From positions 62,001 through 126,000 of the forward strand of contig QPGO01000175.1 of assembly GCA_008632985.1 (NCBI GenBank): a DNA stretch of 64,000 bases. The letters run 5' to 3'. Shown here one piece after another: positions 1 through 64,000 of this stretch. Position 1 is the first letter of the stretch. Each line of letters begins with the position of its first letter. The position numbers were made by a program, and so were the translations under genes. This stretch comes from Psammoneis japonica. Taxonomy: Eukaryota. The notes beneath the pieces were generated by a model. It was not told the DNA's origin, did no database searches, and saw only the letters and a program-made list of their open reading frames with translations.

Positions 1-290
1 GCACCTTTCTTTTCATCTGAGACTTTTCACTTGACTTGTTTTGGCCATGGCCTGAACGAGCACCGCCGGGGACTGACGCCGTTCTTCAACAACGATAGCG
101 ACGGCGCGATTGACATTAGAGCAAGAATACACATCGTAAGTATACAGAATATACCAGAAGTTATTGATAGACCGGATGGGTGACGAGAATATCCCGCTGC
201 AACGCCATTTTCGACGCGTCAGCAGATTGAGTTTTCTCTTCTCTCTAACGGTACTTTTCTGCTTTGTTCGAATTGCAATTGTGGTAGGAG

Positions 291-1250
291 ATGTCTTGTC
301 GTCACGTTGTTTTGTTAAAGAGAAGAATAGCTCCTCGTTGTGGGACTTTTGCCCGACGATGTCTGTCTACTGCTAAGGACAGTAGTCCATCAAACGATGA
401 TACGGAATTGTTGGTGGTTGAGTCAGCCTTGAAACAGGTGCCCGAGTATGGCTGGACCAACGATGCAATTGCCGCTGGCGTCTTGGAAGCAAAATTGCCA
501 CCTACACTGGCAGGATTGGTGTCTCCTGAAGCTCTTGTGGCACACGTGATGGAGAGTGGTAATGCTCATTTACGATCCGAACTGGAGCGAAAAAAGGAGG
601 TATGGAGCAAAGAAGAAGCGGCGACGATTTCCATTCGCTCTCGCCTTGTCGAATGTTTAAAAACAAGACTGGAATATATATTTCCCTACATTGAGGCTCA
701 GAGGTGGCATCAAGCCATGGCTCTAGGCGCCATGCCTCCCAACAATGTAACTCTGACGGCGAAACAGTTGAATGAGTTAGTAACGATGATTTCGGAGGCC
801 ATTCTTGTGGGGACAACTCACGCTCCTCTTGGACCGTTGGAGCAAACCGCCATTGGAGCTGTCTACGCGTCAACAGAGTTATTTCTCTTGACAGATAAAA
901 GCCAAGATTATGCAGACTCGTGGGAATTTTTGGAAGACCGCGTGAGAGAACTAGATGTGCTTGCATCCAGCAACATTCTAACTTCACCACAGTCTCTCGT
1001 GAATGGTGATACAGCTGTTGCAATGTCTGCAGTAGCCATGTCGTTGGGTGGAGCTGTGCTGAGCTTGGTACAGCCTACAGCGAAAGGAGCGGCCGCTTTT
1101 ATTCCCGGTAATCCAGTGACGCAGTTCGCCAACAGCATGTTTTCATCTACCATAAACGATACAGCACCCGCCGGCACGAGTCCGAGTGACTACGAAGCTA
1201 CTACACCAGACACAAAAGATCTTCCGCCCTTCCCGAGTGACATCAAATAG
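291..1250 (+). CDS. COQ9: Ubiquinone biosynthesis protein COQ9-like, mitochondrial
   Basis: 319-aa ORF with an Arg-rich mitochondrial-type N-terminus. Motifs SALKQVPEYGWTNDAI, LKTRLEYI, WHQAMAL and GAVYASTELFLLTDKSQDYADSWEFLEDRV are typical of COQ9. Confidence 0.85.
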   Translation: MSCRHVVLLKRRIAPRCGTFARRCLSTAKDSSPSNDDTELLVVESALKQVPEYGWTNDAIAAGVLEAKLPPTLAGLVSPEALVAHVMESGNAHLRSELERKKEVWSKEEAATISIRSRLVECLKTRLEYIFPYIEAQRWHQAMALGAMPPNNVTLTAKQLNELVTMISEAILVGTTHAPLGPLEQTAIGAVYASTELFLLTDKSQDYADSWEFLEDRVRELDVLASSNILTSPQSLVNGDTAVAMSAVAMSLGGAVLSLVQPTAKGAAAFIPGNPVTQFANSMFSSTINDTAPAGTSPSDYEATTPDTKDLPPFPSDIK

Positions 1251-1350
1251 CTATAGGATGAAAATTGCAAGGTAATAAGAGAGCCTGTCTCTGCCATGAT
1301 TCTACAATACTTTTATTTATCATTATCCTCTACTACTGGAGAGAGACAAG

Positions 1351-2583
1351 CTAAGCCAGCATGGGTGTCTGTTTTCCCATGTAGTCTCTAGTTTGACTGA
1401 CCTTCACTGCCCATTCCCCAAAGCGAGTGGACAAGCTTGATAGTTGAGCATTGTCGAGAACCCTCGGCATGACCCACGTGACTTGCACTGTTTCGTCCAC
1501 TTGGTCCATACTTCCCTGAATCAATCCCAAGCTTAGAGCCCTCATGATAACCAACTCGACCTGATCCTTGGGTATGTGGATGCGCTCCGCTACATCCTCA
1601 AAGGACAGAGTCCGGTCAGAACTAGGTCGCTCAAACACCATATTGACCAAGGCCAGAAGGGTAATTTTTTCTTGCAAAAAAGAGGCCCGATTGGAGAGAG
1701 CGGGCTGCTGTGCAATTTCAGAAGCGTGCTTCTCCGAAATGGCCTGAAACTGCAGCACGTCTCCCTTGGCACTGGCGTGCATAAGTTCCATGAGCCAAGC
1801 GTTCGGAGTGTTTTCCAACTCCTTGAGAATTGGCGTCGTGACGACTTGGCCAAAGTTGTAGACACCGTCTCCCGTTAAGGCTGCCAAACTGAGATTGGTA
1901 GCCAACTGGAATCGCTCTTGTTGTGAGAGCGTGTCGAGAGCCGTGTAGTTCAAGTAACTGAGCGCTTCGTGATAATACGCTTCCGGTGGACCAACCGCCT
2001 TGTAGTATACCATGGCGCACTCATAATGAGCCGAGTGAACAACCCTCGTGTCTTGCACAGGGTCCTGCAACTCTTTGAGACTCTTGCTGTTGCTCTGGAT
2101 GGTTTTCTTGATTTGCTGCAAAGCGTCGTCGTCCGTAGTCCCACTCGCCTCCATAAGTTTGAGCAACAAGAGCGACAATTTGGATTCCGTATAGAGTGTG
2201 GCTGCTGGACCGAGCCGTTTCTTGTCCTGTAACAAATTCTCGAGAACTGCCTTTGCAGCAGTGCCGTCTTGGTTGGAAACAAAAAACGAAACTTGACTCG
2301 CAATTCGAGAGAGCTCCAACGGATTCAACTTCTTGTCTACAGACAGAACAACCTTATCGTACAACGCCAAGTAAGAATTTGTGCCCTCGGCTGTACTGCG
2401 TAAGGTCCTCTCCGGTGTCGACACAAAGGCCATAAGCTTGAGAGTCAACTGATGCCACAGCTTATCGGACACCAACGAACGGATCTTGTCGTAGTCATCG
2501 GCCAAATCGGGGTGCAGCTTCGCCATGGACTCGCAGTGCTCAGTCGCATCGCTCGTAGCGTCGACAAACATATTGGCGCTCAC
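1351..2583 (-). CDS. RPN9: 26S proteasome lid subunit RPN9/PSMD13
   Basis: KLWHQLT, GDGVYNFGQVVTTPIL, and a PCI domain (EKITLLALVNMVF...RTLSFEDVA...VELVIMRALSLGLIQGSMDQVDETVQVTWVMPRVL). Confidence 0.95.
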   Translation of the reverse strand: MSANMFVDATSDATEHCESMAKLHPDLADDYDKIRSLVSDKLWHQLTLKLMAFVSTPERTLRSTAEGTNSYLALYDKVVLSVDKKLNPLELSRIASQVSFFVSNQDGTAAKAVLENLLQDKKRLGPAATLYTESKLSLLLLKLMEASGTTDDDALQQIKKTIQSNSKSLKELQDPVQDTRVVHSAHYECAMVYYKAVGPPEAYYHEALSYLNYTALDTLSQQERFQLATNLSLAALTGDGVYNFGQVVTTPILKELENTPNAWLMELMHASAKGDVLQFQAISEKHASEIAQQPALSNRASFLQEKITLLALVNMVFERPSSDRTLSFEDVAERIHIPKDQVELVIMRALSLGLIQGSMDQVDETVQVTWVMPRVLDNAQLSSLSTRFGEWAVKVSQTRDYMGKQTPMLA

Positions 2584-2789
2584 GGTAGTGTAGCAGTGTT
2601 ATGCTGTGAAGCAGAGACGCAAAAAGCTTCTGGTGATCATTGTTGGATCGGCGCAACACGCCACGATATCGAAGCACGACGAACGAAAAAGATCTGTCTG
2701 TACGTCAGCATAACGCACACGTACGGTACGATTCCACCGACTTGTTCAAATCCTTTTAGCCTTCGCCATCCACCGTCGCTGTAGGGCCC

Positions 2790-3640
2790 TACACCCACCA
2801 CAGCATCCAAGTCATCCAAGCCATGCCTCCTTCTCTTGAATGGCATCTCCTGGACCTTGTTTTTTCCTCCAACCTCCTGCCATGATCAATCCAGCCCCTC
2901 TTGGCTGCCAGCTGAGGATGCTTCTCCTCCTTGCTGCCGACAAGGCTGCTTCCTTTGCAAAGAGGACCTTTTCCACCCTGCAGCTCAACTTGCCAATGAA
3001 CAAACTCAAAGTGTGCTCTTGTGCTTTTGCTGATGTTCCACCCCAGCTATCACCCACCTTCTCTCTGCTGAGGACATTTGCTGCAACTTCTCATGCTTTC
3101 AAGGCCCATCAAATCTCTTCCACTGGGCCTCACCTTTTGCCAAGAACACCCCCGTTGGTCACTCCCTCTGCTTCCTTTCACCCCCCCCCCCCCCCCCCAA
3201 TCACTGCCCAGCTCATCGCTTGCCTCCCTTGGCAGCATTGGCTGTCAGAACACCTCTGCAACATCTGTCCCATCCTTCTTTGTCTCACGCACTCACTCTG
3301 TCAGCGGGTTGGCCAAGCATGGTGGTGTGTGCCCCAAGCTGGCAACCAACACTTTCTCCTCCCACCCAGGTGCTCTGCTTTACTCACCTCTTGGTTCACC
3401 CCCCACCCCTCCCTCCACCTCTGCTCCACCCTCTCTGCAATGTTGCTCCCTTGTTCCTTTTCCAGCTTGCTGGCACTCCTGCTTTTGCACAAATCTGTTC
3501 CCGCTGCTGCAGCTGACCAAACCCACTTCAAGGTCTGCCCAGCACATCTGTTTCCATCACAACAAGTGTGATGTTCCATCTTTCCTTTATGGCCATCCAA
3601 ATCTTCAGCACGCCCCACTTTCCCATGTTGCTGGCATTGT
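2790..3640 (+). mobile_element. Degenerate fragment of a CRE-like non-LTR retrotransposon (post-RT region)
   Basis: CT-rich and TA/CG-depleted. Translated remnants QLANEQTQSVLLCFC and GSIGCQNTSATSVPSFFVS match LHDKQTQARLL and the GGLG-like segment of the more complete copies at 19-22.4 kb and 43-45.4 kb. Confidence 0.6.
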
Positions 3641-6130
3641 TTCAGTGTCCACGACAATCAGCCAACTGACAAAGCACAAGTTCTTGCAGACACACTCGTT
3701 GTTTCTTTGAGCTCCAGCAATTTTGTTGGAAAAGGTTGAAGCCCACTGCATGGCACCATGCAAGCAAAGAATTCACACAAAAACAATGCTTTGATGCCAG
3801 TTGCAAAGCACATCAACAAAAGCAGGGGGGCAGCCAAGAGGGTTCTTGTTGGCAGCAGCATGGAGCAGTGCCACACCAAATTCCAAACTCTTCAAGTTCT
3901 TGTTGCTCTGTTTGATGCAGCAGCAGTGCAACACCTGTTGCCTGATGCACGCGGCATTGGGCATGAAAATGCACATCCATGAGCAATGTGGAATGTGGAG
4001 AAGATGATGATGGAGCTTGTTTGGTGGCAGATGTTTCTGCATCTGTGCAGCTGCCATTGGATGACCTTGGTGGCAGTTTCTGCATTTTGCGTGGCTGCCA
4101 TAAAGTGCACACAGGAACTGGCAAACAATTTTGAAAGCACCAAATTCCTGCAAAAGTTTTGCACACCAACCCACAGTGCTTTTTTCACAAAACAACATGC
4201 AAAAATGACATTGATTGAGAAATTTGGCAATGGTCATGACTCATCAAACAAAATCTCTGAGAAAGCTTTTTCTTTTGCACTCAACCTCATTGCAACTCAT
4301 TGTCTCACACAATGTCACACTTGTTGTTTTCCAAGCCTGAAGCCATGATTGCCAAGGATGGCTCATCCTTCTTCTCTGCAACAGATGGCTTGCTTTTGTT
4401 TGTCACTCCACAACTGATTGCACTTGAAGGCACATTGTCTCCAGGTGGCACAGGTGTTGCCAGTCATGTCCAGAGGCCCGTGACACACCAAACTGAAAGT
4501 GGTCTGATGGAGAGTCACACAATGTCATGCCCAAACCGGTTTCTGGTTCCAGTGGATGTCACAATTGCTCAACGCCAATCTAGAGCTGCTTCTGATGTTG
4601 GCATCACAATTGAGTTCTTGTCAATTGCACCAACCCATTTCAAGGTGGTTGACACTCAAGTGGTGGAAAGCCCTCACTTGTGTCCCAACCACATTCACCT
4701 GAAGCTGCAATCGTCTCCTTGTTTTCTTGCTCCAAGCCAACTTGCACTTTAGCACCAAGCTGTCACAGAACACTCTGGGGCTGGCCAGAGCAGCAGAAAC
4801 CTGGTCCACTTCACTGCCCTTTGCAACACATGCATCATCCCAGCACCAGCTCATGCCTCATGTGCCACCATGATGGAAAAAGAAGCAGTGCACAAACCAG
4901 CTGTGATGGGACTTGAAGCCACCTTGTTTCTGACTCACACCTGCTGGCAGCGACAAAAGCAAAGCTGGCCATGCAGCACATCACATGGTTGAACGCCTCT
5001 TGGTCAATGTTCAAAAGAGAACAGCCCTGGTGCTGCCAGAATGATTGCAGCTGTGCACTGCAAAAGTGAAAGCAGCAAGTCTTCAACAAGGCACACTTGC
5101 GCATGCTGACTTGGCAAAGGTGACTGCCTTGTGACAGGCTTTGTGCAGCAATCTGATGCTCATGGTCCTGCAAGAAGAACTTGCATGTTGTCACAGAACC
5201 AACAAAACTGCCCAAGAAACCCTCATGCAATGAAAAAGTTGCTGTTCCCTGGCAGACGCCTTGCATTTGTTGTTCAGCTGTGCAGCATCTGAGCTCTTGT
5301 GGCTTTTGAATTGGGGCAGCAAGTCTCATGGTGGCTTTCCCTGGTGCACATTGGGCAGTGCAACAGTTGGCATGAGGTGTTTGTCGATGGCTTTGAGGAG
5401 CCCAAAACTTAGATGAAAACACACTGCAAGCCACTGGACTGATGCAGTGTGGCTGGTGTGCAAAGGACAACAGCAAAGTTGGAGAAAGCTGCACAAGGAC
5501 ACAACCTTGCACAGAGTTTGAGCTCCTTTTTCCCACTTGCAGTGCAAGAGGATGCAAAAGCAGGTCAGAAATTGATGATGCACTTGGGTGAGACTCAATC
5601 AATCTTTGTTCAAACTGTCCTCAAATGGACACGGCAATGTAATGCCTCACCTCTGTGGAGCACCATCTTGTTGGCATCTCCTCTCTATTTTGCAGCAACT
5701 TGTTCTTGGGTGCTGACCTTCAAAACCTTGAATGCCCCCCTCATTTTGAGCAATGTGGATGCCCAGCAGCTAAAAGCTTGCACCTTGCTGACTGCCCTTG
5801 CACTTGGTTGATGTGGCACAGATTGCTTTTGCATTAAGAAGTTGCAGATTTTGAAAATCCAGAAAATCCTCAGACACCATCATGTGGGAAGCTGCTTTTG
5901 CACTTTGACCACAACATTGACAACCATGAGGTCAATGTTCCACAAGGTGACACTTCTCCTTCATTGCCACTGAAACTGCAGCAGCAAACAGGTTCAAACC
6001 AAAAAAGGCCCCAGACAAGGTCGTCTCATCATCCCGTTTGAGCAGCAGGCCAAGACACTGTGTTGGGTTTTCAATGCGTTCAAAGCTGCTTCCTTGCAAA
6101 TGACGCAAGATGTGAAGCTCTCAATCAGAC
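3640..6130. mobile_element. Unidentified degenerate repeat/TE DNA (TA- and CG-depleted island 1, distal part)
   Basis: Only ~8 TA seen by eye in 2.5 kb. ORFs are short, Cys/His-rich and Tyr-poor. No recognisable family motif. Confidence 0.45.
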
Positions 6131-6444
6131 TTTAACTTGCTCAACCCCCAAGACCCAAAACGGCAACGCACAAGCCGTGGCTACATACAGTCGCTTAAAA
6201 AAAAAGATCTACTTTTAGAGCCGGCGCCGGCTAACCCGCACTTCCAGCACACTACAGAGTGCAGCAGAAGTGCCACCAGCAGGAAGGCCTTCAAAAGACA
6301 TATGGCACCAACAAAGCATGGCATTCGTTTCGGTCCATATGCAACTCGTACTCCGATTGACTCGGCTATACCCTTCAGAAAGTGGCCAAGACACAGTGCC
6401 AGACTCAATGCAAGACACTGAAAATAGCTTTTAAACAGACTTTC

Positions 6445-7588
6445 TCATGTTTCCCAGGAAAACTCAAGCTCCTCCAGTTTTTCAATGCGTTCTCGGGTCA
6501 AGCTGACCTTTTCTCCTTTGATTCGTTTTCTATAGAGCTGCCGCTGTTTTCGGATCCAGTTCGCAAGCGATGGGTCTTTGGGAACACTTCTACCACTGAC
6601 CGGACCATTAATTCTTACAAATTCCAATAATCTCAGATATTTCTGCATCCAAGCGGCATCATAGGCATTCCAGATGAAATCAATCTTGTTCAATAACTCA
6701 ATGCGTTCTTTTGACAACGAGACTGTTTGGCTTCCACCACCTTTTTTATTTGCTTTGAGAAGCCCATATTGAAGTCGTTGGTTATCCACCCAACGTCCGA
6801 GTGCAGGATTCGAATCGTATGCTTTTGGAACCGAACTGAGATGCATGCACGAGACAATAGTGACAATAGTCAGCTCGACCCAACCCTTAAATGCGGACAC
6901 CAACAACCAAAACAAATACGAGTCTGGCAAACATTACTCACCAATTACCGTGGTTATCTCGATATCTGCAGAGCTCGTTGTAGCGTTCCATCCAAGACGC
7001 TTCGCGTGCATCCCATATGAATTCGAGCTTGTTGAGTTGTTCAAGCCTTTCATCTGTCAAGGAGCATGGCTCACCCGCCATTCGTTTCTGGTAGTTTCGT
7101 CTCTGAAGGTGAACAAACTTTCCAAGAGGAGATACATTTACATTCGGTACAAGCGTATGTCCATGTTCTTTGTAAAACTGTTCGAGTTCTCGGTAATGCT
7201 TGTCCCATGATTGTTCGTGCATATTCCACACAAAACCCACCGAGTCTAGCTGCTTAATCCGGTCTTCCGACATTGAGCCTGATCCCGACGGTGTTTGAGA
7301 GATTCGATACTGCGTCCTTAGGTTATCTACCCAACGACCCAATTTAGGATGAGTTTTCGGCACATGGGCGTGTCCGTTTTCTCTCACAAACTCTCGTAAG
7401 GCATCCATGTAGCTGTTCCATCGAGACTCACGCAAAGTTTCCCGTGTTGTCTTTTCTTCCGCTTGACTGGTCGACAGAAATCGATCAAAGCTGTGGAACT
7501 GCATAAAAATGAGGATATTAATCCCTCTCAACCTCACTGAGGATCTCTGAAACGAGGCAACGGATGCCGAAAGTGCCATCATGGTCAT
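6445..7588 (-). CDS. Helicase-associated (HA) domain repeat protein, spliced; start uncertain
   Basis: Four HA repeats (W...Y..L..F...HGH..VP.....LG.WV..QR......L..ERI..L..LGF.W) in ORFs 6938-7621 and 6445-6930. GT-AG introns near 6840-6940 and 7500-7535. Confidence 0.85.
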
Positions 7589-8154
7589 AGGGGCCTTCCA
7601 ATGGCACTGGAGTCGTCTCAAGGATCAAGTCTGTCGTATTACGTCTTACACATCACGCATCATCCTTAGCGAGGAGTCGGTAAGGCAGTCATCTGACGCG
7701 AGACGACGACTCATTGCGGCTCACATGGCTGATGGGCTGATGGGAGCGGCGAACGGCGGCGGCGGCCCGTGGACAAAGTGCAATTTATTCAGATCTTGAG
7801 AACTGAGCATAAATTCTATTAATTTTGAAATGACCGGAACTCCCTCCGAGAGCGTCCATACGTCGTACGTCATCATTACTGTACGGTAAGCAATAGTGTT
7901 ATTCTCGCGACGCGACCATCGCATGCCATGGCATACAGTATTCATACCTTGCTTTTGAGCTTAGCAACGCCGCCACCAACGCATCACAACAGTACAACAG
8001 TGGCAGAGAGCGTCACAGCGACTAAGACGGCACGCTCATCCAAGATTCGTGTGTTCTTGCACTGTTGTATGTTGTATGATGTGAATAGAAGCAGGGCTGA
8101 TTACGTTTTCGTCTCGAACTAATCGGATCTCGGATTAGGATGGCATGCCTATCA

Positions 8155-10969
8155 TCACGACGGCCGGATGAACATAAGGAAGAGCCCAATCTCTCTAGGG
8201 ATTATATCATACAAACGAATGTATGTTTTCCAAGCTGCTGGTGTGGTTGCGTTCGGAATTGGTTGTTTGTTTGAGTTGAGATTGGTGAAGGGGCATGCTA
8301 CTCGCCATGATGTGGGTCTTTGGGGGACATGACGTACTATGCCATCTGAGAATAGAAGAGCGGCATGTAAAACAAGGACGCTCCGTGTATCATGTACGGT
8401 ATCAAGCGACTGCAAAGGATGTGGAACTGTTTAACAGCAGTCCGACATGATATGCATTTAGTTTTACGGAAGGTATGTCGCGACTTTCTCTAACTAGTGC
8501 TCCACATTGTATCTCAGTCGCTGAACTAAAATTACTCCTTCTTGGTAACAAAAGATATTCGACTATTTTGAACAGCCGGGCCACGCCATTTCGCCGGGGT
8601 TCTGTTTGCGTACACAAGCAATAGAGAGAAAGCGTGAGAAGCAGTCTAGGCGATCCAACCTACAATATCTGTCGCCCAGAGCACTACTTACCCTGCACGA
8701 TAGCCATTCCAATTCAAGTGAGAAGTCTGCCCCGAAATGATTTATCATGGTCCCGAGTGAAAATGAGGCAGTGGCCGATAGCCAAAGAAATAAAAACCAG
8801 AAGTGATCGCGGTAGATGTAAGACGTAACTCGGCTGAGTGTCAATTTCTGGCCACCTAGCTCTTTTCGGTAAAGGAGAGAAAGCAAGGAGATGATAACGA
8901 TGCTGGTGGCAAGGAACGTCCAGCCGTATATGGTCGCCTGCACCCTTCGTTCTGGGCTAATGACGAACGTTGGGTTTAAGTGATCCCCAAGCGAAGCATA
9001 TTGAAGCAATGCAAGGATTCCCATATGCTGGATACGGACAATAATAGTCAGTGTTTCAGATCCAACAGAATCTTCAATATGGTAGAGGTGACGCTGCTGC
9101 CAATTGACTTCCATCAGCTTATTGGTCTTCTCTTGTTGTTGTTGCAAAAGTATCTGTCGACGATCCAACGTGGAACATTTGCTTGCCAATGATTGTTGCT
9201 GTTGAACCCATAATTGTCTGCGGTCAGGCATTGTCGGTCGGGGAATGATTACTGGAAGTGAAGAGGGATGTTCTGGAATACTTTCAGTTTCATCAGATTC
9301 CGAGGTATCAGAATCATCTGTTACTTCTTCAGAATCGCTCATCTCTTGACAACAACTATCTTCCCGAGGCGGATAGCGTTCCCCATTCAATTCAATACTG
9401 TCGTGTTCACTCTTGGCGGATTCTGTATCTGAGCTTGTGTCCTCTGTCGAAAGACAAGAACATACCGAACTATCGCCGTTTATTTCCTTCAAATTACTGA
9501 TCTCGCCATTCTCGGCATCCGACAAGTCGATGCTAAGCATGTCATCATCTTCGTTGGGCAACGAGCTCAACGAAAGGCAAGCATCGAAATCTTCAATTCT
9601 TCGGGTATTCGGGGGCGACGGCGGTTCTGAAATGTTCTCTGCAGCGTCCGCCTCTTCTGCCCAAGCCATGAACGTCTGTGGGCCGGCCCTCCCATTCAAT
9701 TTCATGCTCATCTGCGTTATATCTCGCTGTGATAGACGAAATACTTCTACAAATTCACAATATAGAACGACATAGTCAGACACCCGGTAGAGTGATTAAC
9801 AACATGATATGATAAAGGCGCTTACCTCTAGCTTGAGCAGCAATGTGTCTTCCATTTGCACAGAGCTGATCTGCCACCTCTGTTGGTGCATTCTCGCCTT
9901 TCCACCATCGTCGAAGCGAACCCCACAATATTGCAAGACGATCAACGCCATTGTAATATCTCCACATCAAAGTCAAAATTGTTGTCAGCTCCAGTGAGAT
10001 AAAGACAGCATATCCATCAATATATGGATTGGTCGCAACAAGCACGCGACTGAAGATAACGTCGGGTACCAGATTCATTATGATCCATCTCTTTGGGTTA
10101 AGCGTTGTCAACATTGGAGACATCAATAGAATCTTACAGACAAAACGGAGTGGGGCGTACATGAATGCCCAAAGCACCTGGCCTAGACCGGTAGACGGCA
10201 GTCGATTAAAGATCACGGCCCACGAGCCAACAACAAATGCCGATAAACCATATCCAAACAAAACTCTTACACAGAGGCTGAACTTAGAAGTGAACTCGGT
10301 TTTCTTTGGAGTCAACAAGTAAAGCACTATAAGAGCGATTGGCAGGGCTACGGAGCCTGATACTACCGTGGAGAAAGGTATGGGGAAAACCTTTGGTTGT
10401 CCTGGGGACCACCAAGCCTCGGCAATAAAGGCATCGAAGAGCTTCTGAAAGGCGAGTCCGATCAACACCGATGCAATTCTTGCAAGCACCGGAATGTCCG
10501 CCTCTGGTAGAGCAAAGTTGCAAGTTTCGACCCAAGGAATCAAGCCAAGGAACTCAGAAAGCGTCATGATTCCGTAGATGAACCGCCTGTTTTTGGCAAG
10601 ACCCGCATTGACGGATGCAAGAGGGACGGAAAGAAGTGGCCCAATTGTAACAGCAAGGGAGCCCATTGTCATTACCGTCAGCAGGAGGAGTTGCTGGCGC
10701 CACGAGTGTGATGTTTTGTGTGGTAAATCTGCAACTTCTGAAGCAATATGAGTCAGCGCTCGTGTCGATTGATGGGGCAGTGATGCGACGCCGGCAGCCA
10801 GCTGACCAATTCTGACCTTGCGGTCAGGCTTCGATGAAATGCCATGGTCCGGTGCGGTGCTGTCAATCGGAGTAATCTTTTTGCTACGACCGGAAACTTC
10901 TCTCACTGGATTATATATCTTGTCGACTTCTTCGTCATGGACAATTAGACGCGGGATGAAGCTTCCCAT
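8155..10969 (-). CDS. Multi-pass membrane protein of unknown function, multi-exon; 3' end uncertain
   Basis: 401-aa hydrophobic ORF (9776-10981) followed by a 406-aa ORF with an acidic loop and further TM segments (8563-9783), joined by a probable intron near 9760-9825. Confidence 0.6.
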
Positions 10970-11564
10970 GGCCTCAATCAATCGTCAGCAATAATGGCCG
11001 GAGCGAATGGCTGGAGTGTCGTCGTCGATGATATTTCAAAGGGCCACGTCTTGAGAAGAGAGGATGTTATCGTTACGTGGAAATGGTAGTGGAGAAAGCT
11101 TGGACGAATCGAGTTACAACTCATGGTGGATCGTCTTTTGCGGAAGGTTTTTGTTTTGCGTTTCGTCCGTTTTGTGGCGCGCACAACACGGTACTGTATG
11201 TAGACTTTCCGGTGATGCGAAAATGTCTGATTCGAAACAAAGATTTATATGTAAATAAACTTTTAATATTTACCTGGATGTACTGTAGGTTATTATTTTT
11301 CAGTACAGATATTTGTATGCTGAGAAAAGCAAAAGTGCCATCCCGCCCAGATCTTTTTACCGCCCGGATTCCACACTGTACTGTAGCTAAAGTATATACC
11401 GGTATTCTCTACATTGATTTAAAACAAGGAAATAAACGCTCTGTTATAGCAGTTTAGTGACGGTGCAAAAATGGCATTCTCAGTGTGCTTGCTGCGGGGG
11501 AGCGTCCTCAGCGATGACACGTTGGAATAGCCCTCTACTGATGACACGTTTCGGGCGACGGAAT

Positions 11565-14500
11565 TCAATCGATAACAATTGGATCATCCGCTGAACTTCC
11601 GATGTCAAATAGGCTTTTCAGATCGCCGATTCTCGCCTGCCGAACTTCTGCCGGGTCGAGCTTTTCCATTGCTCCTTTCCCCATGGTGGCTTTCGCTTCT
11701 TGGATTCGAACCATTTTCTCCTCTATAGTTCCTGACATGATGAACCTCAAAATACGTACGTTTCGGCGTTGACCAATTCTGTGACATCGATCAAATGCTT
11801 GGTGTTCGACAGCTTGACCGTACAAGACAGCGGCAGCATATGTCAGAATTTTTTCACATATTACGATCATGTACCTCCGATCCACTTACCCATATTCCAC
11901 CAAGTATCCATCAAAAAAAGATGCGAGCCACGCGTCAGATTTATTCCCGTTCCTGCGGCATGAAGAGAACACAGCATAAACCTAGGTCCACTGTCCTCCG
12001 AGCTGAACGATTTCATTGACTCAATCCTATCAGTTGCGTTCTTACTTCCGTCGATGCGGGTAAAGGTGTGTCCGTGTGAATGCAACCATGGCTCGATGAT
12101 ATCCAGGAACTTGGTGAACTGGCTAAATATTACGCCTTTCTCGTCGTCTTTCATTTCTTTTATAGCTTCCAACAGGGCGCGGATTTTGGGTGACGCCTCG
12201 ATCTGGTCAGAATCGGAGTCTACTAATGCAGAAACTCGAGCAGGTGGCAACATCAAGGCAGCCTTTTTCAATTCACTTTTCTTCACCATGTCCCTATCAA
12301 CAAAAGCCGTTCGGCAGAGGGGACACGACGCGTTGTTGCCTAACATCCGGAATTTTGCCAGGCAGGGTGCACAAAAGACATGGGAGCAAGTTTTAAGAAC
12401 TATCGCCTCGCTTTCCTCCATTTCAGACAAGCACATCGCACATTCGGGGATGTCATCTTCCCCGCTTTGTTCTTGAGACAAAGCATTTCCCTTGAGCTTC
12501 TCCAGCAATTCCTTTCCTTCCCCCGCAGAGAGAGCGTTGTCGCCGCTCTTTCCAATCTCATTCAGAACCTTTTCATGAAAGGGGGCGACATCATTTTGCG
12601 AGAAACAGGAGTAAATATAGGAGATTCAATTTATCAGACAAGCACCAAAGGTGTTTCACAATCTTACCGCATCGGCCCGCCGTCTTCGCTCCTCCGGAAC
12701 CAGTGTACCACTGCAGCAGGCTTGGCGTATCCGCAACAAAGTTTCAAGGACGGAAACATAGTTTTTTAGAAGTGCTGCGTCTCCGCCCTCTCTAATAGTC
12801 GCCTGAAACACCGCCCGTGATGTCAAAAAAAGGGAGTCGTGCACTTTCTTATGAAAACTGTCTGGAGGGAAGTATACCTTACATATCCGTATTTCTTTTG
12901 GTGGTAGCTTCAACTCGTTGATACCAGACTTGTTTCGACGCAATGCAATGTGCGCCATCATTGCACGGAGCCTCGCAAAACCGGTATTGTCGCCTAGCTC
13001 AATTGGTTGAGAAATCGCGCGACGAAACACATCCCGGTCACCAAAGGGTTCAACACCCAAAAAGGCAAATAGCGAATTAACTGGCGAGAAAGAAATCCAT
13101 TGATAAGGTCACTAGGGCTAGGGAATGATATGTAGCCATGATAGACAAGGCTCACTTACTGTCGTCAGGTTTGTTTTGGAGTGGCGTCCCTGTCAGACAC
13201 CAACGATGGTCTGATTGGAGAGCTTTGCATGCTTTGAACATTCGGGTGTTCATGTTCCGGATCAGATGCGCTTCATCTAGTATCAACTGGCGAGAAAGAA
13301 ATCAATTGATAAGGTCACTATGGAATGATATGTAGCCATGATAGACAAGGCTCACTTACTCGATGGAAATGAAAGTGAAACAGCGAATCTTCGACTAGAA
13401 GCGCGTCATACTTTCGTTTCGTCCCATTTGTGTTGCTCCGTTTCTTTTTCTCGTCAGGGAAGACTTTGGTGAAATCAGCCGCCAATGTATTGTACGACAC
13501 AATAAGAACATCGATCTCATTCGATTGCACTTGGGCTCGGACAGAGTCGCGATTGGTACCTGTGGGAGAGTGACAAGAGGAGAGTGATTGAGGCGACACA
13601 TCGAGAAAGACAGCAAGCCAAAAAGTAACCATCAGCATACTACGATCGAGAGCAAAACCTACCGTGATAAATGGCATATTTCAGGACATTGCTCTGGACG
13701 TGGGCGTCGATCTGGTGGACCCAGTTGCTCATTACCGACACGGGCGACACAATAAGGGTGCACACAGGCGCCGATGCTTCGTGACGTGGTTGAACGGCAA
13801 CTTGCGGATACGTCATGAGTGGATTCACGCCTTGTTGTGGGTGGAAGGCATATTGCGAATGATGCATAACTGGGATCACGCCTTGCTGTGGGTGGTATGC
13901 CATGCTGTTTTCGTTAGATACTAGCTGCATTTCTGGTTGACTATTCTCGTTACGAGGCGGCAGCGAACCCATCGCAACAGCTGCAGGCTTGGAGTCCAAA
14001 CTTTGACATTCCAGGTTGTTCTGACCCGGTGAATAAATTCGACCTCGAGGAGGATTCGCCAAGATTAAGCTAATGGCTTGTACTGTATGAAAAAGAAACA
14101 GCGCAAGCTCAGAAATCAAGTACAGAAATGAGCAGCAACGCAATCAGTATTGAAAATTTCTTGACTTACTTGTTTTGCCTAAACCCATGTCGTCTTTAGC
14201 AGAAAATGTGGAACGGATGAAACGTGAGAAATACGAGTTCTCCGGAAACAAACTTTCGACAAGCAAGACACCGAGAAATTGAGCCTCACCTGCTAATATC
14301 CCACCCTTTACTTGTCTTGGTTCATGAAACTGGGAGCAATGGGTGACTTCGCATAACCAAACCTCTTGACCGTGTTCCATAACTTTTTGGTAAAATGGGA
14401 CGGCAATATTACCAGTTTCTCTATGAACCATCCATTTAATTCCAGCAATTTGGTGGTCAAACAGCCGCACCTGGTACAACTGGGTAGGCATCTCAATGTC

Positions 14501-16248
14501 AGGCAGATTTGCAAGCTGGTCGCGTGTTTGCTTTTCAAACATATCGTCCAAATGCTGTTGATGAGTCTGCCACTCAGGAGCCGCCTCGGTTTCCATAGAA
14601 GGCGCCGTCAAATCGATCACTTCTGCCACACGCTGCACCGGTTGCATCTGGGGCGGAAACGTGCTCGGATGACGAGCAAAGCCTACTGAACCCAAGATGT
14701 TGCCCAAAATAGTAGCAACGCGGGAAACGGCATTGTGACTTGGGGCATTGCGTGCATAGAGGGCAATCAAGACAGACAGACGGTCATTGGCGACTTGTGT
14801 CGCCGTGTCACTCTCTACAATTGTACCATCTACCTTGACACCTGTCCTGCCCTGATCCATTACGACTGCAAGTGGAGCAGCTTGCGCAGTCATAATGTGA
14901 CCGACTTGCTCATTGCGCAAGTTATCTACACGAATTGCATTTTTATCAAGCTCATTGTCTGGCTCTCGAATAAGATTTACGAATTCCCCTGGATGGGCTG
15001 TTCCATCGTAGTTTTGAATGCCTACAGAAACGAAGAAACGCGGTTGAGTTGAGACCATAAGCGTGCGCCGCAAACAAGATGCCAAGAAACCGCTCACTTA
15101 CCAACCACGGAAAACAGACAAGAGCCTAGAAAAGTAAGGACTTCTTCTGGTTCTGCATCCACGTCAATGACCTCTGGTTCCGATTCTCTTGAAGTGGGAA
15201 CTGAAGCAGCAGCAGCCGTAACTGCGGGAGGCGCAACGGATGAAGATGGCAAACCCACCACAGCTGCCTTTGGTGCTGCGGCTGGTAAAGTCGTTGCTAC
15301 AGAAGAAGGCACTCCCTGCGGAGGGTCCGTAATGATACAAATGTCATCGTCATCTGAGTCTTGTTGTGTGGCTGGCGATTCATTCGTCGTCGCCTGGTCT
15401 GCAAATGTATGGTTGAACGACGAACAATTGACCGTCTGCGGCGCGGTGAACTCCATTGTTGACCGACTCGAGGTAGGCTCCAAAGTGTCAGAGGGAATCG
15501 AAGGAAATATACTGAAGGCAGGATCTTGATTGATATCCGACTCGTCTTGTGTTACAGCTGCAGCAGAGCACTGAGCTGTATCTGAATCAGGGATCTCACC
15601 CATCTTATCATCACGGGAAGACAGCGCTTGGGCATATTCCTTTGGAACAATGTCACCGTGGCCGTTCAGTGCTACACTATGCATCACTGCCTGAGATAAG
15701 GATTCTTCTCGTTCTTCGAATGCTGCTACCGTAGTTTGTTCCGGACCATTTTGGGCTAACGCAGTTGGCTTTCCGTCGGACTGTGGAAGTACCGCTTTAT
15801 TCGTCTCACTCGCTACGTTCGACCCCTCGTCGCGCTGCTTAGAGGAATAAGACAGAGATTCGTTGACTATTCCCAGAGGAACACGAGGAGATGATGGATG
15901 CAGGCCAACACCTCTATCGCCGGAACGTTCCATAGAATAAAATTCAGTTGCGTCGGCGTCGGTCGCCGAGACTTGGAGACTTCCTTCTGGAGAAGACATA
16001 AGGTCAACAGGCGCATTCCTAGCTGGAGGAGATAGTAGCTCGATCGGTTCCCTGCTCCGTGCTATACTCGATCTAACACTTTCGTCAATTGAAACACCGC
16101 GCTCTGCCGATGCTGTTGCTGCGGCATGCACTTCTCCCTGTGCCGCGCCTTCTGCATTTGGTGATGGTTCCTCTCCGGGCGCGCTGAGTTCTTCCTGGCT
16201 GACCGCCCTTGCCTCATATTGTGCTGTATCAGTCTGTTGATGATTCAT
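11565..16248 (-). CDS. RAD5/HLTF-like SNF2 helicase with HIRAN and RING domains, multi-exon
   Basis: HIRAN (LIREPDNELDKNAIRVDNLRNEQVGHI), GGILA/DDMGLGKT, spliced RLILDEAHLIRN, WCLTGTPLQN, LLRIRQACC, RING (CAMC...CSHVFCAPC...CPLCR), KGVIFSQFT, GTGINLTRG and QAFDRCHRIGQ. Confidence 0.92.
13081..13159 (-). other. Spliceosomal intron (79 nt), near-identical to the intron at 13287-13359
   Basis: GTAAGT...CGCCAG. Removal gives in-frame NKPDD-I-NSLFAFLGVEP (phase 1). Confidence 0.9.
13287..13359 (-). other. Spliceosomal intron (73 nt), near-identical to the intron at 13081-13159
   Basis: GTAAGT...CGCCAG. Removal gives in-frame HFHR-LILDEAH (phase 0). Confidence 0.9.
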
Positions 16249-16481
16249 CGTGTTTGACAAACTATTCTCTGGTAGTCAGCAGCGCGCAGCGGCGGCCCAT
16301 AGAGCCATTGTCTCTCCTTCGGTGTTTCGAGGCTTTTCAGAGCTCGTCTGTCCCGGTCAGTTCATAGCTCGTGGGATCAATCGCGCGATGATTCATTCGG
16401 GGGCGCAGAGTGGCTTCGCATCTATCGCTCGTGGCATTTTTGGCGGGTGTCACAAAAAAGCAAACGCAGCAAACCCATATC

Positions 16482-16865
16482 ATGTCGACCCAGGAAGAAG
16501 AAGAAGCCGCTGCCGTTGAGGCGAAGCGTGAAATGCTCAATGTGTTTAAATCTGAGCTTTTAGCAAAGGTAGATGAGCATGAGGAAGAATTGCACAAGAT
16601 GGAAGAAGAGCAGGCACAGCTGGCCGTGTTCAAGAAGGAGCTCATGGATAAGGTTGATGAACACACGAAAGAGCACGCGCGAATGGAGGCAGAACAAGCA
16701 CAGCTCGCTGTCTTTAAGAAGGAGCTCTTGGAAAAGGTAGATGAGCATTTGGACGAAATAAAACGTGCCGAGGATAAGGCTGCGCTGGTAGCACAGATGA
16801 AGAATAGTTTGGTTATGCATCTCGACACGCATGCCCGAAACGTTGGGCTGAGGGCTGATATTTAA
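16482..16865 (+). CDS. Small coiled-coil protein with 28-aa tandem repeats
   Basis: FK.EL..KVDEH.........EQAQLAV repeated ~3 times (84-bp period). The third repeat diverges at its end. Confidence 0.7.
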   Translation: MSTQEEEEAAAVEAKREMLNVFKSELLAKVDEHEEELHKMEEEQAQLAVFKKELMDKVDEHTKEHARMEAEQAQLAVFKKELLEKVDEHLDEIKRAEDKAALVAQMKNSLVMHLDTHARNVGLRADI

Positions 16866-17469
16866 GAGTCCGAGAATGAGACGCAGTTTTGATGGACATG
16901 GCGTTGTTGCCTTGTAGCGCTTGTGTGATTGGTTTGTGTTAAACTGGTCTGTTACTTTGCTCCTCTGGTGTTGAAGGAAGAACCAGGAAGAAAGATTCGT
17001 GGGGTTCGTGTGCTTTCTCGATGACGGCTTCGTCTTCCCCGCGGGACGTGTCGTAAGTTAGCTTATAAACTTAGTACTGTTCTCTTGCGTGGTTTCGATG
17101 TTCTAAAACCAGCCAATTGCGCAGGTGCGAAAAAACCTTTTCAGTTCTGCGCCCTGCTACTCGAGGAAATCGGTATATACAGGAACCCTTTTCCCAACTC
17201 TTGCTCGTTAATGTACACGAGAACAGCCACGGACTCTGATGTCCATATCGATACCACATATCGCGGACTGCAGTTTTTTTTAATACCTTCACTAGTAGAA
17301 AGTAGTTTTAGCTCTTGGAAAACTATACCAAAATTGAAAAGTGATCTAATGCACGGAAGAAGTACAGGACAACCAACAAGCTTACTTTATGCACTACACT
17401 ATGGTGCGAAAAACGAATCGGTATCATATCAGAAGAAATTTAAGGATTTATTGACACTGACGACCCCTT

Positions 17470-18903
17470 TCACTTGAAAAAGTGATGTCGGATATCAGTC
17501 TTTGGTTTCAGTAGGTTGTTGTTTATCGCTAATGGTTTGACCACCTTTGTCTTTTTTCGCGAGAAGTTCTTGTTATTCTCATGATCCCTCTCGTTGTATG
17601 CGCGGCCCCTTTTCTTGGAAAGGACGAGTGACAAGAAAGGCTTGTGCGATGCAATATCACGAGCTGCATTTACCTTTCGTGAGTTCTTTTTTTCGGCGGC
17701 CCGGGACATGCGATCCGAATGCGCCGACCTTTTGCCTGTATATGACGGTGGAGCAGGCTCAGGAACCCCCTCTTCCTGCCTGCTTGTTGTTGATGCTGCT
17801 TCTTGAGCGTCGCTGACTTGTCGCAAAATGGAACTCATCTGCTTCTTCGACTTTGGCTTTTCTCGAGAGGATAGTTGTTCCTCCATATCAAACTTATCCC
17901 GCACTACCGGTAGGTTCTGCGGCGACCTTTCTCGTTTTTTCTTGTGAAAAACGACTTGCTTCAGTCTCGAGACTTGATCCTTAAGCTCTTTATTCTCCAT
18001 GACAAGTTTTGGATTCTCTTCCAAGAGACGCTTAACTTCTGACATGTTTCGAGCATTCGACCGTTCCAACTCCTCTCGATGACTTGACTGAATGTCGTCA
18101 AGCTCTCTACGTGTTTGGTCCAGCTCACGTTCTGTGTTAAGAAGCAAATCATTCGCTACCTGAAGTTCACGTTTTGTTGCTGCCATCTCGACGCGAAGGT
18201 CGTTGCGTTCCAAGACCCACTTAGACTTGTCTCCCTCCAGCTTCTTCGCTTGGTCTCGTTGCTCTTCGAGTTCCTCTTTGAAAGACTCGTGTTTCTCTAG
18301 AATTTTCCGGTGATTATCTAGCAGTTGCTTCTGCTTGGACTGAAGTTGCTTGAACCGTCTCTTGTATCGCTTGGACTTGCGACGGTACTTGTTTTCGTCG
18401 TCCTGCTCTGCCTCCTTTCTTCTTTTCCGTACTTTTGTCGGTGAATCCTTCTCCAGAGCCTCCACATCATCCTTGAAATCTTCTGGTGAAGTTTGAGGAG
18501 TCGGTTCGTCGTCATCCAATATCTCAATGATATCCTGCTCAGGATTTTCTTCGCTTTTGTCGTTACCTGTACGCTCCTCAGCTGAAGAATCAATGTTGTC
18601 CGAGACGGCCGCTGAAACGAGATCTTCTTCTTCTTCGTCGCCCATGTCACTCTCTTCGTCACTACTCGAATCTTCGTCGTCTTCTGGCACCGCAGATAGA
18701 TCAATAAAGAGCTTTACGAAACATTTAGATGGCTCGTTACACATGGGGCATTTTGCGTTTCGTCCCCCAGAAGTGTTGTGAGCTTCCCACTGTCGAAAAC
18801 AGTCATGATGAAGACAGTGACCGCAAGGGACAATAGCGCCAATTCCACCGCCTTGACCCTCCGTCAAGGACTCCATACAGATACAGCAGGTTGAATCAGA
18901 CAT
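17470..18903 (-). CDS. N-terminal RING E3 ligase with long coiled coil (TRAIP-like architecture)
   Basis: RING CCIC...CGHCLHHDC...W...CPMC followed by KLFIDL, an acidic region, a coiled coil and a basic C-terminus ending TDIRHHFFK (PIP-box-like). Confidence 0.75.
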   Translation of the reverse strand: MSDSTCCICMESLTEGQGGGIGAIVPCGHCLHHDCFRQWEAHNTSGGRNAKCPMCNEPSKCFVKLFIDLSAVPEDDEDSSSDEESDMGDEEEEDLVSAAVSDNIDSSAEERTGNDKSEENPEQDIIEILDDDEPTPQTSPEDFKDDVEALEKDSPTKVRKRRKEAEQDDENKYRRKSKRYKRRFKQLQSKQKQLLDNHRKILEKHESFKEELEEQRDQAKKLEGDKSKWVLERNDLRVEMAATKRELQVANDLLLNTERELDQTRRELDDIQSSHREELERSNARNMSEVKRLLEENPKLVMENKELKDQVSRLKQVVFHKKKRERSPQNLPVVRDKFDMEEQLSSREKPKSKKQMSSILRQVSDAQEAASTTSRQEEGVPEPAPPSYTGKRSAHSDRMSRAAEKKNSRKVNAARDIASHKPFLSLVLSKKRGRAYNERDHENNKNFSRKKTKVVKPLAINNNLLKPKTDIRHHFFK

Positions 18904-18999
18904 GATGAAATGAGACTTATGGAATCATTAATGCAAAGCCGGTGCACCAGCGGCATCAACAGAAAATGAGAAATGCGCAGCGCCCAAAATTTGAACTCC

Positions 19000-21900
19000 C
19001 TCGCGATGATGACGTCGGCATCGCTCTGTCCTTTTTTCACATCATGCACCCTGCTTCTCATTTTGCTAATTGCTGGCCCTCCGGCACCTTCCCTGATTGT
19101 CTTGACCCTTCTTCCTTGCCAACCCCCATTGTTGCCAAACCCTGGACTCAGCACTGTGCACCTTTGTCATCCCCGGCAACCTGCTGCAATTCCTCCTTCA
19201 AAGAAAATGCCGGCAGCACCCTTGCTGGTTTCACCCCTTCACTCTGTGGCTCCTCCCGCTGCAAGTGTGAAAATTTTCTTTCTCGCCTTCACACCTTTCT
19301 TGTTGGGAAAATCTCTGGCATCTGGCATCACCTTCAAACCCATCCTTCAGCCTCCTGGGACTGCTCACCCCCACCTGCTGTCTCTCAACCTTGCTGGCAA
19401 CAGGCACACCGTGCCTTGCCCCTCTCCACGTGCTCTGCATCTCTTCATCATCTGATGCCATGTGGGGTGCCCTTCTCTTTGCACTGTCAACCCTCTTTCT
19501 GCTCCTCCTAAATCCTTCCAACTCTTTGAGGCTCTGTTGCTTGTTGCTGCTGTTCTGCCAACCCATGCCAAGTCTGGCCTTCCCCCATTCTTGCCCCCCC
19601 CCCCCCCCTGCTGCCTCTCCCCTCTCCCACCTTCACCCCACGGCTGCGCCAACCCAACTTTTGTGATGAAGCCTTCTCTGCTTCAGACAGCTCTGTTGCT
19701 CACCCTCCACACCCTTTTTTGCCTGGGCCTGTTGCTGTTCTTCTCAAGGAGGAGAATGTGCTGATGAAGACAGCCCCTGTGCTCAGCCTGCTCCTCCGCC
19801 AATCTGACCTCGGCTCTCCCAGCAGCTGCCGTCATGCCTGGCTGAGTGCCTTCCCAAAGTTCTCAAGCTGAGACCTCCTCAATTTCATCCTCCCATCATC
19901 TCTTCAGCTTCCTGTGTCACCAGCTCCTTGTCTTGCTGAAATGATGACCCTTCCCATCTCTCACTCTCCTGCTGATGCCACAGGTGTCTTTGCTGGTTCT
20001 GCCAATCTCTGCCTGCCTTCTTTTTGGTCTCTTGTCCTCTTGCTTGTTTTCAGTGGCTCTGCAACCCTGCCATCCATCCTCTCCTGGCCTTTGACTGCTT
20101 TTTGTCACTCATCACTCTGTTGTGCGCAAGGAACCTGCTGAGACCTTGACAAGCTCCATCCTGTTGGCACTGGCATGGCCCTCAAGCTGATTGCTGCTGG
20201 TGCTCTGTTGTCATGGCCCTCCTTTTCAGCTCTGAGCTCACCAAGTGTCTTCTCCCTGATGTGGACAACTTGGCACTGGTGGAATCAAGCTGAGATTCAG
20301 TGGCACCTCTGCTTGGCCTCTCCTGCACAGGCTCTCCCCTTTTTCTGACCTTGTCAACATGTTTGTCAGAGCATTGCACAATGCTTGCCATCATCTTCTT
20401 GCCTCCATTGCTGCCTTCTGCTTGCTCCCTCCATTCATTGACATGGTCATTCACCTGAACTTCAACAAATGCTGGTGCTGCAGCCCTGGCTCCTCTTGGA
20501 GCATTCCTTCACCCAGTGTGAAGGATGCCCAAGGCTGTCCCCTTGGTCCCATCCTCCTTCACTCCATGAATTGCAAACTTCTCCATCACCTCCCACCCCA
20601 CTCTCCTGCCTCCATTGGCCCCTGCATCAATGACACACATTCATCTGTCCTCTGGTTCCTCTGTCCTCTGGTTCCTCTGGCACTTTGAAGCTCTTGGTGC
20701 TGTCCCATGGTGCACCAAGCTCAATCTCCACAAAACTCAGCTCCCACCCTGCAACCCTGCCAAGCTTGCTGCTTCCAACGCACCACCTTCCTTGGCCAGT
20801 CTGATGGCTCTTGCAAGCCTTTGCCACTCTTTCCTCTCTGACATGTCCTCCACTCTCTCCTCCAAAGTTGAGAAGCTCCCCACCTGCCTTCATGACAAAC
20901 AAACTCAAGCCCGCCTTTTGGACATTGTTCCATCTCTTCTTCTGGTGCCCACCTCCTCCTTGTTGCTCTCTGACTTTTGACTTTTGCCACAACTTTGATC
21001 TCAGCAACCCTCCCAACCCCCTTTCATTGGACCTCCTGTTTTCAAGATGCCCTCCTTGTCATCATCCATTGCTCCCTTCCCCTTGTCACCTGCTGTGCAT
21101 TCCCTTGCCATTGCTTTTTTCCCACAAGCCTCCCTTGGTGGCTTGGCTCTTTGACCCTCCTGCCATTTCCATCTCTTCCTTCCTGCTTGTGGCCCTTCTT
21201 CTGTTTCACCATCTCTGCTGCCCACAAAGCTCAGCCATCACCTGGCAATTCCATTGCTCACCCCTGGTGCCTCAAGGTCTCCCTTTCCTCTTGGAACACT
21301 CCCCACTCACATCTCTGCCTTTGTGGCAACTTTTGCTGCTTTGCCTGCACCCTGGACCCTGACTCTGCATCCTCCACCACTTCCCTGTCCTCGCTGCCTC
21401 TGGTCTGGGATCCAGCCTGCACCCACACCATCTCTGTTGTGCTCATCACAGGTGCATTGCTGCTTCCACCCTTGCTGGTGCTCCCCCTCTGATGTCCAAT
21501 CTTCTTTTTCCTCCCATCTGCTGCACCACCCTTCCTTCTGCTTTGTTCACTCTTGCTTCCTGCCCCTGTGGTTGTGCCATCCTGGATGCCTGCAGGGATC
21601 ACTTCTTCTTGCAGAAATGTTGCAGCCACATGCCCAAGCTCTGTCCAGCAGCCTTTGCAACACCATCTTTGTCATTTCTCAAATCTTGGGGCCTCTTGTT
21701 GCCAAGCTGTGTCACTCACCAGCTGATGTCCATCTCAAGCTCCATGTGAATCGTTTGTCCTCTCCCATCCCCTCCTTTGCTCAGCTGATGTCAGCATTTC
21801 CATTCATCCTTCTGCCTCTCTCTTTGCCTCTTCTTGTTGCTGTCACACTGCTGGGCTGTTGACAGGTCACTGCACCAGCCAAAGCTCCTTCTTGCCTGCC

Positions 21901-22435
21901 TCCCAGTCTGCCTGCCCCCTCCACTCCTGCACTGACTGAGGCACACACTGCTTGAGCTTGAGATTGAAGTTTTCTCCTTTTGCTGGTGGTTCTCTTGCCA
22001 TTGTGAACCCCTCAACAATGACAGGATCTTCTTCTTTTCTTTTGCTGTTGATTGCTTGGGTGGTCTTGGCTTCTTCTTTCACCACTTTTTCTTTGGTTCC
22101 TTGGCTCCTGCTGCTTGCTCTCAACCCAAGCCTCCCTGGCACCATCTCTCCACCCTCCACAACTTCAGTGCCTCCTGCTTTGCTTTCCTCCATGCCCTCA
22201 CAGTTTTCCTGTGCCTGTGCCCCTTCTTCCTTCTGCTGACTTAGCCTGATGCTGGAACCAACTTGCCAGCAAACACTTCAGCAGCATGCGCCATGCAATC
22301 CTCTTCTCCTTCTCAACAGGCTGCCCAAACATTGAGCTGCAACATTTCACATCTCATCCTCTCTCTGCTCATGCCTTTTGGCTCTTTTCTGCCCTTTGCA
22401 CAGACTCCTCCCCCACTCCATCTGCCAAATGCCAC
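19000..22435 (+). mobile_element. Degenerate CRE-like (RLE-type) non-LTR retrotransposon, copy 1
   Basis: Ordered remnants: KLHPVGTG (RPIG, ~20150), DLVNMF (~20347), QGCPLGP (20530-20550), CIND for YIDD (20623-20634), KLNLHKT, Zn knuckle CPCGCAILDACRDHFF (~21560), HPLLCSADV for RPADV (~21765), and an FAVD..GGLG RLE end (~22040). Confidence 0.85.
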
Positions 22436-22440
22436 TGTGT

Positions 22441-23240
22441 AACCTGGAAACCAGCACTTCAAAGTTCTGCCACATGTGCCCGCTTCTTGCCAACACCTGT
22501 GCGGCAAGACAACAACTCTGTCTCTGTGCACAGCAAGAAGGCAAGAGCAGGGTGAGTGGAGTGAGCTTAAAAAACAGCATGACATGCAATTGCAAGAGGC
22601 AAGAGCACACCACATGCCTTGCTCTGCAATGACAAAGCTGGCAGCAGCAAGCAGAGCACCCATGGCCACTGCAACGAGTGCCAAGGTCAAAAGAGAAACA
22701 CGGCCAACATTTGGTCCACTTTGCCGCCGTCTGAGTTGATTGTCAGAGCACTTGCAAGCAAATCAAGAACAGAGCTGAGGTCAAAATCAGAGTGCTGCTC
22801 CATGGCGCAGCAAGAGTCACAAAAAATCAAAGCACAAGATTTTGCTGCTGCAGAGCAATTGACAAGAGGCCGTCTCCCCTTGTTCCAACATTTTTGAGAG
22901 ACTGAGTGCCATGTCTGCCCAGCCCCTGCAGGCAGCCTTGCATTGCTGCTGTGCTTTTTAAAATGTCCTCCTCGGTGACTCCAGCCCCAAACCACAGTCA
23001 GTGCATTGTCCCATGCTTTGAAAATCCCAGACTGTTGCACAACCTGGAAACCAGTGTGTCAAAGTTCCATCACACTCTCATCCGCTTCTTGTCCACACAG
23101 TCATGGTGAGGAAATGACAATTCTGTCTCTGTGTGTGGGAAGGCAAGAGCGAGGTGAGTGGATGAAGTGCAAAAAGAAAAAAGCGCAACATGGTGCACGA
23201 TCATGACGGAACACACACACCTCACTCTGCAACAAAGCCG
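22441..23240 (+). repeat. Diverged ~200-bp direct repeat with 600-bp period (22441-22640 and 23041-23240)
   Basis: Both start AACCTGGAAACCAG...TCAAAGTTC...CCGCTTCTTG and share GAAGGCAAGAGC..GGTGAGTGGA. Confidence 0.75.
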
Positions 23241-24899
23241 AACGTGCGGAAATGTGAAGTGATCAGTCACTTTGCTGGCATATATCGTGGGAAAGAATGC
23301 CGACAGATGCGACGTTGGCACGCCGACACCAATGACTTTTGGTGGAAGGCACACTCGCTGCATGCAGTGGGTGTTTAGCCTTCATCCAAATGCAAAAAGT
23401 CCTTTTTGTGCATTGCATTCAGCCAATTCGATGAAATGGTGCCAAAATGACGCACGACAAACAAAGGCACGTATGTTATGGCACGCAATAGCCACGGAAC
23501 GCCTCGTATCTCGTTGCGCTAAATCATTCTATCTAAGTTAAGGTACACTTCTAAAAAATGGACATGTTTCTCTCACTCTACTAGAGAGTATTTTAAACTA
23601 TGCGAGGGGATAGCTAGGCCCGACTGTAGAGTTGATTGCTGCATACCGCGTTTACCACCCACCCACCCGTCAACATCATTGCTTGAATGATTTTTTGGAT
23701 GCTTGTTTTGATTCATGATCTTTTTTACCAAGATAGATCGAGAGTTTTTTCTTTGTTCGGCAGGTGTCAGTACGAATTCACGAGCCGGCAGAAACACCAC
23801 AACAAAAACAATAGCACGACTCTCTCCTTTTTATTGGCAGGATCCAGTGCGCATAAGCGAGCCGGACACATACCAAACAAGTCAAGAGTGCTAACACAAA
23901 TCCAATGTGAATCCATACGTCGTATAATGAGTCAAAAACATCTACAGAAAAAGAGTGTCGTCAGATAGATGATCATTCGCAACCCTTGATCGTGGTGTCA
24001 GTCTCGCATCTGCTTGACTCATTCGCAGATGAGCCACTTACCATCAATAGACAATACAGGCACGCAAGAAATTGTCAATGTTATTGTTGGTATGATTTTT
24101 GGGGAGCTTCTTTTGATTCAAAAGGGACTGTAGGGCACACCGCAGCGCCATTATGGTACGATGAAGAAATCCGATTGCAGCAGAATGGGGCAGATGTAGT
24201 CAGGAAACTATCAGCTATCATTTGTCCTTGGGGTGCTACCTGGCTCAGAAACCTCTGTATATGAGTGATAAAGACGACCATACCAAAGAAAATGAGTGAC
24301 ATAATACATAATGAAACAAAAGCGCAATACTGTACGATTCGATCGCGACAGACAGAGAGAAAATGAGTATCGAATCGTGGTGCAATTACAAAATCCATGT
24401 TTTCATCTTACAATTGGCTGATTACCTTCAAACAAGCAACATAAGTTGATTCTATATGATAGTAAAGACTAGTAAATAGCGTTGATATTGTTGAAAGGAT
24501 TGGCAACAGTCTATTAAACGCCGCTCCGATTCTCATGGTGGGTGTTGTTTGAGGAAATTTGTGCAGACGTGACTGAATGAGTCCCGTCTGACTTCGCGTG
24601 ATGGCCTTGGGGTTTTCATGCGGCTCAGTACCTTTTTCGCGCGAATTTTCGCGTGATTTTACACTCCCCATCGTTCGTGAATCACTTGGTACACATTGGC
24701 ACGCCTTGGCACGCTTGTCCACGAACCACTAAGTACTAAAATACACCCTGGCTACGCAGTGTCCCGTTTGTCCACAGGTGTCCAAAAAAATTCAAAGCAA
24801 AACGATGGAGAGTATAGCTCGAGGACCGAACCGGACCTCGCCTACTAGTAGGGCCCTACCTACCGGCGTACGGTACCGTACCGTACAAGTACCTACCCG

Positions 24900-25210
24900 C
24901 ACGACGACGACCCCTCCAGTTGCTGTTGCTGCGGAGCTTATTGTTGTTGCTGTTTCTTTCTCTCTACTCTAGAGATCGGTACTCTACCCGACAAAACTGC
25001 AAAGTGTGAGATGAAAGGAATACATTAGACGTGCATTTTGGTTGAAGCCTCGAGATGGATCATCGCTCAATCAAACAGCCAAGGTCAGAGGCGGCCACGA
25101 CAGTTGGTGAGCAGGTATTTTCCAACTTCCAACGTGCTTGAATGTGCTTACACATCGCCTCACTTTCTCTTTCATCCTAAAAATATCTGTTGCTTCAGTC
25201 TATCGAACCG
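24900..25210 (+). repeat. ~300-bp direct repeat, copy A (copy B at ~26910-27275); looks like 5'UTR plus an intron
   Basis: Shared TAGAGAT(A)CGGTACTCTACCC...GATGGATCATCGCTCAATCAAAC...CAGTTGGT(G/A)AGCAGGTATTTTCCAACTTCCAACG...CGCCTCACTTTCTCTT. Confidence 0.85.
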
Positions 25211-25432
25211 GAAGAAAAGGGACCTAAGCCTACCAAGCCCACAATAACAAAAAAGAAGCAGAAAAAGTCGAAATAATCGGCAAAGAAAAACAAGAACAGC
25301 AACGAAGAGAAAACGTCCTTGTCTTCAAGAGTATCGTAAGTATCGAGAGGGAATATCACGCCTTGCCTAAAACTTTAATCTTGGTTGTGCTGATGCTTCA
25401 TCTCCTCTCTGCACCTTGTGTTGGTATTCAGC

Positions 25433-26830
25433 ATGGCAACAGCCGACGGGCAAGCAATGGCTCAGGTGCTGAGTACGTTTAATCGCATGGAACGGGTTCG
25501 TTTTGAACCTCTCATGACATCTGATTCTCCAATCCCTCACAAAATTCAACGCGCCGCAAATGCTCAACAACTTTTCTCGAAAGACACAACCCGCACGATA
25601 CATAATACAGCAAAACATCAATTTGAATCATGGCACCGCAATATTGCAGCAAGAGAGTCCCTTTGACGAGGTGGAAATCAGCAATGGAATATTTATGGAG
25701 TCAGGAACGGATAATGATGTCTTTGCAAACAAGTCTACTACTCTGCACCAGCATCTGAAAACAACGAGACTACATCCTTTTGGAGACACCGCAAGTTTCA
25801 CATCATCGCCGTCGTGGCGATTGTGATTGGAGGTTTCGTCATTCTAAGGGTAGTGCCAATCCCAATGCTCTCTTTGTTCCTATTGATCCACCCGGCAAGG
25901 AGAAAGCGGATCGTTGGGATGCCACGTTGGGATTGCGTTTGCGTGTCGTGAATGCATGCAGTGACGGCGAATGGACGGCTCTGTTTGATGCTTCCCTCAG
26001 TGATCGGAATTCAGATCCATCGCTGCAATTGACGCCGATTCGATCGACACATGATCCGGTTTGTCAACCGGAAATGAAACGACTCAAGGTTTTCAATGGC
26101 AATTATGGAAATACGGATTGGCAAGGACTCAATGCGATTTTGTTGAGACGAGAAGTGATTGTGTGAAGTACGGTACGACTCAATTATGATCAATCCATGG
26201 ATAGTGAGCGAAAGTATTATAATGTGAGTGTGATTAATTTGCTGAGCTTGCTTGGTTGCTTGTGTATCGTGGCTTTTTGGGTGTATATTTTGGTGCTTGT
26301 TTGGCGAAGTGTTGGTATTCTTTCGTCTCTCAAAACGTTCACCTCACCCGTCTACTCTTACTCGATAATCCATCAATTGTAATTTTGGTTTTAGGAGCCA
26401 CGAATAATTGGGTCAAGGATTTGGTTTGCCACATTCCGACGAAAATCATTTCAACTTTGACCGAGAGGATTTCATGGATTACACAACCCGGCCCCGTTCC
26501 ATCAAACTGCCGGGACAGCACAATTTTTATCTCCTCAAAAAGATCCATGGTTCGCCCGACGAGCCACTTGTGTTTGGTTCCGCTGCCGATGTGAGTGGTA
26601 CTACTTTGGAAACTTCCGTCCCAATCGAAATGGCAATACTCAATGAATGGACACCCTTGTGGACGAGTCCGTGAACAATAGCACCACCAGCACTATTGTA
26701 CAAGAATCATCCGAAGAAGAAGAGTCGGATGAAGAATCAAGTGACGAGGAGCCTGTTCCAATGGATAGTCAACAAGCGGCACTTGGACAATATCTCTGTG
26801 CAAGGAGGATCATTGTACCGCGTTTTTAGG
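25433..26830 (+). pseudogene. Disrupted zinc-metalloprotease-like gene (HExGHxxGLxH family)
   Basis: Several frameshifted ORFs. Contains KVFNGNYGNTDWQGLN and a broken zinc motif HE*LGQGFGLPHSDENHFNFDREDFMDYT (~26400-26490), resembling diatom CHEIGHGFGLPHTDE...CMDYT proteins. Confidence 0.65.
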
Positions 26831-26909
26831 ACGAGATTATCGAGTCGAATTCAACAAGTTACGATTCTAACTAACGCTCGCCTACTATAGTAGAGAGTAG
26901 AGAGCTCAA

Positions 26910-27275
26910 TCAACGACGACTCCCTCCAAGTTGAGTGCGAGTTGCTGTTGCTGGTAGTTGGAGCGGAGGTCGTTGCTACTCTTGCTGCGTTGCTTGGTTG
27001 TTGGTGCTGTTTCTGGCTAGAGATACGGTACTCTACCCTACAACAACTGTGAAGTGTGAGTTGAAAGGAACACAATAAACGAGTATTTTGTGTGAAGCCT
27101 CACGATGGATCATCGCTCAATCAAACGGCCATGGTCAGCCACGACAGTTGGTAAGCAGGTATTTTCCAACTTCCAACGTTGTTGAATGTTCTTCGTCAAA
27201 AGGAATGTCAAAGATCTGTACACGTCGCCTCACTTTCTCTTACATCCTTAATATCTGTCGCTTCAATCTATAGAA
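26910..27275 (+). repeat. ~300-bp direct repeat, copy B
   Basis: See copy A. No downstream ORF follows this copy. Confidence 0.85.
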
Positions 27276-27559
27276 TACCCCCCCGCTTCAACAGCTGTTT
27301 CGACGCCTCCTTCTGCTGTTCCTCACGTCGCTAAACTCTGTAATTTCTTACTTATTAGAAAACTATGAACTACCAGATAAGTAACTAACAGTGTTTAGGT
27401 ATAGCCGAATGGGGAACACCATAATGAAATGCTATACGATTCTCACTGTCTCCGGTACCTACAGCACGTAGCTTTCTCTACCGGTAGAGAGTATTGTTCT
27501 TCTAAGTAATCGCGTGACTAGGACATTATACTTTGTCACATACCCCTCGCGTCCACTTC

Positions 27560-30500
27560 CTATTGTGCTTCTCCTACGATCACATCATCTTCTTCTTCGA
27601 TTAATTGTGCTCTCATTGCGTCGTCAAAGAATTTGCTGACGGAAACATCTTCTGACAGCCCCTTGCGTCTCCGTGTCTTTATTAATAGCTCTCGAGCCAG
27701 GCAATGAGGAGGGCTGGGTTCCAACGGGTGCAACATGATATTACGATCCAAAGGATCGCCCGGAACAACTGCCCAGTGGTCAAAAACAGAATACACCATG
27801 GCCTGTCCCTGTGTAAAGGTTCGAAGATCAGTCTCTAGTCCAAAGCTATCAAGGACGGGAATGAAGCCTTTGACGACATGAAGTGTCGATCCCGACATTG
27901 GTTTGTCTTGCACGACGTGTCCTCTTCGTTTGGTTAGGAGTGGCTGGATAGCGTCCACGATTTCACCGGGGCATTGGATTTGCAATCTGTATACGGGCTC
28001 CATGAGTCGCGGAGTTGCAGTAAGAAGTGACGAATGAACGGTGCGCCTTGAGGTCGGGATCATCTGACCACCGCCACGATGAATAGGTTTATCTGCCAGG
28101 ACTGCGTCTAGAATCTTGATTTTGGTACCTCGGACTGGTTCTTCACACAAGGGACCTTCCCGTGTGCCCACTGGAAGCCTTGAACAATGCTGGAACGACA
28201 CGAGCTCAGCAATGTCTTGTCTACCTCACTCGGCAGCGTATCGTCCATCAGAATGTTGGTACCGTGAGTGGGCGACGCGCCAAAGGCCCATACGGAACGA
28301 GAAGAAAGCAAATCCCAATCGTACTGCTTTTGAAAGAATCGCCCGAGCTGAAAGAAAAGACCACACACAAGTGTGAGCTGAGCCACATAGACATATCTAA
28401 CGAAGAGTGCAAGGATCCTACCTTTCTGTTTTCCCAATTCAAATTCACTTTTCCCGCCTCGATTTTTTCAGCAAGGCCGTCGTCAAGAGGCTCCGCAATA
28501 AAGGTGAGCTTATTTCGCTTGTTTGCAGTCTGAAGAACACAAAATGGCGAGTTTGAGAACTACTGAAATAGGAACACGTGGCCATGACATCGAGACAAGA
28601 TTCGTCAAAATTACCTCGGAGAAACACTTGACACTACTCGTTTCCACCACAGTTTCGCAGAATCCAACGACAGGGTCGGCGACTTTGACTTCAATATCCG
28701 AGTACACATGGCGAAGATCGTGCATGACACAGTCGAGATAAAGCTCACCCGTACCGAACAATACGTGCTCTCCGCTTTCTTCCACTCGCGTTCGTGCCAT
28801 TGGGTAAGCCTTTGAAATGCGGCGAAGGCCCTCCACCATCTTTGGCAACTCGGCAGGGTTAAGGGGCTCCACAGCCAGCTTCATGACAGATTCCATACCA
28901 GCCTGCATATTAAGAGTAAACAAAGCAGTCAGCAAGATACATGTAACGAATCAGACGCCCAAAGAAGCGAAGGTGTATGCGTACCTGCTGAAACTTGAGC
29001 GGGTTAAAGATCTCAACTTCATCCAGGCTATCATTCGACGTTGCAGGGTTGTCGTTAACACTTGTAATGGTAGCCGTCTTGGAAATGTTGGAATCAATAC
29101 CATCAAGCAAGACCCAGTTACCAGCCTTCGCCATGGTCACTTCGGTTCGACAGCGACCTCGAGGAATGGCGACAGAAGTCACAGTCGCCACAGCCATGTC
29201 TTCGTCATCATCCGGAGAGTACGCTTCACCCAGCACACGCACTCTTGTCCCTGGTCGGATGGTCCCTGAATATATTCTGCCAAAGGCTGAAAATGACTGT
29301 CCATCTGGAGCCGAGTATAGCTTGACGCAGTGAAACATGAGAGGTCCACGAGGATCGCAGTCCTTCATAGCCGATGCCACGTCCGAATCGAGAGGGCCAG
29401 AGTAGCACCTAGCCACTTTGCCCTTTGCAGCAACGGAAGGGCAGGGACTAAAAAAGGAAAGGCATAATACGTGAGAAAATAGGGCAAACATGTATAACGT
29501 GCAAGTTCAGATGCATCCTCGATTTGGATTCCCTCAGAAAAGCAAGTGTCCACAGTCATTGGTCGAAAGCCAATGATATGTCGGAGACTCTAGTCCGCTT
29601 AATATTGTCTTCAAAGGAGATAGAAAGATCGGAACGAGTCTTTCTGTACTTACATGTGTTTTGCCAACATGTCAACGAAACCTCCACTGGCGCTGCCAAA
29701 GAACCTCGAAAGGGCAGCTCTCAAGAGTGGACGGGCACTGGCACGCAACTGATCCTTGCTGAGCAACACCCCAACACTTCGCAAGAGCTTGGATACGTCT
29801 CGCTCTGATTCGCCCAAACAGGCTGAATAAATCTTGTAGAGTGGCTCCAAGACAAAGGTACAAAAGGTCCTCCCTGCACCACCAGCATCCCGGGCGTGCC
29901 TATGAAAGGTTCTCGTCTCTGTGTTGTAAAAGGCGTCTCCCCACAATCGCTTGGAGAAGTCATCTGCTGACAAATTGTCTCCCAGTCCACCAATCTCATC
30001 ATCTACACAATGGTCTAGATACAAGTTTGCAAAGCTGCCAAGAGTAAAGCACCATCCGTGCAAGGCGGACGCAAACGCGACATTGCCTCTGTCGGGACTG
30101 AGCTTTGGATATCGTCCTCTTGAGACCTGTCCAATCAACTCATTGACAGACTCAATAATGTTGAGAAGCTTGTAATACGCGTCTCGGGGTGGTAATTTGA
30201 GCTCGGCAATCAATCGATCCATCTTGTTAATCAAGAGCACAATGGGCAATCCGTCCGAGATGGCTTGACGAACCACCATTTCGGTATGCATCATGATCCC
30301 CTCCACAGCATCCACAACAAGTACAGCTCCATCCACCGCCCGAAGCGATGCTACAGATTCGTCGTGAAAATTGGCATGACCAGGACAGTCCACCAAAGTG
30401 ACACAATAACTCTTGCCCCGCGAATCCGGCAAAATGGTCGTCAGCGGACAACTCACTAGACTCATGCGCCGGTCTTGTTCCGACTGAAGCGTATCGGTCC

Positions 30501-31101
30501 ACTTGGGTGCTGCACTCGTTTCCAGAGACGCCCGGGGTCCCCACGCATCTGGCTTGCGACAGGTTTGTTCCAACCACATGTCGACCAGTGACGTTTTCCC
30601 GCACGCATAGTGCCCAACCAAGGCCACTCCCCGACGTGTGCGAGTCGTTTCATTCGACACCATGGCCGTCAAGTAGTCATCCGAAAAGACCAAATCATCC
30701 ATATCGAGAGACGCCGCAGTAGCACCACCACCAGCAACGGCGTTTGTCTTTGTCTGAAGAGGCTCCACCAAGGGCACGTCGAGATCCATGGCGTCTTCAT
30801 CTAAAACAGCCGTCCGTACTTCTTCACCATACACCTCATTGGCAGATGGATAATGCTCCTTGTCTTCGTGCAAAACAATGGCACCCATAGGTTCTGCTTC
30901 TGCTTCTTCTTCTTGATGATCCGAGGCGATCACCATGGCACCACCGCCACCACCTTCTTCAGAGACGTCGGATGCATCGTCGGGAGCTTGCGGATGCTCA
31001 TCATCTTCCTCCGAAGAAGAAGAGGAGGAGGAATCATCGTCTAGATCAGGGCCAATGTAATTTCCAAATTCGTCGTACAGTTCTTGCTCTTCGTCAGACA
31101 T
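27560..31101 (-). CDS. EFTUD2: U5 snRNP GTPase Snu114/EFTUD2, multi-exon (apparent 1-nt deletion near 28165)
   Basis: [76 protein letters not shown] and [18 protein letters not shown]. Confidence 0.97.
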
Positions 31102-31450
31102 GGTCGTAAAGGTAGTGTAAGTCTTAACGTAGGGTTACTGTACCGGTATGCACAACAACGCGCTGCCGTCGGATCGATGGCCATGGTGCTGGTGAGCGGA
31201 GCGAGAGCGAAGATCTGGCGTGACGGATGGATGGACGTACGTCGGTCGTCAATTCAAAGGCTCAGAACCCGTTGTCACACAACTCGCGAGTCGCGAGCGA
31301 TGATGTGAGCGAGATCGTCGCGACGATGAACATCACACATCATCTATCTTCACACAACGTCCGACGGGAGTGGTTTATCACACTGTTTCCTCCTCCATCA
31401 TCGAAGCCAGCCCCTGCTAGATCCTTTTATCGCATTCATATAAAGTAGTA

Positions 31451-31995
31451 ATGTCCCGGTGGTGCATATTGGCTCTTGCCCTCTTCCCTCATTCATCAAC
31501 TGGTTTCTCCGCCAATCCGCCGCCCAAGCTGTTTGATGGCGGTGCAGGTGTAGGGCGTTTGGTGTTGGACGACGTCGAAGCGGGTGCCATTCAATGCCAT
31601 TACGATATGGTTCTCTGTGAACGAATCCAAGGAAAGCCAAAGACGGAGAGTGGATTGTTTGTTCCGGACGAAGACCTGCCCAAGTTGCATTTGTGTAAAG
31701 GTATGTTATGTTGTGTTTGCGATAATTGCTTTACGTGTCTCAATTCAACTTTTGATTCAACCTATTCTTTGATTCCCTCGTAGTTCTGTCCATGGGACCA
31801 GGAAGAGAAGAAGAGAACGGCATGATCGCCCCCATGCCTGACATATCTGTTGGAGATGTCGTGATTGCCAAGAACCCATGGGGTATTGGCCCAAAGGATG
31901 AGGAAACATCTGACGGAAGGAAGCTCAGTTACATGAGAGCGCAAGATATTACCGCAGTGGTGGAAGGCGGCTTGGTTCCCGAAGACGAAGAGTAG
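31451..31995 (+). CDS. Plastid-targeted chaperonin 10 (GroES-like), intron 31701-31783
   Basis: Signal peptide ending STG-F. KTESGLFVP mobile loop, spliced CKVLSMGPG, then ISVGDVVI...YMRAQDITAVV. Confidence 0.85.
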
Positions 31996-32950
31996 CAAGC
32001 GCCTTTAAGCAATAAATAAATAATTCTGCTTTCCTTGTCTAAGCTTTCGACAGACACGTTGCCTCCACCAGAAAGCAAACATAATATGGCCTTACCTGCG
32101 ACAATGGTAAGCAGAAGAGCGTGAGTGCTGGTTGACCAGCATGTTGCGTCAAAACGAGCATAGCAGAGCGAGCAGCCGCCACCGATACACATGCCCGTTA
32201 TTGGAAACCAGGGCGTCAATCCTCAGACTTTGGTCTACACAACAACGTCGTTCATTCATCGTCCGCGACAACCTTACCTATATCGTCCCGAACTTTATCT
32301 ATGTTTTCTCGCGAAAACTCAAGCTTCTAGGTACCCTTTCATACTAGAACTAGACTACCGTACTTGATTGAGCTTCAAAGGGTGAAATCGTAGCCTCGCA
32401 GATAAGGTGCGGTCATGCGCGTGATGGAATCCTTGAAACTATACTATTGATGCAGTAATGTCTCTTTTCGCGTTCGATCACACTTGGAACCTCTCGTAGC
32501 AACCACTATTCCTAGATCTTCTATTTGTTATACGCCTTTTTTCTGCATTTTACTTGTACAATTCAGCATTCCCCATCATGTATTCAACCACTGGTAGCTA
32601 ATATAGATCAATCCTCCTACTTGAATTCCCAATGGATTCCTTCATGCAGGGCAGTTTCGTCGGTGCATGAACGTCCGCGGCAACTCCTAGGGACACGTAA
32701 TAGGAGATGTCTATTCTGCGAAGTGGAGACTTCAGATTATCCAAGCTCTCAGGGGGGCTACTTTGATAATGTCGTTGTCGAGCTTCTTGGGCTTGATCCT
32801 ATTTGTGCGACTCAAACTTTCATACGAGGTCACTATATTTATTAGCCTAGTGTTTCTTTGATGTATCTAAAAGAGAATAGAGTTTGTATAATATGTAGCA
32901 ACCCATAAACCGTCCAACAGAATTAGTAACCACCGAAGCAGCTCCAAAGG

Positions 32951-33701
32951 TTAGCAGCCACGCCCAAGTTCCTCACACATGGCTTCACGAAGCTCTTCCT
33001 TAGACTTCTTCATACCCTGCTGCTTTTCCTTTTCTTTCTGAAGAGACGCGCCAATACCCATGGGTCTTGCCATTTCTTTTTGTAGTTCAGCTTTGCGCGC
33101 CAATCTAGCCTTCATTGCGTCTTCCTGTTGGACGAACGAACCGCAACACGAAACATGTAAGTATAGAAGGGTACAAAAAGTTAAATGCTGGCCTGTTGGG
33201 ATAGAATGACACTCCATTGTAGTAAAGGCACTCAGCATCAGGACATCGAAATAGCACGAGCCTTTTCAGGCTCGCTTCAAGTTTTCTTCCCCTTGCTTCC
33301 ACAACGTGAAAGGCAGAACCAAATGGATATGGCGAAGAAATCTACACAGTTCTGCAAGAGTCGAGTTTTCAAGGGGGCGCTACGAGATGCCTTGTGCAAT
33401 CACGTGGCAGGATTGTTTCAACCAAGTTTCAACCTACCTCGCTCGCCTTCTGCTCTTCTTCGGTTGGCATGGACAAATCTTCAAATTTCGATTCATCCGC
33501 AAAAACAGGGCTGGCTTTGGAGATAAAAGCGGCTGTAACACCACCTGTAACGAGGAACCTTTCAAGAAATGCTCGTCGATCACTGCCTGCAGCTGCCTCT
33601 AGGGAAACGTTGCTATGCTGTGTCCTCTTGGTGTTAACCGCTGGTACAAAGGCGAAAGATCCACCACAAAAGAGAAGAAGTATGGCATTGCGGAAATGCA
33701 T
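32951..33701 (-). CDS. Small plastid (probably thylakoid-lumen, Tat) protein, spliced
   Basis: Signal peptide SFA-FVP, twin-Arg DRRAFL, hydrophobic stretch and VFA-D cleavage. Second exon EDAMKARLARK...CEELGRGC. Confidence 0.7.
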
Positions 33702-34314
33702 CGTGGATTAGAATCAGAGGTTGGAATGCTTCGACAGAGAATAAGAAAAGAAGGTGCTAGTGTGCCGACAATCAACCGGAGTCCAAGAGAGGTATCACGA
33801 AAGGCAAGTCGACCCTTGATGCGATGGACGAGAAACAAGTGTCGCCATTCCATTCGCCATCGCGGATCGCGGCGAAAATCACCCACGACGATGGGCAGAC
33901 ACACTGACGTACGACCGGTTCTGAGCTTATTTCTTGGCAATCATGGCATCCACTGCACTGTATACTCTCTACCGGTAGCTTTTGAGAGAGTAGCGAGTAG
34001 CTACTGCTAGAGTATAGTAGAGTGGGGTAAAGCATGCTCAGGGCTAGCTAGCGCTGGGACTAGCGGGTTGGGCGTTACAAACAGCAACTATCTGCTACGA
34101 CACTTTCGAGTTCGAGAGATAACGTTTCTCTCTCCTGCCCAATGTGGAAGTGGAGGTTTTGCGTCCGAGCTTGCAAGGATGGGTATCTGGGGATCTGTCG
34201 ACATTATAATGCAACTACATATCGCCACAAACTTCGTTCAGACAGTCACTGTTAATAATATTGGTCTATGCATCACAAAATGTTCCGCGTTTAACTTCTG
34301 CTATTCTACTCAAC

Positions 34315-35397
34315 TCAGGTGCTTCGCGCACTTCGCCGTATCTTTGCCAACTCGTAAATTTGCGATTTGACAAGATTCATTCGAACCATGACGTCCATCA
34401 TGCCTTGTTTTCGAGTCATGGTAACATGGTGGTTTTCATCCCCACTGTTGGTTGCCATTGGCGGCTGGTTGTGCTGGAAATACATGTATTTGTGCTGGAG
34501 CTTTGCCAAATACGTATCCAACAAGGACGCCACTGCTTCAATTGCTTCGTCGCGATGCTTGGAACAATACAAAAGCTGATCCGTCGAAGGAATCCAATCA
34601 ATAAGCTGTTCCAAAGGGTGTCGCATCATTGGAAAAGAAATCATGACGAAGCGTGAGTCTCGTGACCAAGCAATGAGACGTTGCAAAACGGAAGGATCAG
34701 CCTCCAGTAAGAATAGCTGAAATAGATCTTGCGTAAGAAAGCCACGCATATAACCTCCTTCCTCTAGTGCCTTCATGATACCATCAATCCAACGCTTCAT
34801 GTGGAGCTTGCGAATCTTGAGTACGCAGTCAATCACGGCTCGGGGGTGTAGAAACGCTGGTTCTCGAGGATTCGTCGAACTCCTCCCAAGTATTTCTTCG
34901 TCGAGGGGAAGCACAGCAAGAGTTACGTTGAGCAACGCTGGGTCGCACTTCTGTATGTATTCCCAGAAACGTTCAAGCAGAATCGGATCGGCCGTTTTGA
35001 GAAACGTTTTAAGGGAGCCCTTGATTATGGTTTCGGGATCAAATGAGGAAGAGTTTGGCGTTTCCAATGAGTGAATAAAGTGCCGCGGAAATGTATTGCT
35101 CCTCGGTTGCGGGGGAAGAGTGCCTTGGTTTGCATTTCGTTTCAGCATGGGAGGTGGGGGCAATATCTCCGTTTCTCCTAGTTTGGGATCATGCTTGAAC
35201 TTGTCGGGCGTCACTTTGGATGGAGTGGGCTTTTGCGTACTTGAAACATCTACAGAAGAGGACGACGATGACGACGGGTTGGTGCCGTCCTCAAGAGACG
35301 GTTGTTTTCCTCCCATTGTCTTCTTGTTACCATGACGAGATGGATGAGATGTGCTTTTTCTTGATTTTGTGCGCTCGATGTGAGCCCTGCGAACCAA
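34315..35397 (-). CDS. Hypothetical protein
   Basis: 360-aa ORF with normal coding composition, a low-complexity N-terminus and a helical C-terminal domain. No family recognised. Confidence 0.55.
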   Translation of the reverse strand: MVRRAHIERTKSRKSTSHPSRHGNKKTMGGKQPSLEDGTNPSSSSSSSVDVSSTQKPTPSKVTPDKFKHDPKLGETEILPPPPMLKRNANQGTLPPQPRSNTFPRHFIHSLETPNSSSFDPETIIKGSLKTFLKTADPILLERFWEYIQKCDPALLNVTLAVLPLDEEILGRSSTNPREPAFLHPRAVIDCVLKIRKLHMKRWIDGIMKALEEGGYMRGFLTQDLFQLFLLEADPSVLQRLIAWSRDSRFVMISFPMMRHPLEQLIDWIPSTDQLLYCSKHRDEAIEAVASLLDTYLAKLQHKYMYFQHNQPPMATNSGDENHHVTMTRKQGMMDVMVRMNLVKSQIYELAKIRRSARST

Positions 35398-35819
35398 TCG
35401 TGAATGAATTCACATTGAAGGCGTTTCGAATTTTCTCGCACATCCAAGAGGATCATTTATTGGTAAACTTTTTTCTTAACGAGCTCAAGCGTGTCGCCGT
35501 CTGGACTTAGATCACGAAACGTCGCAGCTACATAGGAGACAGAAACTCCGATTCCTCCGTCGCGAATTTGTGGTCGCGACTTTTCTCAGTCGGGGATTGT
35601 GACGTCGAAATTATCGAAATTGAGTCCTGGAAAAAACGTCATCGTCTCTTGCGCGATCACACGTACAAAGGACAGATATGTAGGTCTGACCGCCAACAGC
35701 TCCGGCGCTGTCGTCCAACAAAGTGCATCACGCGTTGTGTGTCGCACAACGACGGCAACATACCGCTACCTTTCTTTCCATTGGCGCTGTTTCAATCGAT
35801 AGCTCCATCTTCGAGAAAC

Positions 35820-37640
35820 ATGTTGGTGCTATTTGAAACCCCCGCGGGTTATTCTCTCTTCAAGGTAGGGCCCCAGTCGTCAAAGAAGAGATCAGTGTGC
35901 TTGCGGCCGCCAGGGATGAACGGTATCCAATTTCGCGCGAATTTGCGCCCTACTTCATCGTCTACTGTAGCTTCTGCCTCCAACGCAGAACCATGATGGG
36001 TAACCCGCTTTATCTTTGTTCTGCGTCCTCTGCAATGGCGTCTTGGTTGATCTGATACTCACGCACTATATCTTTCAAGAGACAATGTCTTTTTCATTTT
36101 AGAAAATCTCACTAAATCCCACGCCACTCACGTATCTTCTCAGGTGTCGGACGAGAAGAAACTGAAAAAGACAGATGCCGATGACATGTACGAAACGTTC
36201 TTTACCAACGCTAGCAAAGCTACAGACTTTTTGAATCTAGTCTCCTTTGAACCTTTTCAAGATACTGCCGATGCTGTTTCAGCTGCAACATCCATGATGG
36301 AGGGCAATGTTAGCAAATCACTCAAGTCTTTTCTGAAGAAGCAAATGAAGAAGAATAAAGGGTCGTCGCTAGCAGTAGCTGACAAGGCACTGGCATCCAC
36401 CATTAAGGAAAACTTGTCGGACCTGGCCGTCGTAAATGATTCCAAAACACACGAGTTATTTCGTGGGATCCGATGCTACATGGACGAATTGCTCCAAGAC
36501 AATGAAGACGAGGGAATATCTGGCTCCGACATTCGCGCCATGCAGTTGGGTCTCTCCCATTCGCTGTCTCGTTACAAGTTAAAGTTTTCTGCCGACAAAG
36601 TTGATACGATGGTGATTCAAGCTGTGGGATTGCTGGATGAACTAGACAAAGAGATTAATACCTACGCTATGCGAGTGAAGGAATGGTATGGATGGCACTT
36701 TCCAGAAATGCAAGCGATTGTGGGTGACAATGCTCTGTACGCAAAGTTGGTGCTCAAGTGCGGCCTTCGTCCAAACTATCGCCAAGCAGACTTGAGCTCA
36801 ATCTTGGAAGATGAGACCGTCGAAGCTACACTAAAAGAGGCGGCAGAAGTATCCATGGGAACAGAAATCGCTGAGCTGGATATCATCAACATTTCAGCCT
36901 TGGCGGAACAAGTGTTGAGCATGACAGAATACCGTGCACAGCTATATGAATATCTCAAGAACAGAATGAATGCGATTGCTCCAAATCTAACGATTCTTGT
37001 AGGTGAATTGGTTGGGGCTCGCCTCATTTCACACGCTGGATCTCTCATGAACTTGGCCAAGCAACCGGCTTCCACTGTCCAGATTCTTGGTGCCGAGAAG
37101 GCACTGTTTCGTGCCCTGAAAACCAAGCATGACACACCAAAGTACGGTCTCATATATCATGCCTCCCTTGTTGGCCAAGCCGCACCCAAACACAAGGGAA
37201 AGATCAGTCGCGTCCTGGCAGCCAAGGCATCTCTTGCAATCAGGGTGGATGCTTTGACGGACGACACGACGGATGAAACGGATACCACCATTGGGTTCGA
37301 AGGACGAGCCAAAGTAGAAGCAAGACTACGACAATTGGAGGGAGGCAGTGCTGCTGCTACAAACAACGGGGCTCTCACGGCGCAAAAGACGGCACGATAC
37401 GACCCTGTCGCTGCCAAGGCGGATGCAGCCGCTCCCGCATACAACGCAGCTAGTGACATGGTAATTGACGGTGCTGCCGCCACGGAGGAAGAGGACAAAG
37501 AGAAGGAGGACAAGAAGAAGAAAAAGAAGAAGGACAAGAAAAAGCGCAAGTCTATGGACGGAGACGATGATGAAGCTGCAAGGAAAGCTGCGAAAAAGGC
37601 CAAGAAGCAGAAGAAGGAAAAGCGAAAATCCAAGGAGTAA
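35820..37640 (+). CDS. NOP58: Box C/D snoRNP protein NOP58; exon 1 35820-35864, intron 35865-36143
   Basis: MLVLFETPAGYSLFK|V, LSHSLSRYKLKFSADKVDTMVIQA, YAMRVKEWYGWHFPE, ASTVQILGAEKALFRALKTKHDTPKYGLIYH and a KKE-rich tail. Confidence 0.97.
35993..36055 (+). ncRNA. Possible intronic box C/D snoRNA
   Basis: C-box-like ATGATGG at 35993 and D box CTGA at 36052 within an unusually long (279 nt) NOP58 intron. No rRNA target identified. Confidence 0.3.
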
Positions 37641-38125
37641 AGCAAGAAGTTGGGGCGTACGAACCCTGTTACGAGGAAGTAGCTGTTAGGAACTCTAAGG
37701 TACGGGGCTGGGTAATCTCGTGAGCTTTGCCTGTCAAAAGCTAGAGTTGCCTCCACTCGAAGCTATCATACCAACTTCTAGTAGATCTGTTGTTTCTCTC
37801 TCCCTCTCATAAATCATAAAGAAGGAGACCATCCAATTTGCATGGTACATGAATAATGCTTGTACTTCGTGGTATTTTAAGCATACAGTAGATGGTGCTA
37901 TGGTAGGCTATCAAATCGGCCAGTCGCATGCGACGACGGGCGATGGATAGGAAGAAATGGGGGATGGAGGATGGAGGATGGACGCGCGGACGACAATGAC
38001 ACAACCTGAAAACTGAAAAAGGCAGAAGGCGACGAAGACGCGAGAAGAGACGGCATCATCTCCTCTTTACTGTGCAATACGACCTCTTCTTCGCTATAGC
38101 AACAAAAGACTTCTTTTCAAAAAAT

Positions 38126-38612
38126 ATGGGTTTGGACTGTGAGTCAGCGTCTTTTTTTCGGTTGGATGGATCTACTATCGCTGTCAACAACGCGTCTCGT
38201 TATTGTTGTTGGTATCTTGAAACCGTTTGATTGGTTTATCGTATGTTCTTTCTCGCAAGCACATCTCACTAAGCGCTTCCCCATTTTTCTGCTTTGCCAC
38301 GTTCTTCCATTCAGATTATTCCAAGAACAAAATCGAGAGGTTGCGAAGAAGCTGGGCTTTGCAACGCTACTCATGTTTACATTACCAATTCTCGCCTTTT
38401 TCGCATGCACGACATTTATATTTCAAAACACAAAAGAACCGACAATGTGGGCTGGTGGAGTAGCTGTCCTAGTGACAAATATTATAGTTGGAGGCTATGT
38501 GTATTCTGCCTTTTCCGAACCGGACGACGAGGAAGATGTAGATGGGCATTATGCATCATCATCCAAGGCACCGCGAGTCGGAGCATTTAAGAAAAAGGAA
38601 CGAGTAGATTAA
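38126..38612 (+). CDS. VMA21: V-ATPase assembly factor VMA21-like, spliced; first exon uncertain
   Basis: Two TM helices (KLGFATLLMFTLPILAFF; AGGVAVLVTNIIVGGYVYSAFSE) and a basic C-terminus KKKERVD. Confidence 0.75.
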
Positions 38613-38940
38613 AGGAAAGCAAAGAAAGTACAGTTGAATTGGAATACATTTCACCTATAGAAACAACCGGATAAAGTGAAAGGTGGGACGGAACGGCATG
38701 TTTTCGTGCAACATTTTGTTTCTGCCCTCATTCATTCATACCCAACAAAACCAAGCCACTCTAATAATTGAAACAACCAGATACTCGTAGTTCCTCCATT
38801 ATGGGCCGTGTCTTCCTAGAATAATGCCCAACGATACTATTGTATTGCAATTGTTGCTATCGATTCATCTACACGGAACACCACACAGCACCCCACAAAC
38901 TCACACAATTCCAGACTCACTTTCTCTCTCGCTCTCTTCT

Positions 38941-40481
38941 CTAGTATTCGTCATCATCCAATTCATCTTCAAGTTCTTGCGCCACTTCTTCATCCGTCTT
39001 GTCGTCTTTGCGCGCATTGCCCCGACTCGCCTCGAGTTGTTTCTTGTAATGATCCGGAGGGTACCTCATGCCCCGGACGCATCATTGTGCGTCGTGAGAC
39101 AATAGGCAATACGCCGGTGAAATGCTTCGGCCGGTTCCACCGTGGCGTAGACATTGATCAAATCGTGCGATTGAACATAACGTTCCTCGTGATGAATGGT
39201 TGCATCCAACACCCCATCCCTCACCGCCTTGGCCACGACAAATTCCGCCGATTCGGCCGACGGCAATCCGAGTCGATGCGCAACGTCGTCCAGAGAGATC
39301 CGGCTGTAACTGACGTGTAATTTTCGAAGTCCCGCCTTGACCACGACATGGGCCAATCGCGAAATGAGCGTAAAGGTTCCGTCTTGTTGCAATCGCTGTG
39401 TGTGTTGCGACACGACTTGTTCAAACACGGCCAAGTCTCCGCGACGGACCGCTTGTGTAATGGCCAAGTACGGAGCCAACTCGCGGCGTTGCTCCTTGAC
39501 GAAAAAGACATGTCGGTCGGGAATTTCTCCCATGAGCAATTGTACCACCACCAAGAGTCGTTGAACGGCAATTTTGAATCCCAAAGCCGTGTGAGTAGGA
39601 GCCTTGCGTAGCGACTGCGATAGATTGCCATAGGCGGACGTGTACTCGAGACGTAGTGCTTGAATCCTTCCCGAGTGGTATAGAAAACGGCATAGCTGAT
39701 TATTCGATGCCGTCTCGGGAAAGGTGGAATTGAGCAGCAGCTTTTGCGCCTGTTCCACTTGCGACGATGCAAGCAAGTCCCTCAGCAGCAGATTGAGCAG
39801 CGTCGCTTGACAATCTACATCTCTTCGGAGTGACGCTGCATTGTGCGCATGAACCAAATCACTTCGTAAGTGTGCCGTGTTGCCCAGCGACTCTGCCACG
39901 AGCGAGCGGTACCGGTAGAGGCGAGCCAACAGAGGAAAGAGGGACGACTTTGGCTTGGTGGCGTACTTGGCCAGCTGCAACTGCTGTAGGATCCATGAAA
40001 TGCCTGTCTGTGCCAAGTCAAAGGCTTCGCTGTGCTTTTCTTTCCTCCATAGAATGCGTACCGCCAAACTGGTCAACCAACTCCTCACTTCTGCCGACGC
40101 TGCGTCTAGAAATTCAGCAGAAGTAGTTTCAGTAGTACCGGTATCTGTCTCCATGGCATCGTCGTCGTCTTGTTGCACCGGCAGGTTTGCCAAGAGGGAA
40201 GATCCATCCTTGAGTAATTCGATAGAGGCAGCCCTGACGTCACTGAGAGTCGCCTTGCCCGCAGCACCCGACGATGTACCGAGCCATCGTTTGACAACCT
40301 TGGATGGATTCGAGTAGGTGTCGTGAAGACTTGTCGGTCCCAACAAGCGTTCCAATCGACGTGCCGCAGCTTGCAACGGAGGAAGTGGAGGAGGACTGGG
40401 AGGAGACTCCTCTGTCTTGGTTTCCTCTTCCTCCTCTTTCTTATCGTTGTTGTCGTCCTTCTTCTTCGTGTCGTCCGCCAT
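38941..40481 (-). CDS. RPN3: 26S proteasome lid subunit RPN3/PSMD3 (two apparent 1-nt deletions near 39060-39080)
   Basis: FPETASNNQLCRFLYHSGRIQALRLEY, VVVQLLMGEIPDR, SYSRISLDDVA and YATVEPAEAFHRRIAYCL. The conserved tail resumes after frame correction and ends ...DDDEY* at 38941. Confidence 0.95.
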
Positions 40482-40936
40482 GGTGCTGCTATGCTGCTGT
40501 TTGCTGTCGATGTTGTTGAAAATGACAGCCGCATCCTTTTTTCGCTCGCGTTCGCTCGACTTCGTTTCACGCGCGATGTATGTGTGCGCGCGCGCTTGAA
40601 TGCAAGCAAAATGGCACAGATGCCTTTCTCAAATAATAGTCAATCCCGTGTAGCATAATTAATCATCTTTATGTATGGTTATTCATATTTGTGAGACTCC
40701 TAAACACATGAATGATAATATTCATGAGTTATTCTTGTGCATTGGCATGTTTCTTCCGATGAAAAATGTATCAAACATTCAATCATTAATGTGTCTGAAA
40801 AATCATTTTCCGTTGAGTGTTCCGATTTATTAGGAGTTTCAGAAATACACATGCATTTACTGATAACTGATTGAATGATGAGGTGCGCATCGTTGCTCGT
40901 TTTGCCAGAACATGCCAACACACAGTTGTTGCGACC

Positions 40937-42988
40937 ATGATGACGACGAAGCTATTGCAGTTGATACTACTATGCGTCGCTGCAACGACGACACTGGCTC
41001 AAACAACCATTAATGGCGTGATTGTATCATCTGTTGGAAACAACGGTCAACAACAACAGCAACAGCAACAAAAACCGTTTATTGAAAAAGAAGTTCTGTA
41101 CAATCTCAATCCGTTTGACCTTGTGTTCAGTTCCACACACCACGAATTCTTTGCCACGGGCGAAGCATCTCCGTTTGATAACATCAAGAGCGAAATACGA
41201 ATCATTACCGGATGGTACTTGGAAGCCTTTATCGATAATCTCATTGGTCGAACAGGCTTGGGCTTTCGACAAGTGTCATCGGTCGATTTGCAAGTGGCCT
41301 ACTTTCGACCCGAGCGACCCGGAGACGAACGCAGGTTACAGCAAGGACAAGATGATCTCGAGAAAGAATGGGGATTTCGAGCCGAGATTTATGGAGTGTG
41401 CAAGTTCTTGGTTAACGAATTTAACGCTATTCCTCCAAGAACACAAGTGGAGCGGGTGTTGAATCAGTTGGTTCGAGATGCCTTTGATCAACGAGGGATC
41501 GGGCTCTATGTGGATCAAATGAAGGCAAGTCCCGACAAGGTACTGGCCAACATTGTTACTTTACGGGTGGAGACAGACGAGGTAGCTGCAGTGGATCCAC
41601 CAGAGGGTGAAACCGAGACACAAGAAGAAGAAGGAGGTGGAGGAGGAGGTGAAAGCAGTGGTAGTGGAGGCGGTAGCAAGTGGGACACCAAGGCCTATGT
41701 TCTATGCTTTCTCATGGCCTTCTTCTTGATTGCATCGCTTGTTTGTCTCTACAAGTTCATGTCTCGTCGATACCACGATCACAAGGCCAACAAGAACTTA
41801 ATGGCTACCGATCACTACTTGGACGATATGAATCATATGCTACCACACCAGAATGGAGCTCAAGAAAGCAATCGATACTTGTCACCGGACCGACCCTCGT
41901 TGGATCGACGACTGCTCTATTCCAGTGATCCAAAACAAAACGGGAGTGGTTCCAATGAAAATGTGGTTCCTGTTCCAGCTCCGGTGGACAGGCATCAAAA
42001 CCTTTATGACTTGGGCGATGAAAACCAGACACCCCGGAGGTACATTAATCCTTCGTCTCCTTTACAAATTCTCTACGGTGCTTCCTTTTTGCACGGATCA
42101 AATGCTCAACAAGGCAGTGGTGGAAAACAAAAGAGACGACGTTCCAGTCGAAAGGCACCCTCCGCAAATATCCGTCCCATGCTGAGTATTGCCGAAGAAG
42201 AGCATCCCGGTGGACGTGATTCTCATTATTCCGTGTCGCCGGCGGCGGGCGTCACGTCGTGGATTCGACAATGGACGGGATATCCCGACGAATCGCTGGA
42301 CAAGTTTCAGCATGATGGTGCTCCTTTGCCGAGTCCAACCGGAGTGGAGGAAGTGGGAGTCTTTTACCGGGACTTTCCTCGTCATGACGGTACACCCTGT
42401 CTTATTTACAATTCGGCCCACGGCGATTCGCTTGAACACGGTATGGAAGCCAATGACAATGACGGATCTCTCAAGCTGGACGAAGTGTACATTCGAGACT
42501 CATCCTATCATTCTACGGGTTCCTTGCTTTCGCTAACGTCTGCTCAATCGGCCCGTCACTTTGCTTCCGAAAACAACGACAATGATTTTGTCGTCAAACT
42601 AGAACACTTGATGGAGATGCGTCAAAAGCAATACCGAGAACGTGTGCAAATGGAACAAGAAAAGGCAGCGTACGCCAAGAAACGTCACGAGGGAAGAGCC
42701 AATACTCGGCGGTCCATGTCGTTGGATATACAACAAGAAAATAATGGACCAACAACAAGCAGCAGCGCCGCGAGCGTCGGAGCAGCGAGTGTTCCCCATT
42801 CAAGCCATGATAATAGCCGTGGCATGACAAGTCACCATGATGTTGAGAGGTGTCTTAGTCCCTCGACTACTACGAAAGCGACGGAAGCGACTGTATCCAT
42901 GGATGCCGATTCATCCAGGAGTGGACAGTCAAAGAAACTCATCTCCGTATCACGTATTCGGGAGGAGCAAGGACACGTCATTACATAA
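40937..42988 (+). CDS. Type I membrane protein (signal peptide, extracellular domain, one TM, long disordered tail)
   Basis: MMTTKLLQLILLCVAATTTLA signal peptide, RRLQ motif common in diatom secreted proteins, TM AYVLCFLMAFFLIASLVCLY. Confidence 0.75.
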   Translation: MMTTKLLQLILLCVAATTTLAQTTINGVIVSSVGNNGQQQQQQQQKPFIEKEVLYNLNPFDLVFSSTHHEFFATGEASPFDNIKSEIRIITGWYLEAFIDNLIGRTGLGFRQVSSVDLQVAYFRPERPGDERRLQQGQDDLEKEWGFRAEIYGVCKFLVNEFNAIPPRTQVERVLNQLVRDAFDQRGIGLYVDQMKASPDKVLANIVTLRVETDEVAAVDPPEGETETQEEEGGGGGGESSGSGGGSKWDTKAYVLCFLMAFFLIASLVCLYKFMSRRYHDHKANKNLMATDHYLDDMNHMLPHQNGAQESNRYLSPDRPSLDRRLLYSSDPKQNGSGSNENVVPVPAPVDRHQNLYDLGDENQTPRRYINPSSPLQILYGASFLHGSNAQQGSGGKQKRRRSSRKAPSANIRPMLSIAEEEHPGGRDSHYSVSPAAGVTSWIRQWTGYPDESLDKFQHDGAPLPSPTGVEEVGVFYRDFPRHDGTPCLIYNSAHGDSLEHGMEANDNDGSLKLDEVYIRDSSYHSTGSLLSLTSAQSARHFASENNDNDFVVKLEHLMEMRQKQYRERVQMEQEKAAYAKKRHEGRANTRRSMSLDIQQENNGPTTSSSAASVGAASVPHSSHDNSRGMTSHHDVERCLSPSTTTKATEATVSMDADSSRSGQSKKLISVSRIREEQGHVIT

Positions 42989-43159
42989 TGGCTTTTTAAA
43001 AAAGACGAAGTGATTCCAGCACTTCATTAGGTACATTTGTTTATTACTACCCTCGTTTATACTAAATAAGGAGCTAAAGAGCCTACTAGAGTAGACAGAA
43101 ATACCGGCATGTAGGACTGCAGAAGGAGGCGTCAAAGAAGCTGCTACTAGGTAGAGCGG

Positions 43160-45410
43160 AGGGCGCTTTGTAGAGGGATGAAGGAAAGTGTCCTTGCAAA
43201 GGGTAGAGAGGAAGCAAAGAGCATGAGAGGAGAGGTGGCGTGCAATGTTGGAACTGAGAGTCTGAGTCACCCACTGAGAAGGGGAGGAGGAGTGGTGCGT
43301 GCTGCACCAAAGCGATTGCTGGCAAGTTTGATCAAGGCAAAGTCAACAGAGGGAAGCTGAGAGGGGGGAGAAGCAAGAAGTGAGCCCATGGAGCAAGGCA
43401 GAATAGGAAGCATCAGAGTCTTGCAAGGTGGGTGGCAATGGCCAAGGAGGCTTGGGCTGAGAGCAAGAAGCAGCAGAAAGCAAAGAGCCAAAGAACAAGT
43501 GGCAAAAGAAAAAGCCGAGACCACCAAAGTGATCATCAACAGCAAATGGGAGAGGGAAGATCCTGTCATTGATGAGGAGATTCAACACCAAGAAAGCCAT
43601 CAGCAGAGGAGGCAGAGGTGCCAAGAAACTTTGATCTTGGCTCAAATGGTGTGCCTCAGTCAACGCTGGAACCGAAATGGCCGGCAGACCAGGATGAGGG
43701 TGTGAGAAGAACAAGGAGGTTTGGGTGAGTTGGCATCAACAGTTGTGTGGTGCAGCAGTCATGGTGGCAGCAGGAGCATGTGGAGAGGGACGTGGGAGGA
43801 GGGGCAGAGATGCCAACATCAGCAAGGTGGAGAAGAAGAGGATGGGAGGTCAGAAGGGTTGCAGGTTCAAGGTGTGAACATTGTTGGGAAAACGACACAC
43901 AGCTGACCACCAGGGGCCCCAGGGTCTGTGAAATGATGAAGGTGGTGCCTTGCAGAGGCCGCTGGAGAGCTTGAGCTTGCAACTGCATTGGAATGAGAAG
44001 GTGTGATTAGCGACCACCACAGGCATCAAGGGTGGTGCATCCACGGTCCACAGGGCAGGGAGAGCAAGCCAACATGACATGGATGATGAAGGATGCAGAG
44101 GCACAGCTTGTGCTGAGCAGCAGTGGGCTGGTGCAGGTGCCAGAGGCAAGGCAAGAGGGCTGAAAAAGCACAAGAAAAGGAGTGAAGGGGGTGGCTTGCA
44201 TGAGGGAAAGAAGGGAAGACAGAGAGACTGGAGTGTCAGATGGAGAGTCAGCAGAGGCAGGTGCGGTGGTGTGCTGTTCATCACCATGGCAGAGATGGCA
44301 GGCTAGACCAGCAGGAAGAGCTGATGACGTGACAAGAGCATCCAAGGAGGGAGAGAGTTGGATTGAAGGGTGGGGGCACAGCAATGGAAGAGGGCCCACA
44401 AGTGGAGATTGGAGCAAGGGTCACTCCAAGAGGAGAGAGAGAGAGAGCTTGAAGCAGTGGGAGAGGCTGGACATGTTGACAGAGTCAACAGGCTTCATTG
44501 GCTGAGCTCCACATGAGTGGCAAAGGGAGGCAGGCAGAAAGGCAATGGCAAGGGAGCAGGGGAGGTCAGCATGGCTGGTGGGAGGATGCAGAACACAGCA
44601 GAAAAAGTGGCGGGTGATGGCAAGATGGGCTTCTTGGAAGGGAGGAGATGTCCAGCACTGGGAGGGCTCCTGCTGAGGGTTGTGAGGATCAGAGTTGTGG
44701 TGGAAGTCAACACAATGAGGTGAGCTGAGAGCAGGGAACAAAGAGCAGCACTTGACAAGCTGAGCCAGTGTTTGTTTGTTGTGAGGACAAGCAAGGAGCC
44801 TCTCCACCTCAGAAGAGAGGGTGGAGGATGTGGCAGAAAGCAGGGCATTGGCAAGGGCTTGAGTGCCCCAGCAGAGGCTGGCCAAGAAAGTGGACACTGG
44901 AAGCAAGCTTGGGGCCACAGGACAGGTCATTGACAGGGTTGAGATGTGAAAAGGCAGTGCAAAGGGGGGCTGCTTGGGAAGGGGTTGGGGAGCAAGAATG
45001 GGGCTGGCACCACTGATCAAGACAAGGAGCTCTGGGTTTTGGGAAGGTTGAGCTTGGTGCCGCAGGGGGGGAGCACAAGAGCTCAAAAACACTGAGCAAA
45101 CCAAGGCACAGAAGAGCAAATGAGGAGGAGGCATGTGCAACATCAATGTGAGAGCCAACAGAAGATCAGGAGAGTGAGGTGGGAGACATGGAAGGAGCTC
45201 TTGTGGCTTGCAAAGTGGCTGGAGGCCAGGTGGCAGAGCCAGACCACAGGTGAACAAGATGTGGGTGGGGCGGAGAGGGCACCCTTGAGCAAGCCCTCCA
45301 TGCATGCTGCACAAAGGAGCTCCAAGATGAGTTGGAGTGGCAACGCCAGCACTCATTGGAGTTTTGACAAGTGGCATAAAGAAAGGAAGAGCAGGGTGGA
45401 AGGCAGGCTT
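43160..45410 (-). mobile_element. Degenerate CRE-like non-LTR retrotransposon, copy 2 (5'-truncated, inverted relative to copy 1)
   Basis: GLAQGCPLRP (~45290), HIDV for YIDD (45139-45150), SSTLSSEVERL..HNKQT, Zn-knuckle remnant (~44030), HPLLLHLADVGI (RPADV) and LPFAVDDHFGGLG. Colinear similarity to 20500-22435. Confidence 0.85.
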
Positions 45411-46260
45411 TGAGGTATGAGGTCATGATGGGTGCTGTGCAAAACCAACCACAGCCAATTGACCCACATGCATGACTCAACACAACACCGTGGGAAAAGA
45501 AAGGTGACTGTTTTCAATTCCAAACTCAACATTTTTGCCAAAACAAATCATTTGACACCAGTCAGGTTTTGAAGATTGATTTGAGGTTCTCACCCAGAAA
45601 ACTTTTTTGTGGCAACAAGCTCCATGAGACAAGAGAAAAGATTGAGATGCCAATGACTCCTGCCTTTGAGTGTGTGTTTGGGCATGTTTTGCTCTGCCAC
45701 TGTGCTCTTTACACCTCATTCCATCTGACTTGTTGTGTTCTGTTTTTCCCATTGAATTGGCAGAATGCTGGGGGGGGGGCTGCTGAACTCATGCCCCACC
45801 AAAGATGGCAACAGCTTCCAACTCAGTGTTGCCAAGAATGGCTCACATCATTTCTCAGGTTGTCTGCAATGAAACAAGTCATGATCAAGTGTGGTGGTGC
45901 CAAAGACAATCATGCTCTTGGCTGGCAACTTTTGGCTGGCAACTTTTGGCTTCCTGCATGCAGATGAAGGTGCAATTGAACAAGATCCCCACATGAATTG
46001 TGACATCAAGTGATGGCAAAGCATTTGTGAAATTGCACTGCAAAGCAGCATGGCAAGGTGCGCTTCCCACACTCGAGATGGACTTGCCAATGCAGAAGGG
46101 TGGAATGAAGCTTGACAACTGTGGGCCCAACAGTTTTCTGTTTGAAGAGCCACTTGTGATTGAATGTCCATTCCGACAATGCATTGGGATTGGTTGAAAA
46201 TTCTCAATTTCCTGGCTTTTTTTTTTTCACTCTTGCTTTGCTTCCCAGACTGTGCGCCTG
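45410..46260. mobile_element. Unidentified degenerate TA/CG-depleted DNA adjoining CRE copy 2
   Basis: Same dinucleotide signature. No family motif recognised. Confidence 0.4.
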
Positions 46261-46635
46261 CTGTGAATGCCTGTTACAAAATACAAGAAAAATTATTTCG
46301 GTGGCGTAGCATTGTCTAACAGCAGTCGTAGCTTCTAACAGACTTGTGGAAACTGTGTAAAAAGATGTTGCACCGACACTTGTTGAACTAGAGCCTCCGA
46401 AACTTTCAATGCTGCGGAAGCCTATCAGAACTATAGTAGACAACGTTGCACAGGTGATAGTTTGCAGGCTCGGCTATCTGATGTTCAATATTATGATAAC
46501 GCCATATTCAATTCACACCAGCCATTTTCTCCCCGAAACCATTGACATCTTTACTTTTCACGGCTTCTTCACAGTTTTCTGTTTCACTATAATCAATCTC
46601 AGATAAGGTATCAGCATCACTAACGGCATCACACA

Positions 46636-47444
46636 TCACAAATTCTTCGTCCGAGTCTTGTTCTTCCCCATGTCGGCGGGGCGCTCGGTACAGACCTGGT
46701 TTAGCATTGGGAGCAGCACTTTACGACCAAAAGTGTCAGCATGCTTTTTTAGCTCTTTCGTTGCGTCCGCCAGACTAAGTGCGGCATCCAAGCCTGCGTC
46801 GCTCTCCTTGCTTGACGACATACAATGCATACTCTTCGCTTCATCTTCAGACTTATCGTTTTCGTTCATTGTCGCCCTTTTTTCGAGGGACTCACGCTCG
46901 TCCAGAACATCGACAAGCTTATCTCGGGCACCATCCAGAACGCGCCTTGGAGCTTCAAATTCTGTGGCAAGAACAGCGAATCCACCAACCACCATAAAAT
47001 CACCTGGCCCAGGCAATGGAATCAAAGGTATGCCGGTGACAATCAGAGCCCCACCGACAACAGCCGCCCCGACTTTCCTGACTAAACCTTTTCCTTCTTC
47101 CTCCGCTTCATCGTTTATTTCATCGCTACACACGATGACGTTGTCAGCCTCGTTCTTGACGATTTCGTAGCTTCCCGTACGGAGACTCACGGAGAAGGAA
47201 ATCGAGAGTCCAATTTTTCAAAGAATTGGTCCTTTGCGCTTTTGACTTTTGGCTGTTGCTCTTTCAGCCATACCTGTAGCTTCTCGAGCTGGCTACTGCT
47301 ATCGCCTTCCTCTCCAAAGTGTTTTGGGTTTTTCTCTTGTTCGCGAAGCTGTTGATTCTTGAACTGATCACAGTTAGGGGCATCTTTGAATGGCGAAGAC
47401 TTTGTCAAAGTTATGCGGCTTTCACCATAGCCGGTGGGCGCCAT
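46636..47444 (-). CDS. PGPGW-type putative transmembrane protein (frame break near 47190)
   Basis: VVGGALIVTGIPLIPLPGPGDFMVVGGFAVLATEFEAPRRVL. The upstream ORF 47187-47471 probably supplies the N-terminus. Confidence 0.6.
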
Positions 47445-47740
47445 GGCATGTACAGGGGTGCTTTCTCCCAACTTGTTTGCAGCAAAGTCGACCTCTACTC
47501 TAGAGAGAGTAGCAAAAGGTTGTTGTGGGTTTTAGGTTGTGCGGACAATCATCAGGGTTCGCAAATTGAAAAATTCATCATTTCAGTCTTGTTTTGCTCC
47601 TCAGTCGTGTGTGTCATGCGTTGAGTGAGTCGCGTTTGCGGTCTTGAAGTGCGATCTTTTCTTCTTTCTGACGGCAAGTGGCAAGGGCGGCTCCTAAACT
47701 ACTGATCATTCCCAACTATTCTTATATCGTGGCCATCATC

Positions 47741-48706
47741 ATGAAGAAAACAGTTTTTCGTCAAATTGTGGCGATCTTTGCCTTGAGCTTCATTCTGTCT
47801 CTTTCCGCCGATGCCTTCACAAATCCTTTACTCGGATCACGGTCTAGCGTGAAGAATCCTTCCCATTTTACCGTAGGTGAAACTCATAGCAACGAGCTGG
47901 TCCCAAACGAAAATGCCGTTTCACTAAAAACACAGCTTTTGGAAAAAGTAAAGACGTTTCGAGAAATTCAATTACGAGATGGGGACGTTGCTATCGACTT
48001 CGGTGTGAAAGGGGGGGAGCTGAACGAAACATCTCGAGCGCCACAAAAGGTAGACTATTACTCGATTTCGCGAGACTTGGGAGAAGCCGCTGACGGCATT
48101 ATTAAAATATGCGATGAGCTATCTGCGGAAAGCCCAACTGATGTTCCAACGAAATATCTGGGGGATAAGGAAAATGGAAGCCGAGCGCCGTTGAACGGTA
48201 CATGGAGACTCCTTTTCACCACAGCTGCGGATGCTTCTTTCAGCAGCAAAAATTCAACACGAGGGACAGCTGTTGTTTCAAATGATGTAGATGCTGCACG
48301 TGGAAGGCTAACAAATATCATTCAATTTAATCCGCAGCCCGACGGCTCCAAACCGGTTGTGGATTCGCTCAATGTTGTTCTGGAGGGCAAAGCGACCAGC
48401 GACAAGCGCGTGTCGCTCCGTTTTCGATATGTGAAAGTGCTACTCAACAAGTTCTTTTTCTTTCCATTATTTGGAAAGCGACTGAGACTCTACATTCCAG
48501 TCCCGGGTCCATTCATCACAAGGCTAATCGTTTTCTTTTCGAGGATATTGAAGTTTGGGAGAAAGAAAGGAATCAAGAAGCCCCCACAGGCATATTTTGA
48601 TCTTTTGTACCTCGACAAAGACTTGCGAGTTCAGCGAACGGGAGAAGACAATACTTTTGTGCAAGTAAAGGAAACCTGGGATGCGGCAAGGCCGTTTTTG
48701 TCTTGA
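47741..48706 (+). CDS. Plastid lipid-associated protein / fibrillin family
   Basis: Signal peptide ending SADA-FT, LNGTWRLLFTT, and YFDLLYLDKDLRVQRTGEDNTFV. Confidence 0.85.
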   Translation: MKKTVFRQIVAIFALSFILSLSADAFTNPLLGSRSSVKNPSHFTVGETHSNELVPNENAVSLKTQLLEKVKTFREIQLRDGDVAIDFGVKGGELNETSRAPQKVDYYSISRDLGEAADGIIKICDELSAESPTDVPTKYLGDKENGSRAPLNGTWRLLFTTAADASFSSKNSTRGTAVVSNDVDAARGRLTNIIQFNPQPDGSKPVVDSLNVVLEGKATSDKRVSLRFRYVKVLLNKFFFFPLFGKRLRLYIPVPGPFITRLIVFFSRILKFGRKKGIKKPPQAYFDLLYLDKDLRVQRTGEDNTFVQVKETWDAARPFLS

Positions 48707-49088
48707 GTCATCGAGGGAGTATCATTTTGTAACATTTTTAGCTGTTTAGAAGAAAGATATTTTGGTTACAGGCTCCTGCGACTAGTTTTGAAAATGCGAT
48801 TTCAGCGTCTCCTAGAGAGAGAAACACCTGGCTTCGTTGCGTCTCCTTTCGAGTTATTGGTTTTGTTTGGGATCCGCCAGCTAGGTAAGAAAGGTTGGGA
48901 ACAAGATTTTGGGATCTGTAGGTGCTCAAAGAAACGCATGTGGATTGCAACGCTCCGATGATATCCAGATAATGAATCGTCAATGAAAAGAAGAAAGACC
49001 TGTAAGAATAACCACTGTATAACTTTGTTTGAGAGTTAAAAAAGAGAACCCACCAAACTCAAAGTGGTTCCTCTCCCTTTTCTTCTTT

Positions 49089-49906
49089 TCAAATTATTCC
49101 CCAATGATGTTCGATCCCACCAAGTAATCTCGAGATGGCCGAGGCGCCACTAAGAGGATACTCGGAAACGGAAATCATTTTCTCAATGTACGGATGGTCA
49201 TCAATCGCGACGTGTCCGGTGGACATGGCTCCAATCACAAAGCACGTGGGTTGGCTGCCGGTCGACGGTACTTGAGGTGGTAAAATGTCTTTTGCAAGCG
49301 CAATCGGGCTGTACAACGTCCCTTTGCAAGACATGCCCAAACACTGCGTTCCCGGTGGCAAGTGCTGCGAAAATGGATTCTTGATTACTTTCAAAAGCGT
49401 GGTCGACGAGGATGCATTGGCCTTGATTTTGTGCTTGTGTAGCAATTGAACCATGAGCCCAGCAAACCGCTTGTATGTTCTTGGAATGCGAATAGAGGGA
49501 TTGACTTCAATCAAAACATGATTGGTCGTGGCAATATAGACCTTGAGTAGTCCAGCCTTGTTGAGTGGCGAGTCCAATAAGCCAGTAATTCCTGGTGGCA
49601 AATGTCAGGTCGAAAGTTGTTTGGATCTTTCTTAAGTTTCCGCTTGCACAAATCCCGGTGGTCATCACAGTTCAATAATTCATAGATCCCTCGACGGTTC
49701 TTGACGGTTTCTAAACTAGCTTGATCCAATAAGACATAGATGGGTTGCTGCTGCTTTGAAGAGTTGTGAAGTGAGACTGTGGGCGCGACTTCCAACGGCG
49801 CAGGACCATCTGTCGTTTTCAGTTTCTTACTAGGAGGAGGAGGAGCCGACGTTGGTTCATTCTCATCTTCGCTACTCGACGAAGCTACCGAAGAAGAGTC
49901 AGACAT
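49089..49906 (-). CDS. EMG1: 18S rRNA pseudouridine methyltransferase EMG1/NEP1 (apparent 1-nt deletion near 49579)
   Basis: VLLDQASLETVK, YELLNCDDH, RPDICHQELL/LLDSPLNKAG, IRIPRTYKRFAGLMVQLL and ISVSEYPLSGA. Confidence 0.93.
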
Positions 49907-50268
49907 GGTGTTGCCGATATATATGAAAAGATGTGTAGCTTGCGTCCTTTCAAAGAAGTGAGCAGTGCTTGCCTTTAGTTCGTTGTTCGAATGTGTTGTC
50001 GGCAGTCTATGGATGGCATCATGGTCGGTGGTGGTCAGCGTTCCCATGACGCACGGAAGGTGTACAGACGGAACACTTCATCATTGAAATTAATCACTTA
50101 CGAATTTAATATATGTGTGATTCTCCCGCCATTTTGCATGAGCTTTTGAGTGTGGCGCAAGAAAGTTTTGCGGTCATGTCATCATGGCGCCCCCCGCCAA
50201 GAGACAAAGGCAGACGTCTGGTAACCGGTAACTGAAATGGGACGTTCGAGGCGCCGACCTATGCTCTA

Positions 50269-50999
50269 TTGCTAATGGCCACTACAAACTGGAGCGGTAA
50301 CTTGTATGGTTTTACCGACTACAATGGACCCCAACCATATGTCAGCAACGCAGTCAAAGAAATTAACCAGAACGACGAGGACGAAGAGAATCCGCTGACG
50401 TGTGGGCTATGGCTCGAGGGCGATTCGTTGGCGCCGCCTTGCGGGACGTCGATAACAACCATTCATGCACTACTCGAGTTTGTGTCTGCATCCGAGAATG
50501 ACATTCTCTATGACATGGGTTGCGGTGACGGGCGAGTGTGTCTGGAGGCAATCGTGAAATGCAACTGTAAACATGTTGTTGGAGTTGAAATCGAAGACGA
50601 CTTGATTGCCAAGTTTCGAAACTTGATCAACAGCTTACAGCATAAATCTCTTATGGATCGAGTCATTCCTCTTCCACAAGATCTCAGAGAGGTTGTTGCG
50701 AGCTTGGTGAAACAGGAACGCAAAGGACTGAAAGCTCGAGTCTTGAAACATCTTTGTTGCCTACTCCATCCATTATTGTTTTGTACTTGTTACCGGAAGC
50801 AGTAGCTGAGCTACAGAGCAGCCTTCTCAACCTTCTTCTACTGGTGCCGAACTTACGAATTGTGTGCAACACGTGGGGATTCAGTGATGCAGCAATTCTG
50901 CCCACAAAGACGCGTGAAGTAGACGAAGGTGGCGGAGCGACAACCAAGCTGTTCTTGTATACAAAAGACGGAATGGTCGAAAAGAACGAGAAAGAGTGA
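50269..50999 (+). CDS. Class I SAM-dependent methyltransferase (frame break near 50730; start uncertain; possibly pseudogene)
   Basis: SLAPPCGT, ILYDMGCGDGRV, VGVEIEDDL, then IVLYLLPEA...RIVCNTWG in another frame. Confidence 0.7.
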
Positions 51000-51455
51000 C
51001 AGAATAGGTGGCGGAAACTTGGAATCCCGATGATGTCATTGTGGTCAGATCGTGTTTGACGAAGGACAACATGACGTGTGGTGTGGACTTGTATCGCGCC
51101 AATGCACTGCGTGTGTTGGTGTAGATTGTCGTTGCGCGATGTGTGGATTCGTCAGGACAAGTGTCGAGTTCGGCCCTCGTGAGTGCGTCGTTGCACCTCT
51201 TTGCGAGTTATCCCGAGTGCGCCGCCGTAGTGAAACGAAAATGGCTCAATACCATGCCATGCAACTCTTGCATCAAATCAAGGCATACGATCATCTCGGC
51301 ATTTCCAAGCTTGTGGCCGCAGTACAGTCAACGCAACTCGCTCAAATCATCACTCGCCGTGGTGAAGTAGGCCGAAGGTGGCGGAGGGACAACCAAGCCA
51401 TTCTTGTATACAAAAGACGGACTCGTCAAAAATGATGAGAAAGAGTGACAGAATA
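50914..51455 (+). repeat. ~93-bp direct repeat (50914-51006 and 51362-51455) flanking the gamma-COP fragment
   Basis: GTGAAGTAG..CGAAGGTGGCGGAG.GACAACCAAGC..TTCTTGTATACAAAAGACGGA...GAGAAAGAGTGACAGAATA appears in both copies. Confidence 0.9.
51007..51361 (+). pseudogene. COPG: Internal fragment of coatomer gamma subunit (gamma-COP) with frameshifts and a stop
   Basis: AETWNPDDVIVVRSCLTKD, MTCGVDLYRANALRVLV*, VSSSALVSASLHLF...VVKRKW and AQYHAMQLLHQIKAYDHLGISKLV match the gamma-COP N-terminal trunk. Confidence 0.8.
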
Positions 51456-52060
51456 CTGCGTACGCTGCTTTCAAATCCTATTCTTGGTCGCAATCTTTGA
51501 CTCCGAACAACCGCGTACCTTGCAAGGAATCTGATGCGACACACAGTTTTGCTTCAAGCTCAGACGGGCTCTGACAAAGACGCTTTGTTGATCTCGAGTA
51601 TTGGCGTTCCGTAACTGCTCATGTACAAACCGATTCAACTGGAGCGTGAGCACGCGTTCAGAATGTTGGGACTGGATTGGCACATGGCTTCTGCATTGGG
51701 CTACTCTAGGTTTCGTGAGGAATGTGGTTGATGACATATCAAAATCTTGTTTTCGGTTACTGTTGAGCGAATGAGGTCGCCACGTGCTCCCCATCCCAAC
51801 GCCGTCTCTCGCCGCAGTCGTCAACTTGCTTGATGCGTGTAACTGGAGTGCATTGAGCTCTCTACACTATTGCTTTCAAAGAATACACATGGTGACTCAA
51901 AAATCAGGAACTGGCTCTGCCTCTCTAATGCTGGGGTAACGTCCTTATCACTTTAGCTCACAATGTCAGACATGGTTTTCAACACCGGCATGGTTGTTAT
52001 GACTTCGCAAGCCAGACGCGTTGGCTCTTCGTTCTCAAACGATTCTTTTAACGAGATCTG

Positions 52061-52275
52061 TCTAGAGAGCATGGCATCTAGCTAGAAGTATCATGTATCT
52101 CCCACTTAAGGTAGCTAGCTAGAGAGCGCCTACTCTAGAGTAGAGTAGAAGTATCTAGAGCAGAGCAGAGTAGAAGTATCTACTAGCCTTTCTCTATCTA
52201 GAGTAGAGAGTAGCGGAGTCAAAGCACAGTCAAAGCGAGATAGTAGATAGATAGAAGTAGATAGGGCCCTACAGT
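52061..52275. repeat. TAG/CTAG-rich low-complexity intergenic tract
   Basis: Repeated TAGAG, TAGAAGTATCTA and CTAG units, ending in ATAGGGCCCTAC. Confidence 0.7.
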
Positions 52276-52461
52276 AGTTTGATTTGAAATGGCACACTTA
52301 TAGTTATTAGTTGTCACACGAGAAGGCTGAATGGTTGTTTCACGCAAACATTGGTTCCCTCTCTCTTCCAAGTCCATACTCCGAAATATCATTGGACATA
52401 TTACATGAATATGCGACTGACAACACTACACGAACGTAATCTTTACAGCGTAGGCAAACAC

Positions 52462-53595
52462 TCAAGCATGGTCGCTGTTGTTGGCATGGTCGCGATTGTT
52501 GAGCGGCTTCCATCGCCCTGCATTGCATGCCGCCTTGTGATTCTTCCAATCATTTCCAAGGCACTCATCACTGCAGTACCAAGCAACATCGCATCGGTTA
52601 CAAACCATCATGTCTTCGGATTTCCTACCACAACTGCGACACTGAGGCACAACATCTTCCCCACACAGTTGGCGCAACGTCCTTGCTGCCCGCTTTTCAA
52701 GCATCGCATTCAGCTCACAATGCCCTCCCAATAAGATGCTTTCCATGACAGCGTCACCACCGGCAGCAAGGACTTCCGAGGGCATACCTCCATAATAAGG
52801 ATCTGAGACAAAAGCCATGAATCTGCTCCCTTCGAGTTGGGTGTCAGCGTAGTTTGCAAATCGCTTCATGGCGTCAAGGATGAGGGGGATTCCACCACAG
52901 TTCATTATTTCGTCAAGAAAGGACGGGGCGAGCGAGCCCTCTTTGGCTATGCCATCGAATAGAATTTTGAAAAGCAGCTCCAGCACCATACAACATACCG
53001 CATTTTGAGATTTTTCCAGGCGTACCGGTAGACGGTCCAAATATCGTAGGATCTGTACAGCCGAACGGACCCCGCCGGCTTTGCGCACTGCATCGACGTT
53101 ATCGGCACAAACTGAGTATCCCAGTACATTGAGTGAGTCAATGAGGAGTAGTATCACCATGCCCTCGTCGTCATTTTTGACCTTCTTGTCTTGAGCGACA
53201 AGCGTGTTTATGGAAGCAATCACCGTTGGAATTCCGCCATGCTCAACAATTTCTCGTCTGGCTTTGTCGCTTCCAGTGTCGCTGCTCAATGCAACGCTAA
53301 GCAGCGCGGAGCCCTTGTGCTGAATGGGCAAAATCTTCAGGTTCTGAATCATCAGAGAAATGATATTGGCAATGCCGCCGGCACGGACGATGGCCACCAT
53401 TGAGCTCCGAGCCACCTGCAGGTCTTCGCACCTGACAAAGCCATAAAGACCATTCAAAATAGCGCACACCCTCTCTACGTCTGTTTTCGACACCAAATGT
53501 TTGCAGCGCAAGGCACCGATCAAAAATGGAATCTTCTCATGGAGCTGTGGCCTGCCTTTGCCTTTGGCCCTGTTGCGTCTGCTTTTCTTCCCCAT
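52462..53595 (-). CDS. ARM-repeat protein with C-terminal MYND zinc finger
   Basis: Repeated (A/H/C)GG(I/V) armadillo motifs, then CRSC...MVCNRCDVAWYCSDECLGNDWKNHKAAC. Confidence 0.85.
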   Translation of the reverse strand: MGKKSRRNRAKGKGRPQLHEKIPFLIGALRCKHLVSKTDVERVCAILNGLYGFVRCEDLQVARSSMVAIVRAGGIANIISLMIQNLKILPIQHKGSALLSVALSSDTGSDKARREIVEHGGIPTVIASINTLVAQDKKVKNDDEGMVILLLIDSLNVLGYSVCADNVDAVRKAGGVRSAVQILRYLDRLPVRLEKSQNAVCCMVLELLFKILFDGIAKEGSLAPSFLDEIMNCGGIPLILDAMKRFANYADTQLEGSRFMAFVSDPYYGGMPSEVLAAGGDAVMESILLGGHCELNAMLEKRAARTLRQLCGEDVVPQCRSCGRKSEDMMVCNRCDVAWYCSDECLGNDWKNHKAACNAGRWKPLNNRDHANNSDHA

Positions 53596-54099
53596 GGTTG
53601 AGATGAGCGATGTGTGATGTTTGACGTTTGATGTACGGTATGTACGGCGCGATACAATGTACCAGTGACATGGAGTTCGACGAGGCAAATGACCCCTTTC
53701 TGACCGTTGGGTCATACTGGTAGCCGTTCGGTACTCAAATAGCGTAGAATTCTACGTGACGTACTTCGCCGTGTTGTAAATCGAAATCACGTGGTGAAAG
53801 CATGATGCTGACACAGGCAACAAGTGGCGGAGAACGTCCAAAAAATGATAATTGGAAAGAAAGTAACGTTATCGAGCCTGTCCTAGATACATGGTTTCTT
53901 ATGTAAGTAGAAACTTTCGTTCAGAATTTTGTTAAAAGAACTGTTTTGGACAATTCCCAAGTGCACCACGGTGAAGCACGGGAAATCACTCGCCAAATTG
54001 CCGCGCAATCAAATCGCTAGCAATTGTCTCTCTGGCAGCGATGCGGCAGAGCTATAATCAACGAATGACTTCTATTCCGACATCGAACTGGCACAACTT

Positions 54100-56980
54100 A
54101 TTGTCACACCCCTGTGGTAGGGGAGAATGTGGTGATGTCATGGTTGCGTGGCAGTTTTGTGTCTTGTGCATTGTGCGTTTTTACACAAGTGTCCTCACAC
54201 TGATTTGTGCACTTGCACAAACACCAATGGCAACGGGAAAAATCCTGAACCAGGCATCACAAGTGGGTTTTGCCTCTTTCTTGCTTTGCTGCAGAGTCTG
54301 CCGGACAACGTGCTTGAGCTGACTGCACACATTTTCTTGGCTCTCTGCATTTGGGCTTTGTGCTTTGCGGCTGTTTCCTCATTTTGGGTGGAAGGGGGTG
54401 GTGTGCCCAGGGCAGGTTGGGCCCAACCCCAACCAGCATTCTTCTGCCAACAATTGTTGCAACACATCTCCAACATCTCGAGCAAAGAAACAACAATCTT
54501 GCCACGCCTGACCAAATTTTCAAACTGGGTTGGGACACATCTGTTGTGTGCTCTTTGGGTCATGGCTCAGCTGTTTCATTGGATCTCTTGTGGACTCATG
54601 TCATGCTTTGATGACATGCTCTTGGCCACAGCATTCCTCAACACAATGCATTCCTTTCGGACTCACAAACTGCATGATGAATCCTTGTTGTTGGATCCAA
54701 TTTTTTGACAAAAACCAAGCTCAGTGAGAGTGGCGATGATTCTTGTTGCGACATCCTGCTAAGACCACAACGACCCACATGAATGAGTCCGATTTTCTCT
54801 CTTTGCATTTGCAAGGCTTGTCATGATCAGTGCAGCTTTTCATGAAATCACCATGCCAGGTGCAGAGCTGGGTAAAAAGCTCCATGTTGCTCCCATTTCG
54901 AATCAAGAGCATGGTGTTTGTGGAGTTGTTTTGTGTGGCATCTGGCTCCTGATGCTGTGCAGCATTTTGGTTTCTTAAAATTTCATTTGGTGCACAAGGA
55001 TGCTGGCATGAGGGGTGTTCAGTTGCACACACTGGGGTTGGGATGATGTTTGTTCAAGTGCACTGAGAAGAGCAATTGACCATCACCAGAAAAGTGAGTT
55101 GATTGTCGAGTGTGGTGGCTGATGCATGCATCACACAAAGACGATGCAAAATTCCAAGAAGAGAGCTGGAATGTTGTTTGCTGAGAATGACCCATCTTCA
55201 GCCAAAGCCTTTTTGAATGCACTGGACAAAGGTTGCCACCAGATGTTGGAGACAATGAAGCACGGGCAAATGTGCTGTCAACCAGAGGCAGCAGAGATGA
55301 AAAGTTCAAAGATGACAAGGTTTTTTGCATGGATTGTGTGGCTGCCATCCGATCTGGCAATGAGAGAGGCACAAAATTTGCCAAACTGTCTTGGTGCATT
55401 GAAGGAGGGTGCGCCGACCAACTTTGGGATGTCTGACATTGATTTGCTCTGCATTTCATGTGAACTTCAGGTTTGACATGTTTCGACAAACGTCGCCACT
55501 GTGCAGCATTCTGCAGTGGCAACAACCACAAATGGAGTGTCTTGAAAGCAGCTCAACAGCCTCTCAACAGTGCACAGAGAAACAGTGCAGAAATGCACAA
55601 CAGTGAGAGCAGTGTTTGCAAGATGGCAAAACATCTTTGTTGCATGGCAAAGCACGGTCGTAGACTCTGTGACAAATTTGCACCAAAAAATTGAACACCC
55701 CCCCCCTCCCCAAATGAGCCATGAACACCTCCCATTTTTAAGAGGGTGTGGTTGATGGAGAATTTGCACCCGCATCTGTCGCAGCACTCGAGGAGGTTGG
55801 GGGGAGTGCTGCCATGTTGCGGGCGAAGCACACAAAGGAACTCTTTGCCACTCAGCATTGATGGGTGCACTGACAGCCATGCTCCAGCACTGGTGCTGCA
55901 CTTGACAGCTCTCCTGGCCTTGAGGTTGGGTGGAGTCCAGAGGATTGTCTTGAGTTTCTCCTTGTGCATCTTGGCTTTCCTGCTGGCCACTTCTTTTTTC
56001 ACTTTGCATGTGGCATGTCCTTTTGTGGACTGCTGGAGCAAAATCTGAGTGGCCACAAAGCAAGTCTGTCATGTGGGAGCATGCAAGAGCACCACCAGTG
56101 TCACAGTTTTGGGATGCAGGTCCGTTGGATGAGGGGCGCTGGACAGCCCTTTTTGCAAATTTGATTGGGGGGGCAGACAGGGCTGATCTTGGGCAAGGAG
56201 GGGGGCAGCAGAGCAAGGTGACAGGTGTGTGGCTGCAGTGCAGCAGATGTTGAGTGTTGGCACTCTGGTTGGCTGTTGACAAAATCAGAAAGAAGGGCCC
56301 AACAGGCAAGTGCACGCGCGCACCATGCACGCACGCTGCATGAGCCAGTCTGCGTGGAGGGACCTCATGGCTGAACAGTTTAACCAAAACAATTTTTTGC
56401 TTTTTGCACAAGAAAAAAAGACTTTGACCATGGTGAGCAAATCATTTGCGGCGGCGTCAATGTTGACAATCGAGTGGCAATCGCATCGGGAGAGTCTTTT
56501 TAAACCCTGTTGGAAGCATCTGCTGCTGTGGCGATTGCCGCTTGAATTTTTCCTTTAGATGTTTTTTTTTCCCATCCACTGCTTCTCATGCATGTTTTTG
56601 CTGTTGTTGCCTCCATCCCAATCAAAGGTTGCGAATGCCTCTGTGACCGAAGCACACAAAGGTTGCACGCGCATTCATCGAACGATTCAACAGAAGTGGT
56701 GCTGGTGTGTGGATGGAAGGAGTTGCCTCCGGATGTTCGTGCTTGTTGGTCAAGCACCGCCGTGCTTCATGCTTTTGTGTGGCAAGAACATGCCTACGAC
56801 AAGGGTAATTGTTCGGTTGCGACTACGTCAATGTTTTAATTTGAGAGGCAAGCACACACGGAATGTGCATGCAGCCGCAGCGCAGCACCTGCAGTTAGTG
56901 ACAGCACACAGTCAAAAGCGAGACAGATGCAACCACGGTGTCTGGCCATCAGCAGGAACTATAGCCATAGTGGACACGCA
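54100..56980. mobile_element. TA/CG-depleted TE island 4 (composite)
   Basis: Strong TA depletion and Cys/His-rich junk ORFs. Contains the CRE fragment listed next. Confidence 0.6.
55690..56400 (-). mobile_element. Degenerate CRE-like non-LTR retrotransposon fragment of a different subfamily
   Basis: RRAVKCSTSAGAWLSVHPSMLSGKEFLCVLRPQHG...LECCDRCGCKFSINHTL.KMGG corresponds to the CRE GAWL...EF...LRLRYG...CDGCG...HAL.C..GG region. Confidence 0.8.
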
Positions 56981-57241
56981 GTAGAATCCTACGCAAGAAA
57001 AAAATGTGACGCACGAGTTTTGTCGTGCGTTAAGTAGGAGCTTTCGTGATCACTTTTGACTTAAGTAAAGAATAATCAAGGTGTCCGACGTGACGAAATG
57101 GTTGACATGCCTCACCCAACTGCCGTGTGAAAGTGCGGAGTCGGTGAAAAAGTACCGGCGGCCGCTGATGAATGACTGGATGGCCATGGCCTCTTGGTGT
57201 TAAAACTGTAGAGATACCGTACACCGCAATAGTGATTGAAG

Positions 57242-59380
57242 ATGGTAGATCCATGGGTAGAGCTTGAAAAACTGAAGGCGGAGAATGCTCGGAAAGATGC
57301 CATGATAGCCGCTCTCCTCAAGGAAAAAGAGCTCCCGACAATAAGTGACGAAAACCTTGTCTCATCATCACAACCGCCGCAGCAGCAGCAATTACAGCCA
57401 CCACCTAAGGTCGAAACCTTCGCGGTTGAGGACGCGGAGCGGCAGCAACAACTTCCGCAACATGTCTTTGCAGTCGAGGATGCAGCAGAATCTATGAATC
57501 AGTGGTTCTTTTCAAGAGGCGTGGGTCTTTCGGATGTGTCCGTCCTGCTATCAGACTACAGCGAGTTTGTCCGCAGCTTGGGTATTCAATTAGATCGCCT
57601 CTTTATTGGAGCCGTCATGCTCCACCCCAAGGCAGCGGCTTATGTATGGAAATACGAGAATGGCCGAGAATACCAGGAACAGGAAATACCTGAAAGGCTT
57701 TGGATTGATGTTCACGAAAAGCTAAGTCCAGATGAGCCATTCAATGTTCTTCGGCTGGGCAAAGCCTCGAGTGTTCGAATGGTGGCCTCGCAGGAATCGT
57801 TTCCACCAGACTGTAAATGGTTCCGAGATGATAAATATCAGGACTATTTCGCGCTCCCAATCCTGCGAAAGGGCGAATTCAAGGGAGCCATAGGGTGGGC
57901 CACCAAGAAGGAGAATGGATTCTCGCCTTCACATATCGAGTTTTTCCAAAAGTCCATGCCCTCCTTTTCGTTTGTGATGCGACAGAATATCAATGAATCT
58001 ATCATGCTAACACTCACATGCAGGTTGGAAGAAGAGATCAAGGAACGAACGAGCGAATTGGCCGAAGCCAATCGCAATCTTTCGCAGGCCAATGAGCGTA
58101 TTCTACAGCAAGCAAATGCTCAGTTGAAGCACTTTGCCATGATGAGTCATGAGATTCGCACTCCGTTGAATGGAATTATTGGGCTATCGAGCCTCTTGAA
58201 GGAGACAGCGTCGACTCGTGAACAGGGAGAGCTCATTAACATGCTCACCTCGAGCAGTGACTTGCTTCTTCGAATCGTGAATGATGTGTTGGACTATTCC
58301 AAGCTGGTGTCGGGGAAGTTCGAAATGTCTATCCAGCCCACCTGCTTGTCAGAAATCTTCGAATCTGTGCTCTGCAATGTCCAGGCCAAGGCAACGGAAC
58401 GAAGGGTCAGTGTCCGGTCTCATATTGCCAAAGACCTTCCTCCATCGATCGATACGGATGGTTCGAGGCTGCAACAAATCATGTACAACCTTCTCGGGAA
58501 TGCCGTCAAGTTTAGCAAGCAAGGGGACTTTGTGGATTTTACCGTTTCGAATAATGTGGTAGAGAATGGAGATCATTTCCTGAAACTTGTCATTAAAGAT
58601 TATGGAAAGGGGATTAAGAAGGAGAATTTCACTTCAGTGTTTCAGCCCTTTCTTCAGGCGCACTCTGATGAGCATTTTGAGTATGGAGGGACGGGTCTTG
58701 GACTGGCTATTGTCAACAAGATAGTTGACGCCTTTGGCGGCAGCATTTCGGTAGATTCCGAGGTTGGAAAATTCACTGAGTTTGTGGTACATATACCATT
58801 TGTCATCAGCAACGAATATGATCCGTCGTCAAGAGCGAAAAAGCGACTGAAAACGGACCTCAGCCAAAATGTAGTGCAGAAACTGTCACCGGATCAACGA
58901 TTGGAAGCTTGTCAAGGCAAGGTTGGAAACATTGTGACAGAAACGGTCGCCGCTCCATCGAATAGGATGGTTCGACGAGACAGCTCCTCGCCCGATCTCG
59001 TTTCTGACAAGGTAAAGATTTTGATTGCCGAAGACAACCTCATAAATCAAAAGCTACTGAAACGCATACTTCAACGACTCGGTATGGAAGACGTGCATGT
59101 TGTGGAAAACGGGATGCAGGCGGTGGAGATCTCCGCCGAAAAGGTTTTTGATCTAGTGTTTATGGACATGCACATGCCCGTCATGGATGGGATTGAAGCC
59201 GCGCGGCTTATCAAACAACGCAAAGGGCAGAAAACGCCAATCATTGTCTTTCTTACGGCTCATGCGACGGATGAATTCAGGCAACAAGCCGAAGACGTTG
59301 GCGCCGACGATTTCGTCCCTAAACCCTACAACATGGAGAGAATACGAGAGCTAGTTTCAACTCTTGGGCGGTCCAGCTAA
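57242..59380 (+). CDS. Hybrid sensor histidine kinase (GAF-like sensor, HisKA, HATPase, receiver), intronless
   Basis: FAMMSHEIRTPLNGIIG, RLQQIMYNLLGNAVKFS, DYGKGI, GGTGLGLAI, ILIAEDNLINQ, FDLVFMDMHMPVMDG and DDFVPKP. Confidence 0.95.
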   Translation: MVDPWVELEKLKAENARKDAMIAALLKEKELPTISDENLVSSSQPPQQQQLQPPPKVETFAVEDAERQQQLPQHVFAVEDAAESMNQWFFSRGVGLSDVSVLLSDYSEFVRSLGIQLDRLFIGAVMLHPKAAAYVWKYENGREYQEQEIPERLWIDVHEKLSPDEPFNVLRLGKASSVRMVASQESFPPDCKWFRDDKYQDYFALPILRKGEFKGAIGWATKKENGFSPSHIEFFQKSMPSFSFVMRQNINESIMLTLTCRLEEEIKERTSELAEANRNLSQANERILQQANAQLKHFAMMSHEIRTPLNGIIGLSSLLKETASTREQGELINMLTSSSDLLLRIVNDVLDYSKLVSGKFEMSIQPTCLSEIFESVLCNVQAKATERRVSVRSHIAKDLPPSIDTDGSRLQQIMYNLLGNAVKFSKQGDFVDFTVSNNVVENGDHFLKLVIKDYGKGIKKENFTSVFQPFLQAHSDEHFEYGGTGLGLAIVNKIVDAFGGSISVDSEVGKFTEFVVHIPFVISNEYDPSSRAKKRLKTDLSQNVVQKLSPDQRLEACQGKVGNIVTETVAAPSNRMVRRDSSSPDLVSDKVKILIAEDNLINQKLLKRILQRLGMEDVHVVENGMQAVEISAEKVFDLVFMDMHMPVMDGIEAARLIKQRKGQKTPIIVFLTAHATDEFRQQAEDVGADDFVPKPYNMERIRELVSTLGRSS

Positions 59381-59522
59381 GCTACAAAGCTACGAAATAT
59401 ATTCAAGCGCACCCAACTACTGGTGCTATGTAAAAGAAAAATGCCACTCGCGTAATCTAGCCGACTCCTCAATGAAGCCTGCCTGCGGCGGTCGCTACCG
59501 GTATAGCTAGGGTAAGAACACG

Positions 59523-59796
59523 AGAAAACTTTTGTATTAAATTAAAATAGACTCGCAAATGGATCCTTCTTGCCCGTCCATTGATTAGTTTGTGCGTCAT
59601 GGATATCGCCGCCTTGTACTTGATCCCATACTCATGACTGTTTGCTGCTGCATCATGCGAGAAACGTTGTATTAAGTTAAAATAGGCTCGCAAATGGATC
59701 CTTCGTGTCCGTCTGTTGATTAGTTTGTGGCGTCATGGCGGAAATCGTCGCCCCCGTACTTGATCCCATACTCATGACTGGTTGCTGTTGCATCAT
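59523..59796 (-). repeat. Tandem duplication (~135 bp) of the ArfGAP gene 3' end
   Basis: 59523-59657 and 59659-59796 share TTGTATTAA.TTAAAATAG.CTCGCAAATGGATCCTTC...GTACTTGATCCCATACTCATGACTG. Confidence 0.85.
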
Positions 59797-61139
59797 ACTC
59801 ATGCTAGTTTGCTGCGGCATCATATTCATGTTGAACTGTTGCTGCTGCATCGTACTCATGCTTGGTTGTTGCTGCTGCATCATACCCATGTTCATCTGCT
59901 GCCGTTGCATCATATTCATCTGTTGCTGCTGCTGTTGCTGCATCATCATGACTTGCTGCGGAGTCATACCGCCAGAGTTCATTTGGGTATTCATGCCAAA
60001 CGACATGTTGGTACTGTTTCCGAACGATGTTTGAAACACCATATTATTGTGTTGTTGTTGTTGCTGCTGCTGCTGCTGACCTGACGAGCCCTTCATAAAG
60101 TATCCCATTGCTGAAATCTTGCTACCACTATTGTCATTCATAACGGATTGCTTAGGTTGAACTGCAGGTTTTTGCGCTGGTGTACTTAAATCCGCAAGGT
60201 TCCCTGCTCTTGACATATCTGCATTGTTCGTCTCCACCGCGCTGCTATTCCCAAAGGGATCAAAATAAGCAAACCCACCGCTCGTTGTGTCAGATACGTT
60301 GGTGTCTTTGTCTTTCGTGGTTGCTGCACCAAATACGTCAGCTCCCTCAGTCTTCTTTGGAGCATCGCTGTTCCCAAACGGATCAAAGACCGCTTCATTT
60401 GTTGGAGCGGGTGTTACTACTGGTTCTTGAGCAAACAAGTCTGGAACGGGTGTAGAAGCAGGAGCTGCAGTAGCCGGTGGAAAGGATGCAAAGTTGCTGG
60501 TGGAAGCGTCAGTTTTTGGTTTCGATGCCGACTGGGAAAAGCTAGCAAAGTCCTGGCTGCTTTTCGGCGGAGCACGTAATGGCGCTGCGAAGGAGCCTGT
60601 TTTCTTTTTGCTACTTTTCGCAGGAATGGATGTGACGTCCTGTTCCGGTACCGCCATTCCTACATTAACTTCCTGTGCCTGTCCATAATACTTTTTGTGT
60701 TCATACGCATTGAGAATAAACTGTTTGAACACGGGCAACGAATCTCCTTGCTTCGGACGTCCACCGACACCAATGGGCGGTGCATTCGCAAGCCAGGTCC
60801 TACGAGCCACCTCGTTCCCATTCTGCTTCAGCGCTTTCGCTTCCTCGGCACTCCACGACGACATTGTCCTGTATGTAAGAAAACGAAGTGAGTAAAACAA
60901 CAAACAAATCCAACTTCACGCTTCACGCTCAACACTCGAGATATTTATACGTACAGAGACTTGCATCGGTGAGAATAGGCTTGATGAGAACTCTTGCAAT
61001 CATTACATACAAAAGTGTAGAACTTAATGCAGACATTGGAAAAGCCAAGCTTCTTCGATTGACCGCAGTTGGGGCACGTGGTGTTGGTCGGTAAGCGTGC
61101 CAATTTCTTCACGGCAAGCTCGGCTTTCGGGTCAGACAT
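59677..61139 (-). CDS. ArfGAP-domain protein (AGFG-like), intron ~60870-60953
   Basis: NTTCPNC...VCIKFYTFVCNDCKSSHQAYSHRCKSL|TMSSWSAEEAKALKQNGNEVAR, followed by DPF motifs and a Q/M-rich tail. Confidence 0.9.
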
Positions 61140-61399
61140 TGCTGTTGCTCCTTTTAAGATCTATTGCGACTTAATGACCGCAGGATTAGACAGCTCGTCG
61201 TTGCAGTGCGATGCCCTTGTTCTCTCGTGGTTGATATAATGCTCTGCCCTACGCTTGTCGGCACGTTTTCGGCAGTCATTGTGTGTCAGGATCAGGGGCG
61301 CACGCATCGCGGCCTCTAGCTACTAGCACCGGTAAAACATACGGTACAGTATTGTTTTGGGCGTAGAAATGTACCGAGAAAAAGGAGGAATCCGGAACC

Positions 61400-64000
61400 T
61401 GCACAGTGCTGCACATGAAATGCACAAGCAAAAAGGAATCTGCACAAACTGCTTTTTTTGATGACGTCAAAAAAGCCAATTTTTGGCGTGTTCATGTCGT
61501 GTGCATCACGCGTGCAGATTCCATTGTTTCCGGATTCCTTTTGCTTGTGCCATCTCTTACACGACAGCAGAGCAGATGCAGTGGCACATTCTTGAAAAGT
61601 TGGGATGCGATGGCATTTCCGTCGTTGTGGATAGTTTTGATTGCAGTGTTGGAAATTTGCAGCCAGTCGTTTGCTTCAGCAGCAACAGCTGCCGCTTTTG
61701 CTGCTGCACCACGTCACAGTGTTGTGAGAATTGAGCCAAAAACAGAGTTTTGCATCCCAGTCGGCGTTCACATGAAACAGACAAGAAAGATTCAAGAAAA
61801 GAAGAATCTGCATCTGACGATCCACCCACTGCTCCACAAAAGACTCTAGATGAATGGTCGAATGCTCCGTTTTTTGACCCAGACGCCGACACACGGACAG
61901 CCCTGCTGTGTTGAAATGGATTGGAAATTTTGTCAAGAACCATTGTGAACCAGCAGAAGCAACTTGCACAGGAATCATCATGGTGATCTTGGCAATGCTT
62001 GTGCAAGAGGCATTGAGAACACAGCTTTGTGGAGAAAACTGCACTCCGTTTCACCGCATTGGGAGCGGTTTGTTGCAGCCGAGAGACCGGCAGAGAATGA
62101 AAAAACGAAATCTGTTTTGCCGCTGCCTCACTGTGGCCCACACCAACACTGACCACAGCAGACCCACATTCCCCAGTGCCCACAAAGGGCAGCAGGGACA
62201 ATTTGAACACTGTCGGACATTGTCAGAAAGACAATGGGGTGCTTGTGGACCGCCGGCATGCACGGCGCACGTCAGTTGAACATGATTTTTAGAATCTCCA
62301 AATCATGCTGCACTCTTCCATCTTCCATCACACTTGCAACTTGTGCCACCAGCGCATTCACTGCAGCACCGCCAGATGTGCAGGATGCTTGACAGGCCTG
62401 CTCAATTCCATGGCTGTGTGCACATGGCAGAGTGGCGCCCCTTTTTGCGTCTTGCCCTGTGGACTTTGGCTCCAACAGCGGGAGCTTCTCAGACACATCA
62501 CAGCTTTTTCTTTTACACAAGGGACAAGCAATGACAACAGGGATGGAAACTTGAATGGGAGCGGTGCCAGATCATCTTGATGAAGTCGAGTTTGCTGCGT
62601 GCTTCTCTGACGGACAGCAAGCAAGCTCATTTGGAAAAGTTTCTGAAGTCTGCCAATCCAAAAACCGTGAAACAGGCAAGTGATCCACTTTTGGATGAGA
62701 CATTGTTCCAGGCAGCCGATGATGACAACAAACAAGAAGCTCTGCCTGCAATTGTCAAAAAGAAACTCCAAACTTGTTTGTGAGATGGCAGAAAAAAAAA
62801 CAGATGTTGTGTTCCCAGAAAGCTTGAGAGTGGTGTGGCGCCAACATGAGGCATGTCCATCAAGCAGAGGCATCACAGCGTTCCTCATTTGTCCCTTGTC
62901 TGTTGCGTGACTTGTTTTTCTTTTGCCCTTGGGAAGGTTCTTGCAGCAATGAATGGCAAAGTTGAGCATTGTGTCTTTCTCCATGCTTCTGTTTGTGGTG
63001 GTCCGGACATCAAAGCCATGCTGGTTTTTGCTGAAGAACTTGGCGTTGGGGTTGGGATTTGCTGGGGTGAGGCCATCAAGACACATTTCATCAACAGCAG
63101 TCTCGTCTTCTGGAGCATTGGTGCGGTTGGAGTCATTGGTCTTCTTCTTGCATTTGGAGGCATGTGCAAGGAATGGCGGCATTGCACCTTCAATTTCTTG
63201 GCGTGGAATGGTGTTGATGCGTGTGGAGGCAGATGGTCACAAGGTGATGAGTGCACTCAACATCCATCCAGAGCAAGGTGGGAACAACAAACAAAGTGGC
63301 ACCCCTTTGCTTGCCATCTGCTCTGGAAGAGACACACACAGTGAGATGATGACTTGTTTTCCCGTCACCCTCAGGAGTCCTCTGAAAAATTTGCAGCTTC
63401 TTCATCACCTCCTTGAAGACCAGCACTTTCTTTTGGCATTTCATTGTGTCCGTTGCAACTTCATCCACATGTTGTGTTTTCAAAAAGCCCCAAGCCTCTC
63501 AACCAACATCAACTTCACCTGCAGCATGGAGATGCTTCACAAAAGACTGCCACTTTGCAAAGTGCGCATCATCCCGAACCTCTTTGATCCCCTGCTCAGT
63601 GCAAATTGGGTCCAAGCTTGAAGTTGAAGCCAGTTTTGCTGGCTTTGGGTGGTGTTGGAGCATGGAGCACACAAAATGATCAGACACAGATGGTTTTTCA
63701 TGCTCGTCAATGAACTCATCAGTCAAGTTGTTCACAATCTCAAGAGTGGTGTCCTTTGACACTGTGCACCCGCCCATCTGACCCAACCAGCAGCAAACTT
63801 CAACAATGTGCTGCTCTTTGTTGTCAGCAAGAAGAGCTGTGTTTCCCTTGTGCAAGACAGTGATTGCCTCCTTTGCCTTCTCATCTTTTGCTCCAAAATG
63901 CTTGCAAATGGCTTCTTTTGCTTTCTCCACTGAAGCATTTTCTTGACAAAGACAACAAAGTCCACTTTGTTCCCAGGCCCAATTCAGGGTGTTGCAAAGG
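61400..64000 (-). mobile_element. Degenerate pogo-like (DDE_1) DNA transposon within TA-depleted island 5; runs off the window end
   Basis: Remnants HNM.DEVATD (first D), HLTVCVSSRADG, TTNRSMEKDTMLNFA.H, LLDGHASCW (62841-62861) and FFFLPSH. A CENPB-HTH-like region lies in ORF 63499-63930. Confidence 0.75.

Follow-up and report, generated by a model that had tools for sequence, protein, structure and literature searches.

The origin of new spliceosomal introns is a long-standing question, and documented recent intron gains stem mostly from transposon-like introners. Few cases are on record in which the source was an ordinary intron and can still be recognised alongside its copy. In fungi, same-gene duplications (SGD) have been described in which near-identical introns occur, some without duplication of an exon (Collemare et al. 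2013, PMC3609843); the fungal surveys yielded a few dozen same-gene pairs, half of which were explained by exon duplication (PMC3609843). The reverse-splicing model of intron transposition has been reviewed (PMC3443670), as has intron creation by tandem duplication of an exon segment containing AGGT (PMC3443670). The portion of this 2012 review used here counts 14 natural transposition events (Mycosphaerella, Oikopleura), none of them in a diatom, and two laboratory transposition events are on record for yeast (Lee & Stevens 2016, as cited in PMC10996645). Intron gain through reverse transcriptase is considered rare, and the same route also removes introns (PMC3443670, PMC10996645). Here and below, statements on published systems refer to excerpts of the cited articles.

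In this study we analysed a pair of introns, A and B, in a gene within a 64-kb stretch of diatom DNA (the window). Both introns were characterised for sequence likeness, splicing, copy number and presence in homologues, and the pair was compared with the systems above.

Results

Host gene

The gene that contains A and B has eight introns in our gene model (Table 1); for its start codon and the 380 residues at the N-terminus the model is a prediction only. Its exons match, in this order, the Pfam profiles HIRAN (E = 1.3e-10), SNF2-rel_dom (two matches, 1.6e-14 and 1.5e-13), zf-RING_2 (2.5e-10) and Helicase_C (1.6e-13), and its homologues carry the same Pfam set under the names SMARCA3-like and SNF2. 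The gene is a member of the RAD5/HLTF (SMARCA3) family, with a HIRAN domain and an SNF2 ATPase that has a RING finger before Helicase_C.

Table 1. Positions of the host gene, its introns and the features of the A/B pair within the window.
Feature	Position	Strand	Length (nt)	Description	Basis
RAD5/HLTF-like coding region	11565..16248	-		stop codon included; 1329 codons from first ATG	gene model
Intron 1	15022..15101	-	80		predicted
Intron 2	14194..14289	-	96	between GGILA and DDMGLGKT	predicted
Intron 3	14083..14169	-	87		predicted
Intron 4	13560..13662	-	103	GTAGGT...CAG	skipped by X2 contig
Intron B	13287..13359	-	73	GTAAGT...CAG, phase 0	sequence and X2 contig
Exon between A and B	13160..13286	-	127	encodes LILDEAH...TGTPLQNKPDD	
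Intron A	13081..13159	-	79	GTAAGT...CAG, phase 1	sequence and X2 contig
Identical block in A and B	13122..13160 and 13322-13360	-	39	intron 5' 38 nt plus preceding exonic A; repeat family D10	
Intron 7	12569..12667	-	99	GTAAGA...AAG, unrelated to A and B	skipped by X2 contig
Intron 8	11813..11889	-	77	between DTWWNM and AVEHQ	predicted

Removal of intron 2 in silico restores the GGILADDMGLGKT motif, and several homologue loci or ORFs (e.g. L005, L006 and P0122) break at about the same site. Three homologue loci (L010, L030 and L036) break near the site of intron 8. The ORF of a relative, P0121, ends at the site of intron 7 (...AEQ followed by VC and a stop), and this intron position appears to be common to the host gene and P0121.

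Sequence and limits of introns A and B

A and B had been reported in an initial annotation as consecutive introns that differ by a 6-nt indel and about two substitutions. The coordinates, lengths and phases given there agree with the sequence, with the gene on the minus strand, and pairwise alignment bears out the differences. Identity extends to 71 of 73 aligned bases, the two substitutions being 13098 C versus 13304 A and 13121 G versus 13321 T. The single 6-nt indel concerns a tandem repeat, with two CCCTAG units in A and a single CCATAG in B, and its gap was aligned at 13112-13117 (plus strand). The remaining 27 of the 28 intron pairs of the host gene are 45-59% identical; intron 4 is 50-52% identical to A and B, i.e. 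unrelated sequence. When B was shuffled 500 times, identity to A reached 68% at most. Within the window a 38-mer search allowing up to 3 mismatches matched at A and B only, and none of 100 shuffles gave a match. The likeness of A and B is thus well above what chance would give.

The initial annotation also stated that the likeness stops at the splice sites and that the flanking exons are unrelated beyond the context A/GT...AG/TT. Both statements hold: the likeness ends no more than 1-2 nt from the splice sites, and the ten bases beyond each site are unrelated except for a common A upstream and TT downstream. Intron B lies between R842 and L843 (...FHR/LILDEAH), directly before helicase motif II, and intron A splits an Ile codon (A/TT) between QNKPDD and INSLF. 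Exon 13160-13286 matches positions 129-170 of the Pfam SNF2-rel_dom profile and the next exon, 12668-13080, matches positions 173-287. The two exons thus cover successive stretches of one domain and are not duplicates of each other. An exon-containing duplication, which the annotation had discounted, was thus rejected in the form of a tandem duplication of an intron-plus-exon unit, the two profile parts being non-overlapping. A copy carrying three exonic bases (A...TT), and thereby adding an Ile, was also rejected because I or V is already present at the split codon in the relatives P0121, P0001 and P0124. The codons flanking A and B, including the split Ile, are ancestral SNF2 domain, and the intron alone was added.

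Both copies contain a candidate branch region, with CTTAT about 27 nt upstream of CAG followed by TTTCTTTCTCGCC; CTTAT is a putative branch site by the branch-site consensus. Intron 1 agrees with A and B in its first 10 nt only, GTAAGTGAGC, and was rejected as a degenerate third copy on account of its overall identity of 58%, which is inside the background range.

Splicing and read support

Splicing was assessed with X2, a public contig set from the same sample that is on record as 'DNA?'. An X2 contig of 4147 nt skips exactly 13081-13159 and 13287-13359, with joints at 13080/13160 for A (79 nt, CT..AC on the plus strand) and at 13286/13360 for B (73 nt). The same contig also skips 12569-12667 and 13560-13662, after the reported cut offsets are applied, and its exons follow the assembled order. 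Because the deletions are four in number and exactly GT-AG, we infer that X2 is cDNA; the contig is without A and B, and therefore both are spliced as predicted, at the junctions that had been proposed. The spliced reading frame across A and B gives a continuous SNF2 domain. A and B are functional U2-type GT-AG spliceosomal introns of an expressed gene.

Misassembly, which had been raised as a concern, was addressed with X1, a set of genome-type unitigs that are possibly the source data of the window assembly and hence not independent of it. These re-assembled reads support both copies and the middle exon. A unitig ending at 13151 bears the private variants of A at a depth of 61.7, and a 221-nt unitig (13131-13351, depth 56.6) contains the 5' part of A, the middle exon and the 3' part of B with B's private variants. 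The 39-mer common to A and B forms its own unitig at a depth of 103.9, compared with 56.6-61.7 for the flanking unitigs, a ratio of about 1.7-1.8 that counts identical 31-mers only and in which summed depths are not equal to copy numbers. As a consequence, this measure would not register older relatives in other parts of the genome that have diverged. The depth fits two copies, not a large young family.

Search for further copies and mobile-element features

No further copy of A or B was found in the 64-kb window with blastn-short or nhmmer (next best nhmmer E = 0.38), and nhmmer returned nothing better than E = 6.1 from 239,220 bases of homologue loci. The exact 38-mer had 0 matches in the 49 homologue loci, in viral contigs and in supplement files 1-12 of 14 of PMC12130899. 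Of the two outcomes foreseen in the initial annotation, a local event with only two copies is favoured over an introner family by the 39-mer depth and by the window, where no other copy lies.

Neither intron has terminal inverted repeats, as had been noted, and the sole inverted-repeat feature of the pair is an 8-nt palindrome inside B. The RNA fold z-scores of A and B (-0.25 and -0.21) are nothing unusual, and no Rfam match was obtained at E up to 1. A target-site duplication is impossible because the preceding A differs from the last G of the intron and the first GT differs from the following TT. The 13 largest ORFs of the window contained no reverse-transcriptase or transposase domain. At 73-79 nt, A and B compare with 77-103 nt for the other introns of the host gene.

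Two other sets of repeats in the window were considered and rejected. Segments 50913-51006 and 51362-51455, which are 89% identical and start at GT, are not a second copied-intron pair; they represent a duplicated gene end, since the first copy codes in frame for the C-terminus of a methyltransferase and the second for a similar peptide. A coatomer gene, presumed at first near 50913-51455, was without Pfam support. The repeats of 135-140 nt at 59.5-59.8 kb also take in exon-like sequence and therefore represent a tandem segmental duplication rather than intron copies.

Intron positions in homologues

Among the 49 homologue loci with readable DNA, none has an intron at exactly site A or site B, which, in the comparison with orthologues that had been suggested, speaks for the reading of the initial annotation. 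Site A is read through in 45/49 loci, 3/49 end short of it, and L017 has an intron 16 nt upstream. Site B is read through in 39/49 and 8/49 end short, while L007 and L008 have an intron 18 nt downstream. P0121, which looks genomic because its ORF stops at the site of intron 7, reads through both sites and is 65% identical in the exon compared; the closest relative compared stands at about 65% protein identity.

Some distant homologues are known from ORF fragments, not from DNA. Five of them (P0061, P0040, P0056, P0063 and P0082) start, after unrelated residues, just before [IV][IV]LDEAH, and P0128 starts exactly at this motif, in the region of site B. Near site A, P0124 starts two codons before the site and P0127 and P0133 start at the residue aligned to it. 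Based on these starts, the intron position at one site or at both could predate this lineage. As a control, P0222 likewise has its start near site A although L016, a locus 95% identical to it, reads through, and thus ORF starts are an unreliable clue to intron positions.

Discussion

The copying of one intron from the other is, on the sequence, as good as shown, since the two introns are nearly identical from GT to AG and not beyond, and the flanking exons are unrelated. The initial annotation had proposed intron copying on the same grounds. We consider it probable that A and B are a recent intragenic duplication of two copies, most likely RNA-mediated and with either one as the parent, and not part of a dispersed mobile family. 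The parent intron and the mechanism, in the sense of an RNA intermediate, are what we infer beyond the copying itself. In the proposed mechanism, the excised intron would have been reverse-spliced by the spliceosome into the transcript of its own gene, at a second site that lies at a distance of 127 nt and has the same A/TT context. The resulting RNA would then have been reverse-transcribed, and recombination would have brought a short tract of the cDNA into the gene, so that neighbouring introns stayed in place. Such an event would belong to the class of intron transposition termed 'same-gene duplication without exon duplication'. Based on 2/73 sites and one indel, and with a mutation rate from another diatom, the event or the last homogenisation may date to roughly 3x10^7 generations ago.

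It is unlikely that the copy was instead made at the DNA level, where microhomology-primed templated synthesis would repair a break at the recipient site with about 75 nt copied from the intron at a distance of 206 bp and selection would keep the exact splicer. A and B lie very near each other and point the same way, and the 1 nt (A) and 2 nt (TT) that donor and target flanks have in common would suit a DNA repair guided by microhomology just as well. However, this microhomology is weak, being expected in about 1 in 64 cases by chance (an estimate from uniform base frequencies), and the short direct repeats described as flanking repair-generated introns are absent. The copy also respects GT and AG to the base, with nothing added or lost; a DNA process is indifferent to these ends, and so selection alone would have to account for them. 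Less likely still is that both sites were already intronic and that one sequence overwrote the other by gene conversion or reverse splicing, which would amount to homogenisation in place of gain. Unrelated introns provide no homology for starting conversion, a conversion tract is unlikely to end exactly at both splice sites, and the closest genomic-looking relative, P0121, is without both introns. The distant diatom ORF fragments that start at or next to site B (P0128, P0061, P0063, P0082, P0040, P0056) or site A (P0124, P0127, P0133) point toward older introns, but the P0222/L016 control makes such starts unreliable, and the readable introns near the sites are 16-18 nt off rather than at the same positions. 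In the excerpt of PMC3443670, suspected reverse-splicing events of fungi are mostly at previously intronic positions, which is in line with overwriting.

We regard it as improbable, to a further degree, that A and B were both inserted as copies of a mobile introner or introner-like element that has more copies elsewhere in the genome. Marine protists do have introners, including the diatom Thalassiosira oceanica, and some families are reported with only 4-21 copies (PMC12130899); the absence of both exact positions from homologues with readable DNA is also what two recent insertions would predict. Nevertheless, the 39-mer reaches only about 1.7-1.8 times the depth of single-copy sequence, no other copy occurs in the window, and the 38-mer is absent from the PMC12130899 supplement files searched (1-12 of 14). 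Terminal inverted repeats, a possible target duplication and a stable fold are all lacking, A and B are no longer than the other introns of the gene, and it is very improbable that a family of few copies would insert twice at random into a single gene at a spacing of 127 nt. An assembly artefact in the form of a collapsed or chimeric repeat is scarcely credible. The de Bruijn graph does branch at the common 39-mer, but the private variants of each copy are on full-depth unitigs, the 221-nt unitig joins the 5' part of A, the exon and the 3' part of B, and the exons of the spliced contig are in the assembled order.

The copied pair is unusually clean: both introns splice, their ends are exact, the codon split by A is an ancestral one, target duplication is absent and the depth corresponds to two copies. 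These features narrow the mechanism down to one that makes an exact copy from GT to AG and places it within the same transcript, at a distance of 127 nt from the original. We found no literature report of same-gene intron copies in diatoms at the level of titles and abstract openings, and the diatom lineage is worth screening for copied introns. It is possible, although doubtful, that this diatom has active, or very recently active, spliceosome-mediated intron transposition and that the pair is a fresh reverse-splicing product with donor and copy intact. If this were true, a genome-wide all-against-all comparison of introns would show more low-copy pairs. Such a diatom would provide a natural system for the spread of introns without transposons, as well as a natural case of a pathway for which direct observations have so far come from yeast reporters alone.

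Comparison with known systems

Introners and introner-like elements of Micromonas, fungi, dinoflagellates and T. oceanica resemble A and B in being mutually similar introns at new positions (PMC12130899, PMC3609843). They occur, however, in tens to thousands of copies across many genes (PMC12130899, PMC3609843), compared with about two copies for A/B by depth. Introners of the DNA-transposon type often have terminal repeats or target duplications, whereas A and B have neither, and fungal introner-like elements have stable folds and are longer than regular introns, which is true of neither A nor B. Tandem duplication of an AGGT-containing segment likewise produces a new intron of local, same-gene origin; in that process an intron is made from exon, while here an intron was made from an intron and exon sequence is not repeated.

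The reverse-splicing model predicts what is found at A/B, namely exact GT-AG bounds, sense orientation and no target duplication, and a copy of this kind would be able to splice at once, possibly having arisen within the same mRNA (PMC3443670). A and B show the end product alone, in which the RNA intermediate and the reverse-transcriptase step are not visible.

The closest likeness is to the fungal SGD, which are also near-identical spliceosomal introns within one gene only and in low number, and in which the flanking exons are not duplicated in half of the cases, read as transposition within the same transcript (PMC3609843). The fungal pairs are from fungi and the present pair is from a diatom; for this single pair, checks covered the splicing of both introns, a depth that fits two copies and their absence from homologues. 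With near-identical introns confined to one gene, as judged from the 64-kb window and the 39-mer depth, and with exons that are not duplicated, A and B are a further case of a known, rare class, the same-gene intron copy without exon duplication.

Results

Introns A and B are a real, expressed and well-bounded intron copy inside their own gene. In alignments made both with 10 nt of flanking sequence at either end and without flanks, they were identical at 71 of 73 bases, with substitutions at 13098 (C) versus 13304 (A) and at 13121 (G) versus 13321 (T), and a 6-nt indel where A has CCCTAG twice and B a single CCATAG. Beyond the splice sites, a single A upstream and TT downstream are all that the flanks have in common. 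The alignment agrees with the initial annotation in coordinates, lengths, phases and number of differences, in the flanking exons being unrelated apart from A and TT, and in the end of similarity at the splice sites. The likeness is beyond chance, since a 38-mer from the 5' part (up to three mismatches) matched only the A and B places in 64 kb and nothing in 100 shuffles, the remaining 27 of the 28 pairs among the gene's eight introns were 45-59% identical, and 500 shuffles of B reached at most 68% identity to A. Intron 1 begins with the same 10 nt as A and B; its overall identity to them (58%) lies inside the background range, and the common start may reflect an extended 5' splice-site preference or chance.

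Features of the window
Feature	Position	Strand	Description
Host gene coding region (model)	16248 to 11565	-	1329 codons from first ATG; eight introns of 73-103 nt
Intron A	13081-13159	-	79 nt, GTAAGT...CAG, phase 1
Intron B	13287-13359	-	73 nt, GTAAGT...CAG, phase 0
Intron 1, start	15092-15101	-	GTAAGTGAGC
Intron 2	14194-14289	-	between GGILA and DDMGLGKT
Adjoining intron	13560-13662	-	
Intron 7 (adjoining)	12569-12667	-	
Intron 8	11813-11889	-	between DTWWN. and A
U5 snRNP GTPase	29650-31134	-	EFTUD2 N-terminal domain and GTP_EFTU
Other ORF products			COQ9, two proteasome lid subunits, Nop-domain protein, PAP-fibrillin, hybrid histidine kinase
SAM-methyltransferase-like gene	50236-50999		
93-nt repeat	50913-51006 and 51362-51455	+	449 nt apart, 89% identity
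Repeat of about 330 nt	24927-25250 and 26985-27300	+	about 2.05 kb apart, about 80-89% identity, several indels
Tandem repeats	59519-59950		135-140-nt units, 84-95% identical, then 27-30-nt repeats rich in CTG/CAT
Skewed region	18001-22000		GC skew -0.25 to -0.35, AT skew -0.24 to -0.36
Skewed region	42001-46000		GC skew +0.18 to +0.29

The host gene model was built from open frames and splice signals. Single-exon Pfam searches returned, in order, HIRAN, SNF2-rel_dom, RING fingers and Helicase_C, a predicted domain order that is the RAD5/HLTF architecture. B lies between R842 and L843, immediately ahead of LILDEAH, while A splits an Ile codon (A/TT) after QNKPDD. The 127-nt exon between them covers SNF2 profile positions 129-170 and the exon following A covers positions 173-287; these exons are therefore consecutive, non-duplicate pieces of one domain, as expected from the earlier view that no exon-containing duplication had occurred. 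The domain is seamless once A and B are removed. Relatives already have I or V at the split codon, so the intron was all that the event added.

The public data comprised three runs from one sample and study, and contigs and unitigs were compared over 12400-14000. Run X1 gave genome-like contigs of up to 315 kb, and run X2, recorded only as 'DNA?', gave 30 Mb of contigs of up to 16 kb. A 4147-nt X2 contig omits exactly A and B together with the two adjoining introns, which read GT...AG after the reported cut offsets are applied. We infer that this molecule, from which four introns are missing precisely at their GT-AG borders, derives from spliced RNA, which confirms both junctions, a check proposed with the initial annotation.

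The X1 unitigs are interrupted at the A/B repeat, as a de Bruijn graph requires. One unitig ending at 13151 has the private variants of A (depth 61.7), and a 221-nt unitig at 13131-13351 (depth 56.6) joins the 5' part of A, the exon and the 3' part of B with B's private variants. The 39 nt common to A and B form a separate unitig of depth 103.9, about 1.7-1.8 times its flanks, which fits two copies and leaves no room for extra copies with identical 31-mers; this measure would miss older copies that have diverged. A local misassembly, considered at the outset, was not seen in these full-depth unitigs, which carry the private variants of both copies. As X1 may be the source data of the assembly, the unitigs test consistency and do not replicate the assembly independently.

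The best protein matches of the host gene are diatoms, with Attheya sp. closest (57-66% identity), followed by Seminavis, Pseudo-nitzschia, Skeletonema and Thalassiosira; the databases searched contained nothing closer than about 65% identity. A scan of metagenome contigs with a homologue alignment gave 49 homologue loci, onto which the spliced host protein was mapped by tblastn. Sixteen of these loci come from contigs of more than 10 kb, and frame breaks elsewhere in the gene are seen in many, indicating that the loci are genomic. Site B is read through in 39 of the 49 loci; 8 end short of it, and in L007 and L008 an intron follows LDEA, 18 nt downstream of the site. Site A is read through in 45, with 3 ending short and L017 having an intron 16 nt upstream of the site, between Q878 and N879. 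Breaks at or near intron 2 or intron 8 occur in several loci (among them L005, L006, L010, L030 and L036) and in protein P0122, so the mapping is able to detect common positions; on these alignments the positions of both introns seem to be common to several diatom homologues, and the two are probably old introns.

The nearest short relative, P0121 (212 aa from a 1624-nt contig, 65% identical to exon 7), is uninterrupted at sites A and B. At the site of intron 7 it ends with ...AEQ followed by V-C-stop, as a genomic ORF does when it reads on into a GT intron. The starts of other protein fragments give a protein-level hint of introns near both sites. Among 123 homologous proteins, P0061, P0040, P0056, P0063 and P0082 start, after unrelated residues, just ahead of [IV][IV]LDEAH; in the representative search P0128 starts exactly at MILDEAH, P0124 two codons ahead of A's site, and P0127 and P0133 at the residue aligned to I885. 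By codon logic, the intron implied by P0063 and P0082 would lie 1 nt off B's position, not at B. As a control, P0222 starts near site A yet is 95% identical to L016, which has no break there, so ORF starts can be artefacts; with fragment starts near both sites, one or both positions may be older than this lineage, and either intron may be the parent.

Across aa 840-885, diatom homologues (L007, L008, L011, L017; P0061, P0063, P0082, P0040, P0056, P0128, P0124, P0043 and others) apparently have introns at varied, closely spaced sites near the DEAH box and the TGTP..N..D motif. These apparent sites follow LDEA, fall close to aa 867-870 and between Q878 and N879, and possibly lie just ahead of [IV][IV]LDEAH. 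Lineage-specific intron positions seem to have a hotspot in this part of SNF2.

Searches with blastn-short and an nhmmer profile of both copies found no further copies in the window (next best E = 0.38), and 239,220 bases of homologue loci gave nothing better than E = 6.1. An inverted-repeat check found no terminal inverted repeats in A or B, in line with the first reading; there was no Rfam match and no unusual RNA fold (stability versus shuffles, z = -0.25 and -0.21). The junction bases logically rule out a target-site duplication: the exon before the intron ends in A but the intron in G, and the intron starts with GT but the exon after it with TT. The window's 13 largest ORFs are ordinary nuclear genes, and no reverse-transcriptase or transposase domain was found among them. 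The EFTUD2/Snu114-like U5 snRNP GTPase, a core spliceosome component, shares the window with the intron pair by coincidence of location only.

Other repeats were also present. The 93-nt repeat was rejected as a second copied-intron pair, as a gene end seems to have been duplicated here, with both copies peptide-coding: the first is the in-frame C-terminal end (...EVDEGGGATTKLFLYTKDGMVEKNEKE-stop) of the SAM-methyltransferase-like gene, and the second encodes a similar peptide in an otherwise poorly coding downstream stretch. The repeat of about 330 nt possibly represents common ends or promoters of tandem paralogues. On the minus strand the tandem repeats encode a Met/Gln-rich repetitive protein. 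The two skewed regions, of opposite strand bias, are joined by three imperfect inverted repeats (37-46 nt, 74-81% complementary), a pattern pointing to inverted paralogous genes that have diverged and are biased in composition.

Discussion

The initial annotation read the pair as intron copying within the RAD5-like gene, and two spliced, sharply bounded introns uphold that reading. They fit intron transposition, being an exact GT-to-AG copy, in sense, 127 nt off in the same transcript, spliceable at once, lacking a target duplication and only two in number. An intron would have reverse-spliced into RNA of its own gene, the intron-bearing RNA would then have been reverse transcribed, and the cDNA would finally have recombined with the gene, over a tract that must be short since the neighbouring introns are still present. 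Two laboratory transposition events in yeast were reportedly described by Lee and Stevens in 2016, as cited in PMC10996645. Intron transposition has been described in the same three steps, reverse splicing into RNA, reverse transcription and short-tract recombination (PMC3443670), and the post-splicing spliceosome is reported to be catalytically active (PMC10996645).

Templated repair at the DNA level could also have copied the intron and fits the proximity of A and B and the A/TT microhomology, but it is unlikely, as it leaves the exact ends at the splice sites unexplained. Slightly less probable is that a pre-existing intron was replaced by a copy of the other; fragment starts fall near both sites, and introns at both exact positions in orthologues, which would have pointed to conversion rather than gain, were seen in none of the loci that reach them. 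Least probable of the three is a low-copy introner family, whose older members could elude the depth measure; the searches of the 64-kb window returned A and B alone. A diatom mutation rate of 4.77e-10 per site per generation (PMC12130899) and 2 differences in 73 sites place the separation of the two copies at about 3x10^7 generations ago, a rough figure as the rate is from another species and any later conversion would reset it.

Titles and abstract openings in the literature searched contained no report of same-gene intron copying in a diatom. One diatom, Thalassiosira oceanica, is known to contain introners (PMC12130899); the defining features of introner families were looked for in A and B and not found. 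In fungi, Collemare et al. describe 'same gene duplications' of near-identical introns, with 82 members in 24 species, half having duplicated exon flanks, and note three in C. elegans as well (PMC3609843); A and B belong to the class without exon duplication. We claim no new category: the pair is of a known but rare kind, and its value is as a clean natural specimen and a pointer for screening the rest of the Psammoneis japonica genome.

Follow-up and report, generated by a model that had tools for sequence, protein, structure and literature searches.

Hypermutation of TpA to TpG and CpA has been demonstrated experimentally in integrated NCLDV and virophage DNA of the alga Bigelowiella natans (Mettrop et al., bioRxiv 10.64898/2026.01.13.699255). 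According to the main text of that report, mutation-accumulation lines gave a direct measure of the rate, which was raised by orders of magnitude in the affected region. RT and DDE domains are overrepresented there in long-term clusters depleted of TpA and enriched in CpA and TpG, and an adenine deaminase of the ADAT2-like type was proposed, which is unproven there too (bioRxiv 10.64898/2026.01.13.699255). The diatom islands described here probably extend this very recently described kind of process, which had been reported once before and in an unrelated alga. The statement in an earlier note on this DNA that no description of such a process was known to its author is outdated in view of that preprint's main text; a literature search for a report of TpA hypermutation in diatoms found none.

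The 64-kb window, by which we mean the whole stretch of DNA analysed, contains five intergenic islands, together 15.9 kb (15,937 bp), which are nearly TA-free and CG-poor. As far as the main text on B. natans allows comparison, both cases share A:T to G:C transitions at TpA giving TpG and CpA, which in diatoms are indicated by the footprint, its mass balance and a second locus, L045. Both are also restricted to particular regions, which are foreign-derived in B. natans, hold a gypsy-type retrotransposon in L045 and consist of repeats without recognisable domain in the window. In contrast, the host there belongs to the Rhizaria and the diatom to the Stramenopiles, and the diatom process is known from footprints, whereas the rate given in the preprint comes from mutation-accumulation lines. 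The diatom footprint is near saturation, with an observed/expected ratio (O/E) for TA of 0.04, compared to a Rho of 0.45 given in the main text for the NCLDV region of B. natans. TpA loss is coupled to CpG loss in the diatom, and the term 'CpG' occurs 0 times in that main text. A rule for the 3′ neighbour (TAY preferred, YTAR resistant) was found here; 'trinucleotide' likewise occurs 0 times in the main text, although figures or supplements may hold such a rule.

Other known systems match in part. Fungal RIP is also a transition hypermutation which stays within sharply delimited repeats or foreign DNA and ruins transposon genes, but it changes C to T mainly at CpA and creates TpA, whereas here TpA is destroyed, CpA and TpG are made and a different base is affected. 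A test for the RIP signature accordingly gave the opposite result (TA O/E 0.04, TG and CA O/E 1.7). Decay by 5mC deamination could account for the CpG to TpG/CpA part (CG O/E 0.12–0.42 per island; 9 of 96 replacements in L045), but the 5mC route cannot touch TpA, the loss of which is more complete and reaches CpG-normal stretches. By analogy, the animal APOBEC3 and ADAR systems may be regarded as similar, being deaminase-driven hypermutation with a neighbour-base preference that serves as defence; however, they edit single-stranded cDNA or RNA strand-specifically (G>A or A>G), and in the diatom it is resident genomic DNA that is changed, on both strands. The 5hmU of dinoflagellates resembles the present case, as far as excerpts of the source go, as a marking of T in transposons within the SAR lineage with an older report of TA/TC preference, but is described there as an epigenetic mark and not shown to be mutagenic (PMC11572971).

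The islands and their parts are as follows.

2791..6132, island 1, between a PSMD13-like gene and the next gene; TA 11 (O/E 0.05), CG 26 (0.13), TG O/E 1.94, CA O/E 1.71.
18930..23280, island 2, the flagged island, holding a 2733-bp TA-free run; TA 6 (0.03), CG 40 (0.15), counted over 19000-23281.
18930..19500, left edge of island 2, adjoining the start of a RING-finger gene; TA already lost, CG still there.
22420-22575 and 23020-23175, plus strand, direct duplication inside island 2; copies of about 150 bp, families D1 and D2.
43205..46274, island 3, a further, inversely oriented copy of the repeat family of island 2; TA 6 (0.04), CG 23 (0.12).
54183..56794, island 4, between a zf-MYND gene and a hybrid histidine kinase gene; TA 8 (0.05), CG 54 (0.35).
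61373..64000, island 5, continuing past the window end; TA 5 (0.03), CG 63 (0.42).

The pooled islands contain 36 TA (O/E 0.04) and 206 CG (0.20) together with 1712 TG (1.73) and 1662 CA (1.67), compared to 1976 TA (0.60) and 2700 CG (0.99) and an O/E of 1.16 for both TG and CA in the 48,063 bp outside. Relative to the rest of the window, TA plus CG is lowered by 8.2 percentage points of dinucleotides and TG plus CA raised by 6.7, so that the gain in TG/CA covers 82% of the TA and CG loss. The longest TA-free run extends from a TA at 19509 to the next at 22242; at the background TA frequency of 4.11% such a run of 2733 bp has a chance of about 10^-50. The earlier note, made by eye, had described this gap (about 19,512-22,240) correctly, together with normal TA in the flanks and enriched TG/CA within, and its remaining TA counts hold as well, with 5 in 61,400-64,000, 4 in 43,420-45,420 and 11 in 3,000-5,900. 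Its four islands are real, but the flagged one is larger than assumed (about 18,930-23,281) and the island at 54,183-56,795 had been missed.

Island borders are sharp for TA, with abrupt boundaries at 2790 and 6133 in island 1, and the genes flanking the islands are normal. Window stretches outside the islands that lack long ORFs showed TA O/E values of 0.62-0.85, i.e. normal, and the signature is thus not a property of non-coding DNA as such. The scarcity of Tyr and the excess of Cys and His in island ORFs, which had been noticed before, is an arithmetic consequence of absent TAY codons, and the disappearance of TAA and TAG stops from converted DNA would account for long pseudo-ORFs.

No transposon or viral Pfam domain was found in 122 island ORFs of at least 70 aa, and no such family in any of the 30 frames obtained by reading through the five islands (X at stops, E≤0.1); island 2 did not yield any Pfam domain in its six frames, nor did one turn up in islands 1, 4 and 5. 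A tblastn search with 152 retroelement polyproteins against the window gave no match in the islands and one match outside them. The previous assignments of islands to a CRE retroelement and a pogo transposon are not supported, as neither an RT/endonuclease nor a DDE or CENP-B-like domain was found in these ORFs and frames. A search for LTRs, TIRs and target-site duplications at the island ends revealed nothing convincing. Matches of island ORFs to snake-toxin, saposin, TTC3 and FSH1 families were all under the curated cut-offs and were dismissed as chance; a Fuz_longin match in the window was weak. No tRNA or Rfam family was found in the 64-kb window, and its tandem repeats are unremarkable. 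The presumed foreign or transposon nature of the islands in the window is argued from repetition (islands 2 and 3; extra contigs of the DNA run X1 over island 1) and from analogy with L045. Over island 1 the summed depth of X1 contigs reaches up to 220 and contig ends are loose, which indicates related pieces elsewhere in the genome.

Islands 2 and 3 belong to the same repeat and have diverged from each other. The reverse complement of island 2 is homologous to island 3 with 68-72% identity, and 1182 confidently aligned columns are 68.2% identical. The minus strand is purine-rich in the former and the plus strand in the latter. Matching of purine/pyrimidine-coded 28-mers gave a single diagonal between the two islands, and the copies differ by transversions and indels as well. 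In the global alignment, TG-versus-CA sites were discordant at 86 and concordant at 214 positions. Among the adjacent double transitions in the confident columns, 34 of 71 were TG<->CA, compared to 14 AG<->GA, 9 AA<->GG and 9 AC<->GT and a rough chance estimate of about 10. This excess points to probable independent conversion after the copies had parted. The trigger of fungal RIP is duplication; here the two islands belong to one family but are now only 68-72% identical. The D1/D2 copies within island 2, spaced by 600-602 bp and 78-79% identical, also differ at TG/CA and CG sites.

The direction of change became apparent from L045, a metagenome contig of a second diatom carrying a partly converted island (TA O/E 0.03-0.3). 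This island encodes RVT_1, RT_RNaseH and an integrase zinc finger, which identify it as a gypsy-type retrotransposon; a representative search with its RT as query gave 34,688 matches, confirming RT homology, and self-BLAST of the locus revealed no LTR pair. At 25 conserved Tyr columns we found Cys 13 times, His 8 times and Trp once, with Tyr kept at 3, while conserved Phe (26/26), Trp (10/10), His (10/10) and Asn (12/12) were kept throughout. The 96 replacements comprise 46 TA>TG/CA, 9 CG>TG/CA, 12 other transitions, 16 transversions and 13 multiple changes, a classification in which the TA explanation was taken if any ancestral codon allows it, so that this class is somewhat inflated, the Tyr columns being unambiguous. 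Conserved positions in the RT and RNase H which the element itself encodes are destroyed by these changes, including a Tyr>His exchange in what we take to be the YxDD motif. Among 120 database relatives of this gypsy family, 78 keep the tyrosines and 22 are Tyr-free, Cys/His-rich products; the L045 island and the Tyr-less relatives come from assemblies of other samples. Of the loci compared, L045 alone shows both the direction, with TA as the ancestral state, and a retrotransposon as the target.

Residual TA in the islands is found preferentially as YTAR (20/36 versus 324/1984 outside, p=1.3e-7), a pattern repeated by L045 (44/78 versus 26/152, p=3e-9). These counts show that the putative conversion prefers TAY and that YTAR is resistant. 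The fate of Tyr in L045 by preceding base (pyrimidine 7 Cys/2 His, purine 6/6) was not significantly different (p=0.37). As a side observation, this trend runs in the direction that the TAY rule predicts. TG and CA counts are about equal within every island and Tyr>Cys as well as Tyr>His occur on one sense strand of L045, indicating that both strands are hit. Several stretches are TA-free but CG-normal, namely 61373-62600, the left part of island 5, an island without any TA beyond 62514; 56300-56795 in island 4, dense in CG yet almost without TA; and 18930-19500, where 18 CG lie between 18940 and 19429 and the only TA are at 19067 and at the border (18929). As read from composition, CpG loss is slower and less sharp than TpA loss, and the two do not cover the same stretches.

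Taken at the level of the phenomenon, it is very probable that a locus-restricted process acting on DNA turned TpA steps to TG/CA in repeated or foreign DNA of the diatom nuclear genome. The islands would best be explained as old, non-coding DNA of this kind in which A:T pairs of TpA became G:C (TA>TG or CA) on both strands, repeatedly and over a long time. A slower CpG>TpG/CpA decay of the methylated-cytosine type would overlay this conversion, presumably by 5mC deamination in the same silenced regions. The earlier note had postulated such a second, TpA-specific process, apart from CpG decay and opposite to RIP, in particular repeats, and this proposal is supported, with direction and transposon targeting contributed by L045. 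The process may represent a genome defence of the kind shown in B. natans by mutation accumulation. As to its chemistry, a DNA deaminase, TadA/ADAT2-like or of another type, could be brought to silenced chromatin and deaminate adenine there (A>I, with I read as G), a tentative proposal to which we give somewhat less than an even chance. A DNA adenine deaminase with TA preference, as suggested in the earlier note, is thus still a candidate. More speculatively, diatoms might possess a DNA editor, guided by chromatin or RNA and active all the time, which changes A:T to G:C at 5′-TAY-3′ in silenced transposons and other foreign DNA and outpaces 5mC decay; it would be homologous to the Bigelowiella system, perhaps mechanistically linked to the TpA-biased thymine modification of dinoflagellates, and part of an ancient SAR-wide 'reverse-RIP' defence. 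This wider picture is doubtful at present; if true, the enzyme would amount to a naturally occurring base editor that acts on double-stranded DNA and turns A:T into G:C.

If the process is the same as in Bigelowiella, TpA-directed hypermutation would be a genome defence in at least two lineages of the SAR supergroup and not one alga's curiosity, and diatoms, one of these lineages, are major primary producers of the ocean. It would further explain why some diatom repeats escape transposon annotation and why gene callers predict long Tyr-free, Cys/His-rich pseudo-proteins. Concrete, testable constraints on the candidate enzyme come from the near-saturated islands, from the L045 element with its partial conversion and from the contrast between TAY and YTAR. 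For base editing, an enzyme that turns A:T into G:C within resident double-stranded DNA and in a defined context would be of interest.

The same targeted hypermutation with an identical TA>CA/TG footprint would result if a TET/JBP-type dioxygenase oxidised the thymine of TpA within silenced repeats, to 5hmU or a further product, and T>C then became fixed through mispairing or defective repair. Since TpA is palindromic, a T>C change in one strand appears as A>G in its complement, and all results are compatible with this route; 5hmU or 5fU would yield T>C. To our knowledge, 5hmU has not been found in diatoms. We detected no gross conversion of TC (O/E 0.96 in islands versus 1.14 outside; CC 0.97 versus 0.86), and a TC preference is thus at most weakly visible. 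According to excerpts of a report on dinoflagellates, TET/JBP homologues make 5hmU that is enriched in transposable elements and silences them, and older work had found thymine replaced preferentially in TA and TC dinucleotides (PMC11572971). We consider thymine oxidation unlikely.

Error-prone repair synthesis by a Pol-eta-like polymerase at silenced repeats, one of the candidates of the earlier note, appears very improbable. Pol eta errs A>G at WA motifs, in line with the A:T>G:C changes observed, but the WA signature should deplete AA too, and AA O/E is 1.28 in the islands versus 1.14 outside. The dependence of residual TA on its 3′ neighbour (TAY versus TAR) is also foreign to the WA motif. 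Hardly any weight can be given to ADAR-like A>I editing of retroelement RNA fixed via reverse transcription and re-insertion, even though ADARs prefer a 5′ U and retroelements have an RNA stage. Such editing predicts A>G on the sense strand alone, at variance with the equality of TG and CA in every island and with the pol frame of L045, in which Tyr became Cys 13 times and His 8 times; moreover, the two resident copies in islands 2 and 3 were apparently converted independently in place, and the signature spans islands that are non-coding and sharply bordered in the genome. A 3′ G is the context favoured by ADARs, contrary to the resistance of TAG and TAA found here. Just as implausible are islands that were born TA- and CG-poor as odd foreign DNA, or selection removing TA and CG to avoid nucleases or TA-targeting transposon insertion. 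Word avoidance by selection is known in phages and viruses, but what takes the place of the losses here is specifically TG/CA, their transition products (82% mass balance), homologous copies have TG versus CA at the same sites, the L045 changes wreck conserved RT and RNase H residues of the element itself, and 78 of 120 relatives retain the tyrosines. A sequencing or base-calling artefact is practically negligible: modified bases can give systematic long-read miscalls, but the islands recur in contigs of an approximately 61x run, independent metagenome assemblies and proteins show the signature too, and flanking genes from the same reads are normal.

The run in question, X1, is a public DNA run, which may be the assembly's own sample, and its contigs were compared with the window at a word depth of about 61 over genes and islands alike. 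They carry the same TA-free sequence, which argues against the base-calling artefact that the earlier note had named as a possible refutation. Contigs of X1 cover 19594-22671 of island 2 and differ from it in 10 letters, among them TG<->CA doubles at 21324/5, 22212/3 and 22433/4. Differences listed between long X1 records and the window amount to 11 letters in 5306 bp of island and 2 in 11,178 bp of genic DNA (Fisher p=1.5e-4; p=0.007 with doubles as single events), a comparison based on these 13 listed letters with 41 further differences outside the count. The island differences include, besides the three TG<->CA doubles, a TG/TA, a CA/CG and a TG/CG change. They may point to recent or continuing activity, although alleles, paralogous contigs or assembly errors could account for a share of the differences. 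Contigs of a further run with RNA-like behaviour, X2, leave most of islands 1 and 2 without cover, from which nothing follows about expression. Normal TA was retained in a stretch at about 6169-7502 that is multi-copy and transcribed.

A dinucleotide scan across the whole 64-kb window revealed five islands with sharp borders, 15,937 bp in all, which are nearly devoid of TpA:

Island 1, 2791-6132
Island 2, about 18930-23280, carrying the TA-free run that had first drawn attention
Island 3, 43205-46274
Island 4, 54183-56794, with an observed/expected ratio (O/E) of 0.05 for TA and 0.35 for CG; its right 500 bp are rich in CG and nearly without TA
Island 5, 61373 to the window end

The pooled islands contain 36 TA (O/E 0.04) and 206 CG (O/E 0.20), compared to 1976 TA (O/E 0.60) and 2700 CG (O/E 0.99) in the remaining 48,063 bp, and the O/E values of TG (1.73) and CA (1.67) exceed the 1.16 found outside. 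The earlier note had given four TA counts, all of which are correct, and a TA-free run in island 2, which is exact: successive TAs lie at 19509 and 22242, and this gap of 2733 bp has a chance of about 10^-50 at the background TA frequency. The island at 54183-56794 was absent from its list. As shares of all dinucleotides, TA and CG together are 8.2 points lower in the islands than in the rest and TG and CA 6.7 points higher; thus, 82% of the lost dinucleotides are recovered as the two transition products. Similar counts of TG and CA within every island indicate that both strands were affected. As TA is normal (O/E 0.62-0.85) in other window stretches without long ORFs, the signature is tied to particular segments and not to non-coding DNA generally. 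Long ORFs in all six frames of the islands are an arithmetical by-product, because TA-free DNA cannot hold TAA or TAG. The islands are the product of a locus-restricted conversion of TpA to TpG or CpA at the DNA level.

This conversion outruns CpG decay. Only five TA occur at 61373-62600, yet CG O/E in 500-bp windows reaches 0.35-0.65; at 56300-56795 and 18930-19500 TA is likewise lost and CG frequent, and islands 4 and 5 show a CG O/E of 0.35-0.42 alongside a TA O/E of 0.03-0.05. TA-poor stretches which retain CG demonstrate that the islands are delimited by the faster loss of TpA. The loss of CpG would then be secondary, as cytosine methylation of silenced repeats would give.

The 36 surviving island TAs, read on both strands, are followed by A in 34 of 72 and by G in 21 of 72 cases, compared to 21% and 22% outside (chi-square p=2e-8). 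YTAR (Y pyrimidine, R purine) accounts for 20 of the 36 and for 324 of 1984 TAs outside (p=1.3e-7). This survivor bias identifies an A:T pair with A followed by a pyrimidine (TAY = RTA) as the favoured target. Pol-eta with its WA motif, suggested in the earlier note, is disfavoured, as AA is not depleted in the islands (O/E 1.28 versus 1.14 outside).

Island 3 is homologous to the reverse complement of island 2 (68-72% identity), and island 1 is partly matched by additional contigs from the public DNA run X1, which have loose ends and raise the summed depth to as much as 220. Three or more of the islands thus consist of repeated DNA. The labels CRE and pogo previously assigned to such islands could not be upheld: no transposon or viral Pfam family was found in 122 ORFs (70 aa or longer) or, at E<=0.1, in all 30 read-through frames across the five islands (stops as X), and tblastn of 152 retroelement polyproteins gave no match within any island. 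Searches for LTRs, TIRs and target-site duplications at the islands found none. Just outside island 1, positions 6169-7502 resemble a multi-copy transcribed gene family: contig depths there sum to 155-193, and variant letters are numerous, in X1 as well as in the RNA-like run X2. TA and CG are normal there, so the signature is not brought on by repetition alone. X2, which bears no RNA label on its record, is transcriptome-like: its contigs omit nine short stretches (73-103 bp) whose ends on the gene strand are GT..AG, which provides intron positions for the genes at 8469-15101.

In the alignment of islands 2 and 3, TG in one copy faces CA in the other at 86 dinucleotides, with TG/TG or CA/CA at 214. 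The 1182 confident columns (68.2% identity) comprise 239 transitions and 111 transversions. Among 71 adjacent double transitions, 34 are TG<->CA, compared to 14 AG<->GA, 9 AA<->GG and 9 AC<->GT; by our own rough arithmetic, about 10 per class are expected for independent transitions. The excess shows that TA or CG stood at those sites when the copies parted and was then converted separately in each. Conversion acts on both strands and after insertion or duplication. With about 10% transversions between the copies, neutral decay would leave TA at roughly 1-2% of dinucleotides by our estimate; the observed 0.23% suggests that the purge was late or is ongoing. Recent activity is also hinted at by the differences listed between long X1 records and the window, 11 letters in 5306 bp of islands versus 2 in 11,178 bp of genes (Fisher p=1.5e-4; p=0.007 with adjacent doubles as single events). 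These numbers are small, with 41 more differences beyond the listing, and alleles, paralogues and assembly errors are not distinguishable in them. The following island differences, drawn partly from shorter X1 contigs, are of the kinds expected:

21324/5, 22212/3 and 22433/4, TG<->CA doubles
21523, window TG, contig TA
22852, CA versus CG
3569, TG versus CG

The X1 contigs cover genes and islands equally (word depth about 61) and match island 2 over 19594-22671 save 10 letters, so the signature is not an artefact of the assembly's consensus or base calling; X1 is possibly the assembly's own sample, and its agreement with the window is not independent biology. Independent support is provided by other samples with the same signature, namely one metagenome contig (L045) and many database proteins. 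Within island 2, about 14 consecutive C (G on the opposite strand) occur at 19580-19610, and the X1 contigs break there, one record stopping at 19590 and the next beginning at 19594. A 16-bp tandem repeat of 2.5 copies at 20640-20679 coincides with a 16-bp deletion in the X1 contig at 20644, a copy-number difference.

The ORFs flanking the islands have ordinary products, both eukaryotic and plastid-related (PSMD13, PSMD3, NOP56/58, EFTUD2, PAP-fibrillin and a hybrid histidine kinase). The NOP56/58 ORF shares 69-81% identity with its best 120 database matches, among which all source-given organism names are diatoms. A 24-sequence tree placed the window and L045 proteins in a clade with all 13 named diatoms (support 99/99), L045 among the raphid pennates (99/97), the window protein outside them. 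Hence, the window host is a diatom, with no close relative among the named ones, and not Bigelowiella.

With 28 aligned NOP56/58 proteins of diatoms as the query, 80 metagenome loci were fetched (328 kb in total, 22 of at least 5 kb). TA O/E fell below 0.15 in 39 of their 2924 500-bp windows, 17 of which belong to L045. This 10.9-kb environmental raphid-pennate contig has normal flanks, with a 2-hydroxyacid dehydrogenase gene and NOP56/58, and an island at about 1750-8250 (TA O/E 0.03-0.3, CG 0.16-0.64, TG+CA 1.4-1.9) with these matches:

RVT_1, E=7e-10
RT_RNaseH, E=1.4e-18
integrase zinc finger, weak match

This domain order is typical of Ty3/gypsy, and the partly converted island holds a degenerate gypsy-type retrotransposon. 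Its residual TAs follow the window's rule, with YTAR at 44 of 78 sites inside and at 26 of 152 flanking ones (p=3e-9). The pol frame (656 aa, three stops as X), aligned with 40 of 52 full-length relatives identified, retains 344 of 440 conserved columns. Three of 25 conserved Tyr columns are kept, 13 are Cys (TGY), eight His (CAY) and one Trp, with Phe (26/26), Trp (10/10), His (10/10) and Asn (12/12) intact; HIDD stands in place of YxDD, which we take to be the RT motif. The 96 replacements comprise 46 single TA>TG/CA, 9 CG>TG/CA, 12 other transitions, 16 transversions and 13 multiple changes, by a classifier which leans to TA at ambiguous codons, the Tyr cases being unambiguous. TpA conversion thus hits a retrotransposon in this diatom relative. 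Direction and target as seen in L045, together with the islands, bear out the core idea which the earlier note had reached independently, a second, TpA-directed process separate from CpG decay.

Among 120 listed database relatives of this pol (P0128-P0247), 22 lack over half the conserved Tyr, nearly always with Cys or His instead and Phe kept, 20 lie in between and 78 retain 80% or more. In P0141, none of 15 Tyr survives (14 have become Cys or His), and all 12 Phe do. Intact members of the family thus still contain TA, and public data abound in converted copies. Public collections contain many 'proteins' called on hypermutated retrotransposon copies. RT or RNase H ORFs that are poor in Tyr and rich in Cys/His could offer an inexpensive handle for finding TpA conversion in metagenomes.

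As TpA is palindromic, A>G and T>C are inseparable from sequence alone. Our preferred, still tentative candidate enzyme is a TadA/ADAT2-type DNA adenine deaminase. The natural tRNA target of TadA/ADAT2 has U before it and, in bacteria, C after it, a closer fit to TAY than the 3' G favoured by ADARs. The main rival to adenine deamination, TET/JBP-type oxidation of thymine at TpA, appears rather unlikely; dinoflagellate enzymes of this type are described to make 5hmU, which is transposon-enriched and transposon-silencing and, per older dinoflagellate work, occurs mainly in TA and TC dinucleotides (PMC11572971).

TpA conversion is probably a genome defence akin to the process in Bigelowiella natans. 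In mutation-accumulation lines of this species, 231 of 302 nuclear mutations were reported in two regions of integrated viral DNA (rate about 6e-7 per site and generation), all but one A>G or T>C and these GC-biased ones all at TpA, as well as 124 TpA-depleted, CpA+TpG-enriched clusters with RT and DDE domains enriched (bioRxiv 10.64898/2026.01.13.699255). The kind of phenomenon is thus already known, albeit very recently, and the earlier note's view that no description of it was known does not hold. A full-text literature search found no diatom report of TpA-targeted hypermutation and returned this 2026 preprint as the sole paper on such hypermutation; in its main text, counted apart from figures and supplements, 'CpG', 'diatom' and 'trinucleotide' each occur 0 times. 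New relative to that description are the diatom lineage, indeed two of them, the near-saturated TpA erasure, the coupling of TpA loss with a yet separable CpG decay, and the resistance of YTAR.

Two other metagenome loci showed related composition. L076 from a non-diatom eukaryote (NOP56 identity 52%) carries a 500-bp patch at 1001-1500 with a TA O/E of 0.04 and TG+CA of 1.85, and L073 (GC 59%) has a TA O/E of 0.1-0.5 and high TG+CA over the greater part of its 13 kb; its CG is normal.

Follow-up and report, generated by a model that had tools for sequence, protein, structure and literature searches.

Why do two homologous sites of one repeat read CIND in one copy and HIDV in the other, and what kind of mutation took them apart? 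In the window (by which we mean the whole 64,000-nt stretch of DNA analysed here), the first site, 20623-20634 on the plus strand, reads TGC ATC AAT GAC (C I N D), and the second, 45150-45139 on the minus strand, reads CAC ATT GAT GTT (H I D V). The earlier note regarded both as decayed forms of the YIDD box of a CRE-family reverse transcriptase (RT), altered through loss of TpA and decay of CpG after the element had inserted.

Two copies of one repeat and their motif relics

The flagged sites lie in two old, dead copies of one repeat. Their features are as follows:

19001-22450, plus strand: copy 1 of the repeat, approximately 3.45 kb, 68% C+T, homologous to copy 2 over 20590-22433
20530-20550, plus strand: QGCPLGP, putative relic of an RT palm motif (sequence reading, motif shuffle test)
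20623-20634, plus strand: CIND, putative YxDD box; the union of the copies gives (Y or R)-I-D-D (sequence reading, alignment)
20644-20675, plus strand: perfect tandem duplication of a 16-nt unit (sequence)
20717-20737, plus strand: KLNLHKT, putative relic of a GLxxNxxKT-type RT motif, in the best-conserved stretch between copy 1 and copy 2
43131-45420, minus strand: copy 2 of the repeat, in inverted orientation, with a shorter 5′ side and purine-rich on the plus strand
45267-45287, minus strand: QGCPLRP of copy 2 (sequence reading)
45139-45150, minus strand: HIDV, homologous to CIND, in a frame that differs from that of QGCPLRP (alignment)
45035-45055, minus strand: KLNLPKT of copy 2, in the third frame (alignment)

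Positions 20590-22433 were matched by BLAST and MAFFT to 45185-43162 in inverted orientation, with 61.5-70% identity. The MAFFT alignment of the two copies comprises 1964 aligned columns at 62% identity, and conservation between them is highest in the motif region (70% vs. 61.5%). The motif-bearing strand of the copies is strongly pyrimidine-rich (A 0.15, C 0.36, G 0.17, T 0.31). From the classes of alignment columns (purine in both copies 0.245, pyrimidine in both 0.617, one of each 0.138) we calculated that the common ancestor was at least approximately 60% pyrimidine, even if every transversion had gone from purine to pyrimidine. Local identity between the copies was not significantly correlated with pyrimidine content (Spearman -0.16, p=0.21), which gives no sign that the copies became pyrimidine-rich only once they had separated. 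No A-rich tail was present at the homology ends 22433 and 43162. Two metagenome scans for relatives of the repeat found none: the open frame 20570-20980 gave 355 pattern matches, of which 0 were confirmed, and a 29-letter DNA pattern with Y or R at each TG/CA gave 0 matches.

Reading of the sequence confirmed the codons at both sites. In copy 1, QGCPLGP is encoded by CAA GGC TGT CCC CTT GGT CCC, and the distance from its Q to the C of CIND is 93 nt, i.e., the 31 codons that the earlier note had counted. The CIND and HIDV 12-mers share identical columns in the MAFFT alignment, so that the proposed homology of the two sites held as well. The spacing, in contrast, differs between the copies: from the Q of QGCPLRP (45287-45267) to the H of HIDV there are 137 nt, which is no multiple of 3 and exceeds the distance in copy 1 by 44 nt, and the alignment places 42+2 surplus nucleotides of copy 2 between the QG motif and the box. 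The second Asp of the box is kept in copy 1 and the first in copy 2; combined, the two copies give x-I-D-D.

In RT palm domains the motifs follow the order QGxxLSP, YxDD and GLxxNxxKT. We take QGCPLGP to be a relic of a QGxPLSP-type palm motif, and KLNLHKT is presumably a relic of the GLxxNxxKT-type motif. Between CIND and KLNLHKT the frame of copy 1 changes by +1 because the 16-nt unit at 20644-20675 is tandemly duplicated; when one unit is removed, CIND and KLNLHKT fall in the same frame, 26 codons apart.

Identity of the repeat

Relics stand in the same order in both copies, QGCPLGP, CIND and KLNLHKT in copy 1 and QGCPLRP, HIDV and KLNLPKT in copy 2, under patterns set post hoc and with an intact YxDD in neither copy. 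Copy 1 contains the ordered triple QG..L.P / [YFCH].[DN][DN] / LN..K[TSC], likewise defined post hoc, and none of 3000 dinucleotide-preserving shuffles of copy 1 does. With the same post hoc patterns, 3 of the 3000 shuffles had both of the first two motifs, and the first motif considered by itself, QG..L.P, turned up in 12%.

Six-frame Pfam searches of both copies, RVT_1 included, returned no family at E≤10, and the trimmed motif segments gave no match either. There was also no Pfam match across 18900-22500, and thus no endonuclease domain (APE-like or restriction-like) was detected there. Comparison of two open frames with PDB sequences by phmmer revealed no RT. A local profile made from 22 group II intron RTs was run unfiltered on 1363 six-frame open frames, and the motif-bearing frames were not listed at E<100. 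A word-seeded search of 5.8 billion proteins gave nothing at E≤10 among 302 candidates. The divergence of approximately 38% between the copies, together with the frame shifts, may mask a true RT relic. The period-3 signal of the repeat is weak, and a motif strand with 68% pyrimidine is odd for a coding strand.

The RT reading of the earlier note is favoured by the ordered motif relics (0/3000 shuffles, under post hoc patterns) and found no counterpart in RT profile or sequence matches. Judged from the motifs, the reverse TRANSCRIPTASE reading of the repeat is rather probable, and the repeat most likely once encoded an RT of the non-LTR type. It resembles non-LTR (LINE-type) elements in the order and spacing of the QGxPLSP-, YxDD- and GLxxNxxKT-like relics and in the shorter 5′ side of one copy, and it differs from them in having no profile match, no detected endonuclease, no A-rich tail and no target duplication that was noticed.

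Members of the CRE clade (CRE1/2, SLACS, CZAR) are recognised by a restriction-like endonuclease after the RT and by insertion into spliced-leader RNA genes. Here the host is a diatom, no endonuclease was detected, and the insertions lie in intergenic DNA with ordinary genes around them; the flanks are a RING-finger gene and a 705-aa gene without a name. Membership in this clade found no support, and the YxDD box of a CRE element, as named in the earlier note, is no more than a plausible reading.

TpA- and CpG-depleted islands

The loss of TpA that had been postulated for the repeat is real and extreme. Observed/expected ratios in copy 1 are 0.02 for TpA, 0.11 for CpG, 1.99 for TpG and 1.60 for CpA; the whole of 19001-22500 holds 4 TpA, and the 2733-nt stretch 19509-22242 holds zero. 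Five islands of the window bear such depletion (observed/expected ratios):

2751-6200: island 1, TA 0.08, CG 0.16, TG 1.92, CA 1.68; without homology to the other islands
19001-23250: island 2, TA 0.03, CG 0.15, TG 1.96, CA 1.55; copy 1 plus approximately 0.8 kb of another repeat
43151-46350: island 3, TA 0.09, CG 0.14, TG 1.59, CA 1.86; copy 2 plus approximately 0.9 kb more
54101-56450: island 4, TA 0.05, CG 0.28, TG 1.69, CA 1.94
62301-64000: island 5, TA 0.01, CG 0.28, TG 1.64, CA 1.82; continues past the window end

The islands occupy 14,950 of the 64,000 nt (23% of the 64-kb window). Their ratios range over 0.01-0.09 for TpA, 0.14-0.28 for CpG, 1.59-1.96 for TpG and 1.55-1.94 for CpA, vs. 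0.59, 0.98, 1.17 and 1.17, respectively, in the remaining 49,050 nt. The island sizes are 1.7-4.25 kb; two are shorter than 3 kb, one of those being ended by the window edge. Ahead of island 5, TpA is sparse already from approximately 61850. The signature as a whole extends over five islands, beyond the repeat that had originally been flagged.

Homology among the islands was found for islands 2 and 3 only, and the other three of the five have no partner in the window. A purine/pyrimidine skew is absent in three islands, and the pyrimidine-rich stretch 2651-3750 showed no significant similarity to copy 1 or copy 2. Six-frame Pfam searches of the other four island stretches gave sub-threshold noise only, and no recognisable mobile-element protein domain was detected by Pfam in any of the five islands. 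Two observations mark them as putative transposon islands, the repetition of copies 1 and 2 and the raised contig depth, in a public run of the organism, over parts of island 2.

Outside the islands 41 long open frames were scanned, and many proved to be ordinary eukaryotic genes, including those for COQ9, proteasome lid subunits, Nop56/58, EFTUD2, EMG1 and a hybrid histidine kinase. The best relatives of a plastid fibrillin gene (47741-48703) are at most 66% identical, and every organism-assigned one among them is from a diatom. The window is therefore diatom nuclear DNA in which hypermutated islands lie between normal genes. The signature is confined to the islands, and the flanking diatom genes are normal.

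Timing and strand symmetry of the loss

Transitions leave the purine/pyrimidine content of a strand unchanged, yet they can convert TA or CG to TG or CA. A loss that came after the split of the copies and hit either strand would leave many former TA/CG steps as TG in one copy facing CA in the other. Discordant sites were counted over the 1918 gap-free dinucleotide columns of the copy 1/copy 2 alignment, with the expectation taken from single-site mismatch frequencies. TG in copy 1 is paired with CA in copy 2 at 33 sites and CA with TG at 29, giving 62 discordant sites vs. 10.8 expected; concordant sites number 92 for TG/TG and 81 for CA/CA. Control double transitions were near expectation or rare (CT/TC 38, CC/TT 27, GT/AC 12, GC/AT 10, AG/GA 1). 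Steps kept in their original form are TA at 6 and CG at 13 sites in copy 2, and CG at 3 sites in copy 1. Most of the loss therefore post-dates the divergence of the copies and took place independently in each copy and on both strands.

The same counts can be extended by simple arithmetic. If both outcomes were equally frequent, 62 discordant sites correspond to approximately 124 TA/CG steps present at the split, or approximately 146 with the 22 retained ones. This amounts to approximately 7.6% of steps, where roughly 8.9% is expected for unmutated DNA of the same composition, and nearly all of the depletion is therefore placed after divergence. The loss came after the divergence of the copies and was strand-symmetric.

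The flagged 12-mer itself holds 2 of the 62 discordant sites, TG vs. CA at bases 1-2 and CA vs. TG at bases 6-7. The claim that mutation had acted after insertion, on double-stranded DNA, is supported by these counts (33 vs. 29 discordant sites, against 10.8 expected in total), and the proposed CpG decay from ATC-GAT to ATC-AAT agrees with them too, ATC-AAT vs. ATT-GAT being another discordant site. With two copies and no outgroup, TG/CA derived from TA and TG/CA derived from CG are inseparable here.

This bears directly on the first codon of the box. CGC (Arg) yields TGC and CAC through CpG decay equally well as TAC (Tyr) does through the TpA process, and at background frequencies in the composition of the repeat CpG steps outnumber TpA steps by approximately 2:1. 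The pooled frames of copy 1 contain 242 TGY, 184 CAY, 0 TAY and 16 CGY codons. Tyr (TAC) is favoured over Arg by the RT motif expectation alone, and as the ancestral residue x it is plausible, if unproven. Of the two fates first suggested for TAC, TGC in one copy and CAC in its counterpart, the strand-symmetric products are supported (33 vs. 29); as the ancestor, CGC fits equally well as TAC.

Comparison of the window with a public run

For the same organism one public DNA run was used, and its contigs were matched to the window at ≥80% likeness; the run and the assembly may represent different haplotypes or different clones, either being possible. Among the differences listed between run contigs and window, 100 places comprise 75 transitions and 25 transversions. 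The best-supported 40 of these 100 differences make up 30 variant clusters, and 15 of the 30 are changes between TG and CA (6), TG to TA (3), CG to CA (4), CG to TG (1) or CA to CG (1). At 3 places among the best 40 of the 100 differences the window reads TG and the run contigs read TA.

Five contigs carry the same locus as the window, with 1-5 differences each. For these, 8 of the 11 differing positions listed are of the TG/CA/TA/CG kinds, and the changes include three double changes between TG and CA and one TGC to TAC. Double hits at one dinucleotide, in sequences otherwise approximately 0.3% apart, suggest a far higher mutation rate at these steps than elsewhere. The observations suggest that the hypermutation is recent.

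Proposed explanation and its alternatives

The explanation we consider probable is that the window is diatom nuclear DNA with dead copies of a likely RT repeat, and with islands altered by dinucleotide-specific hypermutation of duplex DNA. The five intergenic islands would have undergone an island-confined hypermutation of double-stranded DNA in which TpA became TpG or CpA (A:T to G:C) and CpG became TpG or CpA (G:C to A:T). In an ancestral x-I-D-D box, the first codon would have changed to TGC in one copy and to CAC in the other, and the CpG-spanning ATC-GAT to ATC-AAT in one copy and to ATT-GAT in the other. In the TpA half of the process, an ADAT/TadA-like enzyme could be deaminating adenine in DNA, which is what has been proposed for Bigelowiella natans; such an enzyme would fit because its natural tRNA target, A34, follows U33 and so stands in a UpA context. 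The CpG half could be deamination of methylated cytosine in silenced repeats, and may be nothing other than ordinary methylated-cytosine decay.

A rather unlikely reading, which still has to be taken seriously, leaves the hypermutation standing and denies that the repeat ever encoded an RT on the motif strand. The relics would then be chance products of a pseudo-translation rich in Pro, Ser, Leu, Cys and His; the copies would belong to some other repeat, non-coding or coded on the purine-rich strand, and TGC and CAC would be just one of the 62 discordant YpR sites, stemming from CGC or TAC. Such a reading agrees with the profile and sequence searches, which gave no RT match, with a strand that is 68% pyrimidine and an ancestor at least approximately 60% so, with the weak period-3 signal, and with the occurrence of QG..L.P alone in 12% of shuffles under motif patterns chosen post hoc. 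It does not explain why the ordered triple and the pair are so rare in shuffles (0/3000 and 3/3000), why the exact QGCPL.P occurs in both copies, or why the motif region is conserved at 70% vs. 61.5% identity. Moreover, the 16-nt duplication accounts for the change of frame, and its removal restores a single frame, and for coding on the purine-rich strand no Pfam match was found on that strand either.

Two further readings concern the depletion itself, and neither is at all probable. According to one, the poverty in TpA and CpG was inherited or selected, through foreign DNA avoidance or through selection against UpA and CpG in RNA. CpG and UpA are under-represented in many RNA viruses and mRNAs, as far as summarised in the available part of PMC3829696, and the bias is common to five unrelated islands. 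However, the depletion observed here is far more extreme (0.01-0.09), 62 TG/CA discordant sites stand against 10.8 expected, the run contigs show TA or CG where the window reads TG or CA, and the islands have no detectable genes for selection to act on. Edited retroelements occur in animals, and the other reading, to which we attach just as little weight, accordingly places the changes on the RNA of the element (ADAR-like A-to-I editing) or on cDNA before integration. To our knowledge ADAR is a metazoan family, which counts against it. The TpA context does match the 5′-U preference of ADAR given in the available text of a preprint (bioRxiv 10.64898/2026.01.13.699255). RNA editing, however, predicts TA to TG changes on the sense strand only, shared by descent; we observed 33 vs. 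29 discordant sites and 92 TG/TG vs. 81 CA/CA concordant ones, with changes that are independent in each copy, and the unskewed, non-homologous islands bear the same signature.

Possible significance

We raise here a broader idea that is still tentative and that we would not yet bet on: diatoms might possess an active DNA-editing defence, aimed at islands of mobile or foreign DNA, in which the two self-complementary pyrimidine-purine steps, TpA (at its A) and CpG (at its C), are rewritten to exhaustion. If this were true, it would be the same system as in a chlorarachniophyte, and hence old and widespread in the SAR supergroup, and the TG/CA and TG/TA differences that set the window apart from the run would represent the process still in operation. 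The process may be common in the major marine phytoplankton. Mobile elements could be erased by it beyond profile recognition, which would bias repeat annotation in such genomes. The signature would also provide a simple genome scan for targets and, by cross-species comparison, for the enzyme. The coupled loss of CpG prompts one to ask if both activities are brought in by a single silencing pathway.

Comparison with known mutation systems

Diatom transposons are methylated through DNMT5a, and many diatoms have DNMT4 enzymes, relatives of the RIP enzyme RID with unknown function, according to the available part of the source (PMC9998398). CpG decay in methylated transposons resembles the present case in that CpG is depleted and TpG/CpA are in excess in silent repeats; it differs in that it covers half of the signature only and leaves the TpA loss unexplained.

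Fungal RIP, as found in ascomycetes, resembles the island pattern in that a burst of transitions, specific for dinucleotides and confined to repeats, strikes duplex DNA, kills mobile elements and has strand-symmetric products. RIP, however, changes C to T mainly at CpA, creating TpA and lowering GC, whereas here TpA is destroyed and CpA/TpG accumulate. No dependence on duplication is apparent in the present case, since three of the five islands have no partner in the window. RIP was rejected as a candidate, since the pattern seen is the opposite one (TpA 0.01-0.09, CpA/TpG 1.55-1.96).

The hypermutation described in B. natans (Mettrop et al., bioRxiv 10.64898/2026.01.13.699255) acts on TpA. 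According to the available text of that preprint, two integrated viral regions accounted for 231 of 302 de novo mutations, and 230 of the 231 were A to G or T to C, all on TpA, giving TpG or CpA. It further describes 124 clusters in the genome with little TpA and abundant CpA+TpG, with TpA-poor genes enriched in RT, endonuclease-RT and DDE domains, and its authors propose an ADAT2-like DNA adenine deaminase (bioRxiv 10.64898/2026.01.13.699255). The main text is silent on CpG (bioRxiv 10.64898/2026.01.13.699255). TpA-specific A:T-to-G:C hypermutation of invading DNA is so far a matter of this one alga and one preprint; our literature search, conducted largely without subscription journals, brought up no diatom case of TpA-targeted hypermutation.

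The two cases differ in several respects. The host of the described process is a chlorarachniophyte and the present one a diatom (stramenopile). In B. natans the giant-virus region has a Rho of 0.45, as given in the available text, whereas the diatom islands are near saturation (0.01-0.09). The diatom islands lose CpG too, and the targets here are intergenic islands of 2-4 kb. The B. natans process was seen in de novo mutations, again according to the available text, whereas ours was read from sequence comparison. At the same time, TpA is turned into TpG or CpA on either strand in B. natans and most likely here, and in both cases the affected DNA forms kilobase-scale clusters, low in TpA and high in CpA+TpG, beside normal DNA. 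RT domains are among the affected sequences of B. natans, many of which are described in the available text as too degraded to annotate; both points recall the diatom islands. As far as can be judged from sequence, the TpA half of the signature agrees with the process in B. natans and places it in another algal lineage, unrelated to the first.

Repeats and strand composition

Three stretches of the window have an excess of pyrimidines on one strand, and several repeats lie in it.

Features of the window
19001-22500 (+): 65-70% pyrimidine, copy 1 region
43001-45400 (-): 65-70% pyrimidine, copy 2 region
2701-3700 (+): 65-70% pyrimidine, third such stretch
20644-20675: 16-nt unit of copy 1, perfectly duplicated in tandem
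22441-22574 and 23041-23175: direct repeat, 69% identical, in island 2 beyond the copy 1 homology
24995-25149 and 27045-27193: direct repeat, about 155 nt long, its units 2.05 kb apart and 85-87% identical
13076-13160 and 13282-13360: near-identical direct repeats (93-98%), 200 nt apart
59519-59950: direct repeats, imperfect and about 135-140 nt long, then tandem units
from about 59783: tandem units of 27-30 nt (TGCTGC...CATCAT...)
47741-48703 (+): plastid fibrillin (PAP) gene

Transitions cannot produce the one-strand skew of these three stretches, and the common ancestor of copies 1 and 2, two inverted and decayed copies of one repeat, already had a pyrimidine share of at least about 60%. 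The third stretch is unrelated in sequence to the other two. When aligned to the window, a contig of the public DNA run from the same organism spanning 19594-20910 shows 18 gap letters, so the 16-nt duplication may be polymorphic. Across 21880-23175 the depth of run contigs rises 2- to 10-fold, indicating additional genomic copies of that part of island 2, one of five stretches read as hypermutated.

TpA and CpG are normal in the 155-nt repeat; hypermutation therefore did not act on every repeat in the window. This repeat adjoins EFTUD2-like gene pieces. The near-identical repeats lie inside a split SNF2/HIRAN/RING helicase gene region, and the 27-30-nt units fall within an open frame (59680-60915, minus strand) with a weak ArfGap match.

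Plastid fibrillin gene

The best database relatives of the fibrillin gene are only 66% identical, so the searched protein collection lacks any close relative of this species. Its signal peptide ends in ...SLSADA and is followed by F, which is the Phe-after-cleavage pattern of diatom plastid targeting.

What the first reader, a model, noticed from the sequence alone, without database searches (positions are those of the whole stretch)
43160..43260. Internal control: the island edge keeps TA/CG that the paralogous interior copy has as TG
Seen: the 3' end of CRE copy 2 (minus strand, next to a gene) reads ctcTAccctttgca...ctcTAcaaagCGcc. The homologous stretch deep in island 2 (22385-22433) reads ttcTGccctttgca...atcTGccaaaTGcc. 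Inference: the same ancestral sequence was mutated inside a silenced domain and spared at a boundary, so the process depends on position or chromatin rather than on the element's own sequence.
Basis: seen in the sequence. Interest (0 to 1): 0.75.

Follow-up and report, generated by a model that had tools for sequence, protein, structure and literature searches.

The report
Transposon edges escape TA-erasing mutation
In this diatom, a mutation process that rewrites TA to TG or CA inside transposons spares roughly the last 150-250 bases of a copy when that end touches ordinary DNA, but not when it touches other mutated DNA, so the process is aimed by chromosomal neighbourhood rather than by the transposon's own sequence.

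Summary
The three sites are real, but alone they are thin: the two copies are only 64% identical (different subfamilies), and the CG is not edge-specific in this pair. The inference survives a proper test. The element is a non-LTR retrotransposon of a diatom. Copy 2 ends near 43057 and keeps 15 TA in its last 150 bases, against 4 in the next 2,210. In a younger subfamily A>G at TpA runs about 25 times above other A>G, on both strands. The same terminal TA sites are kept 217 of 234 times in 22 copies that abut ordinary DNA, and 48 of 115 times in 12 copies that abut TA-stripped DNA. 5'-truncation edges and a second repeat family agree, with exceptions. Best reading: a DNA-level TpA mutator confined to silent chromatin that fades at domain borders; chromatin marks, expression and the enzyme were not testable. 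TpA hypermutation is in print for Bigelowiella natans (one preprint), and this scan has noted the stripped islands many times in this genome, once across an edge; I found no account of the flank-controlled border effect.

The parts
43057..43206 (-). 3'-terminal 150 bases of retrotransposon copy 2: the spared margin, 15 TA and 4 CG
   Evidence: Aligns with the 3' ends of other copies; counts; covered without a letter change by a contig of run X1
43204..43205 (.). TA kept in copy 2 (TG at 22390 in copy 1)
43171..43172 (.). TA kept in copy 2 (TG at 22423 in copy 1)
43164..43165 (.). CG kept in copy 2 (TG at 22430 in copy 1); one of 8 such CG sites spread along the copy
43207..45416 (-). Body of copy 2, 5'-truncated, TA-stripped (4 TA, about 100 expected)
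   Evidence: Homology to the young subfamily ends at 45416; counts
45417..46270 (.). Rest of island 3, TA- and CG-stripped DNA not matched to the element
19045..22435 (+). Retrotransposon copy 1 in island 2, lacking about the last 105 bases; no TA in its last 150 bases
22436..23280 (.). TA-stripped DNA that separates copy 1 from the island edge, with a 120-base direct repeat (22441-22560 / 23041-23162, 70%)
40871..42988 (+). 705-codon open frame with ordinary TA and CG, ending 69 bases from copy 2's 3' end (tail to tail); probable gene, no Pfam family
   Evidence: Atlas first hit 0.90 to a diatom cluster, weak by the tool's own recognition value
56397..56866 (.). Partial copy of the second repeat family at the right edge of island 4, the query that found the family used for replication

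Best explanation
After a repeat has inserted, its DNA is exposed to a mutator that turns the A:T pair in TpA into G:C (TA to TG or CA, either strand, best in YTAY). Exposure is set by the chromosomal domain, not by the element: it is low in the first 100-250 bases next to ordinary (genic or intergenic) DNA, rises inward, and is high right up to the junction when the neighbour is already stripped. SHOWN: spectrum, strand symmetry, flank-dependent sparing of the same sites, independence from codon position and from the direction of the neighbouring open frame. INFERRED: that the domain is CG-methylated silent chromatin whose marks fade over the first one or two nucleosomes beside active chromatin (about 70%). 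GUESSED: the chemistry; a TadA/ADAT-like adenine deaminase acting hit by hit, or inosine left unrepaired in silent chromatin (about 35-40%), ahead of a modified T at TpA (about 25%) or an error-prone polymerase (about 15%). The site at 43160-43260 is one old example of this border.
For: A>G in 493 of 3,236 TpA observations (15%) versus 243 of 39,247 other A (0.6%); CpG C>T 319 of 10,452 (3%); 24 copies, counted against the column majority. YTAY 0.37 sense and 0.36 antisense, RTAR 0.12 and 0.12; 69 of 118 sites went both ways. Flank contrast 217/234 versus 48/115; 0 of 100 label permutations reach the 3' effect, 1 of 100 the 5' effect. Older copies alone (<95%): 6 versus 10 copies, p 0.014. Truncation edges 15/15 versus 8.1 expected (core), 28/44 versus 19.3 (all 16 copies); next to stripped DNA 13/43 versus 20.4. 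Loss 9/191 within 100 bases of an ordinary edge, 84/303 beyond 2 kb, 28/57 within 200 bases of a stripped edge. Five old copies with ordinary flanks hold nearly all their TA in the last 150-250 bases. Second family 16/30 versus 1/29, and one copy (L150) lying in ordinary DNA keeps TA throughout. CG is lost twice as often within 60 bases of a lost TA (0 of 150 permutations), other variable columns 1.04-fold. Sparing occurs whether the nearest open frame points away or toward. In Phaeodactylum, DNMT5 CG methylation and repressive histone marks sit on transposon-rich regions (PMC9998398, passages); this genome has C5-methyltransferases and a TadA-like deaminase.
Against: No chromatin, methylation or RNA measurement. 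Exceptions: L039 keeps 3 of 9 beside an ordinary flank, L109 keeps 10 of 10 beside a TA-poor flank, L146 keeps 0 of 3 in family 2; five older 5' edges with ordinary flanks keep little within 300 bases (L096 0/6, L106 0/5, L108 0/3, L038 1/6, L112 2/8), which later deletions or insertions could explain but I did not test. Core copies with no ordinary edge lost only 18 of 120. The length scale is not fixed (fit 1.8 kb, bootstrap 80-5,000 bases). TA loss and CG loss per copy are not significantly correlated (rho 0.35, p 0.11, 22 copies), some TA-stripped flanks keep their CG, and private other changes are also somewhat raised near lost TA (1.48-fold, 4 of 150 permutations). Sites in one copy are not independent and some changes were inherited from master copies, so site-level p values are optimistic. 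Only 2 core copies have a stripped 3' flank; L085 and L113 share one 5' junction.
Confidence: 0.72

Rival explanations
1. Homology-triggered mutation, like fungal RIP with another chemistry: paired copies are mutated and the ends of the shared homology are spared.
For: All tested stretches are repeats; sparing lies at element ends. That RIP weakens at repeat ends is recalled, not checked (one search gave listings only).
Against: Ends beside stripped flanks are also ends of homology, yet are not spared (48/115). A copy in ordinary DNA keeps TA throughout although 12 relatives at 73-84% identity are stripped. The hypermutable viral region of Bigelowiella is single-copy. Homology could still seed the silent state.
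Confidence: 0.1
2. Purifying selection keeps element ends intact because they serve as promoter, UTR or terminator of the neighbouring gene.
For: Many young copies sit within tens of bases of an open frame; private non-TA, non-CG changes are a little lower near ordinary edges (7 in 4,295 bases versus 84 in 29,900).
Against: That drop is under two-fold on few events, while TA loss drops four- to six-fold; sparing holds for both gene directions, at 5'-truncation points and in an unrelated family.
Confidence: 0.07
3. Transcription running into the element end, rather than a chromatin border as such, protects it (repair coupled to transcription).
For: Copy 2's margin starts 69 bases behind a stop codon on the opposite strand.
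Against: Ends upstream of open frames that point away are spared as well; the loss is strand-symmetric (measured in interiors only). Cannot be separated from chromatin without RNA data.
Confidence: 0.07
4. Artefact of assembly or polishing (edges corrected by uniquely mapping reads, interiors not), of copy age, or of editing during the RNA stage.
For: Run X1 may be the assembly's own sample and its library type is not on record; copies in stripped DNA are older on average (92.6% versus 95.3%).
Against: Old islands are unique DNA yet TA-free, and X1 contigs carry island 3 with 6 changed letters in 2,557; edges beside unique but stripped flanks are not spared; the effect survives age control; both strands are hit alike, which RNA editing would not give.
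Confidence: 0.04

Closest known systems
TpA hypermutation of integrated NCLDV and virophage DNA in Bigelowiella natans (Mettrop et al., bioRxiv 10.64898/2026.01.13.699255; read parts 1-4 of 5 of the text, supplements closed)
   Same: A>G and T>C confined to TpA, on both strands, in foreign or mobile DNA; TpA-poor, CpA/TpG-rich clusters enriched for reverse transcriptase and transposase domains.
   Different: A rhizarian, measured as new mutations; here a diatom, read from paralogues. The text has no 'diatom', 'boundar', 'edge' or 'flank' and names RNA guidance and epigenetic marks only as possibilities. Here depletion is nearly complete, runs beside CpG decay, prefers YTAY and has a flank-dependent spared border.
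Repeat-induced point mutation (RIP) of ascomycetes (features recalled)
   Same: Repeat-directed, dinucleotide-specific transitions in sharply bounded blocks.
   Different: Opposite direction (RIP makes TpA from CpA/TpG); here neighbourhood overrides homology.
Decay of methylated CpG in DNMT5-methylated diatom transposons (PMC9998398, passages seen)
   Same: CG>TG/CA in the same islands, also weaker at ordinary edges.
   Different: About five times slower than TpA loss in young copies and does not explain changes at A:T pairs.
Polymerase eta A>G at WA in error-prone repair (recalled)
   Same: A>G favoured after T; could be coupled to repair of deaminated 5mC.
   Different: AA is not raised here (0.2-1.0%) and neighbouring hits are not strand-coordinated.
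CRE-like non-LTR retrotransposons with a restriction-like endonuclease (features recalled)
   Same: RVT_1 domain, then a CCHC finger and a PD-(D/E)xK-like motif, A-rich 3' end, frequent 5' truncation.
   Different: Two open frames, scattered insertion sites, almost no target duplications; clade not tested by a tree.

Membership tests
Bigelowiella-type TpA hypermutation | A>G / T>C almost only at TpA | tested here: met
   493 of 3,236 versus 243 of 39,247; 493 of 502 changes at the A of TpA are to G
Bigelowiella-type TpA hypermutation | Both strands (TG and CA outcomes) | tested here: met
   540 TG and 283 CA; equal rates by strand once context is matched
Bigelowiella-type TpA hypermutation | Confined to foreign or mobile DNA | tested here: met
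   Of 5 islands in the window, 2 hold the retrotransposon and 1 holds multicopy repeats; 2 were not identified; genes keep TA
Bigelowiella-type TpA hypermutation | About 1,000-fold raised rate of new mutations, active in some lines only | not testable with these tools
   Needs mutation-accumulation lines; copies vary from 2/82 to 24/81 lost
Bigelowiella-type TpA hypermutation | ADAT2/TadA-like candidate enzyme | tested here: inconclusive
   9 deaminase matches, one TadA-like (L125); such genes have ordinary tRNA roles and nothing ties it to DNA
Fungal RIP | C>T at CpA, creating TpA | tested here: not met
   TpA is destroyed, CpA/TpG gained
Fungal RIP | Extent set by shared homology | tested here: not met
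   Same homology ends are spared or not according to the flank
Fungal RIP | RID-dependent, premeiotic | not testable with these tools
   Needs genetics
Polymerase eta WA mutagenesis | A>G raised at AA as well as TA, in strand-coordinated clusters | tested here: not met
   AA 0.2-1.0%; same-strand share 0.54 versus 0.56 permuted
Methyl-CpG decay | CG>TG/CA excess in repeats | tested here: met
   319 of 10,452 in young copies; CG o/e 0.03-0.3 in islands 2 and 3
Methyl-CpG decay | 5mC present on these repeats | not testable with these tools
   C5-methyltransferase genes present; no methylome
CRE clade of non-LTR retrotransposons | RT followed by CCHC finger and restriction-like endonuclease, no apurinic endonuclease | tested here: met
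   RVT_1 is the only Pfam family; finger and endonuclease motifs judged by eye from recalled patterns
CRE clade of non-LTR retrotransposons | RT groups with named CRE elements in a tree | not tested
   35 relatives at 30-43% identity bear no clade names
CRE clade of non-LTR retrotransposons | Site-specific insertion with target duplication | tested here: inconclusive
   Unrelated flanks; a shared word of 10 or more bases in 1 of 39 copies; the feature is recalled and not universal in the clade

The most novel reading that the evidence does not exclude
Diatoms run a chromatin-guided adenine (or TpA-thymine) DNA editor as a heritable genome defence: silent domains are marked, the editor erases TpA inside them hit by hit, and a border one or two nucleosomes wide beside active chromatin shields neighbouring genes. 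It would be a second, homology-independent solution to what RIP does in fungi, shared with a rhizarian, and it would leave each old transposon end as a fossil map of a chromatin boundary.
Probability: 0.45. Interest if true: 0.85.

Novelty: new variant of a known kind. Interest (0 to 1): 0.62.

Why it matters
The one paper on TpA hypermutation leaves open how targets are chosen. Comparing the same sites across copies shows that neighbourhood, not element sequence or copy homology, decides exposure, and that genes are buffered by a short spared margin. That turns targeting into a direct test in a tractable group (Phaeodactylum has DNMT5 knockouts), narrows the enzyme (strict TpA, YTAY, both strands, not strand-coordinated), and warns that age estimates and trees of diatom repeats are distorted by a fast, position-dependent clock.

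Tried and rejected
Pfam on the open frames inside the islands and on the neighbouring frame: nothing. TET/JBP (a route to a modified T): no match, but the control was silent too, so no conclusion. Expression of the neighbour: no RNA holder listed. Run X2 (kind guessed as DNA) has contigs over 40937-42989 and other open frames and none over the islands; suggestive of RNA, but its kind is not on record and absence of cover is not used. Strand-coordinated tracts, expected of a processive enzyme or a repair patch: not seen. Exponential length scale: unconstrained. Codon position of TA sites: no sheltering of amino-acid-changing sites. Target duplications: mostly absent. Differences between the assembly and X1 in island 3: 1 of 5 single-letter rows shown is TA/TG (45417), too few to call ongoing mutation (17 rows were not shown). 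Literature: searches found no paper on TpA loss in diatom repeats; two found only the Bigelowiella preprint; others gave listings I did not read. Most subscription papers are outside the library. Rows dropped before the family-1 counts: 3 near-identical duplicates and 5 secondary pieces, leaving 42; of these 34 entered the 3' test (3 lacked the end, 3 had intermediate and 2 too short flanks). Family 2: L155 (duplicate) and L142 (lacks that end) left out. Genome searches return at most about 40 places, so neither family was sampled completely.

Full report
Setting. The window is G000:C175:62001-126000 of a 91-Mb assembly. The best named relatives of its NOP58 gene are mostly diatom proteins (Cylindrotheca, Bacillariaceae, Phaeodactylum, Chaetoceros, Nitzschia). 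Five islands (about 2.8-6.1, 18.9-23.3, 43.2-46.3, 54.2-56.8 and 61.4-64 kb) have TA o/e near 0-0.1, lowered CG and raised TG and CA, while the genes between them do not.

The observation. The quoted letters are there. Copy 2 has TA at 43204 and 43171 and CG at 43164 where copy 1 has TG. Other copies share each retained state, so retention in copy 2 is the likelier polarity. As evidence the pair is thin: the copies belong to different subfamilies, only 3 TA/TG sites exist between them, and 7 of the 8 CG sites kept by copy 2 lie further inside.

The edge is larger than reported. Copy 2 aligns with the 3' ends of other copies to about 43057, 69 bases from the stop of a 705-codon frame on the other strand. 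Its last three 50-base steps hold 9, 4 and 2 TA; the next 2,210 bases hold 4. Copy 1 has lost that end to another repeat, lies about 845 bases inside island 2 and has no TA in its last 150 bases. Four more old copies with ordinary flanks hold 4, 4, 4 and 9 TA in their last 150-250 bases and at most 1 in the rest of 600; a sixth with a TA-poor flank holds 2.

The element. A young subfamily of about 6.2 kb has two open frames, RVT_1, a CCHC finger and a PD-(D/E)xK-like motif, an A-rich 3' end and many 5' truncations: a non-LTR retrotransposon of the restriction-like endonuclease type. The label CRE is plausible but was not tested by a tree. Two searches gave 40 and 41 places (lower bounds); 42 copies at 85% or more remained after dropping 3 duplicates and 5 secondary pieces, 24 of them at 95% or more.

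The mutation. Against the column majority of the 24 core copies, the A of TpA reads G in 493 of 3,236 observations, other A in 243 of 39,247, and the C of CpG reads T in 319 of 10,452 (observations, not independent events). Rates match between strands once context is matched (YTAY 0.37 and 0.36, RTAR 0.12 and 0.12), and 69 of 118 sites went to TG in some copies and CA in others. Of the 31 TA left deep in the window's islands, 23 are in the slow TAA/TTA context. Hits cluster within copies (0.38 versus 0.15) but are not strand-coordinated (0.54 versus 0.56) and ignore codon position. This is a mutation of double-stranded chromosomal DNA after insertion, not RNA editing.

Flanks were classed by TA in 400 bases (9 or more ordinary, 5 or fewer stripped). 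The same terminal sites are kept 217 of 234 times in 22 copies with an ordinary 3' flank and 48 of 115 times in 12 with a stripped one (p 2.8e-5 by copy; 0 of 100 label permutations). Copies in stripped DNA are older, but the link survives control for identity (partial r 0.60, 38 copies) and holds among older copies alone (p 0.014). Sites turned into an edge by 5' truncation are kept 15 of 15 times beside ordinary DNA against 8.1 expected from the same sites in interiors (5 core copies), 28 of 44 against 19.3 in all 16 copies, and 13 of 43 against 20.4 beside stripped DNA. Loss rises from 9 of 191 within 100 bases of an ordinary edge to 20 of 251 (100-600), 54 of 345 (600-2,000) and 84 of 303 beyond; it is 28 of 57 within 200 bases of a stripped edge, but only 18 of 120 in core copies with no ordinary edge. 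An unrelated, unclassified repeat family repeats the result: 16 of 30 versus 1 of 29 at one end (6 and 6 copies), 1 of 64 and 1 of 133 inside, with one copy in ordinary DNA unstripped throughout. CG shows a weaker edge effect in family 1 and a clear one in family 2 (54 of 59 versus 26 of 54).

Against. L039, L109 and L146 break the rule, as do five older 5' edges. The length scale is not fixed (bootstrap 80-5,000 bases). Per-copy TA and CG loss correlate only weakly (p 0.11). Site-level p values overstate independence. No RNA holder was listed, so 'expressed gene' is untested.

Rivals. Homology ends (RIP-like) fail because identical ends are spared or not by their flank. Selection on gene-adjacent ends is weak: other private changes fall under two-fold (7 in 4,295 versus 84 in 29,900 bases) and sparing is seen with open frames pointing either way. 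Polishing artefacts fail because unique old islands are stripped and contigs of run X1 carry both the margin (no changed letter over 40800-43284) and island 3 (6 in 2,557), though X1 may be the assembly's own sample. Read-through transcription cannot be excluded.

Mechanism. Shown: a TpA-specific, strand-symmetric mutator whose exposure depends on the neighbourhood. Inferred: the neighbourhood is silent, CG-methylated chromatin, because CG loss is doubled within 60 bases of lost TA (0 of 150 permutations; other variable columns 1.04-fold, private others 1.48-fold) and diatom transposons carry DNMT5 methylation with repressive histone marks (PMC9998398, passages). Guessed: adenine deamination by a TadA/ADAT-like enzyme; the genome has one, the TAY preference recalls the TadA substrate (recalled), and Mettrop et al. 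propose the same. A modified T at the palindromic TpA fits the data equally; the TET/JBP search was uninformative.

What is known. Mettrop et al. (bioRxiv 10.64898/2026.01.13.699255; parts 1-4 of 5 read; supplements closed) measured the same TpA spectrum as new mutations in viral inserts of Bigelowiella natans; the text does not mention diatoms, edges, boundaries or flanks. Searches found nothing for diatoms. Earlier notes of this scan, which led me to that paper, record the stripped islands many times in this genome and one transposon lying across an edge; two word searches for an edge-versus-flank test found no note holding all the words.

Verdict. Observation confirmed, interpretation supported well beyond the three sites; a new variant (diatom host, flank-controlled spared border) of a process described once. 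Interest 0.62.

Noticed in passing
Young subfamily junctions, e.g. L031, L081, L088, L089, L094 (5' ends) and L032, L034 (3' ends): Full-length copies begin at an ATG right behind A-rich host sequence that looks like a 5' UTR, several 3' ends run almost directly into an open frame, and target duplications are nearly absent: the element may prefer gene starts and borrow host promoters.
   Followed up: no
L150 (G000:C72), about 850-2030: A member of the second repeat family that keeps TA throughout and lies just upstream of a 454-codon frame; possibly the host source of a captured fragment or a domesticated copy.
   Followed up: partly
L137:1069-2163, L138:1549-2487, L139:748-2013: C5 DNA-methyltransferase frames that are themselves TA-stripped (0.1-0.5 per 100 bases) with CG kept, probably carried on mobile or viral DNA.
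   Followed up: no
L127:313-1785 (-) and L125:1327-2055 (+): A zinc-deaminase domain in one open frame with a 2OG-Fe(II) oxygenase, and a TadA-like deaminase.
   Followed up: no
L039, L101, L100 (G000:C127 near 138.5, 152.7 and 167.0 kb): Three 99% identical truncated copies about 14.2 kb apart: a tandem segmental repeat; also an exception to edge sparing.
   Followed up: no
window 45416-45417 and 56806-56807: TA in the assembly, TG in contigs of run X1; the first is in unique DNA and may be an allele or a recent hit, the second may come from paralogues.
   Followed up: partly
window 22441-22560 and 23041-23162: Direct repeat pair (70%) that interrupts copy 1 and fills the right end of island 2.
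   Followed up: no
window 24923-25207 / 26979-27275; 50914-51006 / 51362-51455; 13076-13160 / 13282-13360; 59519-59950: Local duplications in ordinary DNA at 75-89% identity that are not TA-stripped: short nearby repeats do not by themselves draw the mutation.
   Followed up: no
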